A stretch of 64,000 bases of DNA, taken from Marinicella sp. (GTDB lineage Bacteria; Pseudomonadota; Gammaproteobacteria; Xanthomonadales; Marinicellaceae). Position 1 is the stretch's first letter. The number at the start of each line of letters is the position of its first letter. Of this stretch, positions 1 through 64,000 are shown one piece after another. The DNA lies in contig OZ246001.1 in NCBI GenBank assembly GCA_965230295.1, forward strand, positions 1,408,001-1,472,000, in the 5' to 3' direction. The notes beneath the pieces are model-generated. The model had not been told where the DNA came from and ran no database searches. It saw only the letters and a program-made list of their open reading frames with translations. Made by a program: the position numbers and the translations under genes.

Positions 1-2959
1 CCAAATATCTTATGCTGGTGGAGGTTCTATTGATGACTCAACTGGTATTATGGATTTTGAAATCCACTACCGTTACATCCCTACTCAAGCTCAAATAGAT
101 AACTTAAAAGAGCAAACCCGCATAGCAGCAGATAAAATTTGTGATGTAACTGACGGCGAGATCCGCTTTGGTGAAGTCAAAATCACAGGAGGAGCGGTCA
201 GTGAAGCCAAAGGGGATTTTTGGCTGTTACCGCAAACAGGGCGAAGCGGTGTATCTTTTTATCTTAACGGCGCCAACTTGGGGGCTGATGGACGCCATGT
301 AAATTTGTATTCAAATGCCGTCATCGGTCGAATCATTGCGCATGAACTTGGGCACCATGCTTTTGGCATTGGTGACGAGTATCCTGAAGAAGCCCGCTGT
401 ATAGGTAAAAATTTTAAAACCACTGCGGATCCGGCCGATACTTCATTCCTCAAAGATGAAGCGGGTAACAGCTCAATCATGCATGGTGACAGCTGGACCG
501 AACTTTCAGTCGATGCAAACCATGACACCAACCGAGGCGTTTTGCCCTATTACATGTGCGGACGCATGACCACCAATGATGATGGTGATCTGGTATACAA
601 GGCCACGGTTGATCCAGATCTTGCTGCGGGAACTTTTGATGACACCAGTTTTGCAACGGCAAAAGCAACCAGTGTTGTGGTGACTAAGTTTAATGTGATG
701 GACAGCTTGTCTGCCAATCATCAAATTTATGCCTATGTGGTCAAGGCCGACGATCATGAATGGGATGTCCACTTTGGTATGGATGATGGTGAGTTTGTTG
801 GTGGCATTGCTGGCGATTATCGAGGCTTGGGAACTGCACGAATTGTGTTGGACGATACCGAGGATGATAAAGACCGTTTTCCATTAGAATCTGTATCACC
901 TGCTGATTTCACCCTTGAGATGGAAGACTTTGCCAATGGTGCTGATGATCTTTCAGTACCCATCTCGTTTGGTGATGTGGATGAAGTGAATGGCTTCCAT
1001 GAGAATCCCAAAATATGTATTGATGATGGTGCTGGCAACTGTATACCTCGTTGGGATCCGGTTACAGAGCGTTATGAGCTGACACAACAAACGGCTTTGC
1101 ACAACAAGTCAGATTGGGCTACATTGAAAGCCAATTACCCTTTTGTTACGGTGCCAACTGGTACGCCTGTAGAAGCACAACCCGGCAACTGTCGTGCAGA
1201 ATTATCCTTCGACGAAAAGATCATTGGCTCAGACCAAGTGATCTTGTTCATTGATCGATCAGGCAGTATGGATGCGCCCATAAGAGAGGATGCCGAAGAA
1301 ACCCGCCTGGATTTTGCTAAGGCCGCCGCGAGGGCCTTCATTGATTTGCAGGCCGGCATGGGCGTGGATGTGGGGCTGATCTCTTTCAATGAAACCTCTG
1401 AACTAGAGCGACCTATGCTGTTGTTAGAAACCGGTGACGCGGGCCCTTTTAAAGACAAAGTTGATGACTTAAATCATGGCGGTAACACAGGTATTGGAAC
1501 GGCATTACAAAGCTCAGTCACTGAGTTCCAAAGGGCTGCTTTGATCGCTGAAGAAAATGGTGTTGACGTGCGTTCAAGAACAGCCTTTTTACTGTCTGAT
1601 GGTGAAAATAATCGCGGTGAAGACCCAGAGGTGGTGGCAGACAGACTGCGTGATCTTGATGTACAAATTTTTTCCATACCGGTTGGTGATGGCGCAGATC
1701 GTGAGCTGCTCAGTGGCTTGGCCCAGGAAACTGCTGGGGAAATGCTGGATGCGCCTGACGGCGATGAATTACCCCCCATCTATGCAGAGTTATTTGCTCG
1801 GTACCGTGGTGAAAGTTTAACACTGAGTCGTCAGGAATCTTTTGTCGAGCCATTTAAGAGGGATGAAAAATCTAAAAAAACTGTAGCTGCCTTTGCTGAT
1901 GGCAACGCATCCATAACTTCCAGCGCAGCAGCTGCCAGCACAAATGGCTCAAACAACAGTCCGTTTATTGATTCATTTGATTTTTTGGTTGAAACTTCAG
2001 CAGAACGACTGAACATTTTTCTTTCTGGTCGAAATGATGACATGGATACCTGGAATTTAATCTTCAGACTCACCTCACCCAGCGGGCAGGAATACTCCAG
2101 TGATGACAGTTCTATCATCACTACAGACAAGTATTACTCAATCGTCCGATTACCAACCCCTGAAGCCGGTAACTGGCGAATTGATCTTGCTTCAGGTAAT
2201 CAATTACCGCAGCGGTCTTTTGTACAAGCTCATGTTGAAAATGCGGCTCCAGATTTATATGTGGATGCCCTACCGAACACCACATCGGATACCAGCAAGC
2301 CTACATTGATTACCTTGGAAACCAGCTATTTCACCTCATTGGATGAAAACGTTGACTACCAAGGCTATGTTCTTCGCCCTGATGGCATCAGGAGCCCTTT
2401 GAAGTTTACTACAGACCTCATTACCGGCAGTGTCTCAGCAAGCTTTAATGACTATGCCGGACGCGGTATTTATGAAGCTGTGGTGACAGCCACTGTTGAT
2501 GAAAATGTCAGAAAACTGGATGGCGAATCCATATTTGATGGGCCGGTAGCTGATCTGAGCGATGTGGCTGAGTTTGAGCGTACCGATCGAACTGCATTCT
2601 TTGTGGATGTCAATGAATTGCCACCCTGTTACAGCACAGATTGCGATGGAGATGGCATTCCTAATCATATCGAAGGCGGTGACAACATAGATACCGATGG
2701 GGATGGTTTACCTGACTATCGGGATGATGATGCAGACGGTGATGATGTGCCTGATGCCAGAGAAGGTGTAGTTGATACCGACAACGACGGGAAACCTAAT
2801 TTCCAAGATGTTGATTCGGATAACGATGGCATTTTTGATGGCGATGACAAGGAACTCAATAACCCGCATGACTGCTGCATAAAACAACTGTGGGTGTTAA
2901 TAATCATAGCCCTGTTACTGTTTATCATCCTGATTTTATTGTTACGGCGCAGGAAATAG
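1..2959 (+). CDS. CLCA-like zinc metalloprotease + vWA domain + TSP type-3-like Ca-binding repeats, C-terminal membrane anchor (5' end lies upstream of the window)
   Basis: The frame is open from base 2 ([17 protein letters not shown]50). It carries [14 protein letters not shown] (CLCA-type HExxHxxxGxxDEY), the vWA MIDAS motif DRSGS plus LSDGE, DxDGDG repeats, and a hydrophobic tail ending RRRK. Confidence 0.8.
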
Positions 2960-2981
2960 GCTCAGTAATCTTCTCATTGGC

Positions 2982-3014
2982 TGTAGAAGTTCAGAGCTGC
3001 TCTGAACTTCTACA
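2982..3014. terminator. Perfect inverted repeat, probable terminator between convergent genes
   Basis: TGTAGAAGTTCAGAGC-T-GCTCTGAACTTCTACA, 22 bp after the stop codon. Confidence 0.65.
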
Positions 3015-3240
3015 CTTGAAATCAAAGGGGTTAGAGTTATTGATTCATTTTAAGTCAAGTGTGTGACTTTTTAGATTTGCATGGGTATGTTCAGTATAAA
3101 TCAGTTGATAAGTATCTAAAAAAATGAAGTAATTGTGCAAACCAACATTGCTTTATTCGGATATATCTTAACCTTCATTTTCTATTCCCTTTGATGTTTG
3201 ATAAGTGGTTTTCTATATAATCTGAACAAGAGGGTATTAA

Positions 3241-4191
3241 TCAAAACCCCAACTCAACAATCAAAGGCCAATGGTCCGAGCCAATACCACCCCCTGTATT
3301 AAAATCAATCACAGCAAAATGTTCTGAAACCAGACAATGGTCAATCGGGATCATCATAGGCAGCAATTTGGTCGGCCAGGTGGGCAGGTAGCCTTGTCCG
3401 GCACTGGCGTTGGTGAGACCGGTGTCGGTGGTAAGTATGGGGTAATGTTTGGACCACACGGTGGTGTTGAGGTCGCCGATCACGATGCTTGGGTTGCTTT
3501 GGTTTTTTATGATGGTTGTGATGGCCTCAAATTGTTGCTGGCCAGCCTCGTAATAGTAGCGATTGATCGGTGGTGGTGGATGAGTGGTGATGGCGTGGAT
3601 GATTTGTCCGTTCCGCTGAATTTCAAACTCAACGCTGGGGATGTCCAACATGGTCCAGTCATGGATCTGGTGGCTGATGATGGGTGTTTGGCTGTACACG
3701 GCGATGCCAAAGTTGTCTTCCCTGGGTACTTCAATGCTGTGTGGGTATTCGGTCTTAATGCTGTTCAGTGCGGTTTGCCACCGGGCATTCACTTCTTGTA
3801 AAAAAACCACATCGGCATCCTCAGTCAGCACTTGTTGAATCAGTTCATCATGCTGTTGGTTGGCGGTGTAGACGTTGGCAAAAAACAGTTTGATACTGTG
3901 ATTATTATTCTGTAACTCATCAGGACCTCCCATAAACAACGGCACCACAATATACCCGTTGAGTACCAAGCACAAAGCAGCAATAAACATATAGATCTGT
4001 TGTTTGATCCAAACAAAACCGGCCAAAAATATAATCGACAAGATCCAATATTGAAACCGAAAGCTCGACAACAAATCGAAATACCAAAACACCTCGGCCA
4101 AGAACGGTAACACCGAACACACCACCACAATGATGCAGCCGATTTGCATCAAACCGGTGATGGAAAACCCCTTGATTTTGTTTTTATTCAA
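3241..4191 (-). CDS. Endonuclease/exonuclease/phosphatase (EEP) family protein with N-terminal TM helices
   Basis: ANV, LQEV, IGDLN, IDHCL and GSDHWP motifs; three hydrophobic N-terminal segments. Confidence 0.9.
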   Translation of the reverse strand: MNKNKIKGFSITGLMQIGCIIVVVCSVLPFLAEVFWYFDLLSSFRFQYWILSIIFLAGFVWIKQQIYMFIAALCLVLNGYIVVPLFMGGPDELQNNNHSIKLFFANVYTANQQHDELIQQVLTEDADVVFLQEVNARWQTALNSIKTEYPHSIEVPREDNFGIAVYSQTPIISHQIHDWTMLDIPSVEFEIQRNGQIIHAITTHPPPPINRYYYEAGQQQFEAITTIIKNQSNPSIVIGDLNTTVWSKHYPILTTDTGLTNASAGQGYLPTWPTKLLPMMIPIDHCLVSEHFAVIDFNTGGGIGSDHWPLIVELGF

Positions 4192-4498
4192 GCGAATCCT
4201 TAGATTGGAAATTTAAGGGTCTGACTTTATCTCAAGCAAATTGTTCACTGAAAACTTGCCGATTTATCAATTCAGTTCATTCATTTTGCTTTAGTTATAT
4301 CACAAGAAAGACACTGGGTTTGTTTGGCTATTATTTTAAATCCAATACCAACCTAAAGCCATCCCCGCTTTCTCAAAACGAATTAAATGCGGATGAAGTG
4401 TTTGATTTTTTAATTCATCCTGTTTTAGTGTATTCAAGAATTCCTGATAAAGACTCTGATCATATCACCGTTTTAAAAGACTTTTGACAGTGACATTC

Positions 4499-4780
4499 TT
4501 ATCTCACATATGCAATTACAGCAAAGTCTATATCAATGTCTCTATCAACACTTCCTGCCCAATCAGCTGTAGCAGTCACTTCAACAACATTATCAGCTAA
4601 AATTTTAGCTTCAAGCGATACTTGCCGCGGCGCCTGATCCTGAGGACAAGCATAACCCTTCATCATGACAGTCATGTCCTCACTTGGATTTCCATTAAAA
4701 GTCACATTTTTCGATTTATCACTGGGGCCGTTTCCAACTCTATGAATAGTTATTCGGCCTGAACGAATTTGCATTCCCAT
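4499..4780 (-). CDS. Small hypothetical beta-sandwich protein, H-type-lectin/tail-fibre-tip-like
   Basis: AGGAG RBS before ATG 4780. The pattern IRSG..VTF..VMMKGY..EVTATADW..FAVIA resembles an H-lectin-like fold (weak). Confidence 0.5.
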   Translation of the reverse strand: MGMQIRSGRITIHRVGNGPSDKSKNVTFNGNPSEDMTVMMKGYACPQDQAPRQVSLEAKILADNVVEVTATADWAGSVDRDIDIDFAVIAYVR

Positions 4781-4894
4781 TTTTTTCTCCTGACTTGATT
4801 CATTATTGATTATGCTCAAAAAATTGAACAGTTTGCACCTTTGTATCAAATCAATGGGGTCAGTACCGTTTGATTTGATTCATAGATAATTTCT

Positions 4895-6037
4895 TCAGTT
4901 CTTAATACATGCTAGCAGCTGTATATATGGAGAATTCGTTCCTTCGACTTTACCAGTGAAGCTGGTCTTCGTACCGATCCTCCCTCTTTTCACGCCGGAA
5001 TCATGCCTCCATTCTGTCCTTAATCCATTTCCATCCGGTCCAGGGCTTACTCCACTCCAGCCATTGGGATGGGCAAATGTTGTATCTTCAAAATTATGTT
5101 GATGTTTGCCGACAACTCTATTTTCTTTATCTGATAATGGCGAACCCACAACGGCTTCTAACTCACCGTTTTCTTGTTGTCCTAGAACATATCTACCATC
5201 TGCTTTATGATATCGACTCCAACCCTGAGGACATTCCTCATGATTAAAAAATGCGACTTGATTTCGGGGTGTTACCTTAGACTCTACAGCAGTTAATCTA
5301 GATTGCAGGTCTCTGAGGGTTTCTAACCTACCAACCAGCTCAATAGGTTCGCCATCAGGACCTGTTACATCCCCTTTGTCGGTATTGATTGCAATTAAAA
5401 ATGTTTGATCAGGGTCAGATGGTTCACATAATAAGGTGACGCTCCCTTTTAATTCTAAGGGTTGTTCTGGTGACGCTAAATGTGCAGCCCTGTCACATTC
5501 AAGTTTGCCAGGCCTAGATGAAATGTCCAGTAATTTGTAATCAACATCAGCATTTGATCTATAGGTCAAATTAATTGAAAATGCACGTTTATCTCGACTT
5601 TGAGTTACATAACCAAAAAAACCCTGTTTTCTAATCACTTCCGTAACGCAGTCATTGAATGACCTGCTGATTCTTGAACTTGCCGACCTTATTTTTTGAA
5701 ACAAATAATATGATGATGAAGCTGTCGTGTAGTCAAGTTGGCAAAACTTATTTCTTGCTTCATTGAAATTGTTTTCACCGACATTTTTACCAAATGCTGC
5801 ACTTAAAGTTTCAGTAATAGGAATACCCAGTGAAGTTTCAGAATTTTTCGCAGAAGCATAAGTGCTGGTTGAAGATGAACATAACACATGTTGAGAAAGT
5901 TTAAACCTCTCGCTATCCGTATAGGTATCAGAAGAGTCAAATGTGCCATATCCAACAATAGATTTACAAATTTCAGTGTCTGCATTTACTGAAATGCTGG
6001 TGCTCATTAGCAAAATGAAAATTCTAAATATCGACAT
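4895..6037 (-). CDS. Secreted protein with C-terminal phage tail-collar-like domain
   Basis: Signal peptide (..SVNA-D), Cys-containing N-terminal domain, short coiled coil, then VAFF..CPQGW..GRYVLG..HQH..PYIQLLACIK. Confidence 0.7.
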   Translation of the reverse strand: MSIFRIFILLMSTSISVNADTEICKSIVGYGTFDSSDTYTDSERFKLSQHVLCSSSTSTYASAKNSETSLGIPITETLSAAFGKNVGENNFNEARNKFCQLDYTTASSSYYLFQKIRSASSRISRSFNDCVTEVIRKQGFFGYVTQSRDKRAFSINLTYRSNADVDYKLLDISSRPGKLECDRAAHLASPEQPLELKGSVTLLCEPSDPDQTFLIAINTDKGDVTGPDGEPIELVGRLETLRDLQSRLTAVESKVTPRNQVAFFNHEECPQGWSRYHKADGRYVLGQQENGELEAVVGSPLSDKENRVVGKHQHNFEDTTFAHPNGWSGVSPGPDGNGLRTEWRHDSGVKRGRIGTKTSFTGKVEGTNSPYIQLLACIKN

Positions 6038-6211
6038 ATTCACGCTCCGGTTAAACAGTTTCGTAATATGTGTTTTTCTTATTTAATTTCTCTCACATAA
6101 ATTTATTCAATGGGTCTGAGGAAATTAATTTTGGATTTGAAATTAATGGCCTCAAAGACCTATGAATTTACTAAAATCACAATTATTAATCATTTAAAGC
6201 TGTGAACTTTC

Positions 6212-6553
6212 ATGAAATCTGCGTTCAAAATACTGCTCACAATTTACCTTTGGGCCTGTATTATGTTTTGAAATTTTGGTTTGCTGTACTTGTTAATCAA
6301 TCGCGGCCTTATTCTTGGTATGGTCGGTGCAATATGTATGTTAATAAAATTCATTGCACCCAATCATAGTGTGTTATCTCCTGTATCGGTGTTGTTATTT
6401 GTGTTTTGGGGGATTGAGACTGTTGTTACACTGAATCTACCTGAGTTCAGAAATTTTGAATGGAATGTCTATCGCTTATCTTCGCAATTGATGTATCATG
6501 GCCGCAAGTATTTGTTCATTCAAAATACATCTATCGAAGAAAAATATCCATGA
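6212..6553 (+). pseudogene. Possible small membrane-protein pseudogene (in-frame TGA)
   Basis: ATG 6212 MKSAFKILLTIYLWACIMF, then TGA at 6269, continuing in frame into the hydrophobic ORF 6281-6553. Confidence 0.25.
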
Positions 6554-6615
6554 AAGCAAACCTGATTGATGAGTTTTGTAATTTTTGATGCGCAGGGCCC
6601 ATCCTACAAACCGAT

Positions 6616-7605
6616 TCACTGATTGATGTCAGGCGGCCTAACTTGCTGAATAACTTCTGTACTTACCCAGTAGATATTGGATAGCCCGGGCTCTGTGTCT
6701 CTTTCACTTCTGCCAAAAAATAAATATTGACCATCCAAAGTGATTCTCGGGCTTTTTTCATCCAATTCAGAATTGATCGAACTGCCCAGATTGATTGGTT
6801 TTGTCCACGATCCATCAGCGCTTTTGAAAAAGACATAAATGTCGTTGTCTTTTCTGCCGTCTCCTTCGCTTCGACCGCTCACCAGTAAATAGTCTTGATC
6901 TGGTGCGATGAAGGCGTGATGGCCAAAATCAATTTCTACTTCCTGCACTTGTGGGAATTCCCCGTTTTTATTGGGTGCATAATAGGTTTTAATCTTTGGT
7001 ATGCCTGAAATATTGGTATAAAAAAGGTCTCCGTTTTTAGCCTGATTGGGAGCAAATACCAGATCTTCATTGACGGGTGATTCTAATCTTTTGGCGTCAC
7101 TCCATGAGTTTTCAGAACGTTCAACATACCAAATTTTCTCATCAGTAAAACTGCTGTCCAATGCGGTGAAATAGATCCTTTTGCCATCAGGACTGACAAA
7201 TGGGTGCATTTCTGTCTTTTTCTTTCCCTGGGTAAAATTGGCTTTTATAGGGGGCGTCCATTCATTGTTTTCGAGCTTTGAGAAATAGATAGCAGTGTCT
7301 TCACCTTCATAATAGGCTGCAAAATACATTTCATCTAAATCAGGAGAAAACGAAACTGACCCTTCAAACCTTCCATTGATTGAAACAGCTTCGGGCGCAA
7401 ACAATTGAGGCGCTAAGCCCGGTGGTGTTTGTCCGAAATAGCGACCCTTTAGAAGCGGAGGTTTATCTTCAGTCAATACAGACATGGCGGGATTTGAATC
7501 CTGCGTCTTAAGGGTTTCTTCTGATGCCATGTCCTCACTTTGTTGGACACAGCCACTCAAACTGACTGACAGTGCCATTAAGCATTTGATTTTTGAGTTG
7601 ATCAT
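6616..7605 (-). CDS. PD40/TolB-like beta-propeller lipoprotein
   Basis: Lipobox LSGC; FSPDLDEMYF, PFVSPDGKRIYF and SPRITLDGQYLFF repeats. Confidence 0.85.
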   Translation of the reverse strand: MINSKIKCLMALSVSLSGCVQQSEDMASEETLKTQDSNPAMSVLTEDKPPLLKGRYFGQTPPGLAPQLFAPEAVSINGRFEGSVSFSPDLDEMYFAAYYEGEDTAIYFSKLENNEWTPPIKANFTQGKKKTEMHPFVSPDGKRIYFTALDSSFTDEKIWYVERSENSWSDAKRLESPVNEDLVFAPNQAKNGDLFYTNISGIPKIKTYYAPNKNGEFPQVQEVEIDFGHHAFIAPDQDYLLVSGRSEGDGRKDNDIYVFFKSADGSWTKPINLGSSINSELDEKSPRITLDGQYLFFGRSERDTEPGLSNIYWVSTEVIQQVRPPDINQ

Positions 7606-7963
7606 AAGATTCCAGATTAGAGTACCAATTAATAACCACCAGCTTAAGCCAGACAGAATCAAAACACATGACGTTCAGCTGAATTCTACCTGATATTGAA
7701 ATTCTGCCTGTTAATCAATCAGTACAGACGTTCATAATCAATGTGATGAGAATCGCTTGATTTAAGAACAACTCAAACCTGTAGGGCCTCGCAAGCTAAG
7801 CCCAAACTACGTCCAAGAAATATTGAAACATAAAATAAAAGGGTTTGAGCCTAATATTTTTCTAAACATTATCATAAAGGACCGGCAGTACTTGATCCAG
7901 CTTACGCCTGTACAACCAACTCAAAAAGCCAGCCTTGTTTGGGTGCTGTCCTTGTAATTGACA

Positions 7964-8797
7964 TCAAATCCGCGGTAGCCACATGCCCATGGTGGCACCA
8001 AACACGCCGAGCATGATGATCAAGCTGATTAAAGTAACCATGCCTGCAGTGGCCATTTTTTTGGGGCCGGATGGGCTCGTTTGGGCACGTAGATAGACTT
8101 CCAGTATAAGTAAAGGCAAGATGTAGACCATGAAGTAAAGGGCTGTTAAAAACGGTCCTGAAAAACTGACTGGATCGAAGCCGACTGGCTTGCCATGAAA
8201 GGTCAGCCAGGCCATCATGCCTACACGGAACATCCACACCCCACTGACTGCCAGAAACAACCTCAAGGCCCAAATGCGGTGCTGGGCAATCATTCTCTGT
8301 CGGGCATACCTAAAGGCCATGACAGCACAGACCACAATGATGGTGCCGTTGATCATGATGGCAATATGCCCTACCAGGCCGCCAACGATTTTTTCATAGC
8401 GCGTAATGATCATAAACATGCCACTTAAACTCATGATCAGGGCTGTTGTGATATATAAGCGGCCATTCCAGCGGTGGATAGCAGGCCATTTGCTTCTGAT
8501 GATGGGTATCAGTTGCATCAAGCCACCCACTGTGATGATGGCAGCAAACAAAACATGAAGAACAACAGCAACGTTTCCGAAAGTATCCCCTTCAATGTGG
8601 CCACCAGGCATGATGGTGTTGAACCGTTCAAGGTCCTGGTTGAACGTTGCCAGGTAGTAAAGCATAACAATGTAATAAGAAAAAATGGCTTGGCCTACCA
8701 GAACGGTGGCAAACCAAAATTTTGCTGATCCATTCAGAACCTTCTTGGCCAATAAATCAGACTGCCACCAGGGCGTTGATATCGATGGTGTGGTCAT
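7964..8797 (-). CDS. DUF2306-like integral membrane protein
   Basis: About 7 TM helices with HV..A, HRWNGRLY and HRIWALR motifs; GAGGA RBS before ATG 8797. Confidence 0.75.
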   Translation of the reverse strand: MTTPSISTPWWQSDLLAKKVLNGSAKFWFATVLVGQAIFSYYIVMLYYLATFNQDLERFNTIMPGGHIEGDTFGNVAVVLHVLFAAIITVGGLMQLIPIIRSKWPAIHRWNGRLYITTALIMSLSGMFMIITRYEKIVGGLVGHIAIMINGTIIVVCAVMAFRYARQRMIAQHRIWALRLFLAVSGVWMFRVGMMAWLTFHGKPVGFDPVSFSGPFLTALYFMVYILPLLILEVYLRAQTSPSGPKKMATAGMVTLISLIIMLGVFGATMGMWLPRI

Positions 8798-9016
8798 ATT
8801 AATATCCTCAATAATTAACTTCAGTCTTCCGCGGCAACCAAACACCTCTAATAAACCCATGACTATAGATACTGGCGTCTCAAGCTGGGTGTGATATCAT
8901 TCAATTCAGTGGTCAATGATTACCGGACACTTCAGCCCATTATCTGAATTTAGACGGCTTAATCATGCCGATTTGGAAATCAATCAGTATTAGTTACAGA
9001 AAATCAAAGCCATCGA

Positions 9017-10060
9017 ATGAACCCTCTGCACAGACAATTCGTTACGGACCAAGAGTCTACCGCTCACTGGCCGCAGTCATTGGTGAAATTATTGGATCGC
9101 ATCAAACAATCAGAGCCTTTGAAACTGATTTGGTGGTGCTTGGCGCTGTGTATATTGAGTGCCACCCTGATCCGCTATGCGACAATGACTTCCGGGTTCA
9201 TCTATGACCTGATGGTGGTCTTGGGCTCGGGAGGCTGTGCCTGGTTTTGGTTATTGAGTCGCAGCCTGTTCCGCGACAAACAGGCCTTGCAATCAAAAGC
9301 AGTCCTGCTGGTTCCAGCCATCATTGTTATTGAAGCTGTTGAAGCCTTGATGCCTTCAGCAGGCAACAATGAATTCTATCGGGTGTTCAGCAATGTGGCC
9401 TCAACAGTCTGTATCGCTGCCATTGTTTTTGTGTGGAATGAAGCGCTGAGCGGGTTCAGCAAAATACGTTCGAAACAAGAACGCCGGTTCAGAATCACCT
9501 ATCTGAGCATGTTCAGTATTCCGGTTGCTGTTGCCATTCTCTGGGTGATGGGTGCTGAAGCTGAGACATTTGCGGCTGAATGGAACAATACACTAATGAC
9601 TGGTTGTGCATTGATTGGCCTGATTGGCAGCCGCTTGGCTGTTGAATACCGATTGAAAAGTGAGCGTATCCTGGCAACCCATGCCTCCAATGAACTGAAC
9701 CAAGATCAGGCGGCCAAACAACTCGCTGATCAAGTGCTGCAAGCAATCAACGATGATGCTTTACTCACCATGCCCACTTTGAAAGTTTCTGACTTGGCCG
9801 ATCACATCGGCGCACAGGAATACAAAGTCACACGGTGCATCACCAGCCACCTGCAGTATCGCAACTTCAATCACATGGTGAACAACCACCGCATTGAACG
9901 TGCCATAGGGGTATTTAAAAACCCAAACTACAACCACCTCCATGTGGCCACCATCGCTTTTGACTGTGGTTTCAATTCACTGGGCCCTTTCAATCGGGCA
10001 TTCAAACAACACACTGGTATGACACCTCGTGAATATCGGCAGCAGTTGGTTTTGGAATAA
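9017..10060 (+). CDS. Membrane-anchored AraC-family transcriptional regulator
   Basis: Multiple TM helices followed by the AraC HTH IAFDCGFNSLGPFNRAFKQHTGMTPREYR. Confidence 0.9.
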   Translation: MNPLHRQFVTDQESTAHWPQSLVKLLDRIKQSEPLKLIWWCLALCILSATLIRYATMTSGFIYDLMVVLGSGGCAWFWLLSRSLFRDKQALQSKAVLLVPAIIVIEAVEALMPSAGNNEFYRVFSNVASTVCIAAIVFVWNEALSGFSKIRSKQERRFRITYLSMFSIPVAVAILWVMGAEAETFAAEWNNTLMTGCALIGLIGSRLAVEYRLKSERILATHASNELNQDQAAKQLADQVLQAINDDALLTMPTLKVSDLADHIGAQEYKVTRCITSHLQYRNFNHMVNNHRIERAIGVFKNPNYNHLHVATIAFDCGFNSLGPFNRAFKQHTGMTPREYRQQLVLE

Positions 10061-10105
10061 GATCCAGCAAGACATAACCAACCAACCCAAACTACCGTTG
10101 ATGTT

Positions 10106-11545
10106 TTATTGGTTATCAGTGATCTCTTTTGAGTAACTGTGCTTGTTGATGTTGGAATATTGAGCCAACAGCCCTGGTTGAGCATTGGCATTGGTGAATT
10201 TATTGATGCTGAAGCCAGTCACGGGAAAACCAAAATATGCATGTTCATCATCAATGTCTTTTAATGCATTTGAATCAAAATCCCTGGTTCTGGAAAAATC
10301 AATCACACTGTGTCCTTTTTCATAGGGTTTGACCCGAATACCATATTGATTGTTATAAGCGCCTAAAATTTGTGAACCATCCTCCTTTTCATTGCCAGGC
10401 TGGCAATTATAGAAAAACATGACATTAGATGCCCAGCATAAAGACGTTGTATCTGGCCGTGGAGGGGCTGTGCAAACCTGACCACCGGTGTTGATAATCT
10501 CACCACCATAACCGCCACCATAGGAGGTTGCAACATCCCACTCCCAGGTTCGACCAAATGTCAAACATGAACCTGTCTCATTTTCATATACTGACTGAAA
10601 TGGAGCTCTGGGTTCTTCTCGATTGACATAAAAGCCCTTGGTTGGAAATGAAACCACCCATTCTGTTTTAGCCGCTATGAATGAACCCAACAGAAAATCA
10701 TTTGAAATTGAGGTGCTCATATACAAGGCAGAAATCGCGTCTTCTCCAGTGCTCCAGTTGGACTCGTAAATTTGCCCGTCATTGAAAACCACACTTTTTG
10801 GCATGGCTGAACTGAGGTCTGGCAAAAAACTACCGGGTTCAGTATGAATCACTTCATCTGGATGGTAAAAATTTTCAATGGCATCTGCTTTATAAGTAAC
10901 CGATGCGCCTTCACTGACATTGACAACTGTGGCACTGCCTGACAACCCTCCTGTTGCAGGCATCAAATCAGTCAAGTCCCAATTCCCATTGTCTGTCCAA
11001 CCCCTCTCGATACCGCTACAGTTGGCAGGCACACCTACATGATCATGTTCTACCCAAGCGGCCACATCCTCAGGTAGAACACCCATTTCAAAGACTTGTA
11101 CCATGCCTTGTGTGACTCGTTCCATTTTTTCATTTCCCGTTGATGGAAATGTCAGAAATGCATAAGGAAGAAATTCTTGCCCACTTTTATTCAGAAATGG
11201 GGAGCATGAGGTGTCTGATGATACCTGTAGAACAGATGGCTGCCCTATGAATCCAGAAATCGTAGAAGTGGTTGCTACCAGTCCCAAATCCCAGGAATCA
11301 TACGCATCAAGATAAACGTTATAGGACAAAGTTAATGCCATATTGTCGCCTTCCAGAAAATTCACTTTGATGGCTTTGGCTTCATTGCGATTATTGGTGA
11401 TTTTGACCAAAGTATTCAATCCATTGTTGACTGTGTAGTATGGAAAAACCAAAACTTCACCTTCACCTGAGTAAGACATATTCGCAGCCATGCATTGATG
11501 AGAAAAAATCAATAACATGAATATTTGGATGTGTTTATTTTTCAT
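10106..11545 (-). CDS. Secreted hypothetical (cell-surface-type) protein
   Basis: Signal peptide and a GEVLVFPYYTVNNGLNTL N-terminal motif typical of an uncharacterised surface protein family; AAGGA RBS. Confidence 0.65.
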   Translation of the reverse strand: MKNKHIQIFMLLIFSHQCMAANMSYSGEGEVLVFPYYTVNNGLNTLVKITNNRNEAKAIKVNFLEGDNMALTLSYNVYLDAYDSWDLGLVATTSTISGFIGQPSVLQVSSDTSCSPFLNKSGQEFLPYAFLTFPSTGNEKMERVTQGMVQVFEMGVLPEDVAAWVEHDHVGVPANCSGIERGWTDNGNWDLTDLMPATGGLSGSATVVNVSEGASVTYKADAIENFYHPDEVIHTEPGSFLPDLSSAMPKSVVFNDGQIYESNWSTGEDAISALYMSTSISNDFLLGSFIAAKTEWVVSFPTKGFYVNREEPRAPFQSVYENETGSCLTFGRTWEWDVATSYGGGYGGEIINTGGQVCTAPPRPDTTSLCWASNVMFFYNCQPGNEKEDGSQILGAYNNQYGIRVKPYEKGHSVIDFSRTRDFDSNALKDIDDEHAYFGFPVTGFSINKFTNANAQPGLLAQYSNINKHSYSKEITDNQ

Positions 11546-11876
11546 AATGAATTCCTTGTTAATCAATCAATTGTTTACCTTGTTTAGAGACATTCTATGG
11601 TTTCTAAAAAGTAAATGTCCTTGCTTGAAACAAATCAAAACATTGTTGATACAAAATGAAACAGCTTATCTTTGGTCAATAATTATCGGGATTAATCCAT
11701 CATAAACAGTTAAAACTGACAATGATCATTGTGGAATAGGAAGCTGGGTCGGGTTGATCAAAAAGCGGGGCGATGACTGTTACACATTTGATGTGTATAA
11801 AATCAACAATTGACTTTATATATGGATCAAATCATTCGATAATGAGGGTTATATTGATTGATGTCATAACTCGAAT

Positions 11877-13457
11877 ATGCCAAAAGCGTTGATAAAACTT
11901 CTGATGTTGATGATGGTTCTCAGTGAAACATCTGTGAGTCAAACAGTTGGTCTGCAAACACACAAAGAAAATTCAGAAAATGCTTACACAATGATTTCAA
12001 GAAACGGGATCACCTACTTATTGGATACAGCAGGTTTGATCCTTCACACATGGGATCATGGTTCCAATACAAAGCATCCTGGGTATTTGCAGGACAATGG
12101 CGATTGGATCTTGGTCAGAAGAGGCATTAAAAGATACAACTGGGATGGTGACTTGGTTTGGGAATACAACAACACCGAGGCTCATCATGATGTGGCTGTG
12201 ATGCCCAATGGCAATGTGTTGCTGCTGATATGGGGATTTAAAACACAAGCAGAAGCCATAGCGGCTGGCCGGGATCCTGCCATGCTTGATGGTGATTTAA
12301 AACCCATGATGTTACATGAAGTCAATCCACAGGGTGATGTCGTCTGGGAGTGGCATGTTTGGGACCATTTGATACAGGATTTTAACCCCTTGCAAGATAA
12401 TTATGGTGTAGTGGCAGACCACCCTGAACTGGTGGACATTAATTACATGAGAAATTCAGGTGATGATTGGTTGCATGGCAATGCCATCGACTACAACCCT
12501 GAGCTTGATCAAATCATGCTGCTTCCCAGATTTATCAATGAAATTTGGATCATTGATCACAGCACCACCATCGCACAAGCGGCTGGACACTCCGGAGGGA
12601 ATGCGGGGAAAGGCGGTGATTTGCTGTATCGTTGGGGCAATCCTGCAGCCTACAGACAAAATGGGACACAGCAGAATTATGGTGGCCACGATGCCCAATG
12701 GATCAAACCAGGGCTACCAGGTGCAGGTCATATTTTGTTCTTTAATAACGGTGGCAATGATTATGGGCAAAATGGCAATTACTCCACTGTTGATGAATTT
12801 ATACCACCATTAAATGGATTCAATTATGATTTATTGCCCAGTAACACCTATGGTCCTTTGACACTGGAATGGCGTTATCAACAAACCCCTCCCGAGAATT
12901 TCTTTTCAAGTTTCATATCTGGAGCACAAAGATTACCCAATGGCAACACGTTCATAGATGAAGGAGACAAGGGACTGTTGTTTGAAGTAACCAGTGATGG
13001 CGAAATCGTTTGGCAATATCAAAACCCAATCAGCAATTCCGGTATTGTAAACCAAGGCGATAACGTACCATCAGCCCCAGCAACATCCTTATTCAGGGCC
13101 ACTAAATACCCGATTGACCACCCTGCCTTTCAGGGTCGAAACTTAACTCCATTGGGTCCAATAGAAAATTACAATGAATTTTTTGAACTCAGTATAGAGT
13201 CTTCCCACCCGGGATTGGTTATGTACCCATTGGACAATAACATGCAGCTTGGACCGGGACAGAAAATGCCATTGATTGCCGCAAAAGACAGTCAATACAT
13301 GTTTGTTGAATGGACCATTGAGTCCGGGACAATTGTCATTGATGATCTGATGAGTCGCCATACACATGTGGTTATGAATTCGGAAAATGTGACCATAAAA
13401 GCCCATTTCACCAACAATCCAGATTGGATTTTTGGCAATGGATTTGAGTCATTGTAA
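11877..13457 (+). CDS. Aryl-sulfate sulfotransferase (ASST) family protein with C-terminal small beta domain and IFGNGFE tail
   Basis: HHDVAVMPNGN, DWLHGNAIDY, HDAQWI and SGAQRLPNGNT motifs; signal peptide. Confidence 0.85.
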   Translation: MPKALIKLLMLMMVLSETSVSQTVGLQTHKENSENAYTMISRNGITYLLDTAGLILHTWDHGSNTKHPGYLQDNGDWILVRRGIKRYNWDGDLVWEYNNTEAHHDVAVMPNGNVLLLIWGFKTQAEAIAAGRDPAMLDGDLKPMMLHEVNPQGDVVWEWHVWDHLIQDFNPLQDNYGVVADHPELVDINYMRNSGDDWLHGNAIDYNPELDQIMLLPRFINEIWIIDHSTTIAQAAGHSGGNAGKGGDLLYRWGNPAAYRQNGTQQNYGGHDAQWIKPGLPGAGHILFFNNGGNDYGQNGNYSTVDEFIPPLNGFNYDLLPSNTYGPLTLEWRYQQTPPENFFSSFISGAQRLPNGNTFIDEGDKGLLFEVTSDGEIVWQYQNPISNSGIVNQGDNVPSAPATSLFRATKYPIDHPAFQGRNLTPLGPIENYNEFFELSIESSHPGLVMYPLDNNMQLGPGQKMPLIAAKDSQYMFVEWTIESGTIVIDDLMSRHTHVVMNSENVTIKAHFTNNPDWIFGNGFESL

Positions 13458-13574
13458 AAGCAACGATCATATACATGAGAATGGGATGAAATCAGTGATA
13501 AGCTGATATTTTGATGAATTGTATTGATTTGATTTGGTGCAAAATTTAGAATCGTATATTTGGTGAGTGTGAAA

Positions 13575-16421
13575 ATGAAAAATTTAGTACTAAAAGTAGG
13601 TCAATTATTTATATTGTGCTTGCTAATAAATCCTGTCAGCTTTGCGGCTCCGTTAACCAACTTCACAGTAACGCCAGCAGATTTAACAGCAGGAGCAACC
13701 ACAACTTACACCGTTCAATTTGATGCCGCATCCAGCATCAGTACATCAAGTACCAATTGGCTCAGGTTTGTCACAGGTTCTGGTGGTGCCAACTTAGACA
13801 ATGCAGTCGTTCAATCATCCTCTCCGAACATCACCATTAATTGTTCAAATTGCACCACAGTAAGTGCCTTTATACGAGTCACTGCCAGCTCAGTGGGGCC
13901 GGGCGATACTGTGACGTTCGTCTTGGGAAATGTCGTGAATCCACCAAGTCCTGGGCTTGGTCCGAACTACACAATGAATGTAGAAGACAGTGGTTACACA
14001 GCAATTGATACAGCCACAATTGGTGGCAGTTTATACACGGGTAATAACAGCCCTGTGGTAGCCAATCAGATCCCAAATCAATCAATTCAAGAACAGGATG
14101 GTGCCATCACAGTTGATTTGAATTCTGGTGCTGGTGTTAACACCAATCTGAATTACACATTCACCGATGGAGATGGCGATCCAATGACTTTCTCCATTGT
14201 TGCCGGCCATGACACCAATGTAGTCACGGCCCAGGTGGTCAGTGAAGAACTGGTGATCACTGGACAAGGTACAGGCAGCACATTTGTTACCGTTGAGGCA
14301 GATGACAGTGATGAAGGCACCATAACGGATACATTCAATGTTTCCGTTATTGGTTCTCTAGAGCCTGCTTCAGTCACGCCCGCATCGGTCATTGCCGGCG
14401 ACACAACCAACTACACCGTGGTGTTCCAACCAGCCACCGTGATTAACAGCGGTGATTTCATTATTTTAACTTCTCAAGCCAACAACCAGGATCATACCAA
14501 CAGTACCTTTGTTTCATTATCAGGTGGATTATCCGGTTTTAAATCAGCAGGCAGCGCCAATCACACAGTGATTTGGCTGAATGGTGGTTCTGCCGGTCCT
14601 GGTGACACTGTGACTCTGGTGCTGGGCAATATCGTTAACCCTGGTGCCGCTGGTCAAAGTGATGATTACACCCTGAGAACCACTGATGGTGGCAGCACAA
14701 CTGGCATCATAACCGTTCCAGGCACCGTTTATGGCAGCACCAGTACCCCAACTGTGGTCAATCCGATACCCAATCAATCGATTCAAGAACAGCAAGGCAG
14801 CATCACTGTAGATCTCAATTCGGGCGGTGGTGTCAATACTGACTTGAATTACACTTTCGTGGATGGAGATGGTCACCCATTGACGTTCACAATTGACAAT
14901 GTAGGTGACACCAATGTGGTCACAGCTCAAGTCATCAGTGATGAATTGATCATTACTGGACAAGGCACTGGATCCACCACAGTCACAGTCCGAGCAGATG
15001 ACATGATAGACGGGTCGGTGACCGACACATTTAACGTCTCTGTGGTAGGATCTTTGGCACCGGCCTCTGTGACTCCGAGCTCGAATGTAACAGCTGTCAA
15101 CTCCACCTATACGGTTGTATTTCAGCCAGCTACAGTGATTAATAATGGTGACTTTATCATCTTAAGTTCTGCTGCAAACAATCAAATCCACACCAACAGT
15201 ACACTGGTTTCTTTGTCTGGCGGACTGTCAGGCATTAGATCAGCAGGTAGTGCCAGTCATACGGTGATTCAGCTTAACGGTGGATCAGCTGGGCCAGGTG
15301 ACAGCATCACCATGGTTTTGGGTGATATCGTCAATCCGGCAGCAGCAGGTCAAAGTGATGATTACACACTCTCTACCACAGATGGTGGTAATACCACCGG
15401 CATCATAACCATAGCTGGCTCAGTTTATATTGGAACCAACCTACCTACAGTTGCCAACCCAATTCCTGACCAAGACATCGATGAAGAATCTGGCAGTATT
15501 GTGGTTGACTTAAACAGTGGTGCCGGTGTTAACACTGACCTGAACTTCACCTTTGATGATGCCGATGGTCACACATTAGCCTTCTCCATTGATGCCGGGC
15601 ATGACACCAACGTGGTACTGGCAAGCATCGTTAATGATGAATTGGTCATAACAGGGCAAGGCACAGGAACCACAACAGTTACTGTCCGGGCAGATGACAG
15701 CATTGATGGCTCAGTGGCAGACAGCTTCGATGTGGCAGTTATCGGATCATTGGCACCTGCCTCAGTCGTTCCTTCGTCTTTCAATGCAGGTGAATTAGAA
15801 TCTTACACCATTCAATTCAGGCCATCGGTCAGTTTGTCCAGCGGCGATACATTGACATTCTCGGCTCCTGGAGGACAAGACCAATCCAACAGTAGTCTGG
15901 GGCAAATCAGCGGAGGATCCATCACAGGGTCGGTCACATTCAGTGATCAAGACAGTTCAGTCGTCACATTTAATGGTGGCTTAGCCACTCCTGGGGATCT
16001 TGTCACAATTGTTTTGGACAATATATTCAACCCTGTGGCTGTAGGCATGGGGCCTGACTACCTACTCACAACTTCAGACACAGGCATAATAATCAATGGC
16101 CGTTCTACAGTAAATGGCGATGTATTCGTTGCCAGTGATTTGATTTATGAGAACGGTTTTGAACAGGTTTTCTTGAACGTTAACCAAGCAAATAACCTCC
16201 TGAAATTAATTGCTGATCATTCTGCTTCAAAATCAAATCAACTACCAAAACTCAACACCAGCTTCAATACAGTTGTCTATTTTGACCAACAAATGCGTTT
16301 GACAAATTTTGATGACATGATGCTCTGGTTTGAAACCGTGCTTGCTGTGGAAGATCCCTATGGTGACTTCGATGGTGACGGTATATTCAACCAACTTGAT
16401 TTTTATCCTTTGGGTTTTTAG
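13575..16421 (+). CDS. Secreted Ig-like/cadherin-like tandem-repeat surface protein
   Basis: Signal peptide; Thr/Ser/Val/Gly-rich; three 232-aa repeat units; DLIYENGFE motif and terminal DFDGDG. Confidence 0.8.
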   Translation: MKNLVLKVGQLFILCLLINPVSFAAPLTNFTVTPADLTAGATTTYTVQFDAASSISTSSTNWLRFVTGSGGANLDNAVVQSSSPNITINCSNCTTVSAFIRVTASSVGPGDTVTFVLGNVVNPPSPGLGPNYTMNVEDSGYTAIDTATIGGSLYTGNNSPVVANQIPNQSIQEQDGAITVDLNSGAGVNTNLNYTFTDGDGDPMTFSIVAGHDTNVVTAQVVSEELVITGQGTGSTFVTVEADDSDEGTITDTFNVSVIGSLEPASVTPASVIAGDTTNYTVVFQPATVINSGDFIILTSQANNQDHTNSTFVSLSGGLSGFKSAGSANHTVIWLNGGSAGPGDTVTLVLGNIVNPGAAGQSDDYTLRTTDGGSTTGIITVPGTVYGSTSTPTVVNPIPNQSIQEQQGSITVDLNSGGGVNTDLNYTFVDGDGHPLTFTIDNVGDTNVVTAQVISDELIITGQGTGSTTVTVRADDMIDGSVTDTFNVSVVGSLAPASVTPSSNVTAVNSTYTVVFQPATVINNGDFIILSSAANNQIHTNSTLVSLSGGLSGIRSAGSASHTVIQLNGGSAGPGDSITMVLGDIVNPAAAGQSDDYTLSTTDGGNTTGIITIAGSVYIGTNLPTVANPIPDQDIDEESGSIVVDLNSGAGVNTDLNFTFDDADGHTLAFSIDAGHDTNVVLASIVNDELVITGQGTGTTTVTVRADDSIDGSVADSFDVAVIGSLAPASVVPSSFNAGELESYTIQFRPSVSLSSGDTLTFSAPGGQDQSNSSLGQISGGSITGSVTFSDQDSSVVTFNGGLATPGDLVTIVLDNIFNPVAVGMGPDYLLTTSDTGIIINGRSTVNGDVFVASDLIYENGFEQVFLNVNQANNLLKLIADHSASKSNQLPKLNTSFNTVVYFDQQMRLTNFDDMMLWFETVLAVEDPYGDFDGDGIFNQLDFYPLGF
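14049..16133 (+). repeat. Intragenic tandem repeat, 3 x 696 bp
   Basis: Units start at 14049, 14745 and 15441 (xPxVxNxIPxQ..VDLNSGxGVNTxLNxTF); the sequences have diverged. Confidence 0.85.
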
Positions 16422-16438
16422 ACTTTAAATTCATTCAA

Positions 16439-16475
16439 TCGATGCACCACTTATATTAACTAAGTGGTGCATCGA
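16439..16475 (+). terminator. Rho-independent terminator-like hairpin
   Basis: TCGATGCACCACTTA-7nt-TAAGTGGTGCATCGA just after stop 16421. Confidence 0.7.
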
Positions 16476-16644
16476 GTCAGTTTTTAAAACCCCAAACTTC
16501 ATTAATTCACTCAATTTGCATCCCGTGAATAAGCTGTGATTCAAAGTACCATGTTGTTATTTAAAAAGTGAAAATGATCTTTGCAGAGTGGTTTCTCTGA
16601 ACTAAACTTGATCATGTGATAAACGTTTAGTGATGGGGGTTTAG

Positions 16645-18138
16645 ATGAAAAATCTGAAACACAGGGTTCAAAAAGTTGGCCTTTTCAACAGACAAGCCCA
16701 CTTACGAAAGCGGCTGATCACGCTCTGCTTACTCAGTCCTGTCTTGATATTGAATGTCTGTTTTGGCATGGATTTCGGAGATGCGCCAGACCCATTTTAT
16801 CCAACTACCCTGTCCAACGACGGAGCTCGGCACACAGCAACAGGCCCCACACTGGGTATCTTGCGAGACTCCGAAACTGACGGCCTGCCTGATGCCAATG
16901 CGTTAGGTGATGACCTGGATGGTGACTGGCTCGATGCAGGTGAGCAAATCGCCAGCAGTTCTGCCATGGCGATCGGCAACAACGTCATCAATATCAACAT
17001 CCCTTGTGGTGCCACAGCGGGCATCACATACACCCGTTTCAGGCTGAGTTCAACGGGTGGGCTTTCGCCATCAGGTCATGCAAATGACGGTGAAATCGAA
17101 GACCATGAGGTCACTTTGCTGCCTGCAACGCCGATGATCGCCTGTCCGCAAGATTTGGTGCTTAACTTTGAGGATTCGGCAGAACCCTACCGGGCTCCAG
17201 AATCCCCCATCATCCATTATGATTTCAACAACAGCAGCTTCGAAGTACAAGACATCAGTGCCAGCACAACAGTTCACAATGGATTTCAGCTCGGCGCTGT
17301 GGGTTTTCAGAATGGCATTGAAAGCATGGCGGCAGACCTCAGTACAGAGGGCTGTGTTGAAGTTCAAAACCACCCTGAGATCAACGGCGCACCTGTGGGT
17401 GATCGTTCGATCTCTTTTTGGTTCATCGTCGATACATCCGCTCCTCCTGCCCGGATAGTGGTGTATGAAGAAGGCAATGCGAACACGGGGTTATCAATTT
17501 ATGTCAATCAACTGAGCCAGGAACTCAATGTTGGCATTTGGAAGGGCCAAGGAATAGCACCCGGATTTACTGGCATTCCGGGGGTTGATTACAGTCTTCT
17601 CCAGTCTGGTATTGGCACCATCATTAACAACAATTGGTACCATGTGACCCTCGTGCTTAACAGCGCTGGAGGAACCGTTCAAGCCTTTCTTGATGGGGCA
17701 TCCATGGACAACGATACCTTTGGGTTCCCATTACCCACACACAACGGTGGTGTCTGCGTCGGTGGGGTGCATGATGATACCCGCTATTTGGACAGTGGAG
17801 AGGTTACTGATGGTGATGGAGACTACCTCAACGGTCGCATGGATCAATTCCTGCTTTACAATCGGGTGTTGACGACCGAAGAGGTCTCCGGTTTGGCCGA
17901 CATCAACCGATCGCAAAACAGCGCTGGGGGCCCTCTGGCTATAGGCAGTTGTTCTACCAACCTTGAAATAGGTCGGAACGACATCGTCAGCGCCGGTACC
18001 AGTGGCATTGTTTGGACCATAGACCGAACCTGGTCGGCTCAGAATCAAGGGGGCAACAGTGCATCGTGCATACAGGTCATTGATGGCTTCGATCCCTTTA
18101 TTTTTGGAAATGGCTTCGAACCGATCAATAATTTTTGA
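16645..18138 (+). CDS. Secreted GEVED-domain / LamG-like / HYR-like mosaic protein with IFGNGFE tail
   Basis: DFGDAP..YTRFRLS..GEIEDH (GEVED); WYHVTLV..LDG..GRMDQFLLYNRVLT (LamG); IACPQD..IDRTWSA..GNSASC (HYR-like). Confidence 0.75.
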   Translation: MKNLKHRVQKVGLFNRQAHLRKRLITLCLLSPVLILNVCFGMDFGDAPDPFYPTTLSNDGARHTATGPTLGILRDSETDGLPDANALGDDLDGDWLDAGEQIASSSAMAIGNNVININIPCGATAGITYTRFRLSSTGGLSPSGHANDGEIEDHEVTLLPATPMIACPQDLVLNFEDSAEPYRAPESPIIHYDFNNSSFEVQDISASTTVHNGFQLGAVGFQNGIESMAADLSTEGCVEVQNHPEINGAPVGDRSISFWFIVDTSAPPARIVVYEEGNANTGLSIYVNQLSQELNVGIWKGQGIAPGFTGIPGVDYSLLQSGIGTIINNNWYHVTLVLNSAGGTVQAFLDGASMDNDTFGFPLPTHNGGVCVGGVHDDTRYLDSGEVTDGDGDYLNGRMDQFLLYNRVLTTEEVSGLADINRSQNSAGGPLAIGSCSTNLEIGRNDIVSAGTSGIVWTIDRTWSAQNQGGNSASCIQVIDGFDPFIFGNGFEPINNF

Positions 18139-18229
18139 AAAATGAAATGACATCACACCTGCCAATACAAGCGTGCATGGATCAATCATTAAAGTGTATT
18201 GGCACGGAAATATCAAAAAAAATGCCCGA

Positions 18230-18585
18230 GGAAAGCTGCTGAGCAGCTTGACCCGCCGAGCCGGTTAGGCAGTGAGTGGAATAAAGGTGGTTTTGCGAAG
18301 CAAAGGAACCTTTATGCAATGAGCGATTAGCCGTGAGCTATTGATGTTGCGGCCGCTATCGTTCCTAGCTATCGCGGCAGACCTAAATCCATGTAGGCCA
18401 ATCAGAGGCGAAGAGCCCGAGATAGCATGTCATGTTCGCCGTGTTCGTTTTCACTTTTGTCTGGAACAGACATGCAGTGCGAAGCAACTGCTCAGACAAT
18501 AGTCTGTAAAGGTCGGTTTATTTGCGCAGCAAATATGAAGACCTGTCAGACCATGAACCAGAATGGAGCCCCAAGAACATTCCTT
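18230..18585. repeat. Structured intergenic repeat, copy A
   Basis: 37 bp identical to 24967-25003 and 102 bp (18455-18556) identical to 50020-50121; many nested hairpins. Confidence 0.9.
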
Positions 18586-18706
18586 TTTATCAACGGAATT
18601 ACTGCTGGCAATCCACCCTAAAAAACAGTATATTTGAGGGCAGAAGTACTCAATCGAATGGGGTTTTGTATTTCAAAATTCACTTTACTTTTACATTCAT
18701 ATTTCG

Positions 18707-19531
18707 ATGAGTCAATTACAAATTCCTATCTTGGCATACCATGCCAGTAACATCACTGGTAACAGTTATCGGTTGAATGATCACATTGCCTTTGAAAATG
18801 ACCTTTATCATATACACCAACAAGGTTTTAAAATCATCCCCCTCAAGTGGATATCAGAGTGGGTCATGGGTGACCGGGACTTGTCCCAATTGGGTAATAA
18901 ACTGATTGGTTTGAGTTGTGATGACGGATTGGATTTAGACTTTAAAGACGGTCATTATTTTGCTTTTGGTCCACAAGTCAGTTTCTACAACATTCTAAAG
19001 CACTTTGTTGAATCTGTTGGCCATGAAAACCAACCACATGCCAGTTTGACTTCTTTTGTGATTGCATCTTCCGAGGGCAGAAAGAAAATTGATGATGTTT
19101 CATTGCAAGGTCACGGCCTCTTGAATGAAGACTGGTGGCATGAAGCCAACCATTCTGATCTGATTGAAATTGAGAACCACTCCTGGGATCATCGACACCC
19201 AGACATTTACCCTGAAAACCTGGCCAACTTCACCTCTGTTCAGGACCATGAAACAGCCTATAAGCAAATTGTTGAAGCCAAAAGTTACATCGATGAAAGG
19301 TTGGGTCCAAACGGCACCGCTTTATTTGCTTACCCATGGGGTCATGTTAATGACTATTTGCTCAATGAATTTTTGCCCACCACTGGCCTTCAACATGGCA
19401 TAGAAGCGGCCTTCACCTGCGGAGCCACAAATGTAATTGAGAACACCAGCCGGTGGGAATTGCCGCGTTATATCTGTGGTTTTAACTGGAAATCTCCAAC
19501 TGAATTGAACTCAATTCTGAATTCAGTTTAA
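18707..19531 (+). CDS. Polysaccharide deacetylase (NodB/CE4-like) family protein
   Basis: PILAYH, SCDDG, ENHSWDH, FAYPWG and LPRY motifs. Confidence 0.85.
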   Translation: MSQLQIPILAYHASNITGNSYRLNDHIAFENDLYHIHQQGFKIIPLKWISEWVMGDRDLSQLGNKLIGLSCDDGLDLDFKDGHYFAFGPQVSFYNILKHFVESVGHENQPHASLTSFVIASSEGRKKIDDVSLQGHGLLNEDWWHEANHSDLIEIENHSWDHRHPDIYPENLANFTSVQDHETAYKQIVEAKSYIDERLGPNGTALFAYPWGHVNDYLLNEFLPTTGLQHGIEAAFTCGATNVIENTSRWELPRYICGFNWKSPTELNSILNSV

Positions 19532-19965
19532 AAAGAAAGCCCAATCAATCTCAGTAAGTCTGGGTAATTGGGATAGGTTAATGGCATTGCTTGGGGTTTG
19601 AGATTGTCGACCGAATTGCTTACACCCTGGTGCCGTTACACTGTGAACTGTTTGGGCATATAGTACGGAGATAATCCTTCCACCAAGATTGCACTGGGTG
19701 GCTAGATTGAAATCAGTTATTTTGTGCCAAAATTTGGCAGTCATACTTTAAGTGGGTTTCAAAAACCACTGGTCCCATCACAAAACGGCATCTTCAATGT
19801 AGAAAAACCCGGTTTTTCACCTGGGTTGTCATTGTTTTTTGAAACGGTATTGTTCAGGAATTAACAAATAGTTATCATTGATCATGTGTCGATTTTAAGG
19901 GTTCTCCAAGGAGTCACACAAAAGGTATTAAGCGGAAAGCAAAGATAAAAAGTTGGAGGTGTGAA

Positions 19966-20394
19966 GTGAGCCAAAATTTGGAAAATGATTTATTTGTAGA
20001 TATGATGAACTGGGGATTTATTGATCTGAGGAACCAGTTTAAACAAGGCATGTTTATGAACGATCATGGCAAACGTTTATTCATTAAACAAGTGTTTCCA
20101 AAGAAGTCTCCTGATCACATAGATGTGTACATGCAATATGCCCATGTGGTCTCCGTCAATGGCCATTTGAAATCCGATCCTGCAGTGGTTTTGGGGTTTG
20201 ACTTACAAGGCAAAAAGATTTATCCAGTGGTCTATCGCAATGACCTGCTCGATCACACCATACAGGTTTACGAGGATGGCACCTTGAATGAAGACAATGC
20301 TGACTGGTTATTACAGTATTGGTCAGATTGGCTCAATGAACTGAATTGTGATGACTATGACTCCCTGGACCACGCCCAATTAAAAACTGGCTGA
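19966..20394 (+). CDS. Hypothetical protein, DUF1249/DUF6908-like
   Basis: GGAGG RBS before GTG; AH..NGHLKSDP..WSDWLNEL pattern. Confidence 0.5.
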   Translation: MSQNLENDLFVDMMNWGFIDLRNQFKQGMFMNDHGKRLFIKQVFPKKSPDHIDVYMQYAHVVSVNGHLKSDPAVVLGFDLQGKKIYPVVYRNDLLDHTIQVYEDGTLNEDNADWLLQYWSDWLNELNCDDYDSLDHAQLKTG

Positions 20395-20518
20395 ACCCGA
20401 ATCACGTCCAACCAGTCACTCTGAATCTTTTGATACCGCCATCATCGGTGATGTCACCATTTCGGGAGGTCGACTCCTTTGGGTACCAGTATATTGATTC
20501 CAAACTTTTCTTGTTTCA

Positions 20519-21277
20519 TTAAGAGGATTGTTTGATCTCAGCACTGACAGTTTTCTTTACCGAAGGGATCAGCATTGGCACCTGGTCTTTATACGCTCTG
20601 TAGGTATCGCCAAATTCATCTTCTAAATCCTTTTCTTCAAACTGAATGGCCACCACTATGTAAGCTGTGCACATCATTGCGAAAACAAAATGAGCAACCG
20701 TCATCACAGGTGCAGCCCACACAACAACGATCCAACCCACATACAAAGGGTGTCGAACGTATTTATACAAAGAAGGTGTCACGAAATGAGCGTCTTGATA
20801 TGTTTTCCCAACCAACTGGGCCCACACTTGTTGTAAGCCAAACAAGTGAAAATGATTGATCAAAAGGGTTGATACCAGAACCAGTGCCCAACCAAACATA
20901 TAAACAGTCAGGATGGCAGATTTGGCAAAACCACCGTCTGCACTCCATACAACACCACCCATGGGCTCCCAAAAATAAAACATGATGATCATGGCAACAT
21001 TCGACAACAAAACGTAAGTCGAACGCTCTGCTGAGCTGGGGATGTATTTGGTGATCCAGTTTTTGAAACCTTTCCTCGCCATGCCGCTGTGTTGCACAGC
21101 AAAAACTGTCAACAGCCCTAAATTAATCAAGAGTGCTTGTATAAAGGGTACCCCTGGCAGGGCGTCAATGGAGTTGCTCACTCTGATGTTACCGATAAAG
21201 CCAACGGCATAAATAAAGACCGCCAGAAACATCAAGTAACAAGTCAAACCGTAAATGAATATAGATATTTTTTTCAT
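20519..21277 (-). CDS. mddA: Methanethiol S-methyltransferase (ICMT-like membrane methyltransferase)
   Basis: FAVQHSGMAR, ERSTYVL, HLFGLQQV, LYKYVRHPLY and FEEKDL motifs; GAGGT RBS before ATG 21277. Confidence 0.85.
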   Translation of the reverse strand: MKKISIFIYGLTCYLMFLAVFIYAVGFIGNIRVSNSIDALPGVPFIQALLINLGLLTVFAVQHSGMARKGFKNWITKYIPSSAERSTYVLLSNVAMIIMFYFWEPMGGVVWSADGGFAKSAILTVYMFGWALVLVSTLLINHFHLFGLQQVWAQLVGKTYQDAHFVTPSLYKYVRHPLYVGWIVVVWAAPVMTVAHFVFAMMCTAYIVVAIQFEEKDLEDEFGDTYRAYKDQVPMLIPSVKKTVSAEIKQSS

Positions 21278-21369
21278 GATATAAACCTCGATTATGTTAA
21301 TATTATTAAAATTCAACGCATTCAAGCCGTTGATCTTGCTCCATTATGTTTTTTTTAAAATTTTGTACT

Positions 21370-21410
21370 TGACCATTCAATGACGTTTCAATGACCATTC
21401 AATGACCAAT
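21370..21410. promoter_or_regulatory. Four 11-bp-periodic direct repeats, probable winged-helix regulator binding site
   Basis: TGACCATTCAA TGACGTTTCAA TGACCATTCAA TGACCAAT between divergent mddA and the CadC-like gene. Confidence 0.7.
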
Positions 21411-21430
21411 AAAAAACATCTTTAAATACA

Positions 21431-23785
21431 ATGATTTATAAAATTCATAATCACATAATTGATGGCAATTTAAGGTCTGTTTCAGTTGATGGAAAACAGT
21501 TGAATGTCGAGCCCAAAGTTTATGACCTGATATATTTCCTGATCCAAAACCCGAATAAAGCCATCAGTAAAGATCAGTTACAAGATGCAGTGTGGCCTGG
21601 ACTTGAGGTATCTGAAACAGCGATTACCAGGGCTATCATGAAAGCCCGGAAATGTCTGAATGATGGCAATGACGTACAAAGTTACATCCAAACCATTCAT
21701 GGTCATGGCTATAAACTGGTGGCCAATATTGAAGTCATTGATAAGGCTGTTGTGCCTGGTGCGACCCATTCTATTCTCCCATGGTGGCAAAGAAAAAAAG
21801 TACTGTTTGTATTGGCCCTGACGGCCTTGTTGAGCTTCATTGGTGTTGGCTCACTATATTTAAACCGGGATGTTGTTGATGACAGCTCTAAATTGGCAGT
21901 GCTGCCTGTCATCAACAAAACCAACAACAAGGACTTCAGCTGGGTGTCATTGGGTCTAATGAGTCTGGCGGTGCAAATGATTCAAGCAGAAAACAGCATC
22001 AGCACCATTTCCAACAGCGCATCTTCTCAAATCAAAGACCTGGAGTTAGCAGATGACTTTCAGATGGCTGATGAACAAATCAGCTCATTAAAAGATCAAT
22101 TGAAAGCCACCCATTTGGTTTTTTCCATGTTGGAAAATGCAGATGACGATTTATTCAAATTGAGTTATTCTGTTTACCACCCCAAAGGCAAACAAGACGT
22201 CATTGAGTTGGTGGGAAACAACCCGACTGAACTCACGCAAAAGATGGTGAATCAAATCACCAACAAACTACCCAATTCATCCATTGCCATACCTAAGTTC
22301 AAAGCCATTTCAGACAACAGCTTCACCAATGAACTGTATGCCCGGGGTGTGGCTCACAGGCTTGAAGGCGATGCGAAAGCTGCCAGAGGGTACTTCAGTT
22401 TGGTGATTAAAGAAGAACCTGATTTATTTTGGCCACGATATCAATACGCCCTCACCTCCAATAAACTGGGGCAATATGATGAAGCCATTGAATCCCTTGA
22501 ACAACTATTGAAAGACATCCCGACAATCCTCAATGACAAAGACCTGGAGGCAGGGGTCAATAATGCCATTGGCATATCTTACATGCAGAAATCAGACCAC
22601 AAGCAAGGCATTGCCTACTATTCGAAAGCCTATGAAATCGCCAAGGAAAGTGGCAACCGAGATTACCAGGAAAAAATAGCCAGCAACATTGCCTGGATTT
22701 ACAAAGACAAAAGAGACTTTGATAAATCCAGGGTCTGGTTAGCCAAGTCCATTGAATCCAGAAAAGGCTTAGACCTTCCACCAAACATCAACAACATTTA
22801 CCTGAAAGGTCAGCTCGAGTACTTAATGAATCATTTTGATAAAGCCGAAGACATCTTCAAAGAGGCTTATGATTTGTATGTAGAGAACAACCACAATCGC
22901 CAGGCAGCCAAAGTGTTGAACTTAAGGGCCAAGGTTCAAAACCTGAAAGGCAGCTGGTCAAAAGCCCATGAAATTGTTGATGAATCATTCAAACTCAGTG
23001 AGAAAGTCGATGATGACTTGGGTCGATTGGACAGTCACTACATGCGCACCCAGGTATACTCCAATGAAGGTAAATACAGTCAAGCCATGACACTGGTTAA
23101 CGAAAACACCGTTAAAGCCGAGGCCCTGAATCAACAAAGGAAGTTACAAAACTGGAAAAAGCAGGAAATAAACCTCCTTTACAAACAGGGATCTTATGAG
23201 TTGGCACTAGAAAAACTCGAAAACATGGAAAAACAAAACGAATCTTCTGAAAAAGAATTGAGTGAGTCCATGCAGTTGATCAAGCATAAAATCGCCTATA
23301 CCACGGGTAACCCAGAACCACTGTTGAATTGGATAACAGACTATTCTGAAGATAACCAGAATCAAAATTCTCAATCTCAACTCAAAATCCAAAGACTCAA
23401 GATCTTCATGTTGGAAGCAGACCGAGAAAAAGGTAAGTCCGTTAACAATGATACTTCGATGGAATCGCTGATAAGCGCTTATCGCCATGCCATCAAGTTA
23501 GAACATGAGTTAGGCTACCAAGCCAGCCTGGCCAAAAAACTGATTAAAATTGCCCAATTGAACATCCAAAGTGGCAACCAACCAGGGTTTACCGATGCCT
23601 ACAACGAATTGCAGTTATTGGAATTGGATTGGTGGCAGGTGGATTTACTGACCGCCTACAAAGAACACCAAGCTGGCAATTTTAAACATGCCAAAGTATT
23701 GGCTGCCCAGGCTAAGCAAAATTCAACTGAGAACTGGAACGAAAAGGACGAGGAAATATTCATTTTAATCGATAGCCCGGTCTGA
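21431..23785 (+). CDS. CadC/ToxR-like membrane-anchored regulator (OmpR-type wHTH - TM - TPR)
   Basis: EPKVYDLI..SKDQLQDAVW..YIQTIHGHGYK, then a TM helix, LAVLP and helical TPR-like repeats. Confidence 0.88.
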   Translation: MIYKIHNHIIDGNLRSVSVDGKQLNVEPKVYDLIYFLIQNPNKAISKDQLQDAVWPGLEVSETAITRAIMKARKCLNDGNDVQSYIQTIHGHGYKLVANIEVIDKAVVPGATHSILPWWQRKKVLFVLALTALLSFIGVGSLYLNRDVVDDSSKLAVLPVINKTNNKDFSWVSLGLMSLAVQMIQAENSISTISNSASSQIKDLELADDFQMADEQISSLKDQLKATHLVFSMLENADDDLFKLSYSVYHPKGKQDVIELVGNNPTELTQKMVNQITNKLPNSSIAIPKFKAISDNSFTNELYARGVAHRLEGDAKAARGYFSLVIKEEPDLFWPRYQYALTSNKLGQYDEAIESLEQLLKDIPTILNDKDLEAGVNNAIGISYMQKSDHKQGIAYYSKAYEIAKESGNRDYQEKIASNIAWIYKDKRDFDKSRVWLAKSIESRKGLDLPPNINNIYLKGQLEYLMNHFDKAEDIFKEAYDLYVENNHNRQAAKVLNLRAKVQNLKGSWSKAHEIVDESFKLSEKVDDDLGRLDSHYMRTQVYSNEGKYSQAMTLVNENTVKAEALNQQRKLQNWKKQEINLLYKQGSYELALEKLENMEKQNESSEKELSESMQLIKHKIAYTTGNPEPLLNWITDYSEDNQNQNSQSQLKIQRLKIFMLEADREKGKSVNNDTSMESLISAYRHAIKLEHELGYQASLAKKLIKIAQLNIQSGNQPGFTDAYNELQLLELDWWQVDLLTAYKEHQAGNFKHAKVLAAQAKQNSTENWNEKDEEIFILIDSPV

Positions 23786-23828
23786 CCAAGGTCAAATGGG
23801 TGAATAAACCGCAATTGGAAAGGGCACA

Positions 23829-24941
23829 ATGATACCAAACAACACAAAAATTCTTATTGTTGGCGCTGGTCCCACTGGCTTAACGGCAGCCGTAGAATTG
23901 GCCAGACAAGGCATCATCCCAACCATAATTGACAAGCGTTCTCGGGTATCAAATCTAAGTCGCGCGGTTGGCATAACCCCAAAAAGTTTAGCAATTCTTT
24001 CTCAATGCGGCGTTGATAAGAGGTTGATTGCAGAGGGTATCGCCATCCAAAACAGCCATGTGTTTATACATGATCGACTCAGTCTTTCAGTCAAACTTCA
24101 TTCTGCACGCAGCCACTTTCATACTTTGCTGGGCTTACCTCAGGATCGAACTGAGAAGGTCTTGCTTGATAAATTCAAATCATATGGCGGCACTGTGAAC
24201 TATGGTGTTGAATTCATCAACTATCAGCCTATTGATCCTGAGCATGGCCACAATTTACATGTTTATTTACGCCAAACAAATGAATCCAAGACTGATAACG
24301 TCTTTGAAGAAAATTTCGATTTTATTTTTGGTGCCGATGGCATCAACAGTCAAGTCCGTAAAACCGCTCAAATTCCCTATATCGGTTACGACCTGAGAAC
24401 CACATGGTCAATTGCTGATGTCAATATCAACAATTGGCCATACCCCAATGATTTTTGCTTATTTAAACTCCCAAAAGGTCAAATGATGGTGGTGGTCGCT
24501 ATTGGCAAAAACCGTTACCGAATGGTTTCCAACACACATGATTCCATAGCTGCATTGCCGTTGCAATCTGAAATCACCCATACCCATCGCGAAGGTACTT
24601 TTAATATTGCTGTGCGGCAAGCCAAGACTTATGCCAAAGACCATGTGTTCATCGGTGGTGATGCAGCACACTGTCACTCACCGGTGGGTGGTCGGGGAAT
24701 GAACCTGGGCATTGCCGATGCCGCCCAATGGGTGGCCTGTTTAGTAGAAGGGCGCCTGGATAATTACACCGAGATTCGGCACAAAGCAGGCCAAAAAATC
24801 ATAAAAATGAGTGAGCGCGGGCGTCGAATGATTTCGTCCAAATCCTGGTTTAAGAACACGCTGTTCAAACTGTTTATTGGAACCGCAAAGCATGTCAATT
24901 GGATCAAAAAACGCTTCAGTCAATTCATCATAGAGTTTTAA
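23829..24941 (+). CDS. FAD-dependent monooxygenase (PheA/TfdB-like)
   Basis: GAGPTG, GADG and GDAAHCHSPVGGRGMNLG motifs. Confidence 0.9.
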   Translation: MIPNNTKILIVGAGPTGLTAAVELARQGIIPTIIDKRSRVSNLSRAVGITPKSLAILSQCGVDKRLIAEGIAIQNSHVFIHDRLSLSVKLHSARSHFHTLLGLPQDRTEKVLLDKFKSYGGTVNYGVEFINYQPIDPEHGHNLHVYLRQTNESKTDNVFEENFDFIFGADGINSQVRKTAQIPYIGYDLRTTWSIADVNINNWPYPNDFCLFKLPKGQMMVVVAIGKNRYRMVSNTHDSIAALPLQSEITHTHREGTFNIAVRQAKTYAKDHVFIGGDAAHCHSPVGGRGMNLGIADAAQWVACLVEGRLDNYTEIRHKAGQKIIKMSERGRRMISSKSWFKNTLFKLFIGTAKHVNWIKKRFSQFIIEF

Positions 24942-24966
24942 CGGGCTGATCAGGGGCCTTTTCACC

Positions 24967-25115
24967 GGAAAGCTGCTGAGCAGCTTGACCCGCCGAGCCG
25001 GTTGGTGAGCTTTGCGAATCAGAGGCGAAGAGCGCGAGGTAGCAAGTCATGTTCGCCGTGGTCGTTTTCACTTTTGTCTGGAACAAAAGTGAATGAAGCC
25101 CCAAGAACATTCCTT
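24967..25115. repeat. Structured intergenic repeat, copy B (short form)
   Basis: Same termini as copy A but lacks both internal modules; contains the hairpin TTCACTTTTGT-CTGGA-ACAAAAGTGAA. Confidence 0.9.
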
Positions 25116-25191
25116 CATTAATGGTTGTGGTTTGATCTGATGCTTGAATGGCTGCTGATGGTTGAAAAATCTGCAGCCATTACATCGGCAA

Positions 25192-27177
25192 TCACTCAAC
25201 AAAAGCCGGCAGGATTCGCTCTGCGGTTGTTTGCAGGTAAGCGGTATCGTTATCATGACCGGTGTGCACAATCAGCAGGTCCAATGCCTCAATCAGGGTG
25301 ATTAACTGACCATAGCCCCCTTGGGCAGACGCGCTGAAATATCTTTGATTCCTGAAGTGTAAATCCGCGCTCCACCAGTAATATCCATAGCCCTGATTTG
25401 AAACATTTTTACCACCGTAATGGAGCTCTTCATCGCTGGTATCAACGATCCTATCAATGGCTTTGACCACAAAGGCTTCAGGAATCAACTGTTCATCATT
25501 CCACCTGCCTTTGTTCATGGCCAAAATGCCCATTTTGACCATATCACGTGATGTCATGCTTGAGGATGAACCTGCCCTGGGCAAGCCACTGACATCATCA
25601 CGCCAGCCATAATTTCTGATGCCCATTTTACCGAGAAGCTCTTTTTCAATAAAGTCCTGGGCAGTTCCCGGAACGACAGCTTCAATGACCTGCATCACCA
25701 AGGTTGGGTCCAATTGATATTTAAAACGCTGCGATTCTTCGGTGATCGGTTCGCTGAGTTCGAGGTAGGCTTGAATTTGCCCTTGGCCTTTCAGTTTGTC
25801 GGTGTCTTTCTCTAATGCTTCATGTTGTTCTTCACTGATGCGGATACCGGAACGCATGGTCATCGCCTGATGTAAAGTGATCTTCTCTGCCCCGTCAACT
25901 AATTTCGTTGGATCTAAATCCTTGAGAAAACTGATCAAAGGCTGGTCTAAATCGGCCATGCTCAAATAACCCAACTGGATGGCACGGCCAAGTGCCAAGC
26001 CAGTATAAGCTTTGGTCGCTGACGCTTGCGGATGCGGCAGATCAACACGCCCGCGCAAATAATAAGATTCAAATACCAGTTTGCCTTTGTGGACAATCAG
26101 TAGGCTGTCGTAACCACCGTGCTTGGCGCCAGCAATCTCTTGAGCCAACTGCATGACCAGCTCTTGATTACCGCCATCTGTGCCCAACTTTCCGATCTGT
26201 ATACCGTCTTTTTTGTCATCCGGACTGGCATCAATGAAGGCTTGTTCAAGTAAAGGCAGGTCCCAAAAGGCAAGCTCCTTTTCAGCGTCTGTGGCCATGG
26301 GTGCAAGACCAGCGTCTTGTGTCCTGAGCGTCTCAATGATTTTGGCATCAACCCAATAGATATCGGTGTTATCCGATTCCAAGTCTGCTTTTCTGTTGAA
26401 TAAAATGTACTTGCCATCCGGGGTGACCGTGGCAAAGGCATCCCAGCCTGGCGAATTGACACTTTCTCCCATATTAATCGCAGACCCCCAAGAGCCATCT
26501 TTTTGGCGAAAACTGATGTACAAGTCTGAATCGCCAAAACCACCTTCACGTTCACTGTCCCAAATCAGGTAACTTTCATCAGGAGCAATGAAAGGGTGGG
26601 CGGTCCATTTTCCTGTGTTGACCACAGCGCCCATGGGCACGGGTGCTTGACGCACACCACCCTTAACCGTGGAGATGCGGATCAAATCATTGCTTTTATA
26701 ATCATCAAACACATACGTTCCATGGGCTGATGACGTCAATCGCATGATGCCCCAATCATCTCTGTCGAAAAGGGGGCCTAAACTTTTGCGTTCGGACCAA
26801 CCGTCACCGATGCGCTCTTTATAGCCTTTGGCCATGTGCATGCGCTGGCCATCCGGTGAAAATGTCACTTCACCACGCCGCTTGAATGATGTGTACTTCT
26901 TCCACTCATTGTTTTCTTGACGCAGACCGATCACTGTAATGGGCATGCCTTCACCGCTTCTGGTGGTGAAATAAAATTCTTTCATACCCGGCGCAAACAC
27001 GCCCTCAAGTTCCCAACCATCGATAGAAATGATGCCTGGTGCAAAGGGTTCGGCCACCATGCCAGGCGGCGGCTGTCCCAGCAGTGGGCCTTTGAGCACA
27101 GGAAATGTTCGTTGAGCGTCACTGCGACATCTGTCAGAAAACCCCACCAAAACCAGCAGAATCATGAAAAATTTCAT
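25192..27177 (-). CDS. Secreted fusion: PD40 beta-propeller + beta-lactamase-fold serine hydrolase
   Basis: N-terminal half is similar to 6616-7605 (LKG..GQxPPG..FAP). C-terminal half has SxxK (SATK), ITLHQAMTMRSG and YGYYWW..AQGGYGQ. Confidence 0.85.
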   Translation of the reverse strand: MKFFMILLVLVGFSDRCRSDAQRTFPVLKGPLLGQPPPGMVAEPFAPGIISIDGWELEGVFAPGMKEFYFTTRSGEGMPITVIGLRQENNEWKKYTSFKRRGEVTFSPDGQRMHMAKGYKERIGDGWSERKSLGPLFDRDDWGIMRLTSSAHGTYVFDDYKSNDLIRISTVKGGVRQAPVPMGAVVNTGKWTAHPFIAPDESYLIWDSEREGGFGDSDLYISFRQKDGSWGSAINMGESVNSPGWDAFATVTPDGKYILFNRKADLESDNTDIYWVDAKIIETLRTQDAGLAPMATDAEKELAFWDLPLLEQAFIDASPDDKKDGIQIGKLGTDGGNQELVMQLAQEIAGAKHGGYDSLLIVHKGKLVFESYYLRGRVDLPHPQASATKAYTGLALGRAIQLGYLSMADLDQPLISFLKDLDPTKLVDGAEKITLHQAMTMRSGIRISEEQHEALEKDTDKLKGQGQIQAYLELSEPITEESQRFKYQLDPTLVMQVIEAVVPGTAQDFIEKELLGKMGIRNYGWRDDVSGLPRAGSSSSMTSRDMVKMGILAMNKGRWNDEQLIPEAFVVKAIDRIVDTSDEELHYGGKNVSNQGYGYYWWSADLHFRNQRYFSASAQGGYGQLITLIEALDLLIVHTGHDNDTAYLQTTAERILPAFVE

Positions 27178-28034
27178 TGCGATTCTCCATTTTTAGTTAC
27201 CCTGCTTAACCAACTCACACTGCGAACGCCAGTCAGTGGAGCGGCGGTTTGGTGGTTGCCTTCCACCTCATCAGTTTTGATCGATATGTTTTGGCCATAC
27301 TTGGCTTTCATCATGTTTGTAAAGGTATCAATTGGAGCCTTCCTGTCCTGTTCTAAGGTCCCGTAGGATACATAAACATTGACTGGATTTTGGGTGAGTG
27401 GTGCTGAATCAGGATTCAGTGCTTCTAACAGGGGGTTGCTGTTTTGCAGTGTGGGGCTGCCAATGATGTAATTGTTGAAGGTGTCCGGCTGGGCTGCCAA
27501 AGCATACGCTCCAAAAAGTCCACCCAATGAGTAGCCGAAATAAGTCCGCTTACTTGGGTCGGTTTGAAAATTTTTTTCGATGTATTTAATCACATCATTG
27601 CGAATGAACTTGAGGTGTTGGCTGGCCTGGCCAAATTGGTATTTGGCTTGCCTTTCTGGGTCACTTGACGCCTTGATGGTATAGTCGCTGAAGCGGCTGG
27701 CATACTCACCAATGTCATTGATGGTGCCCTCAGCCAAATTCTTTTGCCAAGAAATACCCACCAAAATGGCATCCTCCATGATGAATTCAGCAGCCGAGGA
27801 CAGCATTTCGATTTGCCACACCGCGTCAGTGAAATAGATCACAGGATGGCTGACGTTTTTGTCAACAGCATAGTTTTCTGGCAATTTGATATACAATTCA
27901 TATTGTTTGTCTGAAGCAGAATCATGGACAGGGATGACTTGTGTTCTGGGCATGGTATAGGCTGTTTGCCCAGGGCCGGCTGTGCCGATCATAGGTACCA
28001 ATAGCAACCACATGGCGTATAAATTTTTCTTCAT
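27174..28034 (-). CDS. Secreted alpha/beta hydrolase (IroE-like esterase)
   Basis: YIKLP..PVIYFTD and GYSLGG nucleophile motifs; signal peptide; ATGA overlap with the next gene. Confidence 0.85.
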   Translation of the reverse strand: MKKNLYAMWLLLVPMIGTAGPGQTAYTMPRTQVIPVHDSASDKQYELYIKLPENYAVDKNVSHPVIYFTDAVWQIEMLSSAAEFIMEDAILVGISWQKNLAEGTINDIGEYASRFSDYTIKASSDPERQAKYQFGQASQHLKFIRNDVIKYIEKNFQTDPSKRTYFGYSLGGLFGAYALAAQPDTFNNYIIGSPTLQNSNPLLEALNPDSAPLTQNPVNVYVSYGTLEQDRKAPIDTFTNMMKAKYGQNISIKTDEVEGNHQTAAPLTGVRSVSWLSRVTKNGESQ

Positions 28035-28090
28035 TGGGCTTATTTCTCATTTGAAAAACGCCCATCTTAGGCATCGAGCTATAAAAATAC

Positions 28091-28134
28091 CTGAAGTCGA
28101 GCTGACTTCTGGCTGATTTCTGACTGATACTGGA
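28091..28134. promoter_or_regulatory. Four 11-bp-periodic CTGA repeats, probable winged-helix regulator site
   Basis: CTGAAGTCGAG CTGACTTCTGG CTGATTTCTGA CTGATACTGGA in the divergent intergenic region. Confidence 0.6.
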
Positions 28135-28199
28135 ATTTAGATTGGCTAGCCGTCCTGATATTTAGTTACAATTGGGGTTCATGTTTAGCTAACTCAGGT

Positions 28200-30320
28200 A
28201 TGTCAAAACAGTATTGGATAGGTGGTTTTTATATTGATTTATCCAGAAATCAAATCACCCAAAACCAAAAGACCCAAACCCTGGCTCCCAAGGCCTTGGC
28301 GGTGCTCACCTACTTGGCCGAAAATCACGGGTCGGTGGTCAGCCACGACGATTTATTGGCCGCCGTCTGGCCTGACACCATCGTCTCACCCAACACCTTA
28401 CAACGCAGTATCGCCCAATTAAGAAAAGCATTGGGTGATGATGGAAAGGGGCAAATCTACATCAAAACCCATGCCAAACAAGGCTACAGTTTAGAGTGTG
28501 ATGTCAGATGGCAGGGTCATAACGACTCAGAACAAGCATCAGGCCCAACTCAAAATATCGAACGAAAAAGCGGTGCTGAAACCGCTGAAATGCCACAATC
28601 ATCAAATCTGGGATTAAAGTTGGCGGTCATCCTGGCTGGTATCATTCTGTTGGGTATTTTGGGTTTTAATCAATTGATGACTGTTCGCACTTCATCATTG
28701 TCTTTTGACACCATAAACTCACTGACTGCAACGGATGACAAAGAGTTTGATGCGACTTACTCACCCGATGGCCAATACATCGTGTTCCACCGTTACAAGG
28801 GTAAACAATGCGTCAATAAAATCTGGGCCAAGCACATAGAAACCCAACAAGAGATCCAACTCACTGCGGATTGGGGGTCTTATGGCAGCCATGATTTTTC
28901 ACCTGATGGCAAGCGGCTGGTGTTTTTTGCCACAGAAGCCTGTGATGAACCAGTGGTGCAAAAAGATTGTTATGACCTGGTTACTTTGGATTTCGAACAA
29001 GCCCTACATCATCCACAACAACCCGATACCCTGCTGCAATGTAAACAATCCAAAGCGATCAAACCTTTGTGGATCAGTAACAACAACATTGCCCTGTTAC
29101 AACTGCAATCCAAACGTGTTAAATTGATCAATTATTCGGTCAGTGACAACGCCAGCACCGACTTGTACAACCCGACTGAAGGCAGCCTGATCGATTATAC
29201 CTATTCAGCCAAAAAAGACCTGCTCGCAATCAGCCGCATTCACAATGATGGTCTACAGTACATTGAAATGCTCAGCCCCAGTGGCGATCTGTTATCCAGT
29301 CACCCAATTCAACGACCGCCTGAGATAGCCAAGTTCCGTCTAATCCGTCCGAGCTTTGATCCTAACAACGAGCAACTGATCTTCAGCACAGGTCGGCAAA
29401 TGTTCACCCTGTCATACGATGGAATCGTCGCCAAAATCAACTTGCCTTTTGCTGATCGGATGGTTGAACCGGCTTTCCACCCTGAGGGTCATCGCTTGCT
29501 GATGATCAAGGGCCCCTATGACAGTGACATCATGTTGATGTCACTGGATGACACAGCAAATCCTTCAGATCAGTCAACAGAACACAACCCTTATGAACGC
29601 TCTACTCTGGGCGAGGATCATGCGATGTTCCAGCCTGGTGGCGACTTGATCGCGTTCTGGTCAGAACGATCCGGTGAACAACAAATATGGGTAAGCAGTG
29701 ATGAAGGGGCCCAACAATTGACCGATTTCCCCATCGACACCTACATCCGTGGTATCGACTGGGCAAAAGATGGCCGAAGCCTGTTGGTCAACGCCAGTGG
29801 CGTGCTCACCCAAGTCCATCTGGATGGCAAACAACAATCTTTTCCCATCTCTGATGCTGTACTACAGCTGTTCCAGTGGGACAGTGAGACCAACAAAGCT
29901 TTGTTGAAAGTGCGGATGAATGGCATCAGCCAATTTGTTGAGTTTGACTTAATCAAATCTTCGATTCGCAAGATCAATGACCAAGCCATTAAGTGGGCTT
30001 TGAAAAGTGCAGATGGCCGCTTGATTTACAAGGATCAACTGGATCAATTTTGGCAACCTGGTCCGGTTGAACCAGAGCACATCACAGCCTTAGATCAACA
30101 GGGCAATCGTGACAATTCCTTTGTGATGAATGGCAACACCCTCTATGCCATCAACGACCAGCACCAATTGTGGTCCTATGATCTGGAAGACGGTACCTTC
30201 AACATCATCGGCAACGTCCGTGATGATGTTGATTACCTCACTGATGTCAATTCAGAACAGCTGCTGCTTACCCTTCAAGTGGCGGCCAAAAAAGAAGTGG
30301 TTGAACTGGTCATTAATTGA
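28200..30320 (+). CDS. CadC-like membrane-anchored regulator (wHTH - TM - TolB-like propellers)
   Basis: LAPKALAVL..IAQLRKALGDD..IKTHAKQGY, a TM helix, and YSPDG/FSPDG repeats. Confidence 0.88.
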   Translation: MSKQYWIGGFYIDLSRNQITQNQKTQTLAPKALAVLTYLAENHGSVVSHDDLLAAVWPDTIVSPNTLQRSIAQLRKALGDDGKGQIYIKTHAKQGYSLECDVRWQGHNDSEQASGPTQNIERKSGAETAEMPQSSNLGLKLAVILAGIILLGILGFNQLMTVRTSSLSFDTINSLTATDDKEFDATYSPDGQYIVFHRYKGKQCVNKIWAKHIETQQEIQLTADWGSYGSHDFSPDGKRLVFFATEACDEPVVQKDCYDLVTLDFEQALHHPQQPDTLLQCKQSKAIKPLWISNNNIALLQLQSKRVKLINYSVSDNASTDLYNPTEGSLIDYTYSAKKDLLAISRIHNDGLQYIEMLSPSGDLLSSHPIQRPPEIAKFRLIRPSFDPNNEQLIFSTGRQMFTLSYDGIVAKINLPFADRMVEPAFHPEGHRLLMIKGPYDSDIMLMSLDDTANPSDQSTEHNPYERSTLGEDHAMFQPGGDLIAFWSERSGEQQIWVSSDEGAQQLTDFPIDTYIRGIDWAKDGRSLLVNASGVLTQVHLDGKQQSFPISDAVLQLFQWDSETNKALLKVRMNGISQFVEFDLIKSSIRKINDQAIKWALKSADGRLIYKDQLDQFWQPGPVEPEHITALDQQGNRDNSFVMNGNTLYAINDQHQLWSYDLEDGTFNIIGNVRDDVDYLTDVNSEQLLLTLQVAAKKEVVELVIN

Positions 30321-30324
30321 TAAG

Positions 30325-30359
30325 AAAACCCCGAATCCCGGTTTTTGATTCGGGGTTTT
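30325..30359. terminator. Bidirectional terminator-like hairpin
   Basis: AAAACCCCGAATC-9nt-GATTCGGGGTTTT between convergent genes. Confidence 0.75.
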
Positions 30360-30370
30360 GTGGGTGGGAT

Positions 30371-30763
30371 TTATTCAACCATACAAAAGGCATTGAGTTT
30401 GTTACCATCCAGGTCACGGAAATAGCCGGCATAGAATCCTTTATCAGCACCTTCAGGACGGAACCCAGGTTGGCCTTCGTCAGTACCACCCAATTCCAGG
30501 GCTTTCTGATGGAAAGCTTTGACCTTTTCCGGGGTTTCCAAATACACCGCCACCATGGTGCCATTTCCAACTGTAGCAGGTTCTTTATTAAAAGGGTTTG
30601 TGATGGCCATACCAGCTGCTTCAATGGTGGGTGACCAGGCCACAAAGTAATTTTCTTCTTCCATCGAACGGCCCACACCAATGGACTGATAAAGCGCATC
30701 ATAGTAAGCTGTGGCGCGTGGCAAATCGTTGGTTCCTAAAGTGACATATCCAATCATTTTCAT
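30371..30763 (-). CDS. VOC/glyoxalase family protein
   Basis: IGYVTLGTNDL..GNGTMVA..GGTDEG.PG.R..YFRDLDGNKL. Confidence 0.9.
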   Translation of the reverse strand: MKMIGYVTLGTNDLPRATAYYDALYQSIGVGRSMEEENYFVAWSPTIEAAGMAITNPFNKEPATVGNGTMVAVYLETPEKVKAFHQKALELGGTDEGQPGFRPEGADKGFYAGYFRDLDGNKLNAFCMVE

Positions 30764-30809
30764 TTCTCCTGTTATCGAGTTGTTAAAAAAATGCCATTGT
30801 AAAAAAGGT

Positions 30810-30833
30810 CTGCTGACAGCATGGTGTCAGCAG
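30810..30833. promoter_or_regulatory. Palindromic operator (TGACA-N6-TGTCA), probable YafY/WYL regulator site
   Basis: CTGCTGACA-GCATGG-TGTCAGCAG about 47 bp upstream of the VOC gene. Confidence 0.65.
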
Positions 30834-31193
30834 TGTTTTGATAGGATCTGTTAGCACCAATGCAATGACTTCTGTTAAGTCTGTAAATGCCACAATCAAG
30901 GCGCGATACGTGTGGTTTGGTTATTCCAATCAAGCGTTGAGGAACACAGAGTGTGGCGTTTACAGCCTTAACCCCATGGGCTGGATCGCATTTATTAATC
31001 CTCATCGTTATTCTGTCGTTCATGTGGAACAACCACACATTACGACAGACACCTTGATGATTAATAAATTCGATCCAGCAGAAGTCTTTTCGTTGGAGAT
31101 AACAGATCCCAAGCTATAATCAAGTGCATTGCAACCAAAAGGAATAGGGGATCACGGCAATATTTTCGAACTACGTTCGAACCCGCTGCGCTA

Positions 31194-31222
31194 TGGATTA
31201 CCCGGTCAAGCCGGGTAATGAC
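31194..31222. repeat. REP-like palindromic element
   Basis: TGG-ATTACCCGG-TCAAG-CCGGGTAAT-GAC; single copy in this window. Confidence 0.5.
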
Positions 31223-31301
31223 GAGGCTTTTTATTCGATTTAGGTAGAATCAAATTCAAAGCAATATTGATTTAGACAAAATAGAAACCAAATTAAACAC
31301 C

Positions 31302-31991
31302 ATGAGACGAGCTGATCGATTGATGAAAATCACCCACTTTCTGCGACAACGGCGACAGGCTGTTACAGCCAGTCAAGTGGCCGAAGCCTTCGATATCTGC
31401 AAACGCACGGTGTACCGGGACATACAATGTCTGATGGATTCAGGTGTGCCTATACGTGGTGAAGCAGGGGTTGGCTATACCATTGATAAGAAATTCTATT
31501 TGCCACCCATTGCCTTTGATGCCGATGAGCTGGAGGCGATTGCTTTGGGTGTCAGCATGGTGCGGCAATGGACCGATGAGCGGTTTGCAGGTAAGGCCAT
31601 GAGTGCCCTGGAAAAAATTCAAGCTGTACTACCCGCAACCCTGCAAGGCGAACTGAAGCAAATCACCACTTTCGCTGTTGATAACCGCCCGCCAATACCT
31701 TGGAAGGTCAACTTTTCAGACATACGTGAATGTATCCGTGATCGATGCAAAATAGACATGGTTTACTCAGATGAAAGACAACAGCATACCAACCGCAAAA
31801 TCAGGCCGTTGGCTTTGTTGTTTTTCAACCCGGTTTGGTTACTGACTGGCTGGTGTGAACTGCGCCAGGATTTCCGTAATTTTCGCCTGGATCGGATACA
31901 AAGCTTGATGAGTCATGATGACACCTTTGAGGATGAAGCCGACAAAAACCTGGCTGCTTATCTGGTTAAGGTCAAAGCCTGTCACGATTAA
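31302..31991 (+). CDS. YafY-family HTH-WYL transcriptional regulator
   Basis: MRRADRL..RTVYRDI..GEAGVGY; WLLTGWCELRQDFRNFRLDRI. Confidence 0.93.
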   Translation: MRRADRLMKITHFLRQRRQAVTASQVAEAFDICKRTVYRDIQCLMDSGVPIRGEAGVGYTIDKKFYLPPIAFDADELEAIALGVSMVRQWTDERFAGKAMSALEKIQAVLPATLQGELKQITTFAVDNRPPIPWKVNFSDIRECIRDRCKIDMVYSDERQQHTNRKIRPLALLFFNPVWLLTGWCELRQDFRNFRLDRIQSLMSHDDTFEDEADKNLAAYLVKVKACHD

Positions 31992-32014
31992 ATGACAACA
32001 GTACCTAAGCAGAC

Positions 32015-32482
32015 TTAAATGACATCGTCTTGTTCCACCCCAAACAACAAGGCACCACTGGTGTATTGGTCACCAAATGTGGCCCTGGCTGTAGCAACCT
32101 GCAAAATAGCCGATTTGAAAAACGATGGCTGCAAATCTGACAAAGGGTGAATAAACACCGACCATACGATGCCATCTGATATGGCATATCTGGCATCTAA
32201 TGCAGTGTGAAAGTTGGCTTCCATGGCTTTTTCAAGCATGCCAGCTTGCAAGTTTTTGGTTTCAATGATGGGTGATACCAATCGCATCCGATCGGCGTTG
32301 GTGTCATGAATCAAAAACATCGAAACACCTTGGAATGAAAACTGCACTGAATTGCCTTCAACTTTCACATCTTCTGACAGTTCATTGATGATTTCTTCAA
32401 GTGCTTTTGATGTCATCCTTTCAGCAGAATGTGCAGCACTTATGCCAGATAAAATTAACCCAATTATTAGTATGGTTCTCAT
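32015..32482 (-). CDS. Secreted YbjN/type-III-chaperone-fold-like protein
   Basis: Signal peptide; DRMRLVSPI..ANFHTALDARYA..FIHPL. Confidence 0.6.
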   Translation of the reverse strand: MRTILIIGLILSGISAAHSAERMTSKALEEIINELSEDVKVEGNSVQFSFQGVSMFLIHDTNADRMRLVSPIIETKNLQAGMLEKAMEANFHTALDARYAISDGIVWSVFIHPLSDLQPSFFKSAILQVATARATFGDQYTSGALLFGVEQDDVI

Positions 32483-32647
32483 AGCTGTTTTCCTTCATTG
32501 TAAGGCGGTAAATACCTCTGCATTTAAACGCAAAGACCTGCTTATCAGAATCAGACAGGAATATTTCATAATAAATGACAATTTTGTTCATACAATTTAT
32601 CAAATTGGATGAATGACCTCATTTGATGTTTAAAATAATATAGGCAC

Positions 32648-32674
32648 AAAAAAGCCACTGAAGACAGTGGCTTT
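32648..32674 (-). terminator. Rho-independent terminator of the blaI-M56 operon
   Basis: AAAGCCACTG-AAGA-CAGTGGCTTT with an A-run that reads as a U-tail on the minus strand. Confidence 0.75.
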
Positions 32675-32696
32675 ACAAGTTCATGACTCGATGAAA

Positions 32697-35015
32697 TCAG
32701 CTGATGGCTGCCAGAACCCGGTTGCGCTCGTATTTGCTACCAATGGATCGGGCCGCTGTTTTGATGTGGGCCTTCACGCTGTCATTAACGGTTTGGTTTT
32801 CAGTGATGCTGAGTAACAGACTGGCCAACTCAAAATCAGAGCCAATGTGGGCAGCAGCCGTTTGAATCATCCGCTCTAAGTGATGGGTTTGTAAGTCATG
32901 TTTGAGCAAATCTGCGTACACCTTTTTCATTTCAAAATCAGAACCGATGTGGGTGGCCAGATCCAGATAGGCGTTGAAAACCTGATCGCTGGCATTGGCT
33001 TGATCGATGTGTTTATTGGCTGCTATCATCACTTTAGCCAACTCAAAATCTGAACCAATGTCTTGTGCCAAAGAAAATAGGTTTTGTACATTTACTGGTT
33101 CATCGGCTTTGCGTTCAAGATAGGCCATCAGTACTTTGGCCATTTCAAAGTCAGAACCAATGCTTTCAGCGGCTACAAAATAAGCCTGGTTGATCGCTTC
33201 ACTGCTGGGTAACTGAGGCAGCACATTGAGCATGGTTTTCGCCATCTCAAAATCTGAACCGATGCTTTCGGTGCTGGCAAAGTAATCCAGCCACAAATCT
33301 TCAGAATCCAACTCTTGAGTCTTAACCAGTTTAGACAGCACTGAACTGAGCTCAAAGTCTGATCCTATCTCAGCGGCCAATTGCATGGTAAGGCTTAAGT
33401 CACTGTCGTTCAATGTAGATATTTTGAACAGGTGTGACAGGTAGGTTTTTCGGACAAAATCATTCTCAATCAAGCTCACTTCGTTGAGCACACCTTCATC
33501 ACCACCACTTTCACGAATGCGTTCCACCCGGGCTTTGGCCTGCAGCCCGGTTTCTCGCCAGACCAGTGGCATGACTTCAGACAACCATTGACGCGCTTGA
33601 GGGCCAAAGGTCTTTTCATCACCCTCATACCAATAGGTGTATTCGGCATTTTCGGCATTGGCGCCAGGTGCACTCTCAATCAGTATGCGTTGTTTGATAC
33701 CATCTTCGGTGTGGGTTAAATCAAAACGGCTGTTTTTTGGAAATGAAACAATCTGCGTTTCATCGGCATTGAATTCAATGTCGCCTTTCAGTTTGGCCTT
33801 GAGTTTAAGTTTGCGATCATCTCGGGAAGAACTGAGTGAAATATCAGTGACACCACCGTCGGTTTCGGTGTGATGGTAAGATGAACCGGCCAAAAAATGT
33901 ACGGCTGTTGTTTGGGCCACCACACCAGGGGCGGAAACCACGATAAAGGAGATGGCTGCCAGCAGACCGACGGTCCACAAGCGACTGGTTTTGTATTGAT
34001 TGGGCTGCATGATGTTTTCAACACGCTGCAAGAGTTTACTTTTTTTGGTTGTCATAGCGGGTACCATTTGAAATTGGGGTTGATATTGCTGATGGGTTTT
34101 TGCCACATCCACCAGGGTGACGGCTAAGGCACGAGGATTGTCGGTCCATGCAGCAGCCATTAAATCGGCTTTTTGTTCAGTGGCTTGATGAATGTGTTGT
34201 AACAACAAGCGGTTCAATGGTTGAAAAAACAACAACACCTGAAACCACTGTGAAATCGTTAACCACAGGCCATCATGCCTTTTGATGTGGGCCAATTCAT
34301 GGGCCAATGCGGCTTCTATTTGATCGGCTTCACTGTGTTGTAAAAACGCCGTTGGACAGACCACTTCCTGACCCATGGCAATGGGCGTGGTTAAGACGTC
34401 AGATTGGCTTATTTTAACTTCCGAAGACAGGCCACTGTGCTGAATCAACTGGTTAAAAATCACCTGTATGGCCTGGTCAGTAACCGGCTGTCTTTGTTTC
34501 ATCAACTGATGCCAATGCCAGTGGGTTTTACCGAGTCGATAAAACAAGGCGCCCATACACATTGACCACAGCAACAGCCAGGCCCATGTCGCATTGATGG
34601 AGCCTGAAATGTGTGCTTTTTCATTTGGCGCACTTATGTTTTTTGGCTGAACCGGGGGTGCGTGCGGCATTAAAGCAACTTGTGCATCAGGCTTTTGAGA
34701 CTCTTCTACCATGGGTTGCTTCTGTACTTTACTGGTTTGCTCTTTCGCCTTTGGTTCCGTTTTTTGAATGCCGCTGGCCCATTGAACTTGCCACACTGAC
34801 CAGCCTTGCGGAATCCACCCATTGGTTTGTACCAAAGCCGTGAAAAAACCCAGTAACAAAGCGGACTTCATCACCCATTCACCCAGCCGATCAAAGGCCA
34901 ACAAACGAAATCGTACGGCCAACAAGACCAAGCCAATCAAGAGGGTTGAATGAATGAAATAGTTGATTGAGAACAGCACCAACTGCTCAGCCAACTCATT
35001 GATCCAGTTAATCAC
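32697..35015 (-). CDS. BlaR1/MecR1-like M56 metallopeptidase with helical-repeat C-terminal domain
   Basis: TM helices, AHELAHIKRHD, FFQPL..EQKAD, and about 8 IGSDFE-type repeats. Confidence 0.9.
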   Translation of the reverse strand: MINWINELAEQLVLFSINYFIHSTLLIGLVLLAVRFRLLAFDRLGEWVMKSALLLGFFTALVQTNGWIPQGWSVWQVQWASGIQKTEPKAKEQTSKVQKQPMVEESQKPDAQVALMPHAPPVQPKNISAPNEKAHISGSINATWAWLLLWSMCMGALFYRLGKTHWHWHQLMKQRQPVTDQAIQVIFNQLIQHSGLSSEVKISQSDVLTTPIAMGQEVVCPTAFLQHSEADQIEAALAHELAHIKRHDGLWLTISQWFQVLLFFQPLNRLLLQHIHQATEQKADLMAAAWTDNPRALAVTLVDVAKTHQQYQPQFQMVPAMTTKKSKLLQRVENIMQPNQYKTSRLWTVGLLAAISFIVVSAPGVVAQTTAVHFLAGSSYHHTETDGGVTDISLSSSRDDRKLKLKAKLKGDIEFNADETQIVSFPKNSRFDLTHTEDGIKQRILIESAPGANAENAEYTYWYEGDEKTFGPQARQWLSEVMPLVWRETGLQAKARVERIRESGGDEGVLNEVSLIENDFVRKTYLSHLFKISTLNDSDLSLTMQLAAEIGSDFELSSVLSKLVKTQELDSEDLWLDYFASTESIGSDFEMAKTMLNVLPQLPSSEAINQAYFVAAESIGSDFEMAKVLMAYLERKADEPVNVQNLFSLAQDIGSDFELAKVMIAANKHIDQANASDQVFNAYLDLATHIGSDFEMKKVYADLLKHDLQTHHLERMIQTAAAHIGSDFELASLLLSITENQTVNDSVKAHIKTAARSIGSKYERNRVLAAIS

Positions 35016-35397
35016 GATTCACCTCCTGATCCAGTAGGTCTTTGATTTTTTTTACATCCTCTTCTGAAACCGTTTCCTGATCCACCAGATGATGTACCAA
35101 GGCTTCAGGTTCGCCATCAAACAAATGGTTCAATAAATTACCCAGCATGGATGATCGAACTTCGGTTTCAGAAACTTGTGCAAAATACAGGTATTGGCGA
35201 CCCTTTTTTTCAAACCCCACAATGTCTTTTTCCTGTAGGCGTTTAAGCATGGTCGCAACGGTGGTCAACGCCAGCGGTTTGTGTTGATTAAGCTGTTGAT
35301 GCACATCACTGACACTCAGCTTTGGAGACTGCCACAACACCTTCATCACGTCGATTTGTGACTGGCTGAGCTTGATTGGTTTGTTTTGTTTGGTCAT
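35008..35397 (-). CDS. BlaI/MecI/CopY family repressor
   Basis: VMKVLW..LALTTVATMLKRLQEK..GRQYLY..LFDG; likely start ATG 35397. Confidence 0.92.
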   Translation of the reverse strand: MTKQNKPIKLSQSQIDVMKVLWQSPKLSVSDVHQQLNQHKPLALTTVATMLKRLQEKDIVGFEKKGRQYLYFAQVSETEVRSSMLGNLLNHLFDGEPEALVHHLVDQETVSEEDVKKIKDLLDQEVNRD

Positions 35398-35412
35398 GAA
35401 ATCTGTGTTATT

Positions 35413-35457
35413 ACTACAACTGTAGTTTAATTTAATACTACATATGTAGTTTGTCAA
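35413..35457 (-). promoter_or_regulatory. Sigma70 promoter with two BlaI-type TACA-NN-TGTA operators
   Basis: ACTACAACTGTAGT (35413-35426) and ACTACATATGTAGT (35437-35450); minus-strand TTGACA-17-TAAATT. Confidence 0.85.
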
Positions 35458-35530
35458 CATTTTTTTAACCTTTTGTTTCTTTATTCGCATAAGAAAGGTA
35501 TATTGATAACAAATAAATTCGGACAAAGGA

Positions 35531-36357
35531 ATGACAAAAACACTGCTGATCAGCACCTTATTATGCTTCTTCTTGTTCAACTCTGAAGCAGAAACTAGGG
35601 CCTGTTAACACTAAATTAATGGCCACTGCTGAAACCGTATTTTTCAGCCAACAACGCCACCCATCGTGATATGTGGTCACTCCACATGAACGATTGGCTA
35701 AGACCGGTGGGTGGAAAATACGGTCCAGCCCGATGGGTTAGGGTTGAAAACACCACACCCTGCGTTGCTCATCACTCAATTGGCATGCCAAATCACGCGA
35801 TTCGCGCCTTGATAGTGATGTTTTCAGTCATAACAGTCGTCATTTATTTAGTGTTAACAGGCCCTAAATTCAAAACCCAAATACTTGAACCATTGGGTGG
35901 CAAGATCCAAATGCCTAAAGACTGGTTCTACAATGAACGTCACGGTGGCGCATCTTACATATGGATCCTATCTAAAGAGGACCTCGATAATGGCCCTTAT
36001 GTAACCGGTGTCAAAATCCAAATCATAGGTGGCATTGAAGAGGGCACAGGTCAATCGCCTGAACAGTTCATGCAGGATTTTGCGTCACAAAAGAAGGGCC
36101 AGGTGAAAGTCTTGAATGAATGCAAAGCCCAAGAACAAGATTTTTTTATCAGAACATGCTTGCAAACCATCGAACCGGCTAAAGAACTGGGGGAAGAGAT
36201 CAATTACCGCATTCAGTATTCCATATTTTGGAACAATGAGATGGACATGGCGGTGTTGATGATTCAGGGCACAACCGAAGAATTGTGGGAAAAATACTTA
36301 CCTATATTCAGCACCATGCAAGATTTTGAAATGATCGACATGTCTCGATTTGAGTGA
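35531..36357 (+). pseudogene. Secreted hypothetical protein gene interrupted by a MITE
   Basis: MTKTLLISTLLCFFLFNSEAET stops just inside the element. Removing the element plus one TA restores ..AET-KFKTQILEPLGG.. in frame to stop 36357. Confidence 0.85.
35598..35864. mobile_element. 267-bp MITE with 19-bp perfect terminal inverted repeats and TA target duplication
   Basis: TA|GGGCCTGTTAACACTAAAT ... ATTTAGTGTTAACAGGCCC|TA; no transposase inside. Confidence 0.92.
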
Positions 36358-36358
36358 T

Positions 36359-37639
36359 TTAAAAACGATCGACAGCATACGCAGATAGGTCCAATTCTGT
36401 GGTTGTCTTACTGATCAGTTCTGCCACCAATTTACCGGTGGCTGGAGCCAGGGTGAGGCCAAGCATGTTATGACCAGTGGCAACCACAACATTGTCAAGA
36501 CTGGGCAGTCGATCAATGATCGGTAAACTGTCATACGTCATGGGACGCCAGCCATACCAAGGTTCGGCATCGATGGTAGACAATGGATCCTTCAAATAGG
36601 CTTCTGCCGAATCGATCAACAAATCAATGCGATGTTGTGGAATGCGTTCATTGAACCCGACAAACTCCATCATCGAACCCACCCGCAAAGCCCCTTTAAA
36701 AGGTGTGAGTCCGACACTTTTCTCAGGAAACAGTACCGGAACTTGCAAATTCGATTGAGCATGGGGCAAGGTGACTGAATACCCTTTGCCCGGTTCCACC
36801 GGTAACTTCACATCTAATTGTTTAGCCAGTTTTGAACTCCAGGCACCGGTTGCAATGACGTATTGATCGGCTTTGAGTTCGCCCTGGCTGGTGACCAGTG
36901 ATTGGATGTTGCCGGATCGCTTATTGATGGTTTGTAGCTGGCAGTTTTCGATGAATTGAACGCCTCGCTTTTTGAGCAGCTGTGCCCAGTTATTGGCAAA
37001 CTGCGATGGATTTAAATGGGCATCTTGTTCATAGATGAAGGCGCCTGCCAAATCATCGATCAAAACCGGTTCAAACGCCTGTAATTCCGAGCTGTTTAAA
37101 AATTGGGCTGCAGCACCATAGGTTTCGCCCAAATAGTCATTGGTTTGTTTGAAGTCTTGCATGGCCTTTGTAGATTTAAAGGCATACATCAAGCCTTTGG
37201 TCTGCCATCCACAGTCCATCGACTCAGCAGCCATCAATTCATCATATGATTGCCTGGATAAATCCAACAGCTGATGCAAATGTTTACCCGCATGTGCCAC
37301 ATGGTTTTGGTGACAACGCTTGGCCAACTGTAGCAGCCAAGTGTATAAGGCAGGACGCCATTGAGGCTTGATGCGAAACGGTGAACGCGGCGTCAACATC
37401 GACTTCATGCCTTTGCTGATCATTCCCGGTACAGCCAATGGCATGATGTGACTGGGACATATATAACCACAATTACCATAAGAACATGCATGGGCTATTT
37501 GGCCCTGATCGATCACGGTCACTGCATGATTCTGCTCGGTCAAATAATGGGCGCAGGCCAAACCAATGATCCCCGCCCCGACCACCAAAACATCTGTTGA
37601 TGTTTGATCCGTTGTCTTTTGGTCAATGCTTGGCATCAT
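36359..37639 (-). CDS. DadA-like FAD-dependent D-amino acid dehydrogenase (probable D-hydroxyproline dehydrogenase)
   Basis: GAGIIG, CSYGNCG, GWRPMTYD and GHNMLGLTLAPATG motifs; operon context. Confidence 0.85.
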   Translation of the reverse strand: MMPSIDQKTTDQTSTDVLVVGAGIIGLACAHYLTEQNHAVTVIDQGQIAHACSYGNCGYICPSHIMPLAVPGMISKGMKSMLTPRSPFRIKPQWRPALYTWLLQLAKRCHQNHVAHAGKHLHQLLDLSRQSYDELMAAESMDCGWQTKGLMYAFKSTKAMQDFKQTNDYLGETYGAAAQFLNSSELQAFEPVLIDDLAGAFIYEQDAHLNPSQFANNWAQLLKKRGVQFIENCQLQTINKRSGNIQSLVTSQGELKADQYVIATGAWSSKLAKQLDVKLPVEPGKGYSVTLPHAQSNLQVPVLFPEKSVGLTPFKGALRVGSMMEFVGFNERIPQHRIDLLIDSAEAYLKDPLSTIDAEPWYGWRPMTYDSLPIIDRLPSLDNVVVATGHNMLGLTLAPATGKLVAELISKTTTELDLSAYAVDRF

Positions 37640-38568
37640 TGAGTTATACCATATTTAAACGGATCATTGTTTTGCATGAAAAGGATACTGCTACCTGTGA
37701 CATAGGCCCTGCCACTGATCGACGGCACCACCTGATTTTCATCGTTGATGCGGTAAGTGGCCTCAAAGCGGCTGTTGATGATGCTGTCCTGGATCCACTT
37801 TTCGCCAGGTTGTAACTGCCCATGAGCTGCCAGGCAGGCTACTTTGGCACTGGTGCCCGTTCCACAAGGGGATCGGTCATAGGCATTTCCAGGGCATAAG
37901 ACGAAGTTCTTGCTGTGTGCATCTGAACAGGCAGGATCACCAAATAACTCAATGTGATCGATTTCTGCACCGTCGTGTCCTGTGATACCTTGGGATGACA
38001 AAGTTTGCTTGATGGCTGCAGCAAAACTCGACAAGTCATCGACATTTTGTTGATCCAGTTTGATGTCCAGTCCTTGGGTAAGAAAAAACCAGTTACCTCC
38101 CCAGGCCACATCACCGCAGACCATACCATGGTCATCAACCTGGATCGACACATTCGACTGGTACAGGTAGCTGGGCACGTTTTCAACTTGATAGGTTGAA
38201 TCATCCAGGACCGCAACTTTCACTATTCCAACCGGTGTTTCAAAGCAAACCATGCCAGTATCGATCAAACCCAAATGTTTCATGGTGGCGGCCACTCCCA
38301 TGATGCCATGACCGCACATACCCAAATAGCCTGCATTGTTAAAGAAAATCACCCCAGCTGCACAACGTTCATCAGTGGGCGGGCACAACATGGCTCCGAC
38401 CAGGACATCTGAACCTCTGGGCTCCAGTATGACGGCTGTTCTGAGGTGGTCAAAATGTTGCTGAAACACTTCAAGTCGTTGCGCCATTGAGCCACTGCCC
38501 AGGTCAGGCCCGCCTTCAATGATCACCCTTGTTGGCTCACCTTCGGTGTGAGAATCAATGACTTTCAT
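37636..38568 (-). CDS. 4-hydroxyproline 2-epimerase (proline racemase family)
   Basis: DSHTEGEPTR, MCGH and DRSPCGTGTSA; both catalytic Cys present. Confidence 0.9.
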   Translation of the reverse strand: MKVIDSHTEGEPTRVIIEGGPDLGSGSMAQRLEVFQQHFDHLRTAVILEPRGSDVLVGAMLCPPTDERCAAGVIFFNNAGYLGMCGHGIMGVAATMKHLGLIDTGMVCFETPVGIVKVAVLDDSTYQVENVPSYLYQSNVSIQVDDHGMVCGDVAWGGNWFFLTQGLDIKLDQQNVDDLSSFAAAIKQTLSSQGITGHDGAEIDHIELFGDPACSDAHSKNFVLCPGNAYDRSPCGTGTSAKVACLAAHGQLQPGEKWIQDSIINSRFEATYRINDENQVVPSISGRAYVTGSSILFMQNNDPFKYGITQ

Positions 38569-39527
38569 CAAGCACCTGTGGCGTAATCTTTACCCGGCCA
38601 AGATGACCACCATTGCTTAAATCGATGCCACTCTGCAGTGACAAACGCACGTTGAGGGTCTGTCAGACGATCTTCGGCATTGAGGTGATGCTCATAACCT
38701 GAATGACCGGCCAACACCATCAGGTATTTGTAGTACAAAACCAAATCAGGACCTTCATCGAACAAGGCCAAAACCTTGAGGGCCGCATCCAACTCAGTGG
38801 CATGAATCCGGGCCTGGTGATCACCTTGGGCCGCTGCCTGACACAAAGCCATGAAGTGCAACACTTCTTCAGGCAGGGCATTGCCCACGCCAGTGATGGC
38901 ACCACCGGCATTACAATGCACAAAGCCATGCAATACCTGAGTATCTACACCCACCATTAAGGACAAGCCAGAGTCTCCAGAAGTGATGGTTTCAGCGGCA
39001 TAAGTCAATGCTTGCTCACCCCCAAACTCTTTAAATCCAACCAGATTCTTGTGTTTTTCACGCAGCACAAAAAATAAATCTGCTTTGGTTTCATAGCCAT
39101 AATATGGACTGTTATAAATCACACTGGGCAACTGATCAGCAGCTGATAAGATTCGGGAGAAGTGGCTGATCTGTGCAGCAGGCACCGAGCCCCTGGATAA
39201 AATCCGTGGAATGACCATCAAGCCCAATGCACCCACGTATTGAGCATGGCTGGCCAACTCAACGGCTTGTTGGGTGTTTTGGGCACCCGTACCAACCACC
39301 ACAGGAACGCCTGCCCTGATCAATGCCTCTACACCTGTTTTGCGCTGCTCTATGGTTAACAGCGGCCAGTCACCCATCGAACCACAATAAACCACTGCAG
39401 ACATGCCTTGTTCTATCAATGCAAGGCCTGTTTGCACCAATAGTTCAAAATCAGGCTCACCCTGTTCATTACAAGGCGTCATCAAAGCCGGCATACAGCC
39501 GCTAAAAACCGTGCTATTTTCTGTCAT
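38568..39527 (-). CDS. DapA-family lyase (probable 1-pyrroline-4-hydroxy-2-carboxylate deaminase)
   Basis: PALMTP, GSMGDW, YNSP and GFKEF motifs; operon context. Confidence 0.8.
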   Translation of the reverse strand: MTENSTVFSGCMPALMTPCNEQGEPDFELLVQTGLALIEQGMSAVVYCGSMGDWPLLTIEQRKTGVEALIRAGVPVVVGTGAQNTQQAVELASHAQYVGALGLMVIPRILSRGSVPAAQISHFSRILSAADQLPSVIYNSPYYGYETKADLFFVLREKHKNLVGFKEFGGEQALTYAAETITSGDSGLSLMVGVDTQVLHGFVHCNAGGAITGVGNALPEEVLHFMALCQAAAQGDHQARIHATELDAALKVLALFDEGPDLVLYYKYLMVLAGHSGYEHHLNAEDRLTDPQRAFVTAEWHRFKQWWSSWPGKDYATGA

Positions 39528-39666
39528 ATTATCACCTAAGTATTTATCAAATTAACCATCACTTTATCGCTGATGAAATATCATTTAAACTGTTGTTATA
39601 TAATATTTTTATTGATTTTATATTCTGTACATAAAACCAAGTTATAACTTTAATATATGCATAATT

Positions 39667-40452
39667 ATGAAAAATTCTGAAACTATAATTAACACCATCA
39701 CCCACCAATTGGGGGGCCTCAACATGGCCGAAGTCCTGTTTGATCATGTGCCTGAAATCGTGTTCTTTGTTAAAGACACCAACGGGCAATATTTAATGGT
39801 CAATCAAACCTTGGTGCTGCGTTGTGGCGCCAAAGAAAAAGCAGATTTAATTGGGTGCAAGGCCACCGAGGTATTTGGTACCGAAGTGGGAAAACATTAT
39901 GAACAACAAGACAGAAAAGTGATCAACAACCAACAAGCCATCATAAAACAGCTGGAATCACACCTGTACCCCACGCAAGAAATGGGCTGGTGTTTGACCA
40001 CCAAAGTGCCATTGCTCAATGACCAGTCCCAGTGTACTGGCCTGGTTGGGATTTCTCAGGATTTGAACTGGACCGATTTGTCTGAACATTTTCTGCAACA
40101 TGTTTCCAAAGCCATGAATTATGCAGAAACCCATTTACAACAAAATCCTTCGATTGCTGACATGGCCGATGCGGCCAACTTATCTTGCTATCAGCTGGAC
40201 CGGCGCATGAAGGCTTTATTTGGCATCACAACGGGGAAATGGTTACTCAAAACCAAAATTTCGAAGGCTTCACAACTGTTGATCAACTCTGAATTTTCAG
40301 TCTTGGACATTGCTCTGGCGGTTGGCTACAACGACCAGAGTGCTTTTACCCGTCAATTCAAAACCGCCACCGGATTAACACCGAGTGCTTTCAAAAAACG
40401 ACAACGCAATGAGCGCACCAAACCGGACACAGATATGAGGAAAAAACCATGA
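39667..40452 (+). CDS. PAS-domain AraC regulator of the hydroxyproline cluster
   Basis: FFVKD..G.Y..VN PAS-like N-terminus; IALAVGYNDQSAFTRQFK. Confidence 0.88.
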   Translation: MKNSETIINTITHQLGGLNMAEVLFDHVPEIVFFVKDTNGQYLMVNQTLVLRCGAKEKADLIGCKATEVFGTEVGKHYEQQDRKVINNQQAIIKQLESHLYPTQEMGWCLTTKVPLLNDQSQCTGLVGISQDLNWTDLSEHFLQHVSKAMNYAETHLQQNPSIADMADAANLSCYQLDRRMKALFGITTGKWLLKTKISKASQLLINSEFSVLDIALAVGYNDQSAFTRQFKTATGLTPSAFKKRQRNERTKPDTDMRKKP

Positions 40453-41966
40453 TCAAAGGCCAACACTTAATCGATGGACAATGGCATCCCGGCAACAGCA
40501 CATTCACAGCAGAGTGTCTTTCTGTTCAACCGCCACAAATCCACAATGCCACCACTGACTTGGTCGATCAAGCCGTGCAGGCTGCACACCATGCATTCCT
40601 GACCTATGGACAATCCACCAACCAAGAAAGGGCCAAGCTGTTGAATGCCGTTGCGGAACAAATCAATCAGAACCGTGAAGCCATTTGTGCGATGGGTGCA
40701 GAAGAGTCTGGCTTGCCTTTGGCACGACTGGACGGTGAATGTACCCGCACCACCCAGCAACTGAACATGTTCGCCGATTATGTGGCACAAGGGACATATC
40801 AAGACCTGAGGTTTGATGCAGCCATGCCAGATCGTACACCCATTCCCAAACCGGAAATTCGCAGTGCCATGCGTCCTTTGGGTCCGGTGGTGGTGTTTGG
40901 CGCCTCCAACTTCCCGCTGGCTTTTTCCACGGCCGGTGGTGACACCGCTTCGGCCTTGGCAGCAGGATGCCCTGTCATTGTGAAAGGACACCCTGCCCAC
41001 CCTGGCACTTCAGATCTGGTGGCCCAAGCCATTGCCCAAGCCATTGATGCTTGTGGCATGGACTCCGGCGTCTTTTCACTGGTTCAAGATTCTGGCTTTG
41101 AAGCAGCGCAACAGTTGGTGACCCACCCATTGATCAAAGCCGTAGGATTTACCGGTTCGCTTAAAGGCGGTAGGCACCTGTATGATCTTTGTACCAGTCG
41201 CCCAGAACCGATTCCGTTTTATGGTGAAATGGGCTCCATCAATCCTTTGTTTGTTTTGCCTGGCATCCTCTCCTCCTCAGCCAATGAAGTGGCCCATGGC
41301 TGGGTCAGTTCTTTGACTTTGGGTGTCGGGCAGTTTTGTACCAAACCAGGTCTACTGGTGGTTCCCAATGGTCCTGATGGCGATCAGCTGGTTGAAACTG
41401 CTGTATCCAAACTGAATGATGTGGCCACACCCGCCAACATGCTTACCCGCCCTATGGCAGCTGCTTATCAAAACAGCATCAATGAAATCACCAATCACAA
41501 TGCCAGCAAAATTCTATTCCAAGCCAACAACCAAGACCGCCAAGTCATGCCTCATGTGGTCACCACTGAAGTTCAAGAGTGGCTGAACAATCCCCTGTTA
41601 CAACAAGAGGTGTTTGGCCCTTATGCCGTGATCGTCAGGGTTGATGATGAAGCAGACATGTTCGAAATAGCGGAACAAATGGAAGGCCAACTAACGGCCA
41701 CGCTACACTTCGCGGAAAGCGATCATGCCACAGCAAAAAGCCTGATTGAATTACTGGAACAAAAAGCCGGCCGCATCATTGCCAATGGCTTTCCAACTGG
41801 CGTTGAAGTGTCTGATGCCATGGTACATGGCGGACCATACCCTGCTTCCACCTACGCCAACAGCACCTCAGTTGGCACCATGGCGATCAACCGGTTCTTA
41901 AAACCGGTTGCTTACCAAAACATACCTGAAGAACTGTTGCCTAATTCTTTACATTCGGCTTCTTAA
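40449..41966 (+). CDS. NADP-dependent aldehyde dehydrogenase (alpha-ketoglutarate semialdehyde dehydrogenase type)
   Basis: ASNFPLAFSTAGGDTASALAAG, FTGS, EMGSINP, GQFCTKPG and EVFGP motifs. Confidence 0.9.
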   Translation: MIKGQHLIDGQWHPGNSTFTAECLSVQPPQIHNATTDLVDQAVQAAHHAFLTYGQSTNQERAKLLNAVAEQINQNREAICAMGAEESGLPLARLDGECTRTTQQLNMFADYVAQGTYQDLRFDAAMPDRTPIPKPEIRSAMRPLGPVVVFGASNFPLAFSTAGGDTASALAAGCPVIVKGHPAHPGTSDLVAQAIAQAIDACGMDSGVFSLVQDSGFEAAQQLVTHPLIKAVGFTGSLKGGRHLYDLCTSRPEPIPFYGEMGSINPLFVLPGILSSSANEVAHGWVSSLTLGVGQFCTKPGLLVVPNGPDGDQLVETAVSKLNDVATPANMLTRPMAAAYQNSINEITNHNASKILFQANNQDRQVMPHVVTTEVQEWLNNPLLQQEVFGPYAVIVRVDDEADMFEIAEQMEGQLTATLHFAESDHATAKSLIELLEQKAGRIIANGFPTGVEVSDAMVHGGPYPASTYANSTSVGTMAINRFLKPVAYQNIPEELLPNSLHSAS

Positions 41967-42037
41967 GTTCAGCAGTCATACCGAAAATCAGAGCAATGTA
42001 TAAATCAAAAGTGGTCGATGGAACTATGATGGTGGAC

Positions 42038-44302
42038 TTATCGATTTTTTTGGATCATGTCTTTGAGTTGGTCTTTGATGGGTAAGCGCCTTATCCTGAT
42101 GCCACAAGCGGCAAATATGGCATTGGTCAAGGCAGGGGCCACCGGCGGCACAGGAATTTCTCCAACACCTGCCGGTTCATCGCCATGATTGATGATGAAC
42201 ACCTCCATTGATTCAGGCATTTGATTTTGCCTCAACAAGGGGTAATCATGGAAATTGTTTTGTTCAACCTGACCGTTTTTAACGGTGATTTCCAAATTCA
42301 AAGCCGTACTCAATGCATCGATGGTACCACCTTGCACTTGTGCTTCAACGCCTTTTGGATTAACCGCGAACCCGCAGTCTATGGCAGCAATGATTTTGTG
42401 AATGAGCAACCCTCCTGTAGAAGACACACTGACTTCAATGGCATGCGCTGCATAACCGCCAAAAGTGAAATGGGTGGCCAGACCAACACCGTGCCCTTGG
42501 GGCCTGGGTTGTTTGAAATCAATCTTTTCTGCCACCTCATGTAACAAATTCGCCAGGCGACCAGGGTTAAAAACCGGACCACCGTGATTCTTATAAGGAA
42601 TGTCACGCGATTCACCCAACAGCTTCATCTGAAAATCTAAAGGGTTTTGTTTAAGCTCATGAGCCATTTCATCGATGAAACTTTGAATCGCAAATGCATT
42701 GGCTGTGTGTGCAGGTGCTCGCCAAGATCCGCGTGGCATGCCCGACTTGGCAGCATGGTATTCCATATGGAAATTTTTAATCACATTAGCCGGATAATCA
42801 TCTTCGTACAGTTCTGATTTGGCATAATCAGACTCTGGCACATTGGGACGGCGGTAGTATTTACTCGCTGAAGCCAGTCGGTGTTGCCAAGCAATCAGTG
42901 TACCTTGATCATTCACTGCAGCCCGCATTTCATGCAAGCCGGATGGCCGATAAAAATCATGCTTCATGTCATCCTCTCTCGACCAATGCAACTTGATGGG
43001 CCAACCCGTTGCTTGTGAAATGAGGCATGCCTCCGCGACAAAGTCGCTGATGATGCGGCGACCAAACCCGCCTCCAACTCGTGTCATTTCAACCTGGATT
43101 GACATTCGATCAAGCCCAGTGATTTCTGCAGCCATGCGTGACACGCCACTGGGCATCTGGGTTGGCACAATGATCAAAGCCTGATCTGCTTTAACATGCG
43201 CAAAACAGTTTTGTGGTTCCAATGTTGCATGGGCCACAAACGGGATGTCATAACGACGACTGAATTTATATTTACCCGAATCATAAGCATTTTCAAAATC
43301 CCCATCACTTCGGACAGTCTGCCCTTTGGTGTTCAGTAAATTTTTTAAATGCTGTTTGAATGAAGCCGTTGATTCCTGGCTGAAAGGACCTTGTTCCCAT
43401 TCCACCTCTAATGCAGCAATGCCCCGAATGGCTGCCCAAGTATTCTCGGCAACCACCGCCACACCACTGGCAATAACAGTGTAAGGGTCTTTGGTGGCTG
43501 GCCCATCAATTTTGACAGTTTTAAGAACACCGGGCACCAATAAAGTTTTACTTTCATCGTATGATTTTACTTTTCCATCCAAATGCGGCGATCGCTTAAC
43601 CATAGCCACTTTCATGCCTTTGATCTGGGTATCAATACCAAATTTAACCTGTCCAGTAACAATTTCTTTGGCCGAAACAACCGATTGAGGCTTGCCTAAT
43701 ATTTTGAAATTTTTAGGGTCCTTGAGCGGCGGATCTGACGCAGGAATGGACTGTTTGGCTGCCAGTTTTATCAAAGAGGCATAACTTGCTTTTTGGTCTT
43801 TTTCCGGACCCAGCACATGGCCACCTTGGGTAGAACATTGCTCAACATTAATTTGCCAAAGTTTTGCTGCTGCGGTGATGAACTGGCGCCTGACAATGGC
43901 ACCAGCTTTCCGCAAATAGGGCCAACTGACTCGTGTGCTTTGGCTACCAACCGCACCTTGAGGACCGTGTTTCCAGGTTACACCTTTTTCAGTCTTGACC
44001 AAGCCCAAGGGTAATTGTTTTACGCTAACCTGTGACCACAGGACATCCAATTCCTCCGCCACCATCATCGGCGCAACTGTTCTTGACCCCTGGCCTATTT
44101 CCGGGTGTGGGCTGCCAATAATGATCTGGTTATCAGGTTTAACCTCTATGAAAAACCCAAAACGCCCTTCTTCAAGATTTGATTGGCTGGCAACATCCAA
44201 AGCCCTTGCTTTGGCTGAGACCGTGAACAATAAGCCGCCAGAAATAGAAAGCCCTACTTTGAAAAACTGCCTGCGATCCATCGTATGTTCATTTTTATTC
44301 AT
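42038..44302 (-). CDS. iorB: Isoquinoline 1-oxidoreductase beta-like molybdopterin subunit (Tat-exported)
   Basis: DRRQFFK Tat motif; EIGQG, GGGFGRR, WRAP and GVGE..VPPVAPAL motifs. Confidence 0.85.
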   Translation of the reverse strand: MNKNEHTMDRRQFFKVGLSISGGLLFTVSAKARALDVASQSNLEEGRFGFFIEVKPDNQIIIGSPHPEIGQGSRTVAPMMVAEELDVLWSQVSVKQLPLGLVKTEKGVTWKHGPQGAVGSQSTRVSWPYLRKAGAIVRRQFITAAAKLWQINVEQCSTQGGHVLGPEKDQKASYASLIKLAAKQSIPASDPPLKDPKNFKILGKPQSVVSAKEIVTGQVKFGIDTQIKGMKVAMVKRSPHLDGKVKSYDESKTLLVPGVLKTVKIDGPATKDPYTVIASGVAVVAENTWAAIRGIAALEVEWEQGPFSQESTASFKQHLKNLLNTKGQTVRSDGDFENAYDSGKYKFSRRYDIPFVAHATLEPQNCFAHVKADQALIIVPTQMPSGVSRMAAEITGLDRMSIQVEMTRVGGGFGRRIISDFVAEACLISQATGWPIKLHWSREDDMKHDFYRPSGLHEMRAAVNDQGTLIAWQHRLASASKYYRRPNVPESDYAKSELYEDDYPANVIKNFHMEYHAAKSGMPRGSWRAPAHTANAFAIQSFIDEMAHELKQNPLDFQMKLLGESRDIPYKNHGGPVFNPGRLANLLHEVAEKIDFKQPRPQGHGVGLATHFTFGGYAAHAIEVSVSSTGGLLIHKIIAAIDCGFAVNPKGVEAQVQGGTIDALSTALNLEITVKNGQVEQNNFHDYPLLRQNQMPESMEVFIINHGDEPAGVGEIPVPPVAPALTNAIFAACGIRIRRLPIKDQLKDMIQKNR

Positions 44303-44769
44303 TGTGCTTTTTCCTCTGCAAGCAACTCAGTTGCACGGTGTATAGCTGACTTGATCCTGTCATAAGTGCCACACCGGCAAATATTACTCATGGCTGAAAT
44401 GATTTCACTGTCAGATGGTTTTGAACGGGTGCTTAATAAATGGGTTGCCGCCATGATTTGGCCCGCCTGACAATAACCACATTGCGGTACATCCATTTCA
44501 ATCCAGGCTTGCTGTACGGCGGTTAATTCACCCTCTTTGGCCAGGCCTTCTATGGTGGTGATGGATTGACCAGCAATGGCAGAAACAGATGTGGTGCATG
44601 ATCTGATAGATGCACCATTTAAATGGACAGTACATGCGCCACACTGACCTATCCCACAACCATACTTGGTACCTGTTAAACCCAGTTCATCACGCAATAC
44701 CCACAAAACAGGCATGTCTGGATCGCCATTGAATTGAACCTCTTTTTGATTCACTTTAAATACTATCAT
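44299..44769 (-). CDS. iorA: (2Fe-2S)-binding small subunit
   Basis: GTKYGCGIGQCGACTV, QCGYCQAG and NICRCGTY motifs. Confidence 0.9.
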   Translation of the reverse strand: MIVFKVNQKEVQFNGDPDMPVLWVLRDELGLTGTKYGCGIGQCGACTVHLNGASIRSCTTSVSAIAGQSITTIEGLAKEGELTAVQQAWIEMDVPQCGYCQAGQIMAATHLLSTRSKPSDSEIISAMSNICRCGTYDRIKSAIHRATELLAEEKAQ

Positions 44770-44870
44770 CACGTTACCTTTCAATCAGTTTGCCATTCCA
44801 AGCATGTCAGCCCTTCATTGGGTGTTTGATAATGGTCAGCATGTTCAATTGACCACTCAGCATTAATTAA

Positions 44871-44908
44871 TTTGTATAATACAACTATTTATTTGTATAA
44901 TACAACTA
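44871..44908. promoter_or_regulatory. Tandem palindromic operator TTGTAT-A-ATACAA x2
   Basis: TTTGTATAATACAACTA is repeated with 21-bp spacing. Confidence 0.65.
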
Positions 44909-44934
44909 CTTTGTACCAATGGAAACCGATATCT

Positions 44935-45822
44935 ATGTTTAAAATCATCCTTACGTTGCTGTCCCTTACACAATTTCCTGACGTGTTGGATGCCCAATAT
45001 AAAATAGCACCTCTTGAATCAGTGACTGGGCATTATCGAGATCTCAGTCAATTTGACCACCGACCCAGCGCGGAAAGATCTGCCCTTGACGACATCATTT
45101 TCCCACCACACGAAAACGGCCCAGGAACAGCTTTCATCGGTCAGGAACTGGCTTATTTGACCCAAACAGAATTACAAACATTGATCAGGCTGGTTAAACC
45201 ACCTGCCAACAGTTCTGATCAAACAGCTGCTGAAATTCGTTACCTGAAAGATCTGGAAAGGGCCAGGACTGACCAAATAAAAAACCGGGTCATGGACATT
45301 GCTCACATTGGTTATTGGCCTGACCTTGACCCCAATTCATCAAGCCCTGGCATGAATTTTTCACATTTATTCTGGGAGTATACAGAAGTGTTTGATAAGG
45401 CCTTTGACAACCAGAACCGTCCAAAAACGGCAAAACTGTTACAAGGAGTTACCCGTGATGCGCGAATCATTGAATTTACTTTGAAGGCGCATTTTAATCG
45501 GGCCAGACCATACCACCTAAATTCAGAACTGGATGTCATGACCAAAATCAATTCACCTTCTTTTCCAAGCGGCCACACCCTTTGGGCATACGTTCAAGCC
45601 TTTATATGGAGTGAGTTGTTTCCTAACAACCGCTTAGATTTTTTGACTGTGGCCAGAGAAGTCGGCGAGTCTCGAGAAATCATGGGAATCCATTACCCAA
45701 GCGATGAAGAAGCTGCCCGAATTCTGGCCCATCGCATGATTGAATTGATGTCAAACAACCCAATATTCATCACAGACATCAAGGCTGCAATGAATGAATG
45801 GAGCCAACATCAACAACAGTGA
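44935..45822 (+). CDS. PAP2 superfamily (class A acid phosphatase-like) secreted protein
   Basis: K..FNRARP, PSFPSGH and SR...GIHYPSD motifs. Confidence 0.85.
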   Translation: MFKIILTLLSLTQFPDVLDAQYKIAPLESVTGHYRDLSQFDHRPSAERSALDDIIFPPHENGPGTAFIGQELAYLTQTELQTLIRLVKPPANSSDQTAAEIRYLKDLERARTDQIKNRVMDIAHIGYWPDLDPNSSSPGMNFSHLFWEYTEVFDKAFDNQNRPKTAKLLQGVTRDARIIEFTLKAHFNRARPYHLNSELDVMTKINSPSFPSGHTLWAYVQAFIWSELFPNNRLDFLTVAREVGESREIMGIHYPSDEEAARILAHRMIELMSNNPIFITDIKAAMNEWSQHQQQ

Positions 45823-45844
45823 TACCCTCCTTGCCGGGCAGCCA

Positions 45845-46309
45845 TCAAGATTGACAAAGGCCACTGGAAGACGATTTAAGCGCTTCGTTAAGTTTTTCGA
45901 GAAACTCAATCACCAGCTCTTTTTGTTCATCAGAGAAATGGTCTAAAACTGCCTGTTCTGATTGGCTGATCTGCTGCCAAATCTCTTGGTATTTATCAGA
46001 ACCAATCTGGGTCAGCTCACAATAATAAACCCGCTTATCGAGTTCGCTTTTGGTCCTTTTTACGTATTTTTTTTCCTGCAAATGATTAAATACCCTGGTA
46101 ATGGTGCTGATATCCAGATGCATTTTTTGAGCCAGTTCGGAAACCGTTAAAGCACCATGAAAATAAAGCGTTTCCAGCACATAACATTGACTCACTGACA
46201 GTCCATGACAACAATAATTTTCACGGTCACGGAATTGGTATTTTTTAATGAACTCCACCAACTGTAAGTGGAATTGTTCAACTTGTTTATCTGCTGTTGA
46301 GTTAGGCAT
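45845..46309 (-). CDS. MarR family regulator with Cys-rich N-terminus
   Basis: CCHGLSVSQC..ELAQKMHLDISTITR..DKR..LT..G. Confidence 0.9.
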   Translation of the reverse strand: MPNSTADKQVEQFHLQLVEFIKKYQFRDRENYCCHGLSVSQCYVLETLYFHGALTVSELAQKMHLDISTITRVFNHLQEKKYVKRTKSELDKRVYYCELTQIGSDKYQEIWQQISQSEQAVLDHFSDEQKELVIEFLEKLNEALKSSSSGLCQS

Positions 46310-46435
46310 AGATCAATCATACCAGAAATGAAACCATGCCATTCTAACTGCCAACCACCCACACTGAAAACATTTTGTCTCTCATCACATCTAACAATCA
46401 AATTTTAGATGGAATTATCATTGGGCATCGTATAG

Positions 46436-46462
46436 AATATATTTGTATCATACAAATATATT
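46436..46462. promoter_or_regulatory. Palindromic operator overlapping the decarboxylase start region
   Basis: AATATATTTGTAT-C-ATACAAATATATT (13-bp arms), same core as the 44871 site. Confidence 0.7.
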
Positions 46463-46468
46463 TAAATC

Positions 46469-47932
46469 ATGGGTTTCATCAATGACACCAACATCGTTGC
46501 CAAGGCGTTATCTGATCATCAACAAAACAACATCAGTGGAGAGTCTCCCACCATCACTCTATCACCCATCAATGACCTGCTGACACAATTAGATTGTGAT
46601 GGGTTGATTCAACTTGGCGGGCTGACAGGAACCAAACTCAAAGAATTTGTGCAGCTATACCTGCAAAATTCAACCAGTTTACACAACCCAGGTTACCTGG
46701 GCCACCAATGTGCAGCACCTCATTATTCTGCTGCTCTGTCAGCATTCATCGATGCTCACATGAATAATGTAACAGCCATTTATGAGATGGGGCCAGCTGC
46801 ATCAGCGATTGAATTTTTCATGGTTAACTGGATGTTAGAAAAGGTGGGTTGGCAAACAGAACAAGTCAACGCCAGTTCTCAGTTGAATGAAGGTGGAGGC
46901 GTTTTTGTCAACGGCGGCTCAATGGCGAATTTACTCTGTTTGATCGCTGCGAGGAAATTTGCTATACCCAATATATATGAGCTGGGCTCTCTGGGTAATC
47001 AAGCCTATATGGTGGCCGAAAATGCCCACTATTCAATCACCAAAGCCATAGAAATCATGGGCGTTGGTCAAACCGGCATTTACCCCATCCCACTTAAGCG
47101 CAATGGATCGATTAACACCGACACATTGAATGACGTCTTGACCACCATTCGACAAGATCAAAAAATACCCGTGTGTCTGGTAGCCAATGCATGTAACACG
47201 GCGATAGGTACTTATGATGACTTGACGACAATAGGTGCATTTTGTCAGCAAAATGATTTATGGCTGCACATAGATGGTGCCCACGGTGCCAGCGCATTGC
47301 TTTCATCCAAACACCGAATAAAATTGAAGGGCATACAGTCAGCAAACTCCTTGATATGGGATGCCCACAAAATGATGCAGACACCCTCTTTATGTGCAGC
47401 CGCATTAGTTAGAAACAAACAACACCTGAATCAAGCCATGCATCAAGAAGCCAGTTACCTGTTTCATGAAAAGGAAAACCCTGGCATCGACTTCTTGCAC
47501 CGTACCATTGAATGTACCAAAGGCAGTTTGGCCACCAAGTTGTTTTTCAGTCTGGCTCATTCAGGCGAAAAGGCGCTGGAACAATTCATTGACTCACAGT
47601 ACCAGATGGCTTTGACCGCTTATGAATTATTGCAAAAAACCCATGGCATTGAAGTAGCCATTTCACCCGAAAGCAACATTTTATGTTTCCGGTTTGATTC
47701 ATTATCTGATGCCAACCATTTAAGACTGAGAGATCTTTTGCACCAAGAGGGCTCTTTTTACATCACCACGACTGCATTCAATAACCGCACTTTCTTGAGG
47801 TTGGTTTTTATGAATGAAAACACCCGACTCAAACACATCAAAGAGTTGATTCAAAAACTGATGATGTTAAGCAAAGAGTTGCTTAACGACAATACCGTAC
47901 CAATACAAAATGACCACCTATACAATCACTGA
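46469..47932 (+). CDS. Group II PLP-dependent decarboxylase (DDC/DABA-decarboxylase-like)
   Basis: GGSMANL, HYS, WLHIDGAHG and WDAHK (PLP lysine) motifs. Confidence 0.9.
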   Translation: MGFINDTNIVAKALSDHQQNNISGESPTITLSPINDLLTQLDCDGLIQLGGLTGTKLKEFVQLYLQNSTSLHNPGYLGHQCAAPHYSAALSAFIDAHMNNVTAIYEMGPAASAIEFFMVNWMLEKVGWQTEQVNASSQLNEGGGVFVNGGSMANLLCLIAARKFAIPNIYELGSLGNQAYMVAENAHYSITKAIEIMGVGQTGIYPIPLKRNGSINTDTLNDVLTTIRQDQKIPVCLVANACNTAIGTYDDLTTIGAFCQQNDLWLHIDGAHGASALLSSKHRIKLKGIQSANSLIWDAHKMMQTPSLCAAALVRNKQHLNQAMHQEASYLFHEKENPGIDFLHRTIECTKGSLATKLFFSLAHSGEKALEQFIDSQYQMALTAYELLQKTHGIEVAISPESNILCFRFDSLSDANHLRLRDLLHQEGSFYITTTAFNNRTFLRLVFMNENTRLKHIKELIQKLMMLSKELLNDNTVPIQNDHLYNH

Positions 47933-48389
47933 ACACCACAAACACTCATTTGAGCATTTCCGGCGGCTGAATAAGCAATGGAGAGAAACCTATTTTCCTG
48001 ATCACTCAGGTCATGATGAATTGTTGCACAATCCGGGCCTTATCCTACATGAAGGCGGGTGTGTGTTCTATGCCATTGCAAACAACAAAATTGTCGGATG
48101 TGGCGGTTTAAGAAACCACCAACATGGCATTTATGAAATCGTCAAAATGGCAGTCGATCCAAAATACCAGGAGATGGGAATGGGAACTGCTTTGTTGAAA
48201 GCCTTGATCACTCGATTTAATACGCAATCAGGGAATCGATTATTTTTGCAAACACACTCCAACTTAACAGCAGCCATCAAACTTTACCAAAAACATCATT
48301 TCGTTGAAGCATCAACAGAAAAAAATTCGATTCAATGTGGCTGTAACACCCACATGGAATACCAAAACATTCATCAACAGGAGCCATGA
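47910..48389 (+). CDS. GNAT family N-acetyltransferase
   Basis: KMAVDPKYQEMGMG..AIKLYQKHHF. Confidence 0.88.
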   Translation: MTTYTITEHHKHSFEHFRRLNKQWRETYFPDHSGHDELLHNPGLILHEGGCVFYAIANNKIVGCGGLRNHQHGIYEIVKMAVDPKYQEMGMGTALLKALITRFNTQSGNRLFLQTHSNLTAAIKLYQKHHFVEASTEKNSIQCGCNTHMEYQNIHQQEP

Positions 48390-48390
48390 T

Positions 48391-48804
48391 ATGAAGAAAG
48401 TAACCGGTATAGGCGGCATATTTTTTAAGTGCAAAGAACCAGAAAAAGTCAAAATGTGGTACGCCAAACACCTTGGCCTAAACGTGGACCAATATGGGAC
48501 CTCTTTTGAATGGCGACAAGCCAAAGACCCAACACAAAAAGGGTTTCTGCAGTGGTCACCGTTCAACCAAACAACAGAATATTTCCATCCTTCTGACCAA
48601 AATTTTATGATCAATTATCGGGTGGATGATTTAAGGTCACTGCTTAAAACCTTAAGGGCCAGCGGTGTGGTCATTCTGGATGAAATCGAAGAAACAGAAT
48701 ATGGCAAGTTTGTCCATGTTTTGGACCTGGAAAACAACAAAGTTCAACTTTGGGAACCCATCGATGATGCCTATGATGAAATGATTGAAGGACGAACTAG
48801 TTGA
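48391..48804 (+). CDS. VOC family protein
   Basis: MKKVTGIGGIFFK..MINYRVDD..YGKF..DLENNKVQLWEP; AGGAG RBS. Confidence 0.9.
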   Translation: MKKVTGIGGIFFKCKEPEKVKMWYAKHLGLNVDQYGTSFEWRQAKDPTQKGFLQWSPFNQTTEYFHPSDQNFMINYRVDDLRSLLKTLRASGVVILDEIEETEYGKFVHVLDLENNKVQLWEPIDDAYDEMIEGRTS

Positions 48805-48894
48805 CTGTAATTGAGTCACTGATTGCTGGCATTTTTTCATATAAAAGTCATTTGATTGAAGTAAAATGTTTTCGATTTACTTTGACTCAATGAC

Positions 48895-49713
48895 ATGAAA
48901 AATACCTTAATAATTATCTCATTTTTGTTGTGCATTGGTTGTTCACAAAAGACCATAAAACAACAATCTGATGGCCTGACTCAAAACAATTTACCACCCA
49001 TCAAAGAACATTTGGTGATGGCCACGTTGTGGATACAAAATGCCGCCGAATACAAAGCCTTGTGCCACCAAGCTTACAATGTCGCAAAAAATCGCATTGA
49101 CTGGTTGTTGGCCAACCACCAGTCCGATAAACCAATGGCTTTGATTGCAGATATTGATGAGACCGTCTTAGACAACAGTCCTTACACCACGCGCCTGATT
49201 CAGGAAGACATCAATTACACCAGCGATACCTGGAAAGAATGGGGCCTGAAAGAAACCGCTGAACCCGTTCCTGGCGCTTTGGCTTTTTATCAGTATGCAG
49301 CAGAACAAGGCATCAACATATTTTATGTTTCCAATCGATACAATGAACAATTGACCGAGACCATCAACAACTTACAAAAACATGGCTTCCCTAACGCCAA
49401 ACCTTCACATGTGTCATTGAAAACTGCTGGCTCAGGCAAAGAGCCAAGACGCCTAGAAATCATGCAAGACTATGAAGTAGTGATGCTGCTCGGTGACAAT
49501 TTGTCCGACTTTCACCAAGCCTTTGACAACCAGTCAACCGCCAACCGCAATGCCATTGCCAACAAGATGGCCGAACAATTCGGATCTCTGTATATCGTAT
49601 TACCCAACCCCACTTATGGAGACTGGGAAACCAAAGGCCTGTATGAAGGCAATTACGATTGGACAGAAGCTGAAAAGGCCAAAATAAGAAGCAGCAAACT
49701 AAAACCTTACTGA
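48895..49713 (+). CDS. 5'-nucleotidase lipoprotein e(P4) family (class C acid phosphatase)
   Basis: Lipobox CIGC; DIDETVLDN, GDNLSDF and LPNPTYG motifs. Confidence 0.92.
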   Translation: MKNTLIIISFLLCIGCSQKTIKQQSDGLTQNNLPPIKEHLVMATLWIQNAAEYKALCHQAYNVAKNRIDWLLANHQSDKPMALIADIDETVLDNSPYTTRLIQEDINYTSDTWKEWGLKETAEPVPGALAFYQYAAEQGINIFYVSNRYNEQLTETINNLQKHGFPNAKPSHVSLKTAGSGKEPRRLEIMQDYEVVMLLGDNLSDFHQAFDNQSTANRNAIANKMAEQFGSLYIVLPNPTYGDWETKGLYEGNYDWTEAEKAKIRSSKLKPY

Positions 49714-49733
49714 TGCATCAAGCTACATTCATT

Positions 49734-50147
49734 GGAGAACTGGTGATCAGTTCGACCAGCGCAGGTAATGAAAGCATGGTGGTTTACCTGAAAGGTAATA
49801 AGCCTTGCTTGAATACCGTAGCGCGTGCTCTCGGTTAGGCAGGCTATGAAGTAATTGCGGTTTTGCAAAGCAAAGAAGCAATTTCGTAATGGCCGATCAG
49901 CCGTGAAGTCATGCTGGTCGCTATCGCATCCTGCTCACGCGACAGACCTACATCCATGTAGGCCAGTCAGAGAGAGCAAGCCCGAGGTAGTAAGTTATGC
50001 TCACTGCGGTCGCTTTCATTTTTGTCTGGAACAGACATGCAGTGCGAAGCAACTGCTCAGACAATAGTCTGTAAAGGTCGGTTTATTTGCGCAGCAAATA
50101 TGAAGACCTGTCAGACCATGAGCCAGAATGAAGACCCAAGGGCATTC
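49734..50147. repeat. Structured intergenic repeat, copy C (longest and most diverged)
   Basis: 102 bp identical to copy A; flanking stems show compensatory changes. Confidence 0.88.
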
Positions 50148-50155
50148 ATTAAGTG

Positions 50156-50878
50156 TTAACAGGCCCTGGACTCTTGGGTCATTTTCACCAGTTGAATGCG
50201 AATGTCTTTTGAATCTTTTACCATTTCTGGATAGGGTAAAAAATAATTGGTTTTTTCATTGGCCCTCACCAAACAACCATCTGGATACAAGTGAGTCATG
50301 ATGATTTGATCGGCTTCAAAATTTTTATAATATGAACACATGACCTTCATGGCATCGACATGATCTTCATTCATGTGCTCAATAGCCGCTTTCTCGCTGG
50401 CAAGCCACTGTGGCTCAGGTAAGATAAAATCATCCACATTCAGCCAATAGATTTGTCCAAAGCCACCAATGTATCTGACATGTTCTACTTTGAGACGATA
50501 AAACTGAAAGTCATGGGTGCTTTGGTAAGATTTACTTTCGGGAAATTTCAAAAAGAATTTATCAGCAATGTCCAGTGCTTCCTTATCGGAAACCAACTCA
50601 GCATTGCCCAATAAAGTTAAACGTGCACCGGCATTGATGTCTTGATCATTTTCCTGACTGACCAACAAGCTGATCTTGGAATTTTGTTTGATGTTTTTGG
50701 TGTGCTGCGCCAAGTGACTGATGTAAATGATCGGATGACCCTGGTAATCCGTCATGTATGTGGTCACAGAACCAAATGGAAATCCAGACTTGCTGAATGA
50801 GTGCGTGGATAACATGGCCTTTTCATGACTGCGTAACAGTGTTCTGGCTTCTTTGATTGCTTTGTTCTTCTTGTTCAT
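50156..50878 (-). CDS. HugZ/HutZ-like heme utilisation protein (split-barrel + DUF2470)
   Basis: GFPFGS, ISHLAQHTKN, RYIGGFG and HMNEDH motifs. Confidence 0.85.
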   Translation of the reverse strand: MNKKNKAIKEARTLLRSHEKAMLSTHSFSKSGFPFGSVTTYMTDYQGHPIIYISHLAQHTKNIKQNSKISLLVSQENDQDINAGARLTLLGNAELVSDKEALDIADKFFLKFPESKSYQSTHDFQFYRLKVEHVRYIGGFGQIYWLNVDDFILPEPQWLASEKAAIEHMNEDHVDAMKVMCSYYKNFEADQIIMTHLYPDGCLVRANEKTNYFLPYPEMVKDSKDIRIQLVKMTQESRAC

Positions 50879-50887
50879 AGTTGTGTT

Positions 50888-51679
50888 TTAAATAGTCTCA
50901 TAATTGGGGTTGTTGATCACAGGTCGAGCATCATTGCCACAATGCATCACCTCTACATCAACATCGAATACTGATTTCATCATGTCTTTTGAAATCACTT
51001 GTTTGGGTGTTTGTTGACTGACCAAACGGCCGTCTTGGATGACCCAAATCTCATCGCAATAACTGGCGGCTAGATTGATGTCGTGGATCACCACTATGCT
51101 GGCAATGTTTTCCTTCACCAGCGCCCTGATTTGTCCAAATAACTGGAACTGATGTTTCATGTCCAAAGGCGCAGTGGGTTCATCTAAAAACAAAAAACGC
51201 ATACCATGCGTTGACCCAAGATGAAGAAGCTGTGCAAACACCCTGGCCAAATGTACACGCTGTTTTTCACCACCAGACAAACTCAGAAAATTACGCCCTG
51301 CCAATCCTTGTGCTGACACCATGGTCAAGCAATGATTGATCAAATGTTCTTGCTGTTCAATCCCAACTGAAGACAATGCGAAACTCATACCCACAACATC
51401 TTTAACCGGAAACGGAAAGTTCAGGTTTGACTCTTGAGGGAGGGCTGCCCTCATTTTAGAGAGCGTTCGGGGATCCAATGATTCCAAAGGCTGGCCATTG
51501 AATTGAATGCTGTTTTCAGTGGCAATCAAACCGGACAAACACTTAAGCAAGGTTGATTTCCCGGCCCCATTGGGCCCAATGATGCCTATCACTTTGGCCT
51601 CATCTATTTGCAAACTGACATCCTGCAACAAGGGTTTGTTGTTGATGACGTGATCAAGGTTTTTGACTGATAGACTCAT
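50888..51679 (-). CDS. hmuV: Heme ABC transporter ATP-binding protein
   Basis: GPNGAGKST, LSGGEKQRVHLARVFAQ and LDEPT motifs. Confidence 0.9.
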   Translation of the reverse strand: MSLSVKNLDHVINNKPLLQDVSLQIDEAKVIGIIGPNGAGKSTLLKCLSGLIATENSIQFNGQPLESLDPRTLSKMRAALPQESNLNFPFPVKDVVGMSFALSSVGIEQQEHLINHCLTMVSAQGLAGRNFLSLSGGEKQRVHLARVFAQLLHLGSTHGMRFLFLDEPTAPLDMKHQFQLFGQIRALVKENIASIVVIHDINLAASYCDEIWVIQDGRLVSQQTPKQVISKDMMKSVFDVDVEVMHCGNDARPVINNPNYETI

Positions 51680-51680
51680 G

Positions 51681-52778
51681 TTAAATTCCAAAGGCTAACT
51701 TCTTTTTTTGTTTGATCAACAACAAGATAAACACCGGTGCGCCAATGATGGATGTGATGATCCCGATGGGAACCTCTGCAGGTGCGGCCACCATCCTTGC
51801 GACCAAATCAGCAATCAACATCACCGAGCCGCCCAACAGCATGGAATTGACCAACAAATGTCTATAATCACTGCCTAAAGTGATGCGCAAGATGTGTGGC
51901 ACAACCAAACCAATGAATCCGATGATACCACTGACCGAAACGGCAACACCCACCGTGAGGGCGTTGAGCCAAAGCAGTTGTTTTTTAACCTGACCCACTT
52001 CAACACCCATGTATTTGGCATTGGCTTCACCCAACAGCAATAAATTCAGTTCATTGCGTTTGCGGTAAATGCCCCATATTGACAAGGCCAAAATGGGTGA
52101 GATGATCATGATGTTTTGCCAAGTTGCCGCCCCCAATGATCCCATCAACCAATAAGTGATTAACCGCAGTGATTGGTCGTCTGCCAAATAACTCATCATG
52201 CCAATCACCGCGGCAAATAGGGCATTCAATGCAATCCCAGACAACAACAAGGTGACGATTTCCAAACGACCATTGACCTGTGCCATTTTATTGATCAACA
52301 ATGCGGTGATGGCTGCACCAATAAAAGCCAGGCTCGGCAATAAGTAGGGTCTGATCACATCTGGGACCGACCATTGGGTCATGAACACAATACCAATGAC
52401 CGCAGCGGCAGCGGCTCCAGATGAAATGCCCAACAAGCCAGGGTCAGCCAATGGGTTTCGACAAATGCCTTGTAATGATGCACCACTGATGGCCAGAGCA
52501 AAACCTATTAAGATGGCCAATAAAGCCCTGGGTATTCTGATGTTATTGACAATTGACATCATGAAGTCTGCCTCAGAATAACCTTGAACCAAACCACCTA
52601 ATGCTTTAAACAGGGCCATAAAGTCCACCAACGCAGGGCCAACAGAAACCGCCAGTACAAAGCACAACAACAACAGCAACAACAGCCATATCTGGTCGCT
52701 CATACGCCATTTGAAGTGCCAGTTTGAATCCTTTTGATGCATGGATTTCAGCTTAAGGGAGCTTGCTTCAGCGTTCAT
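51681..52778 (-). CDS. hmuU: Heme ABC transporter permease (FecCD family)
   Basis: RIPRALL, RNPLADPGLLG and GFIGLVVPH motifs. Confidence 0.9.
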   Translation of the reverse strand: MNAEASSLKLKSMHQKDSNWHFKWRMSDQIWLLLLLLLCFVLAVSVGPALVDFMALFKALGGLVQGYSEADFMMSIVNNIRIPRALLAILIGFALAISGASLQGICRNPLADPGLLGISSGAAAAAVIGIVFMTQWSVPDVIRPYLLPSLAFIGAAITALLINKMAQVNGRLEIVTLLLSGIALNALFAAVIGMMSYLADDQSLRLITYWLMGSLGAATWQNIMIISPILALSIWGIYRKRNELNLLLLGEANAKYMGVEVGQVKKQLLWLNALTVGVAVSVSGIIGFIGLVVPHILRITLGSDYRHLLVNSMLLGGSVMLIADLVARMVAAPAEVPIGIITSIIGAPVFILLLIKQKKKLAFGI

Positions 52779-53586
52779 AATCTGACAAAACCTTCACCGC
52801 TTCATCAATCCTGGTACCAAAACCCAAAGCCAACAAAGCATCCATCACCAAAATGTCACAACCATTTTCTGCCGTAGTCATGGCAATGGTCATGTTTTTA
52901 CAGATGGCCTCAACACCGCCCATTTTCTTGACCACATGAGACGGCATTACGATGAGGTCGGGTTTGGCCTGGATTAACTTTTCGGCGCTGTAGGGTTTGT
53001 AGCCTTCGTACTCAGATACAATGTTGCTGATGTGGCTGAGCTCAAACAGCATATTGGGCACGGTATTTTGACCGGCAGCCACTGGCCCCCTGTCTCCCAC
53101 ATCCATCAGGAAAATGGCCGTTCTGGACTGCTTTTCATCTGACACCAACTGATTGAGCTTTTCTTCAACCCTGACGATGATTTGTTCGGCTTGTTCACTG
53201 ACTTGGAAATATTCGCCAACTTCTCTCAAATACGACTTCCATACATCTATGTTATAGACCTCTTGTTTGAAAACTTTGACTTCGACACCCGCATTGCTGA
53301 TTTGCAACAAGGCATCATCAGGACCGGCACCATTTGAAGCCACCAATCGTGTCGGATTGGTCGATAACACACCTTCTGCTGACAATTGACGGAAATATCC
53401 TACTTTGGGTTTTTCTGCGACTTCATACGGGAAATAACTGCTGGAATCGACTGCAATGATTTCCTGACCTAAACCTAAGGCATACATGATTTCAGTGATG
53501 CTGCCACCCGCCGAAATCGTTCGTTCTTGAGCAAAGGACAAGGTCCAATTCATGAACATCAAGATAGGGAGAATAATGTATTTCAT
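52768..53586 (-). CDS. hmuT: Heme ABC transporter periplasmic binding protein
   Basis: GGSITEIMYALG..DSSS..VGYFRQLSAEG (heme-ligand Tyr). Confidence 0.9.
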   Translation of the reverse strand: MKYIILPILMFMNWTLSFAQERTISAGGSITEIMYALGLGQEIIAVDSSSYFPYEVAEKPKVGYFRQLSAEGVLSTNPTRLVASNGAGPDDALLQISNAGVEVKVFKQEVYNIDVWKSYLREVGEYFQVSEQAEQIIVRVEEKLNQLVSDEKQSRTAIFLMDVGDRGPVAAGQNTVPNMLFELSHISNIVSEYEGYKPYSAEKLIQAKPDLIVMPSHVVKKMGGVEAICKNMTIAMTTAENGCDILVMDALLALGFGTRIDEAVKVLSDYER

Positions 53587-53591
53587 GTGGC

Positions 53592-54725
53592 TTACCTGAG
53601 GTGTTTGTTGATGATTGACCTGGCTTTGGCCAGTCCTGCGTCGGAATCATAGCTGTCTTTCTCAGCCACTTTTTCAGCATATTGGAACAACGGCATGAAC
53701 AAATGTACGCCATCCACTTTTTTGTTGATGGCCAGTGCATCATGTTTGTTGATCAATTCAGACCACACTTGCCTGACATCAGACCAGAAAGGCCCTGCTT
53801 TGTCCATGTATTGGTTACCCGGATTGAAGTCGGTACCAACAATGCGTCGGTAGCGACCAACACCTTCTTCTTTGGCTAAATAGGCTTTCAATCCACCGTC
53901 TTCGTTGAGCACCTTTTTCCAATTTTCCTCTTCCTGCACCCACCCAAAACGATTGATGGTGTGACGATTAAACCCTTCTAAAATATGATAATCACTTCTG
54001 ACGCTGTACTCCCTTCTTGGCAACGGTCTTTGTGTGGTCGCACTGATCCACGTTGAGAAACTGGGATTGTGCTGCCAAAAACCATAAGACTCATACCGGG
54101 GCGAATCATCGACCTGGAACACCGCTTGAGACCAATTGCCCGTTTTTTTGTCCTTTGGTATCGCACGTTTTTTCCACGAATTATTTCCCTGGTATTCTAA
54201 AATGGTGTCATCTTGGTAAGTCCAATCTTGACGCCAGTGTTTCATCACCATGGGCTCAGAAACACCACCATCTTCTGTTTTGAAATACATCACCATCACA
54301 TGTTGCAGACTGATGAACTCTGGCTCATCCGTCACCACATAGACATATTCTGTGCCCCAGGAATGATAGGGTTTATCGCGTTGGTAATCAGCATTGAAAC
54401 CGACTGTCTCTAAAAAATTAAAGTCAACGCGGTAGGGGCCTGCCATGGCCAATATGGCACGGCGGTCTTGCTCAAACTGAGACAATCCAGCTTGCTTTAA
54501 ATGGACCCATCCAGAGTGTGGTTCACTGTCAAAAGTCACATCAACACCTTTAGATGTACCACCTCTGGGTTTGTCATCACAGACATTAGACAATGCCCAA
54601 CTGAACACATACTGTGCTTGAGAGTCGTCACATTCATTGGGATCCTGTTCGCCATAAGCCAAGACCACAGGCAAGACGAGTGTTTGTAGCACCAATAAAA
54701 AAACCACTTGAACTTTTAAATTCAT
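53592..54725 (-). CDS. Secreted DUF6607-like protein, first gene of the heme operon
   Basis: Signal peptide; DRRAILAMAG.Y.V.F.F.ET, KHWRQDW, QVDDSPRY and PLPRRE motifs. Confidence 0.7.
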   Translation of the reverse strand: MNLKVQVVFLLVLQTLVLPVVLAYGEQDPNECDDSQAQYVFSWALSNVCDDKPRGGTSKGVDVTFDSEPHSGWVHLKQAGLSQFEQDRRAILAMAGPYRVDFNFLETVGFNADYQRDKPYHSWGTEYVYVVTDEPEFISLQHVMVMYFKTEDGGVSEPMVMKHWRQDWTYQDDTILEYQGNNSWKKRAIPKDKKTGNWSQAVFQVDDSPRYESYGFWQHNPSFSTWISATTQRPLPRREYSVRSDYHILEGFNRHTINRFGWVQEEENWKKVLNEDGGLKAYLAKEEGVGRYRRIVGTDFNPGNQYMDKAGPFWSDVRQVWSELINKHDALAINKKVDGVHLFMPLFQYAEKVAEKDSYDSDAGLAKARSIINKHLR

Positions 54726-54746
54726 TGATATTCACCTTTTTTAAAT

Positions 54747-54770
54747 AATAATGAGAATGATTTGCATTTG
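54747..54770. promoter_or_regulatory. Fur box
   Basis: AATAATGAGAATGATTTGCATTTG in the 96-bp gap between the divergent heme genes. Confidence 0.8.
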
Positions 54771-54821
54771 CGTCAATTATCAATTACATTACCGCCCAAG
54801 TCAATTATTACTGTAAAAAAC

Positions 54822-57056
54822 ATGAAAAAGATTTTTGCCCTATCGGCTTTAACAGCTGCTATCTGCACAACCTTCATCACCCATGCTGAAGAAGACGAAA
54901 CACTGGATTTAGAAAAAGTCACCGTCACTGCCAACCGCACCGCCAAAACCCTGGATGAATTGAGTAACAAAGCTTCAGTCATCACAGCAGAAGACATCGA
55001 ACAATATTTACACCAAGACATACGAGATTTGGTCAGGTATGAACCTGGCGTGACTGTTTCTGGTCTCGGCCGATTTGGCTTGTCAGGGTTTAATATTCGT
55101 GGCATAGGTGGTGATCGCGTCTTGACTTTGGTAGACGGCGCACCCATTGCCGATGAATTTTCTTTTGGTCCAGCATTATCAGCCCGTAGAAATTACATCG
55201 ATGTAGACGCCCTGAAAGCGGTAGAAATTGTTCGAGGCCCGGCTTCTAGTTTGTATGGCAGCAATGCCATAGGTGGCCTGGTGACTTTTATCACAAAAGA
55301 CCCCAGTGACTATTACCAAGGCGGTGATGACAACAAATACTTTTCCATCAAATCCGGCTTAGATTCAGTCGATGCCTCGTTTGACAACACCTTTACCTAT
55401 GCAACTGGTGGTGATCGCGTTCAGGGCATGCTGGTGGCCACCCATCGCGATGGTGGTGAAACAGAAACTTACTACACCGCCGATCGAAGCACTGGAGCAG
55501 GTAGGATGTCTGCCAATCCGATTGATAACACAGAGATCAACCTCCTGGGCAAAATGGTGTTCCAACCCAGTGATGATCACCAGTTCAAGTTGACTGCAGA
55601 AAAATACCGGGCCAATACCGATACCAGCGTATTGACCCAAGCAGGCTCATTGGTGTTCGGCACAGTTAAACTCAGTGTGGATGCTGAAGACTCAAGGGAC
55701 CGCAGTCGTTTTGGTTTTGAATACTTTGGCACAGCGGCAACCCGCGCCTTCGATGAAGTCCATGTCAATGTGTACTTCCAAGATTCCGACTCTGAACAAG
55801 ACACATTTGAAGAACGGTTGTCTGCTTCACAAGTCAGAGAGACCAGAACCAGAAATTCGTTTTATGAACAAGAAAACGTAGGTTTCAAAGTGAATTTTGT
55901 GAAAGACATTGATACAGCTGTTGGCCAACAATGGGTTTATGGGATCGATTATGATTTTTCCGACATCAGGACTTTGAGGTTGGGTCAAACAGTATTGACT
56001 GAAACTGGTGAGCAACTTCCAGAGTTCAGCAACTTCCCGACGCGTGACTTTCCCAATTCTGAATACAAAAGTGTCGGTATTTTCGTGCAAAATGAATTGA
56101 CTTTCCTTGATGGCGATTTATCCGTCATCCCCAGCTTAAGGTACGATGACTTCGAGTTAACACCCAAAGTTGATGACATCTATTTGTCCGGCAACACCGG
56201 ATCACCCACACCTGCAGCCTACTCCGAATCAGAACTATCGACTAAGTTAGGCTTCATTTACCGCTTCAATGAACAGTGGTCAATTTTCGGTCAATATGCC
56301 GAAGGGTTTAAAGCACCTCCAATTGATGCCGTCAACACAGGGTTTACCAATTTTGCCGGTGGTTATACCACTTTACCAAACCCTGACTTAAACCCCGAGT
56401 CCTCTGAAACCACAGAATTGGGCATTCGATTCAAGAGCGACATCCATCAAGTTGAATTATCGGCCTACAGAAGCACCTATGATGACTTTATTGAGTCTCT
56501 GGCATTCAGAGGTTTCAATCCAGCCACCGGTTTACTTGAATTCCAAGCCAGAAATCTGGATGAAGCAGAAATTGATGGCTTCGAGTTAAGAGGCTATCTG
56601 GACATGTCAGGCTTTTATGAAGGTTTGCACCTGCAATACGCTTATGCCCAATCAGATGGCGAGGACAATTCAACAGGGTTACCGATCAATACGGTTCAAC
56701 CTGAATCATTGGTGGCAGGTATTGGCTATGATGCGCCCAGTGGCTTTTGGGGCACAGAATTGATCATGACTTTGAATGATCGCAAAACAAAAATTGATGA
56801 TTCTGACATTCAATCAGCAGACCCCAATGATCCGGCAGTTGCTCCATTCCAGACCCCTGGATTCAGTGTCTATGACTGGGTCGGTTATTTAAATGTCAGA
56901 GACAACATCCGCATAAACTGGGGCGTGTTCAATTTAACTGATAAAAAATACTGGCAGTGGAATGATGTGCTGTTACAGCCAGCATCGGCGTCCAATTTAC
57001 CACGTTTAACTCAACCAGGAAGGAATGCATCTATAACTGTACGAGTTGAATTCTGA
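54822..57056 (+). CDS. TonB-dependent heme/hemoglobin receptor
   Basis: TonB box-like EKVTVTA, plug motif RGPASSLYGS, FKAP/NPDL (FRAP/NPNL-like), terminal Phe. Confidence 0.92.
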   Translation: MKKIFALSALTAAICTTFITHAEEDETLDLEKVTVTANRTAKTLDELSNKASVITAEDIEQYLHQDIRDLVRYEPGVTVSGLGRFGLSGFNIRGIGGDRVLTLVDGAPIADEFSFGPALSARRNYIDVDALKAVEIVRGPASSLYGSNAIGGLVTFITKDPSDYYQGGDDNKYFSIKSGLDSVDASFDNTFTYATGGDRVQGMLVATHRDGGETETYYTADRSTGAGRMSANPIDNTEINLLGKMVFQPSDDHQFKLTAEKYRANTDTSVLTQAGSLVFGTVKLSVDAEDSRDRSRFGFEYFGTAATRAFDEVHVNVYFQDSDSEQDTFEERLSASQVRETRTRNSFYEQENVGFKVNFVKDIDTAVGQQWVYGIDYDFSDIRTLRLGQTVLTETGEQLPEFSNFPTRDFPNSEYKSVGIFVQNELTFLDGDLSVIPSLRYDDFELTPKVDDIYLSGNTGSPTPAAYSESELSTKLGFIYRFNEQWSIFGQYAEGFKAPPIDAVNTGFTNFAGGYTTLPNPDLNPESSETTELGIRFKSDIHQVELSAYRSTYDDFIESLAFRGFNPATGLLEFQARNLDEAEIDGFELRGYLDMSGFYEGLHLQYAYAQSDGEDNSTGLPINTVQPESLVAGIGYDAPSGFWGTELIMTLNDRKTKIDDSDIQSADPNDPAVAPFQTPGFSVYDWVGYLNVRDNIRINWGVFNLTDKKYWQWNDVLLQPASASNLPRLTQPGRNASITVRVEF

Positions 57057-57072
57057 TAATAAAACTCAGTTG

Positions 57073-57135
57073 GGCTGGTCTATGACCAGCCTATTTTCTA
57101 CCCCTGATTAGCCAGTGCAATGCTGGCTCTTTTTA
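57073..57135. terminator. Two hairpins between convergent genes
   Basis: GGCTGGTC-TAT-GACCAGCC, and AGCCAGT..GCTGGCT followed by a T-run. Confidence 0.6.
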
Positions 57136-57151
57136 TTGCTAAAAATTTGAC

Positions 57152-60100
57152 TCAATCACAAGCATAACCGCTGAGTTGAGACAATCTCGTCACATCCAAA
57201 TCACCTGCAGGGAACCCTGCTAAAGTGCTTTCCCAAGAAACCACTGCATTGTTATCATCCAGCTTGGTAAAGGTAAGTTCACCCCAGTTGGCAAACAAGA
57301 CATCAGCCGCATTGAAGTCAGGCGGGAATAAGGCATCAGATCCGGCAACAGCCGTTAGGGTGGCACTGTTACCATTGATGGGTCCAGTGGCCAGTAGCCA
57401 ATAAGGGCGGCCTTCTTTGTAGGTATACCAAGCCATCAACATGTTTTGTGCTGAACCTGCATCGATCACCTGGACCATAAAACCATGGCCGTCTTGATCT
57501 GTGTTGTACCAAGTACCGGAGTGGCAAGAGCGGATACCAGAAGAATTGTTATCTGTCGCAATTTGGGTCAATCGCTCTACCTCCATACTGCCGTTGCTGT
57601 AGTCGGACAAAACAGAAGACCAAATCAACTGACCTGTTCGGTCAGAATCTAACACCAAAGTGACCGTTCCCCAGAATGTTCGAACCACATCTTCAGTTTG
57701 GAAATCGGCAACAGGAAAACCGGTTCCTTCGGTGACTGCCATATCAATGTCCACACGATTGTCTTTGATGGTACCCACACCAATCAGCCACACCGGTTCA
57801 CCATCAATGTAGGTATACCAGGCGGCCAGTATGGACGGCGTACCATTGAGCTCTATCACTTCAAGTAACAAACCATGACCTGATTGCTCGGTGTTGTACC
57901 AATTACCACTGACTTGGTCATTAATGACAAAATCCGGCGCAGCATCTAGGTCGGTCAAAGGCACTCGCCACACACCACGACCATAAGTAAAGGCAAACAA
58001 CTGCGCAGGTCCGCCTTGGGCGGGTTCCCTGATGACCAAATCCTCCACAATGACTTGACTGAATCCAGTGTTTTCAACCGCCCAGCTGTCACCGCCATTG
58101 GTACTCACGAAGACGCCCAAATCTGTACCAATATACAAGCGGTCACTGTTATTCGGGTCAACCACAATTTTATGTACAGGCACATCAGGCAGCTGTCCGG
58201 AGCCACTGCCATCAATGGCATACCAAACACCACCTCCATTGGTGGTTTTCCACACGTGTTTACCACCAAATGTGGAATAAGTGGCATAAGCAACCACCGG
58301 ATTACCTGGCTCAAAGGCAATTGAAGAAACCCAGCCAGAGCGTGGTTCACTGAAAAACACATTAAACAAGCCATTTGTTGTCAGTGCATTATTAACGACT
58401 CCAATAATTTTGCTGTTACCAAAAATCACGCGATCTGAATTACCCGGTGCCACAGCCAATGCCGAAATCAGGTCATTGTATGTGTTGCCAAGACTGTAAC
58501 TTGACTGATGCCATGAGTTGCCCTGGTCATCACTTCGCCACAATCGATCGCCGCCTAAAAATAAACGATTGGGTTGGTTTTCATCAATCTCGTAAGGGGT
58601 GATAAATATGCGATTGGGCGTTATTCCTAAGTTATGCCATGGTGTTACTGTGGGAGAATTGGCAGCCAAATTCCACAAGCTGACATAACTGTTGCCACCG
58701 TCATTGGTGCGTTGAATGTTGGCATTTTGCGATGACACATAAAAATTGTTGTCATCAACTGGATTGATGGCCAAATCCGCACCATCTCCGCCATTGATCC
58801 ATGTCCAACTGTTCACGCCACTGGCATCGCTGCCCAATTGGGTGCCGTTATCCTGAGCGCCGGCAATATAAGATTTTCCATCAGAAAATACAGCACCGGC
58901 ATAAAATTGCGTGATGCCATAATTGTTATTGATGCTGCGCCATTGCACTCCGTTGGTTGCTGGCAAACAGGGCGCTGTGTTCCCGTACTTAACTGGCAAG
59001 GAATCATCATCAGTCAGAAAGATACCGCCATCATTGATGGCATACAGGGTTTTGTTATTGACCCCGTCATAAGCTGGATGAAAGATAAACCCATGTTGGT
59101 CAGCATGTACATAAGCGTCATCATAGGCGGGGTTGTTATAAAACTGTGCATCCCAATCAGAAGCCATGCCAAAGTTTTGCCCACCATCATCCGAGCGATA
59201 AATTTCCATACCGCCCACCCACACCACATCGGGATCTGTTGGGCTGGCAGCAATGGCTTGGTTGTACCATCCGGCACTGTAATACCAGTTGTTGTCATTA
59301 CAAAAACTACCATGGGCACCATCTGCATATGAGAACAGTTGTGTATTCAGCAATGTGGGACTGGTGTTCCTCAATCGTGCTTCCCAGCTCAAACCACCAT
59401 CTGTAGAGCGAAATATGGCATGTAAGCCATTGTGTAAATCAGGTGCCCCATCATTGTCTAAATCAGGTCCACCATCGGTATTGGCTGCTGAAGCATAAAT
59501 GATGTCTTGATTGGCCATATGAATCGACATTTCAGTTCGACCCATCCCTGGTTCTGTTAAGGTCATTTGCCAATCATCCGTAGACTGGGCTTGGGTGTTG
59601 ACATAAACCCGGGCATCGCAAGGACCTGAGCAAGCCTCTGGCAACAAGCCAGGTAAATAGTAGCGATCATCGGTTGAACGAGAGGCACAAGACACCAACA
59701 ACCAATCATCGGTCTTATCGGATCTGATGCTCAAGTCATTACAACCCTCAAACAAATTCTCTCCTTGTTGTGTGGTGGGGTTCAGGGTCTGGTTGAAACT
59801 GCGACCACCATCATGTGAGCGCCACACGCCGGTGTTGGTGGCTGCGTAGATGACATTGTTGTCGTTGGGACTGATGATGATGTCACTGACATACATGAAT
59901 TGTTCGTTCACCGTATTGCTTAACTGAAACCACGTTTCGCCACCATCGGTGGTTTTAAAAATCCCGGCGCCACTCATGCTTGAATAGGGTCGCAATGTTT
60001 TGCGGTACAGTTCTCCGGTCCCTGCATACAAGGTTTTGGGTTTGGTTGGATCGATGGCCAAAGTCCCAACATTGATGTTCGCCATGTTATCAGCCATGGC

Positions 60101-60580
60101 AAACCATGAGTCTCCTCCATCATTGGTTTTCCAAATGCCACCAGACACGCCAGCTGCATATATGATCTCATGCTGTTCTGGGTGAAACACCAAAGCTCGG
60201 GTGCGGCCACCGACATTCCCTGGACCAAGCCACTCCCATCCTGTGTTTGCTTGCTTACGGGTGGTTTTAGCTGCTGTTTTTTCCTGGTCAGTCAACAAGC
60301 GGCCTTGGCGGGTACTGAATACCGCTTTTTGTTGAATGGCTTGTATGGCACCTCTATACGGATCCATGGGTAATTGATCCACACCGACCGGTAGCCTTTT
60401 GTGCAAAAAATGCTGTTGTCGCTCAAAAGCCGCTGAAGGGGTTTTCATTGATGGTTTCGGCTTCATCATGACAGCTTGATCAGACGTTTGGCGCCCATCG
60501 TGGTTAACCAATGCGGTACCAAGTAACAACAAGGCAGTAGGAATTGTCAGAAGTTTTATTTCAATTTTCATCTTTTTCAC
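57152..60580 (-). CDS. Large secreted BNR/Asp-box (sortilin/GH74-like) propeller protein with two C-terminal GxWYN..GHG domains
   Basis: GPGNVGGRTRAL; many S/TxDGGxxW Asp-boxes; HADQH; GAQDNG; duplicated C-terminal domain. Confidence 0.85.
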   Translation of the reverse strand: MKKMKIEIKLLTIPTALLLLGTALVNHDGRQTSDQAVMMKPKPSMKTPSAAFERQQHFLHKRLPVGVDQLPMDPYRGAIQAIQQKAVFSTRQGRLLTDQEKTAAKTTRKQANTGWEWLGPGNVGGRTRALVFHPEQHEIIYAAGVSGGIWKTNDGGDSWFAMADNMANINVGTLAIDPTKPKTLYAGTGELYRKTLRPYSSMSGAGIFKTTDGGETWFQLSNTVNEQFMYVSDIIISPNDNNVIYAATNTGVWRSHDGGRSFNQTLNPTTQQGENLFEGCNDLSIRSDKTDDWLLVSCASRSTDDRYYLPGLLPEACSGPCDARVYVNTQAQSTDDWQMTLTEPGMGRTEMSIHMANQDIIYASAANTDGGPDLDNDGAPDLHNGLHAIFRSTDGGLSWEARLRNTSPTLLNTQLFSYADGAHGSFCNDNNWYYSAGWYNQAIAASPTDPDVVWVGGMEIYRSDDGGQNFGMASDWDAQFYNNPAYDDAYVHADQHGFIFHPAYDGVNNKTLYAINDGGIFLTDDDSLPVKYGNTAPCLPATNGVQWRSINNNYGITQFYAGAVFSDGKSYIAGAQDNGTQLGSDASGVNSWTWINGGDGADLAINPVDDNNFYVSSQNANIQRTNDGGNSYVSLWNLAANSPTVTPWHNLGITPNRIFITPYEIDENQPNRLFLGGDRLWRSDDQGNSWHQSSYSLGNTYNDLISALAVAPGNSDRVIFGNSKIIGVVNNALTTNGLFNVFFSEPRSGWVSSIAFEPGNPVVAYATYSTFGGKHVWKTTNGGGVWYAIDGSGSGQLPDVPVHKIVVDPNNSDRLYIGTDLGVFVSTNGGDSWAVENTGFSQVIVEDLVIREPAQGGPAQLFAFTYGRGVWRVPLTDLDAAPDFVINDQVSGNWYNTEQSGHGLLLEVIELNGTPSILAAWYTYIDGEPVWLIGVGTIKDNRVDIDMAVTEGTGFPVADFQTEDVVRTFWGTVTLVLDSDRTGQLIWSSVLSDYSNGSMEVERLTQIATDNNSSGIRSCHSGTWYNTDQDGHGFMVQVIDAGSAQNMLMAWYTYKEGRPYWLLATGPINGNSATLTAVAGSDALFPPDFNAADVLFANWGELTFTKLDDNNAVVSWESTLAGFPAGDLDVTRLSQLSGYACD

Positions 60581-60633
60581 CGGTAGTAACTCTGTTCATC
60601 CTTTCCCTGGCATTCAAATGTGATGTTCTCAGT

Positions 60634-62340
60634 TCAATCAGTACAGCTTAATCCTGCGTTTTGTGCCAAACGAATCATGGAAAGGCTGCCAGCTGTGTAT
60701 CCCAAGTCACTGTTGGGCACCCAATTAAATTCTGCACTGTTACATCCAGTAACGATGAATTCAAAAGTTCCCCACGGAATGATTTCTACATCGTCTTGAT
60801 TGTAATTGGGAGGAAATTGGGCGTTTCGGGTGATACTCACTGTCAATGTGGCGGTGTTATCAACATAGCTGCCTGCACCCACCAGCCATATTTGATTCCC
60901 TTGGCTGTCATAAGTGTACCAATAAATAACCATTTGGTTGTTGGGCAACACATCGACACTCAAGCCATGACCGTTTTGTTCTGCGTTGTACCACAAACCC
61001 GAGTGGTGGGCTTCGATTTGGGTGGTTTGCTGTAAATTGGGCTTCACAATGAATACCCCCCTGTTAACATCAGAAATCATCACCATGCCATTATCAAAAA
61101 ATGGATAAACATTCCATGCACCACCAAAATTTGAAGTGTGATCAGGGTCTGGGTAACTGTCGAAGTAGGCCACTTCGGTTAACTCAGCTTGAGACAAGTC
61201 ACCTAACTTCAGTATCCGCAATCCACGGGTATAGTTGGCTTGATAAGTGTGTCCGTTAACAATGTACTGATTATGATCTATGGCCGCACCTTCGGCATTG
61301 TGCGATCCAGTTACTGTGGGGGCATCCAAATCAGTCATGTCCATCACATAGGTGCGGGTAAAATCAGGCGTTCCATTACCCCTTTCCAACTCATCCAATT
61401 CATCATCAATCAAGAAATACTTCTGGTCGGCTGTTAGCCACCCTTGGTGGGTATACTGTTGTCCTGTATAACCAGTTTTACTGATCATTTGAGGCGACCT
61501 TTTATCAGTCACATCAACGATGGTCACAGTATCCTCATTACTGGCAAAACACAGCTCTTTGCCACGATGTTCAACATCCGGGCCGGAATATATTAAACAC
61601 TGGGCATCATGGGTATAACCATCTTCACTGTAGCAACTAGAATAAACCGGCCGAGAAGGGTTTTGTAGGTTCACCATATGTAAACCTCCACTGCAGCTAT
61701 TTCCACCACCAACCAGAAAAGCATAGCCAGAATCTTCATTGATGACAATATTGTGTGCTGATATAAAGCCACCCTGCCAATACATGTAATCAGGTTCGAA
61801 TGTAGCGGGCGCATTTTGCACATTGAGCAATTGTGTTAAATTAAAAACCTGCATCCCGTGACGGATGTCATCTGCCACAATGTAGGCATAATCCTGATAT
61901 GTTTTGATGTCCCGCCAAGCACTGCTCAAATTATCTGTACTGGGTAGGTTTCCTAAATAAACAGGGTTTTCTGGGTCTGTGATTTCAACAAAAGAAGTCC
62001 CATTTGAGCGTCCCACCAAAGCAAAATACCGACCACTGACTTCATGCTTCCAGCCCCAGCTATCTGATCCTTGGCCGCCACCAATCTGACTCAGGTCAAG
62101 GTGGCCAAGCAAATCTATATTTTCACACTCAAATACATCAGCCATACCATCAATACAAACTTGCTTGCCTTTGTATTTATATCCTTTATAGGGCTGGCTG
62201 TGAGCTTGATGCATCATGGCAACAAAATCCCAATCAGGGTATTTTTTATTCAATTTGGCTGATTGTGTGGGTGTGTGACAACCCCAAGCTGATAGGTTGA
62301 TTGTCATTGCAATTCCAATTGCTATTAGAAATTTTCTCAT
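60634..62340 (-). CDS. Choice-of-anchor B family (LVIVD-like propeller) protein with one GxWYN..GHG domain
   Basis: C..G.A..F.C.NIDLL, SDSWGW, WRDIK, YTHDAQC, YTHQGWLT and GAWNVYPF motifs. Confidence 0.85.
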   Translation of the reverse strand: MRKFLIAIGIAMTINLSAWGCHTPTQSAKLNKKYPDWDFVAMMHQAHSQPYKGYKYKGKQVCIDGMADVFECENIDLLGHLDLSQIGGGQGSDSWGWKHEVSGRYFALVGRSNGTSFVEITDPENPVYLGNLPSTDNLSSAWRDIKTYQDYAYIVADDIRHGMQVFNLTQLLNVQNAPATFEPDYMYWQGGFISAHNIVINEDSGYAFLVGGGNSCSGGLHMVNLQNPSRPVYSSCYSEDGYTHDAQCLIYSGPDVEHRGKELCFASNEDTVTIVDVTDKRSPQMISKTGYTGQQYTHQGWLTADQKYFLIDDELDELERGNGTPDFTRTYVMDMTDLDAPTVTGSHNAEGAAIDHNQYIVNGHTYQANYTRGLRILKLGDLSQAELTEVAYFDSYPDPDHTSNFGGAWNVYPFFDNGMVMISDVNRGVFIVKPNLQQTTQIEAHHSGLWYNAEQNGHGLSVDVLPNNQMVIYWYTYDSQGNQIWLVGAGSYVDNTATLTVSITRNAQFPPNYNQDDVEIIPWGTFEFIVTGCNSAEFNWVPNSDLGYTAGSLSMIRLAQNAGLSCTD

Positions 62341-62662
62341 TCTTAACGTTTCCTATTTTGTGTTTGATTTTTATTGTAGTGGATTCGCAGGGATATTCAC
62401 AGTGCCTATTAAAAGTTTCGTTGATAAAAACATTGTTCATTTTTCTGTATTTTATCATCCAGTATTGAACATTTTGCTTGTGTCTTAATGACCTGTATTA
62501 TTTTGGGTGTGGTAAGCCTGCCTTCCAAAAGCAAGCCATCGCTGAAAACAAGCCATTCGCTTAGTCTATTTTGTGCCTTGATGGAATCTGGCCTGTACCG
62601 ATTCATCATGATATTTTTGCTCATTCTTGGCACATCAATCAGAAAAATCGATCACAAGTCTG

Positions 62663-62876
62663 TTATCCACAACGTCTGTGGATAACTTTGTTGATAACCT
62701 GTAATTTAGACCCCTTTTGGGTTGATGTGTAGACATTCGTTTCACTTTGGTTAAATTTTAACCAAAGTTAGTTTGACCTTAAATATCAATAAGTTATGAG
62801 GATTTTCAAAAGTTAGAAATTAACGATTATGACTAAATTCTTGTTTTATGACCACCAGATGACCAAATGTGTATAA
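62663..62876. promoter_or_regulatory. DnaA-box cluster with Fis- and IHF-like sites (DARS-like)
   Basis: TTATCCACA-5-TGTGGATAA-3-TGTTGATAA; GGTTAAATTTTAACC; TATCAATAAGTTA; TGTGTATAA. Confidence 0.75.
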
Positions 62877-62934
62877 ATTAAAAAAATCAAGACTTATTTT
62901 GATTTTTTTTTGGTTGAGGGCCAGAAATTTGAGA

Positions 62935-63855
62935 TTATTCGCTGTAGGCCTCAGCAGTGGCGTCATGCGGGTGCAATGATTCATGGTGAGTTACCCGTAA
63001 ATGGAATTGAGTCACTGCAGGTTCTTTGCTCAGTGTTTGCTTGATTCGGCGTGCCGCATCTTCACAAAACATCAAATTTTGGCCATTTCGAAGCGCAAAT
63101 GCTTGTTCATCAGCCCTTTTAACTGCAGCTTGAACGGCTGTCTGTAATGAATTTTCAACCAAGTCAATCATCTTTCTAAGCGGCACCTGTATTTGATCAT
63201 TGCTTAACTTGATTTTGATCACCGCAGAACTTCTTTGGCTGTGAGGCGTGGCATTGATGCCTTGTTCAGATCCCAACCAAGCCACCACGGCCTCATAATC
63301 CATATTTTCTTGATCAAAGTTTTGTTTAAAATTCTCTTGGATCAGTTGTCTGGCCAATGCAGCAGAACATGGACAGGTGCTGGAATAGGTCACTTGGAAA
63401 CTGAGGTATTTACTCAAACCCGTTTTCTTGCACTGCACAACTGACAGTTTGATGGGGTAGGAGCGCCAGCCAGAATTGTTACTGACCAATGCGGGCCTGC
63501 GTAACAAGGCTTCTGCTTCCACTTCAATCAGTGCATTTTGGCTGATGTCTTTGTGCGACTCTAAAAAATTCAAAGTCAAATTTTGTAACTGATCATAGTC
63601 AACGGAATTTGAGCTGAACAATTGATCACATGCCAGGTACAACCGGGACATGTGAATGCCTTTGGTGACTTCATCATCCAAAGAGACTTCAGCCCGAACC
63701 CTGGCAACTGTGGCAGGCACCTCAATGTCCGCTGAAAGACTCAGCGGCATTTCGATATCACTCATGCCGACCCATTGCAACTGTCCACCAATCTTGGCTT
63801 TTTCTTCAGCGGCAATGTCTGGCAAGGTACAGGATTGGTTGGTGGAATCTAACAC
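62935..63855 (-). CDS. folE2: GTP cyclohydrolase IB
   Basis: LPDIA, KGIHMSRL, YSSTCPCS, ATPHSQRS, NLMFCEDAAR and ESLHPHDA motifs. Confidence 0.93.
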   Translation of the reverse strand: MLDSTNQSCTLPDIAAEEKAKIGGQLQWVGMSDIEMPLSLSADIEVPATVARVRAEVSLDDEVTKGIHMSRLYLACDQLFSSNSVDYDQLQNLTLNFLESHKDISQNALIEVEAEALLRRPALVSNNSGWRSYPIKLSVVQCKKTGLSKYLSFQVTYSSTCPCSAALARQLIQENFKQNFDQENMDYEAVVAWLGSEQGINATPHSQRSSAVIKIKLSNDQIQVPLRKMIDLVENSLQTAVQAAVKRADEQAFALRNGQNLMFCEDAARRIKQTLSKEPAVTQFHLRVTHHESLHPHDATAEAYSE

Positions 63856-64000
63856 TGGAATTGACTATGGATAAGTTGCATTGATAATGAGGGCTATCAT
63901 ATCAAATTCAAGTAGGCAGGGGTTGCTTTAGCTGGTTTTTTTCTGCATCAGTCTTGATTTCAGGTATTCAAAGGTCCTTAAGGCGATTGTGTCGGAAAGC

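Follow-up and report, generated by a model that had tools for sequence, protein, structure and literature searches.

What are the three structured intergenic segments that stand in one orientation within a 64,000-nt stretch of the Marinicella sp. genome (hereafter the window), and does their fold serve an RNA, a mobile DNA or the host? An initial annotation, made from the letters of this stretch, had described them as copies A, B and C of one scaffold and had offered two readings, a non-autonomous element of the HUH/RAYT type and an unnamed non-coding RNA family. We favour, with moderate confidence, the view that they belong to a non-autonomous mobile family of 122-633 nt, the active form of which is one folded DNA strand, i.e. 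the strand given here, and which would be moved by an enzyme acting in trans.

Copies A, B and C and the family to which they belong

Alignment of the three copies shows large blocks being present or absent on a common scaffold, with B being the bare form, A carrying two modules and C carrying three, as described initially. The paired stem differences reported between the copies, i.e. AAGCTG/CAGCTT versus GAACTG/CAGTTC, ATAAAGGT/ACCTTTAT versus AATTGC/GCAATT, GCCGC/GCGGC versus GTCGC/GCGAC and ATGTTC/GAACAT versus ATGCTC/GGGCAT, were all found in the sequence, the last one with one G.T pair. The only ORFs overlapping copy A are short and spurious-looking (64 and 62 aa), and no terminal inverted repeat extends beyond GGAA...TTCC. 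The end of copy C, placed at 50147, had to be corrected to 50150 (...GGCATTCATT), 3 nt further. The features are as follows:

18226..18229, + strand: CCGA, left-flank tetranucleotide of copy A, with the C at -4 that forms the target signature
18230..18585, + strand: copy A, a 356-nt element composed of scaffold and modules M1 and M2, from the alignment
18233..18249, + strand: P1 hairpin of copy A (AAGCTGC-TGA-GCAGCTT), at a distance of 3 nt from the 5' end, columns 4-10 covarying with 14-20
18267..18399, + strand: module M1 of copy A, branched, taking the place of the small tip hairpin of B (25000-25025)
18469..18565, + strand: module M2 of copy A, in place of the tip of the 3' long hairpin, holding the sub-unit GTCGGTTT-hairpin-ATGAAGACC
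18566..18585, + strand: 3' terminal segment of copy A (...CCCCAAGAACATTCCTT), whose last four bases, CCTT, put a C at -4 of the right junction
24967..25115, + strand: copy B, the 149-nt bare scaffold
25000..25025, + strand: conserved junction and tip hairpin of copy B (GGTTGG-TGAGC...GCGAA-TCAGAGG), the position of M1 in A and C
25049..25110, + strand: 3' long irregular hairpin of copy B, with P4 (ATGTTC/GAACAT) around GTCGTTTTCA-(P5 hairpin, 25069-25091)-TGAATGAAGCCCC
49719..49733, + strand: remnant of the 3' end of an older copy (CAAGCTACATTCATT), immediately before copy C
49734..50150, + strand: copy C, a 417-nt element of a diverged subfamily, composed of scaffold and modules M0, M1 and M2
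49757..49827, + strand: module M0 of copy C, an additional hairpin of the sub-unit type, located between P1 and the core
49837..49964, + strand: module M1 of copy C, from the alignment
50034..50130, + strand: module M2 of copy C, from the alignment

The three copies are part of a family of about 93 loci (100 nt or longer) scattered over the 4.0 Mb genome (G000), in which copy B alone gives 63 matches and copy C gives 64, an occurrence far above chance. The elements are small, non-coding and intergenic, and the 72 for which both ends are present span 149-633 nt, are sharply bounded by GG...CCTT and have flanks unrelated to one another. Within a size class identity is 87-99%, the class of copy B having 14 members in this genome with a median identity of 93.3%. 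Across the range of 122-633 nt the unit forms several helices and branch points. The scaffold starts with the 5' hairpin P1, which begins 3 nt from the 5' end, followed by the conserved junction GGTTGG-(tip hairpin)-TCAGAG, a long hairpin GGNCGRTTT-(hairpin)-AWGAAGNCC in the 3' part and the sequence CCCAAG...CATTCCTT, with P4/P5 ending 5 nt from the 3' end. The hairpin at 25049..25110 of copy B is the archetype of a repeated sub-unit, which can also be written GGCGRTTT-hairpin-AAGAAGCC, and the modules are further iterations of this 3' sub-unit grown at hairpin tips.

The family occurs throughout Marinicella and has weaker relatives in three further genera, copy numbers varying among congeners from 0 to above 90 and being low beyond the genus, where arrays are frequent. 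The genome G021 (99% complete) carries at least 20 copies, and further element-bearing genomes include G019, G016, G024 (100% complete) and G033. At 1313017-1313529 of G000, 4.2 units of 122 nt stand head-to-tail. Consecutive overlapping covariance-model matches in G015, G008 and G018 we read as arrays, too, the one in G015 also being read in the sequence, and in G024 ORFs with a repeating peptide of about 39 aa on both sides of a 178-aa ORF imply tandem units of about 117 nt. The remnant at 49719..49733 directly abuts copy C, so that this locus is itself a head-to-tail insertion site, and a second remnant 3' end lies directly before the copy at 2488338 of G000. As judged from translations read without a family search, the arrays of G024 flank the 178-aa ORF beside cyclophilin-type-looking and transporter-looking genes, and the neighbours of the G015 array resemble cysS, sufE-like and nagZ-like genes; no nuclease or recombinase was seen among the array neighbours in these two genomes.

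A gene-carrying master copy was not found in G000, where no 5' end is paired with a 3' end at a distance of 634-6000 nt. Phage and plasmid collections gave no match to the element, nor did viral contigs searched with a 21-nt pattern. Rfam returned no match in the whole window and none around copy A even at E values up to 10, and around copy C only two chance-level matches of 14.2 and 13.4 bits (gathering scores 72 and 35), in agreement with the absence of a named Rfam family. Among the best literature matches on Marinicella repeats nothing relevant appeared.

One folded strand and its orientation

We used 31 scaffold copies from several genomes and 42 scaffold pairs to assess covariation. In this alignment 98.2% of the pairing cells are paired, and double-sided changes occur in 17 of the 42 pairs compared to 5.1 +/- 1.2 after shuffling (500 rounds) and no more than 5 after sliding of the partners. 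P4 and P5 of the 3' long hairpin of copy B show compensatory changes, and the columns of its junction and tip hairpin (25000..25025) are invariant in all 31 copies, including two invariant G.U pairs. Functional RNAs, too, typically contain invariant G.U pairs as well as tandem G.A motifs. With covariation well above the shuffled and slid controls, and with G.U pairs and GNA loops confined to one strand, the initial proposal that selection acts on a folded single strand is borne out.

Several signals identify this strand. The pair tables of the strand given here contain about 116 G.U cells versus 7 A.C cells. GCGNAGC mini-hairpins occur 94 times in sense and never in antisense direction in 24.9 kb of elements, a density of 3.8 per kb compared to 0.095 per kb per strand genome-wide, and the sub-unit motif is found 113 times in sense and not once in antisense. 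The excess of G.U pairs and the one-strandedness of GCGNAGC, taken together with the C at -4 of both junctions described below, point to the strand given here as the folding strand. Folding energies are a weak test of the strand: the sense strand is the more stable one in 54 of 72 elements with RNA parameters and in 46 of 72 with DNA parameters, and copy B on its own has a better z-score in antisense. Triloops make up 334 of the 709 predicted hairpin loops, 131 of them being C-GNA-G, and GNRA and UNCG tetraloops are absent from the commonest loop types listed. GCGNAGC sequences and d(GNA) loops are described as extra-stable DNA mini-hairpins (PMC13037366, PMC3201870).

The folding strand constitutes the leading-strand template at 67 of 93 loci (72%) independently of gene direction, with the origin located from the minimum of the GC skew, the strand bias of the genes and the position of dnaA (1.72 Mb). 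The same bias is seen for 11 of 13 copies in G021 with local skew as a proxy, which is correct for 72 of 72 in G000, and is absent in G023, with 6 copies on the C-rich strand versus 7. For sedentary integrons, a precedent for this bias, the folding attC strand is reported to lie on the template of the leading strand for 25 of 30 (PMC5371416), and for IS608 and ISDra2 the active strand is reported on the lagging-strand template (PMC6006769). The bias observed here is the opposite of that of IS608 and ISDra2 and counts against an explanation by single-strand transposition.

Two explanations place the function of the fold outside of mobility. A multi-copy structured non-coding RNA, i.e. small-RNA genes or cis elements of untranslated regions with the fold being selected as RNA and the copies spread by an unrelated route, would account for the one-strand covariation, the invariant G.U pairs, the tandem G.A motifs, the conserved unpaired junction motifs and for variable expansion modules at hairpin tips, as known from large RNAs. 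The position of A, B and C just 3' of a co-oriented gene fits this as well: the + strand ORFs upstream of A and B end at 18138 and 24941, and the stop before C lies at about 49713. This position, stressed initially, is correct for the three copies but does not extend to the family, as the upstream gene has the same orientation at 49 loci and the opposite at 42, the downstream gene at 44 and 47, respectively, and both neighbours run antisense to the element at 21 of 91 loci, with a random expectation of 25%. Orientation follows the replichore instead of the flanking genes, upstream conservation is limited to the C at -4, neither a promoter-like site nor a sense-strand terminator-like site belonging to A or B was found, the units of tandem arrays leave no room for a promoter between them, and Rfam holds no match. 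The prevalence of C-GNA-G triloops, typical of DNA mini-hairpins, together with the gene-independent orientation and the lack of a promoter or terminator at A and B argues for DNA rather than RNA, and judged from these sequence features an unnamed non-coding RNA family appears unlikely. The fold could also be mainly a single-stranded DNA signal serving the host, for instance a site at which replication is primed or restarted on the leading-strand template, or a platform bound by fork or nucleoid proteins, with mobility being secondary. The replichore bias speaks for this, as does conservation of the motif outside the genus at low copy number and often in arrays, and phages and rolling-circle plasmids have structured single-strand origins and signals for priming that are of a comparable kind. 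A host signal would, however, hardly vary from 0 to more than 90 copies among congeners or be polymorphic at single copies in related populations, and a bias of just 72% that is absent in G023 is modest for such a role; we consider this reading quite improbable.

Probable mobility, target site and the search for the mover

Contigs of related populations run past copies A and B. In the runs X2 and X3 contigs join 18229 to 18586, thereby skipping exactly the 356 nt of copy A with 0 shared bases and retaining the CCGA on its left, and in run X1 one contig joins 24966 to 25116, skipping exactly the 149 nt of copy B, again with 0 shared bases. Each joint is seen in one contig per run at a depth of 3-4, and other letters could stand in between. 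Individual copies are polymorphic within related populations, and these exact skips together with the target signature uphold the initial suggestion of a mobile non-autonomous element, one that lacks terminal inverted repeats and, as seen here, a target-site duplication. The flanks of copy A have diverged too far in the genus representatives, to 66-74% identity, for an exact empty site to be recognised in a sister species.

The target signature consists of a C at -4 of the left flank, present in 51 of 67 copies in G000 with a background of 0.195 (p = 2e-23); the 67 are the 72 two-ended elements minus 5 with weak end alignment. The same base is found at 15 of 22 5' ends of loci in other genomes and at 19 of 26 in G021 and G023. 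At the right junction, too, position -4 is a C, without exception in the 67 copies of G000. Positions -3 to -1 of the left flank are merely A/T-rich, nothing besides the C at -4 is conserved upstream of the elements, and neither a target-site duplication nor a link between left and right flank sequences was seen by eye in the 67 copies. The conserved target is one base plus A/T richness and thereby far weaker than the tetra- and pentanucleotide targets of IS200/IS605.

These junctions suggest a mechanism in which an enzyme acting in trans would nick single-stranded DNA with a covalent link of the 5'-phosphotyrosine type and would cut after a tetranucleotide beginning with C. The left cut would fall in the flank (C-N-N-N/GGAAAG...) and the right cut at the element's own end (...C-C-T-T/), releasing the element in a way that neither leaves nor makes a duplication, and re-insertion would take place after another C-N-N-N. 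As the 3' end of a resident copy is one such site, head-to-tail arrays would arise. Copies may survive mainly with the folding strand as the leading-strand template, which is rarely single-stranded, so that such copies would fold and excise less often.

Which enzyme could this be? An oversized REP/BIME-type repeat moved by the RAYT of its own genome or by another Y1 (IS200/IS605-type) transposase would share the lack of terminal inverted repeats and target-site duplications, the hairpins near both ends, an apparent insertion after a flanking tetranucleotide and a right cleavage site formed by the last four bases, and G000 does encode one Y1_Tnp gene (L112:1300-1863; Pfam 39.9 bits; NCBIfam REP_Tyr_transpos 67 bits, under the cut-off of 80). 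This RAYT-like gene is, however, flanked by a different, classical REP (GGAGCG-TYGAC-TTCA-GTCRA-CG, GTTGACTTCAGTCAAC-type), the 10-nt core of which occurs 41 times in G000 (18 and 23 in the two orientations) versus about 7 expected, and the nearest copies of the element lie about 10 kb away or further. Orthologues of at least 50% identity exist only in G023, G003 and G012, of which G003 is free of the element, and Y1_Tnp has no match in the element-bearing genomes G021, G019, G016, G015, G024 and G033. The RAYT link raised initially does not hold in view of these data, and with the replichore orientation being opposite to that of the IS200/IS605 family we regard a REP/RAYT origin as highly doubtful. 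A MITE of the classical type, descended from a DDE transposon, would likewise be small, non-coding, intergenic and present in many copies, but is already contradicted by terminal inverted repeats of at most 4 bp and by joints with 0 shared bases and unrelated flanks, which show no target-site duplication; G000 has no multi-copy transposase or IS, as no protein family reaches at least 3 copies at 70% identity or more, and a double-stranded DNA transposon has no need of strand-specific selection, leaving this explanation next to no probability.

Further candidates were searched for across the genomes. TnpB exceeded the cut-off in 0 of 24 genomes and DEDD_Tnp_IS110 in 6 of 24, with G000, G019 and G021 not among these. 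Y2_Tnp (IS91) occurs in 1 of 24, namely G022, and RVT_1, the reverse transcriptase that an element derived from a group II intron or a retron would call for, has no match in G000. The mover is neither the RAYT of G000 nor any recognised IS200/IS605, IS91, IS110 or TnpB gene. An integron integrase was rejected as well, its model exceeding the cut-off in just two genomes, G021 and G033, out of the 5 examined, which included G000 and G024. Each complete genome has one type IA topoisomerase gene, so that no extra paralogue is present that could be correlated with the element, and a paralogue tracking it was discarded as a candidate.

The housekeeping type IA topoisomerase TopA itself might move the element, in which case no transposase of its own kind would be needed. 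Topoisomerase I forms a 5'-phosphotyrosine link of the same polarity as single-strand (HUH) transposases. Cut twice at the base of the closing stem, the element would come free as a single-stranded circle with the donor being resealed, and re-cutting of the circle junction (...CCTT/GGAAAG...) would allow insertion after any exposed C-N-N-N. Bacterial topoisomerase I is reported to select a C at the fourth nucleotide 5' of its cut in single-stranded DNA (PMC3467081), and a C stands four nucleotides before the break at both element junctions on the folding strand, a likeness of one base position only. A literature search for a connection between topoisomerase I and non-autonomous repeats of the hairpin type brought up nothing relevant. 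We know of no case of topoisomerase I moving a genetic element, and we regard this proposal as improbable.

Relation to known repeats and implications

A folded single-stranded DNA element, our preferred reading, shares with IS200/IS605 elements and their gene-less derivatives (palindrome-associated elements) the absence of terminal inverted repeats and target-site duplications, subterminal hairpins near both ends with one active strand, an apparent insertion immediately 3' of a short sequence in the flank with its own last four bases as the right cleavage site, and an orientation tied to replication. In contrast to these, no TnpA (Y1) gene co-occurs with the element, its target is reduced to the C at -4, its active strand lies mostly on the leading- instead of the lagging-strand template, and in place of two simple end hairpins it has a branched, modular body that folds over as much as 633 nt. 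With REP/BIME repeats (REPINs) it has in common being intergenic, abundant, hairpin-forming, sometimes clustered and built of mosaic motif combinations. REPs are, however, palindromes of 20-40 nt, whereas the units here are branched, measure 122-633 nt and do not form inverted doublets, and the RAYT gene of the genome is accompanied by another, classical REP family.

Pneumococcal BOX elements are modular, non-coding boxA-boxB-boxC repeats with the mobilising enzyme being unknown. By this general description they resemble the present family in having optional or repeated internal modules between fixed ends, in being non-coding and in lacking a known mover, but they occur in an unrelated phylum, and to our knowledge neither a replichore bias nor a C(-4) target has been described for BOX. 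Integron attC sites likewise act as a folded single strand in which structure counts above sequence, with variable structure at the hairpin tips and in tandem arrays; the element, unlike attC, has no R''/R' core sites as judged by eye and no cassettes, and its copies are dispersed singly.

REP, BIME, BOX and Correia repeats are gene-less hairpin repeats shaping bacterial genomes, and for several of these the mover is unknown. The family described here is large, branched and modular and thereby lets its active strand, its exact ends and its target base be read to an unusual extent, and its repeated sub-unit with extra-stable GCGNAGC mini-hairpins is a natural example of a large folded single-stranded DNA architecture. 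The host genome is nearly free of IS elements, and several species lack every recognised single-strand transposase. This combination of a readable structure and a host without recognised movers makes the mover of orphan hairpin repeats directly testable in Marinicella. A new class of nuclease could be responsible, or else a housekeeping enzyme, e.g. topoisomerase I, which, if true, would mean a mobile element driven by a topoisomerase.

A repeat family built on one scaffold

Alignment of the three co-oriented copies A, B and C reveals a common scaffold from which large blocks may be missing, as described in the initial annotation, and the four covarying stem pairs quoted there are directly legible in the sequences of the copies. 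Its coordinates stand except for the end of copy C, which lies 3 nt further, at 50150.

Copies in the window (+ strand) and parts of the scaffold (5' to 3')
18230-18585, + strand: copy A, scaffold plus two extra blocks
24967-25115, + strand: copy B, 149 nt, bare scaffold
49734-50150, + strand: copy C, scaffold plus three extra blocks, diverged subfamily
P1: hairpin, 3 nt from the 5' end of the scaffold
Junction: helix enclosing the invariant GGTTGG-[tip hairpin]-TCAGAG
3' hairpin, long and irregular: P4 (ATGTTC/GAACAT), then GTCGYTTTCA-[P5]-TGAATGAAGNCCC
3' end: ...CAAGAACATTCCTT

The window belongs to a genome (G000) consisting of a single 4,008,074-bp contig with 44% G+C. The BLAST search of A, B and C across this genome, proposed as a check, gave 401 hits merging into 128 intervals, and joining pieces within 400 nt results in 93 element loci of at least 100 nt. 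A search for ends found 88 5' ends and 111 3' ends, yielding 72 end pairs, each a complete element measuring 149-633 nt. These fall into discrete size classes (149 nt in 14 copies, 236 nt in 6-7, 633 nt in 5-7) and total 24.9 kb or 0.62% of G000. Copies within a class are 87-99% alike, with medians of 93.3% (149-nt class) and 96.4% (633-nt class). Among end pairs within 6 kb there was no element longer than 633 nt and no gene-carrying master copy. No Rfam family reaches its gathering score in the 64-kb window, and relaxing the threshold to E up to 10 gave just two chance-level matches.

Aligning 31 size-class representatives resolves a fixed scaffold and six or seven optional blocks at constant positions, the latter standing in place of hairpin tips and being further copies of a sub-unit, GGNCGRTTT-[hairpin]-AWGAAGNCC, whose apical stem differs between copies while each is internally complementary. 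The strict sub-unit pattern occurs 113 times in sense and 0 times in antisense orientation in the 72 elements, and 167 times on both strands of the whole genome. The plug-in modules postulated earlier are therefore iterations of the element's own 3' domain; no sign of independent insertion was found, the element's ends being absent from the modules. One copy (G000 3334366-3334786) carries a 3' module ending in three tandem 28-nt repeats (GAATGAAGACCTGTCAGACCATGAACCA-like), which looks like slippage inside the element. The window also holds an unrelated repeat of ~205 nt (30842-31046; found 13 times across the genome with 70-76% identity, no Rfam match), which is a depth peak in the compared run contigs, and a short repeat with the hairpin CCCGGTCAAGCCGGG (31160-31228) with few copies elsewhere in the genome, one of which (G000 2068456-2068525) is 96% identical over 70 nt.

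BLAST matches were obtained in 18 of 23 congeners, in none of the sequence from one other genus of the same family and, weakly, in one of 16 genomes of other families. The covariance-model search suggested at the outset, performed with a model built on the scaffold (R1), recovered the scaffold from 15 of the 151 genomes searched within the order, among them 11 of the 12 congeners searched, G024 from another genus of the same family, and G033 and G031 from two other families. An exact 21-nt pattern scanned over 185,579 species genomes hit 42 loci, of which 23 lie in records titled Marinicella, 16 in metagenome bins whose label goes no further than Proteobacteria, Gammaproteobacteria or Lysobacterales, and 3 in unrelated taxa, the latter being within chance expectation by our estimate. 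Searches of phage and plasmid collections and of viral contigs recovered no copy.

The folding strand and its link to replication

An alignment of 31 bare scaffolds (A2; 15 from G000, 16 from other genomes) resulted in an RNAalifold consensus of 42 pairs with standard pairs in 98.2% of 1302 cells. Both sides have changed in 17 of these pairs compared to 5.1 +/- 1.2 in 500 shuffles, 0 of which reached the observed value, and compared to 2-5 with partners slid by 1-3 columns; the shuffle test is inflated by kinship of the sequences, and the slid control, which retains this kinship, is equally clear. This bears out the proposed selection on a single-stranded fold: on the comparative evidence, one strand folds and is under selection. 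In the pair tables we count ~116 G.U cells, two invariant G.U pairs included, versus 7 A.C cells, counts that would be reversed on the opposite strand and therefore pick the sense strand, i.e. the strand read originally. Replication-linked mutation bias was considered as the source of the G.U excess and rejected because the sense strand of most copies is the C-rich strand, for which the expected excess would yield A.C and not G.T. The occurrences of GCGNAGC (94 sense versus 0 antisense) and CGNAG (262 versus 5) in the elements, together with the junction signature, a C at position -4, pick the same strand as the G.U pairs.

Four observations favour DNA rather than RNA as the probable level of the fold. 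Element orientation is unrelated to the neighbouring genes, the upstream gene being co-oriented at 49 loci and opposite at 42, the downstream gene at 44 and 47, and 21 of 91 loci being antisense to both, counts which rest on our own crude ORF calls. No promoter-like or sense-strand terminator-like site belonging to A or B was found, and the upstream flanks of the copies have a single base in common. The 709 predicted hairpin loops include 334 triloops, 131 of them C-GNA-G; GCGNAGC and d(GNA) loops with a closing C:G pair form extra-stable DNA mini-hairpins (PMC13037366, PMC3201870). The orientation tied to replication likewise favours DNA.

The cumulative GC skew of G000 is lowest at 1.71 Mb and highest at 3.82 Mb, the switch in gene strand bias coincides with these extremes, and dnaA is located at 1.721 Mb. 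The sense strand coincides with the leading-strand template (opposite the leading strand) at 67 of 93 loci (p = 2.5e-5) or, if complete elements alone are counted, in 53 of 72, and this holds beside leading-strand genes (19 of 26) and lagging-strand genes (16 of 18). Using the sign of the local 20-kb skew as a proxy for the replichore, which is right for 72/72 elements in G000, the bias is alike in congener G021 (11 of 13 with clear skew) and absent from G023 (6 versus 7), in which many copies are degenerate. Copies with the folding strand on the lagging-strand template would expose it, fold and excise more, and be lost more often, so that the bias may reflect survivorship; this step is weaker because the bias is absent in G023. 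The same argument has been made for sedentary integrons, with the attC strand that folds forming part of the leading-strand template for 25 of 30 (PMC5371416).

Empty sites, target and arrays

Contigs of three public sequencing runs from related populations (X1, X2, X3), compared over 12000-31999 of the window, contain the empty sites that the initial annotation had advised looking for. In X2 and in X3, one contig each passes from 18229 to 18586 and so lacks precisely the 356 nt of A; one contig of X1 (depth 4, beside a main depth of ~14) passes from 24966 to 25116 and lacks precisely the 149 nt of B. At all three joints the missing stretch has GG..TT as its ends, and no letter fits both sides. 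The element is thus either there or missing as an exact unit, with no duplication of the target, as read from one contig per run, the letters between the sides not being given.

On the folding strand, C is found at -4 of the 5' junction in 51 of 67 copies (5 of the 72 being dropped for weak end alignment) versus 0.195 for C in intergenic sequence (p = 2e-23). A/T richness marks positions +1 to +4, where +3 is T in 45 of 67, and the flanks are otherwise unrelated. The same C precedes 15 of 22 5' ends at loci of other genomes and 19 of 26 in G021 and G023. The empty allele of A, CCGA|TTTA, retains it, so this base is part of the target and not of the element. The element itself closes with C-C-T-T or with variants such as C-A-T-T and C-T-T-T, which puts C at -4 of the right junction in 67/67 copies; the antisense strand has no signal of this type.

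The element's end, itself a C-N-N-N site, accounts for insertion immediately after a copy already in place. Directly before copy C lie 15 nt left over from the 3' end of another copy (49719-49733), a similar remnant accompanies the copy at G000 2488338, and solo 3' ends of ~25 nt are numerous. A head-to-tail array at G000 1313017-1313529 comprises 4.2 units of a 122-nt minimal variant without P1. This array adjoins REP copies and is just upstream of a gene. Consecutive, slightly overlapping model matches in G015, G008 and G018 are read by us as similar arrays, for G015 also from the sequence itself. In G024, ORFs with a repeating ~39-aa peptide flank a 178-aa ORF (L141, G024:C1:3942853-3945983), implying putative ~117-nt tandem units in two scaffold-related arrays on both sides of it; a Y1 transposase was not found in this genome.

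Candidate movers and likeness to known systems

The initial annotation had suggested an HUH/RAYT-type mobile element as one candidate, and G000 has one Y1_Tnp gene (Pfam 39.9 bits; 67 bits with the NCBIfam REP-associated tyrosine transposase model, below its cut-off of 80).

L112:1300-1863 (G000 1669261-1669821), outside the window: RAYT-like Y1 transposase gene, 187 aa, ~50 kb from the replication origin

Classical REPs of its own (GGAGCG-TYGAC-TTCA-GTCRA-CG) lie on either side of this gene, and their 10-nt core occurs 41 times in G000 (18 + 23 over the two orientations) versus ~7 expected; gene and REPs form a separate REP/RAYT system, and the REPs show no relation to the element. Only G023, G003 and G012 have orthologues with at least 50% identity, and G003 lacks the element. 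With the Pfam Y1 model, a Y1 gene of some kind was detected in 16 of 24 congeners; no match was obtained in G021 (99% complete, 20 or more element copies), G019, G016, G015 and G013, nor in G024 (100% complete) and G033. With its own REPs beside it, and with orthologues or Y1 genes not found in element-bearing genomes, the RAYT is not supported as mover. In the congeners G014 (C15:8370-10298) and G022 (C1:348926-351506) a 181-aa Y1_Tnp gene is located 1.4-2 kb from a scaffold-model match; G000, G021 and G019 yielded no gene of this kind.

None of the other candidate enzyme families tested does better as mover: TnpB exceeds the cut-off in 0/24 genomes, IS110 in 6/24 (not G000, G019 or G021), IS91 Y2 in 1/24 and the integron integrase in 2 of 5 tested (not G000), and G000 has no reverse transcriptase. 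No protein family reaches three copies in G000, which therefore has practically no insertion sequences. As no transposase is in sight, housekeeping TopA was entertained. Topoisomerase I cuts single-stranded DNA and forms a 5'-phosphotyrosine link, the polarity of HUH transposases. The bacterial enzyme selects a C four nucleotides 5' of its cut (PMC3467081), a position that agrees with both junctions of the element on the folding strand. Type IA topoisomerase is encoded by a single gene per Marinicella genome, split matches in fragmented assemblies looking like one gene cut by contig ends. That TopA mobilises the element, a notion resting on one base position, the C at -4, is improbable.

We show exact ends without duplication, C at -4 of both junctions on the folding strand, head-to-tail arrays and a replication-tied orientation. 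A nuclease would nick single-stranded DNA after C-N-N-N and join the ends through a covalent intermediate, the element being excised and then pasted after another C-N-N-N. This excise-and-insert logic is the 'peel and paste' of the IS200/IS605 family (PMC5027513, PMC6006769). Gene-less IS200/IS605-derived elements and REP/BIME repeats are closest in working logic, but the element departs from them in enzyme, in replication orientation and in a target reduced to C at -4; in contrast to IS608, its active strand is mostly on the leading-strand template. For the branched, iterated sub-unit architecture with tip modules, no described counterpart was found in Rfam or in the literature on Marinicella repeats and on topoisomerase I with hairpin repeats. 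We classify the element as a non-autonomous single-strand-type intergenic repeat, and there is a real chance that its mechanism is new.
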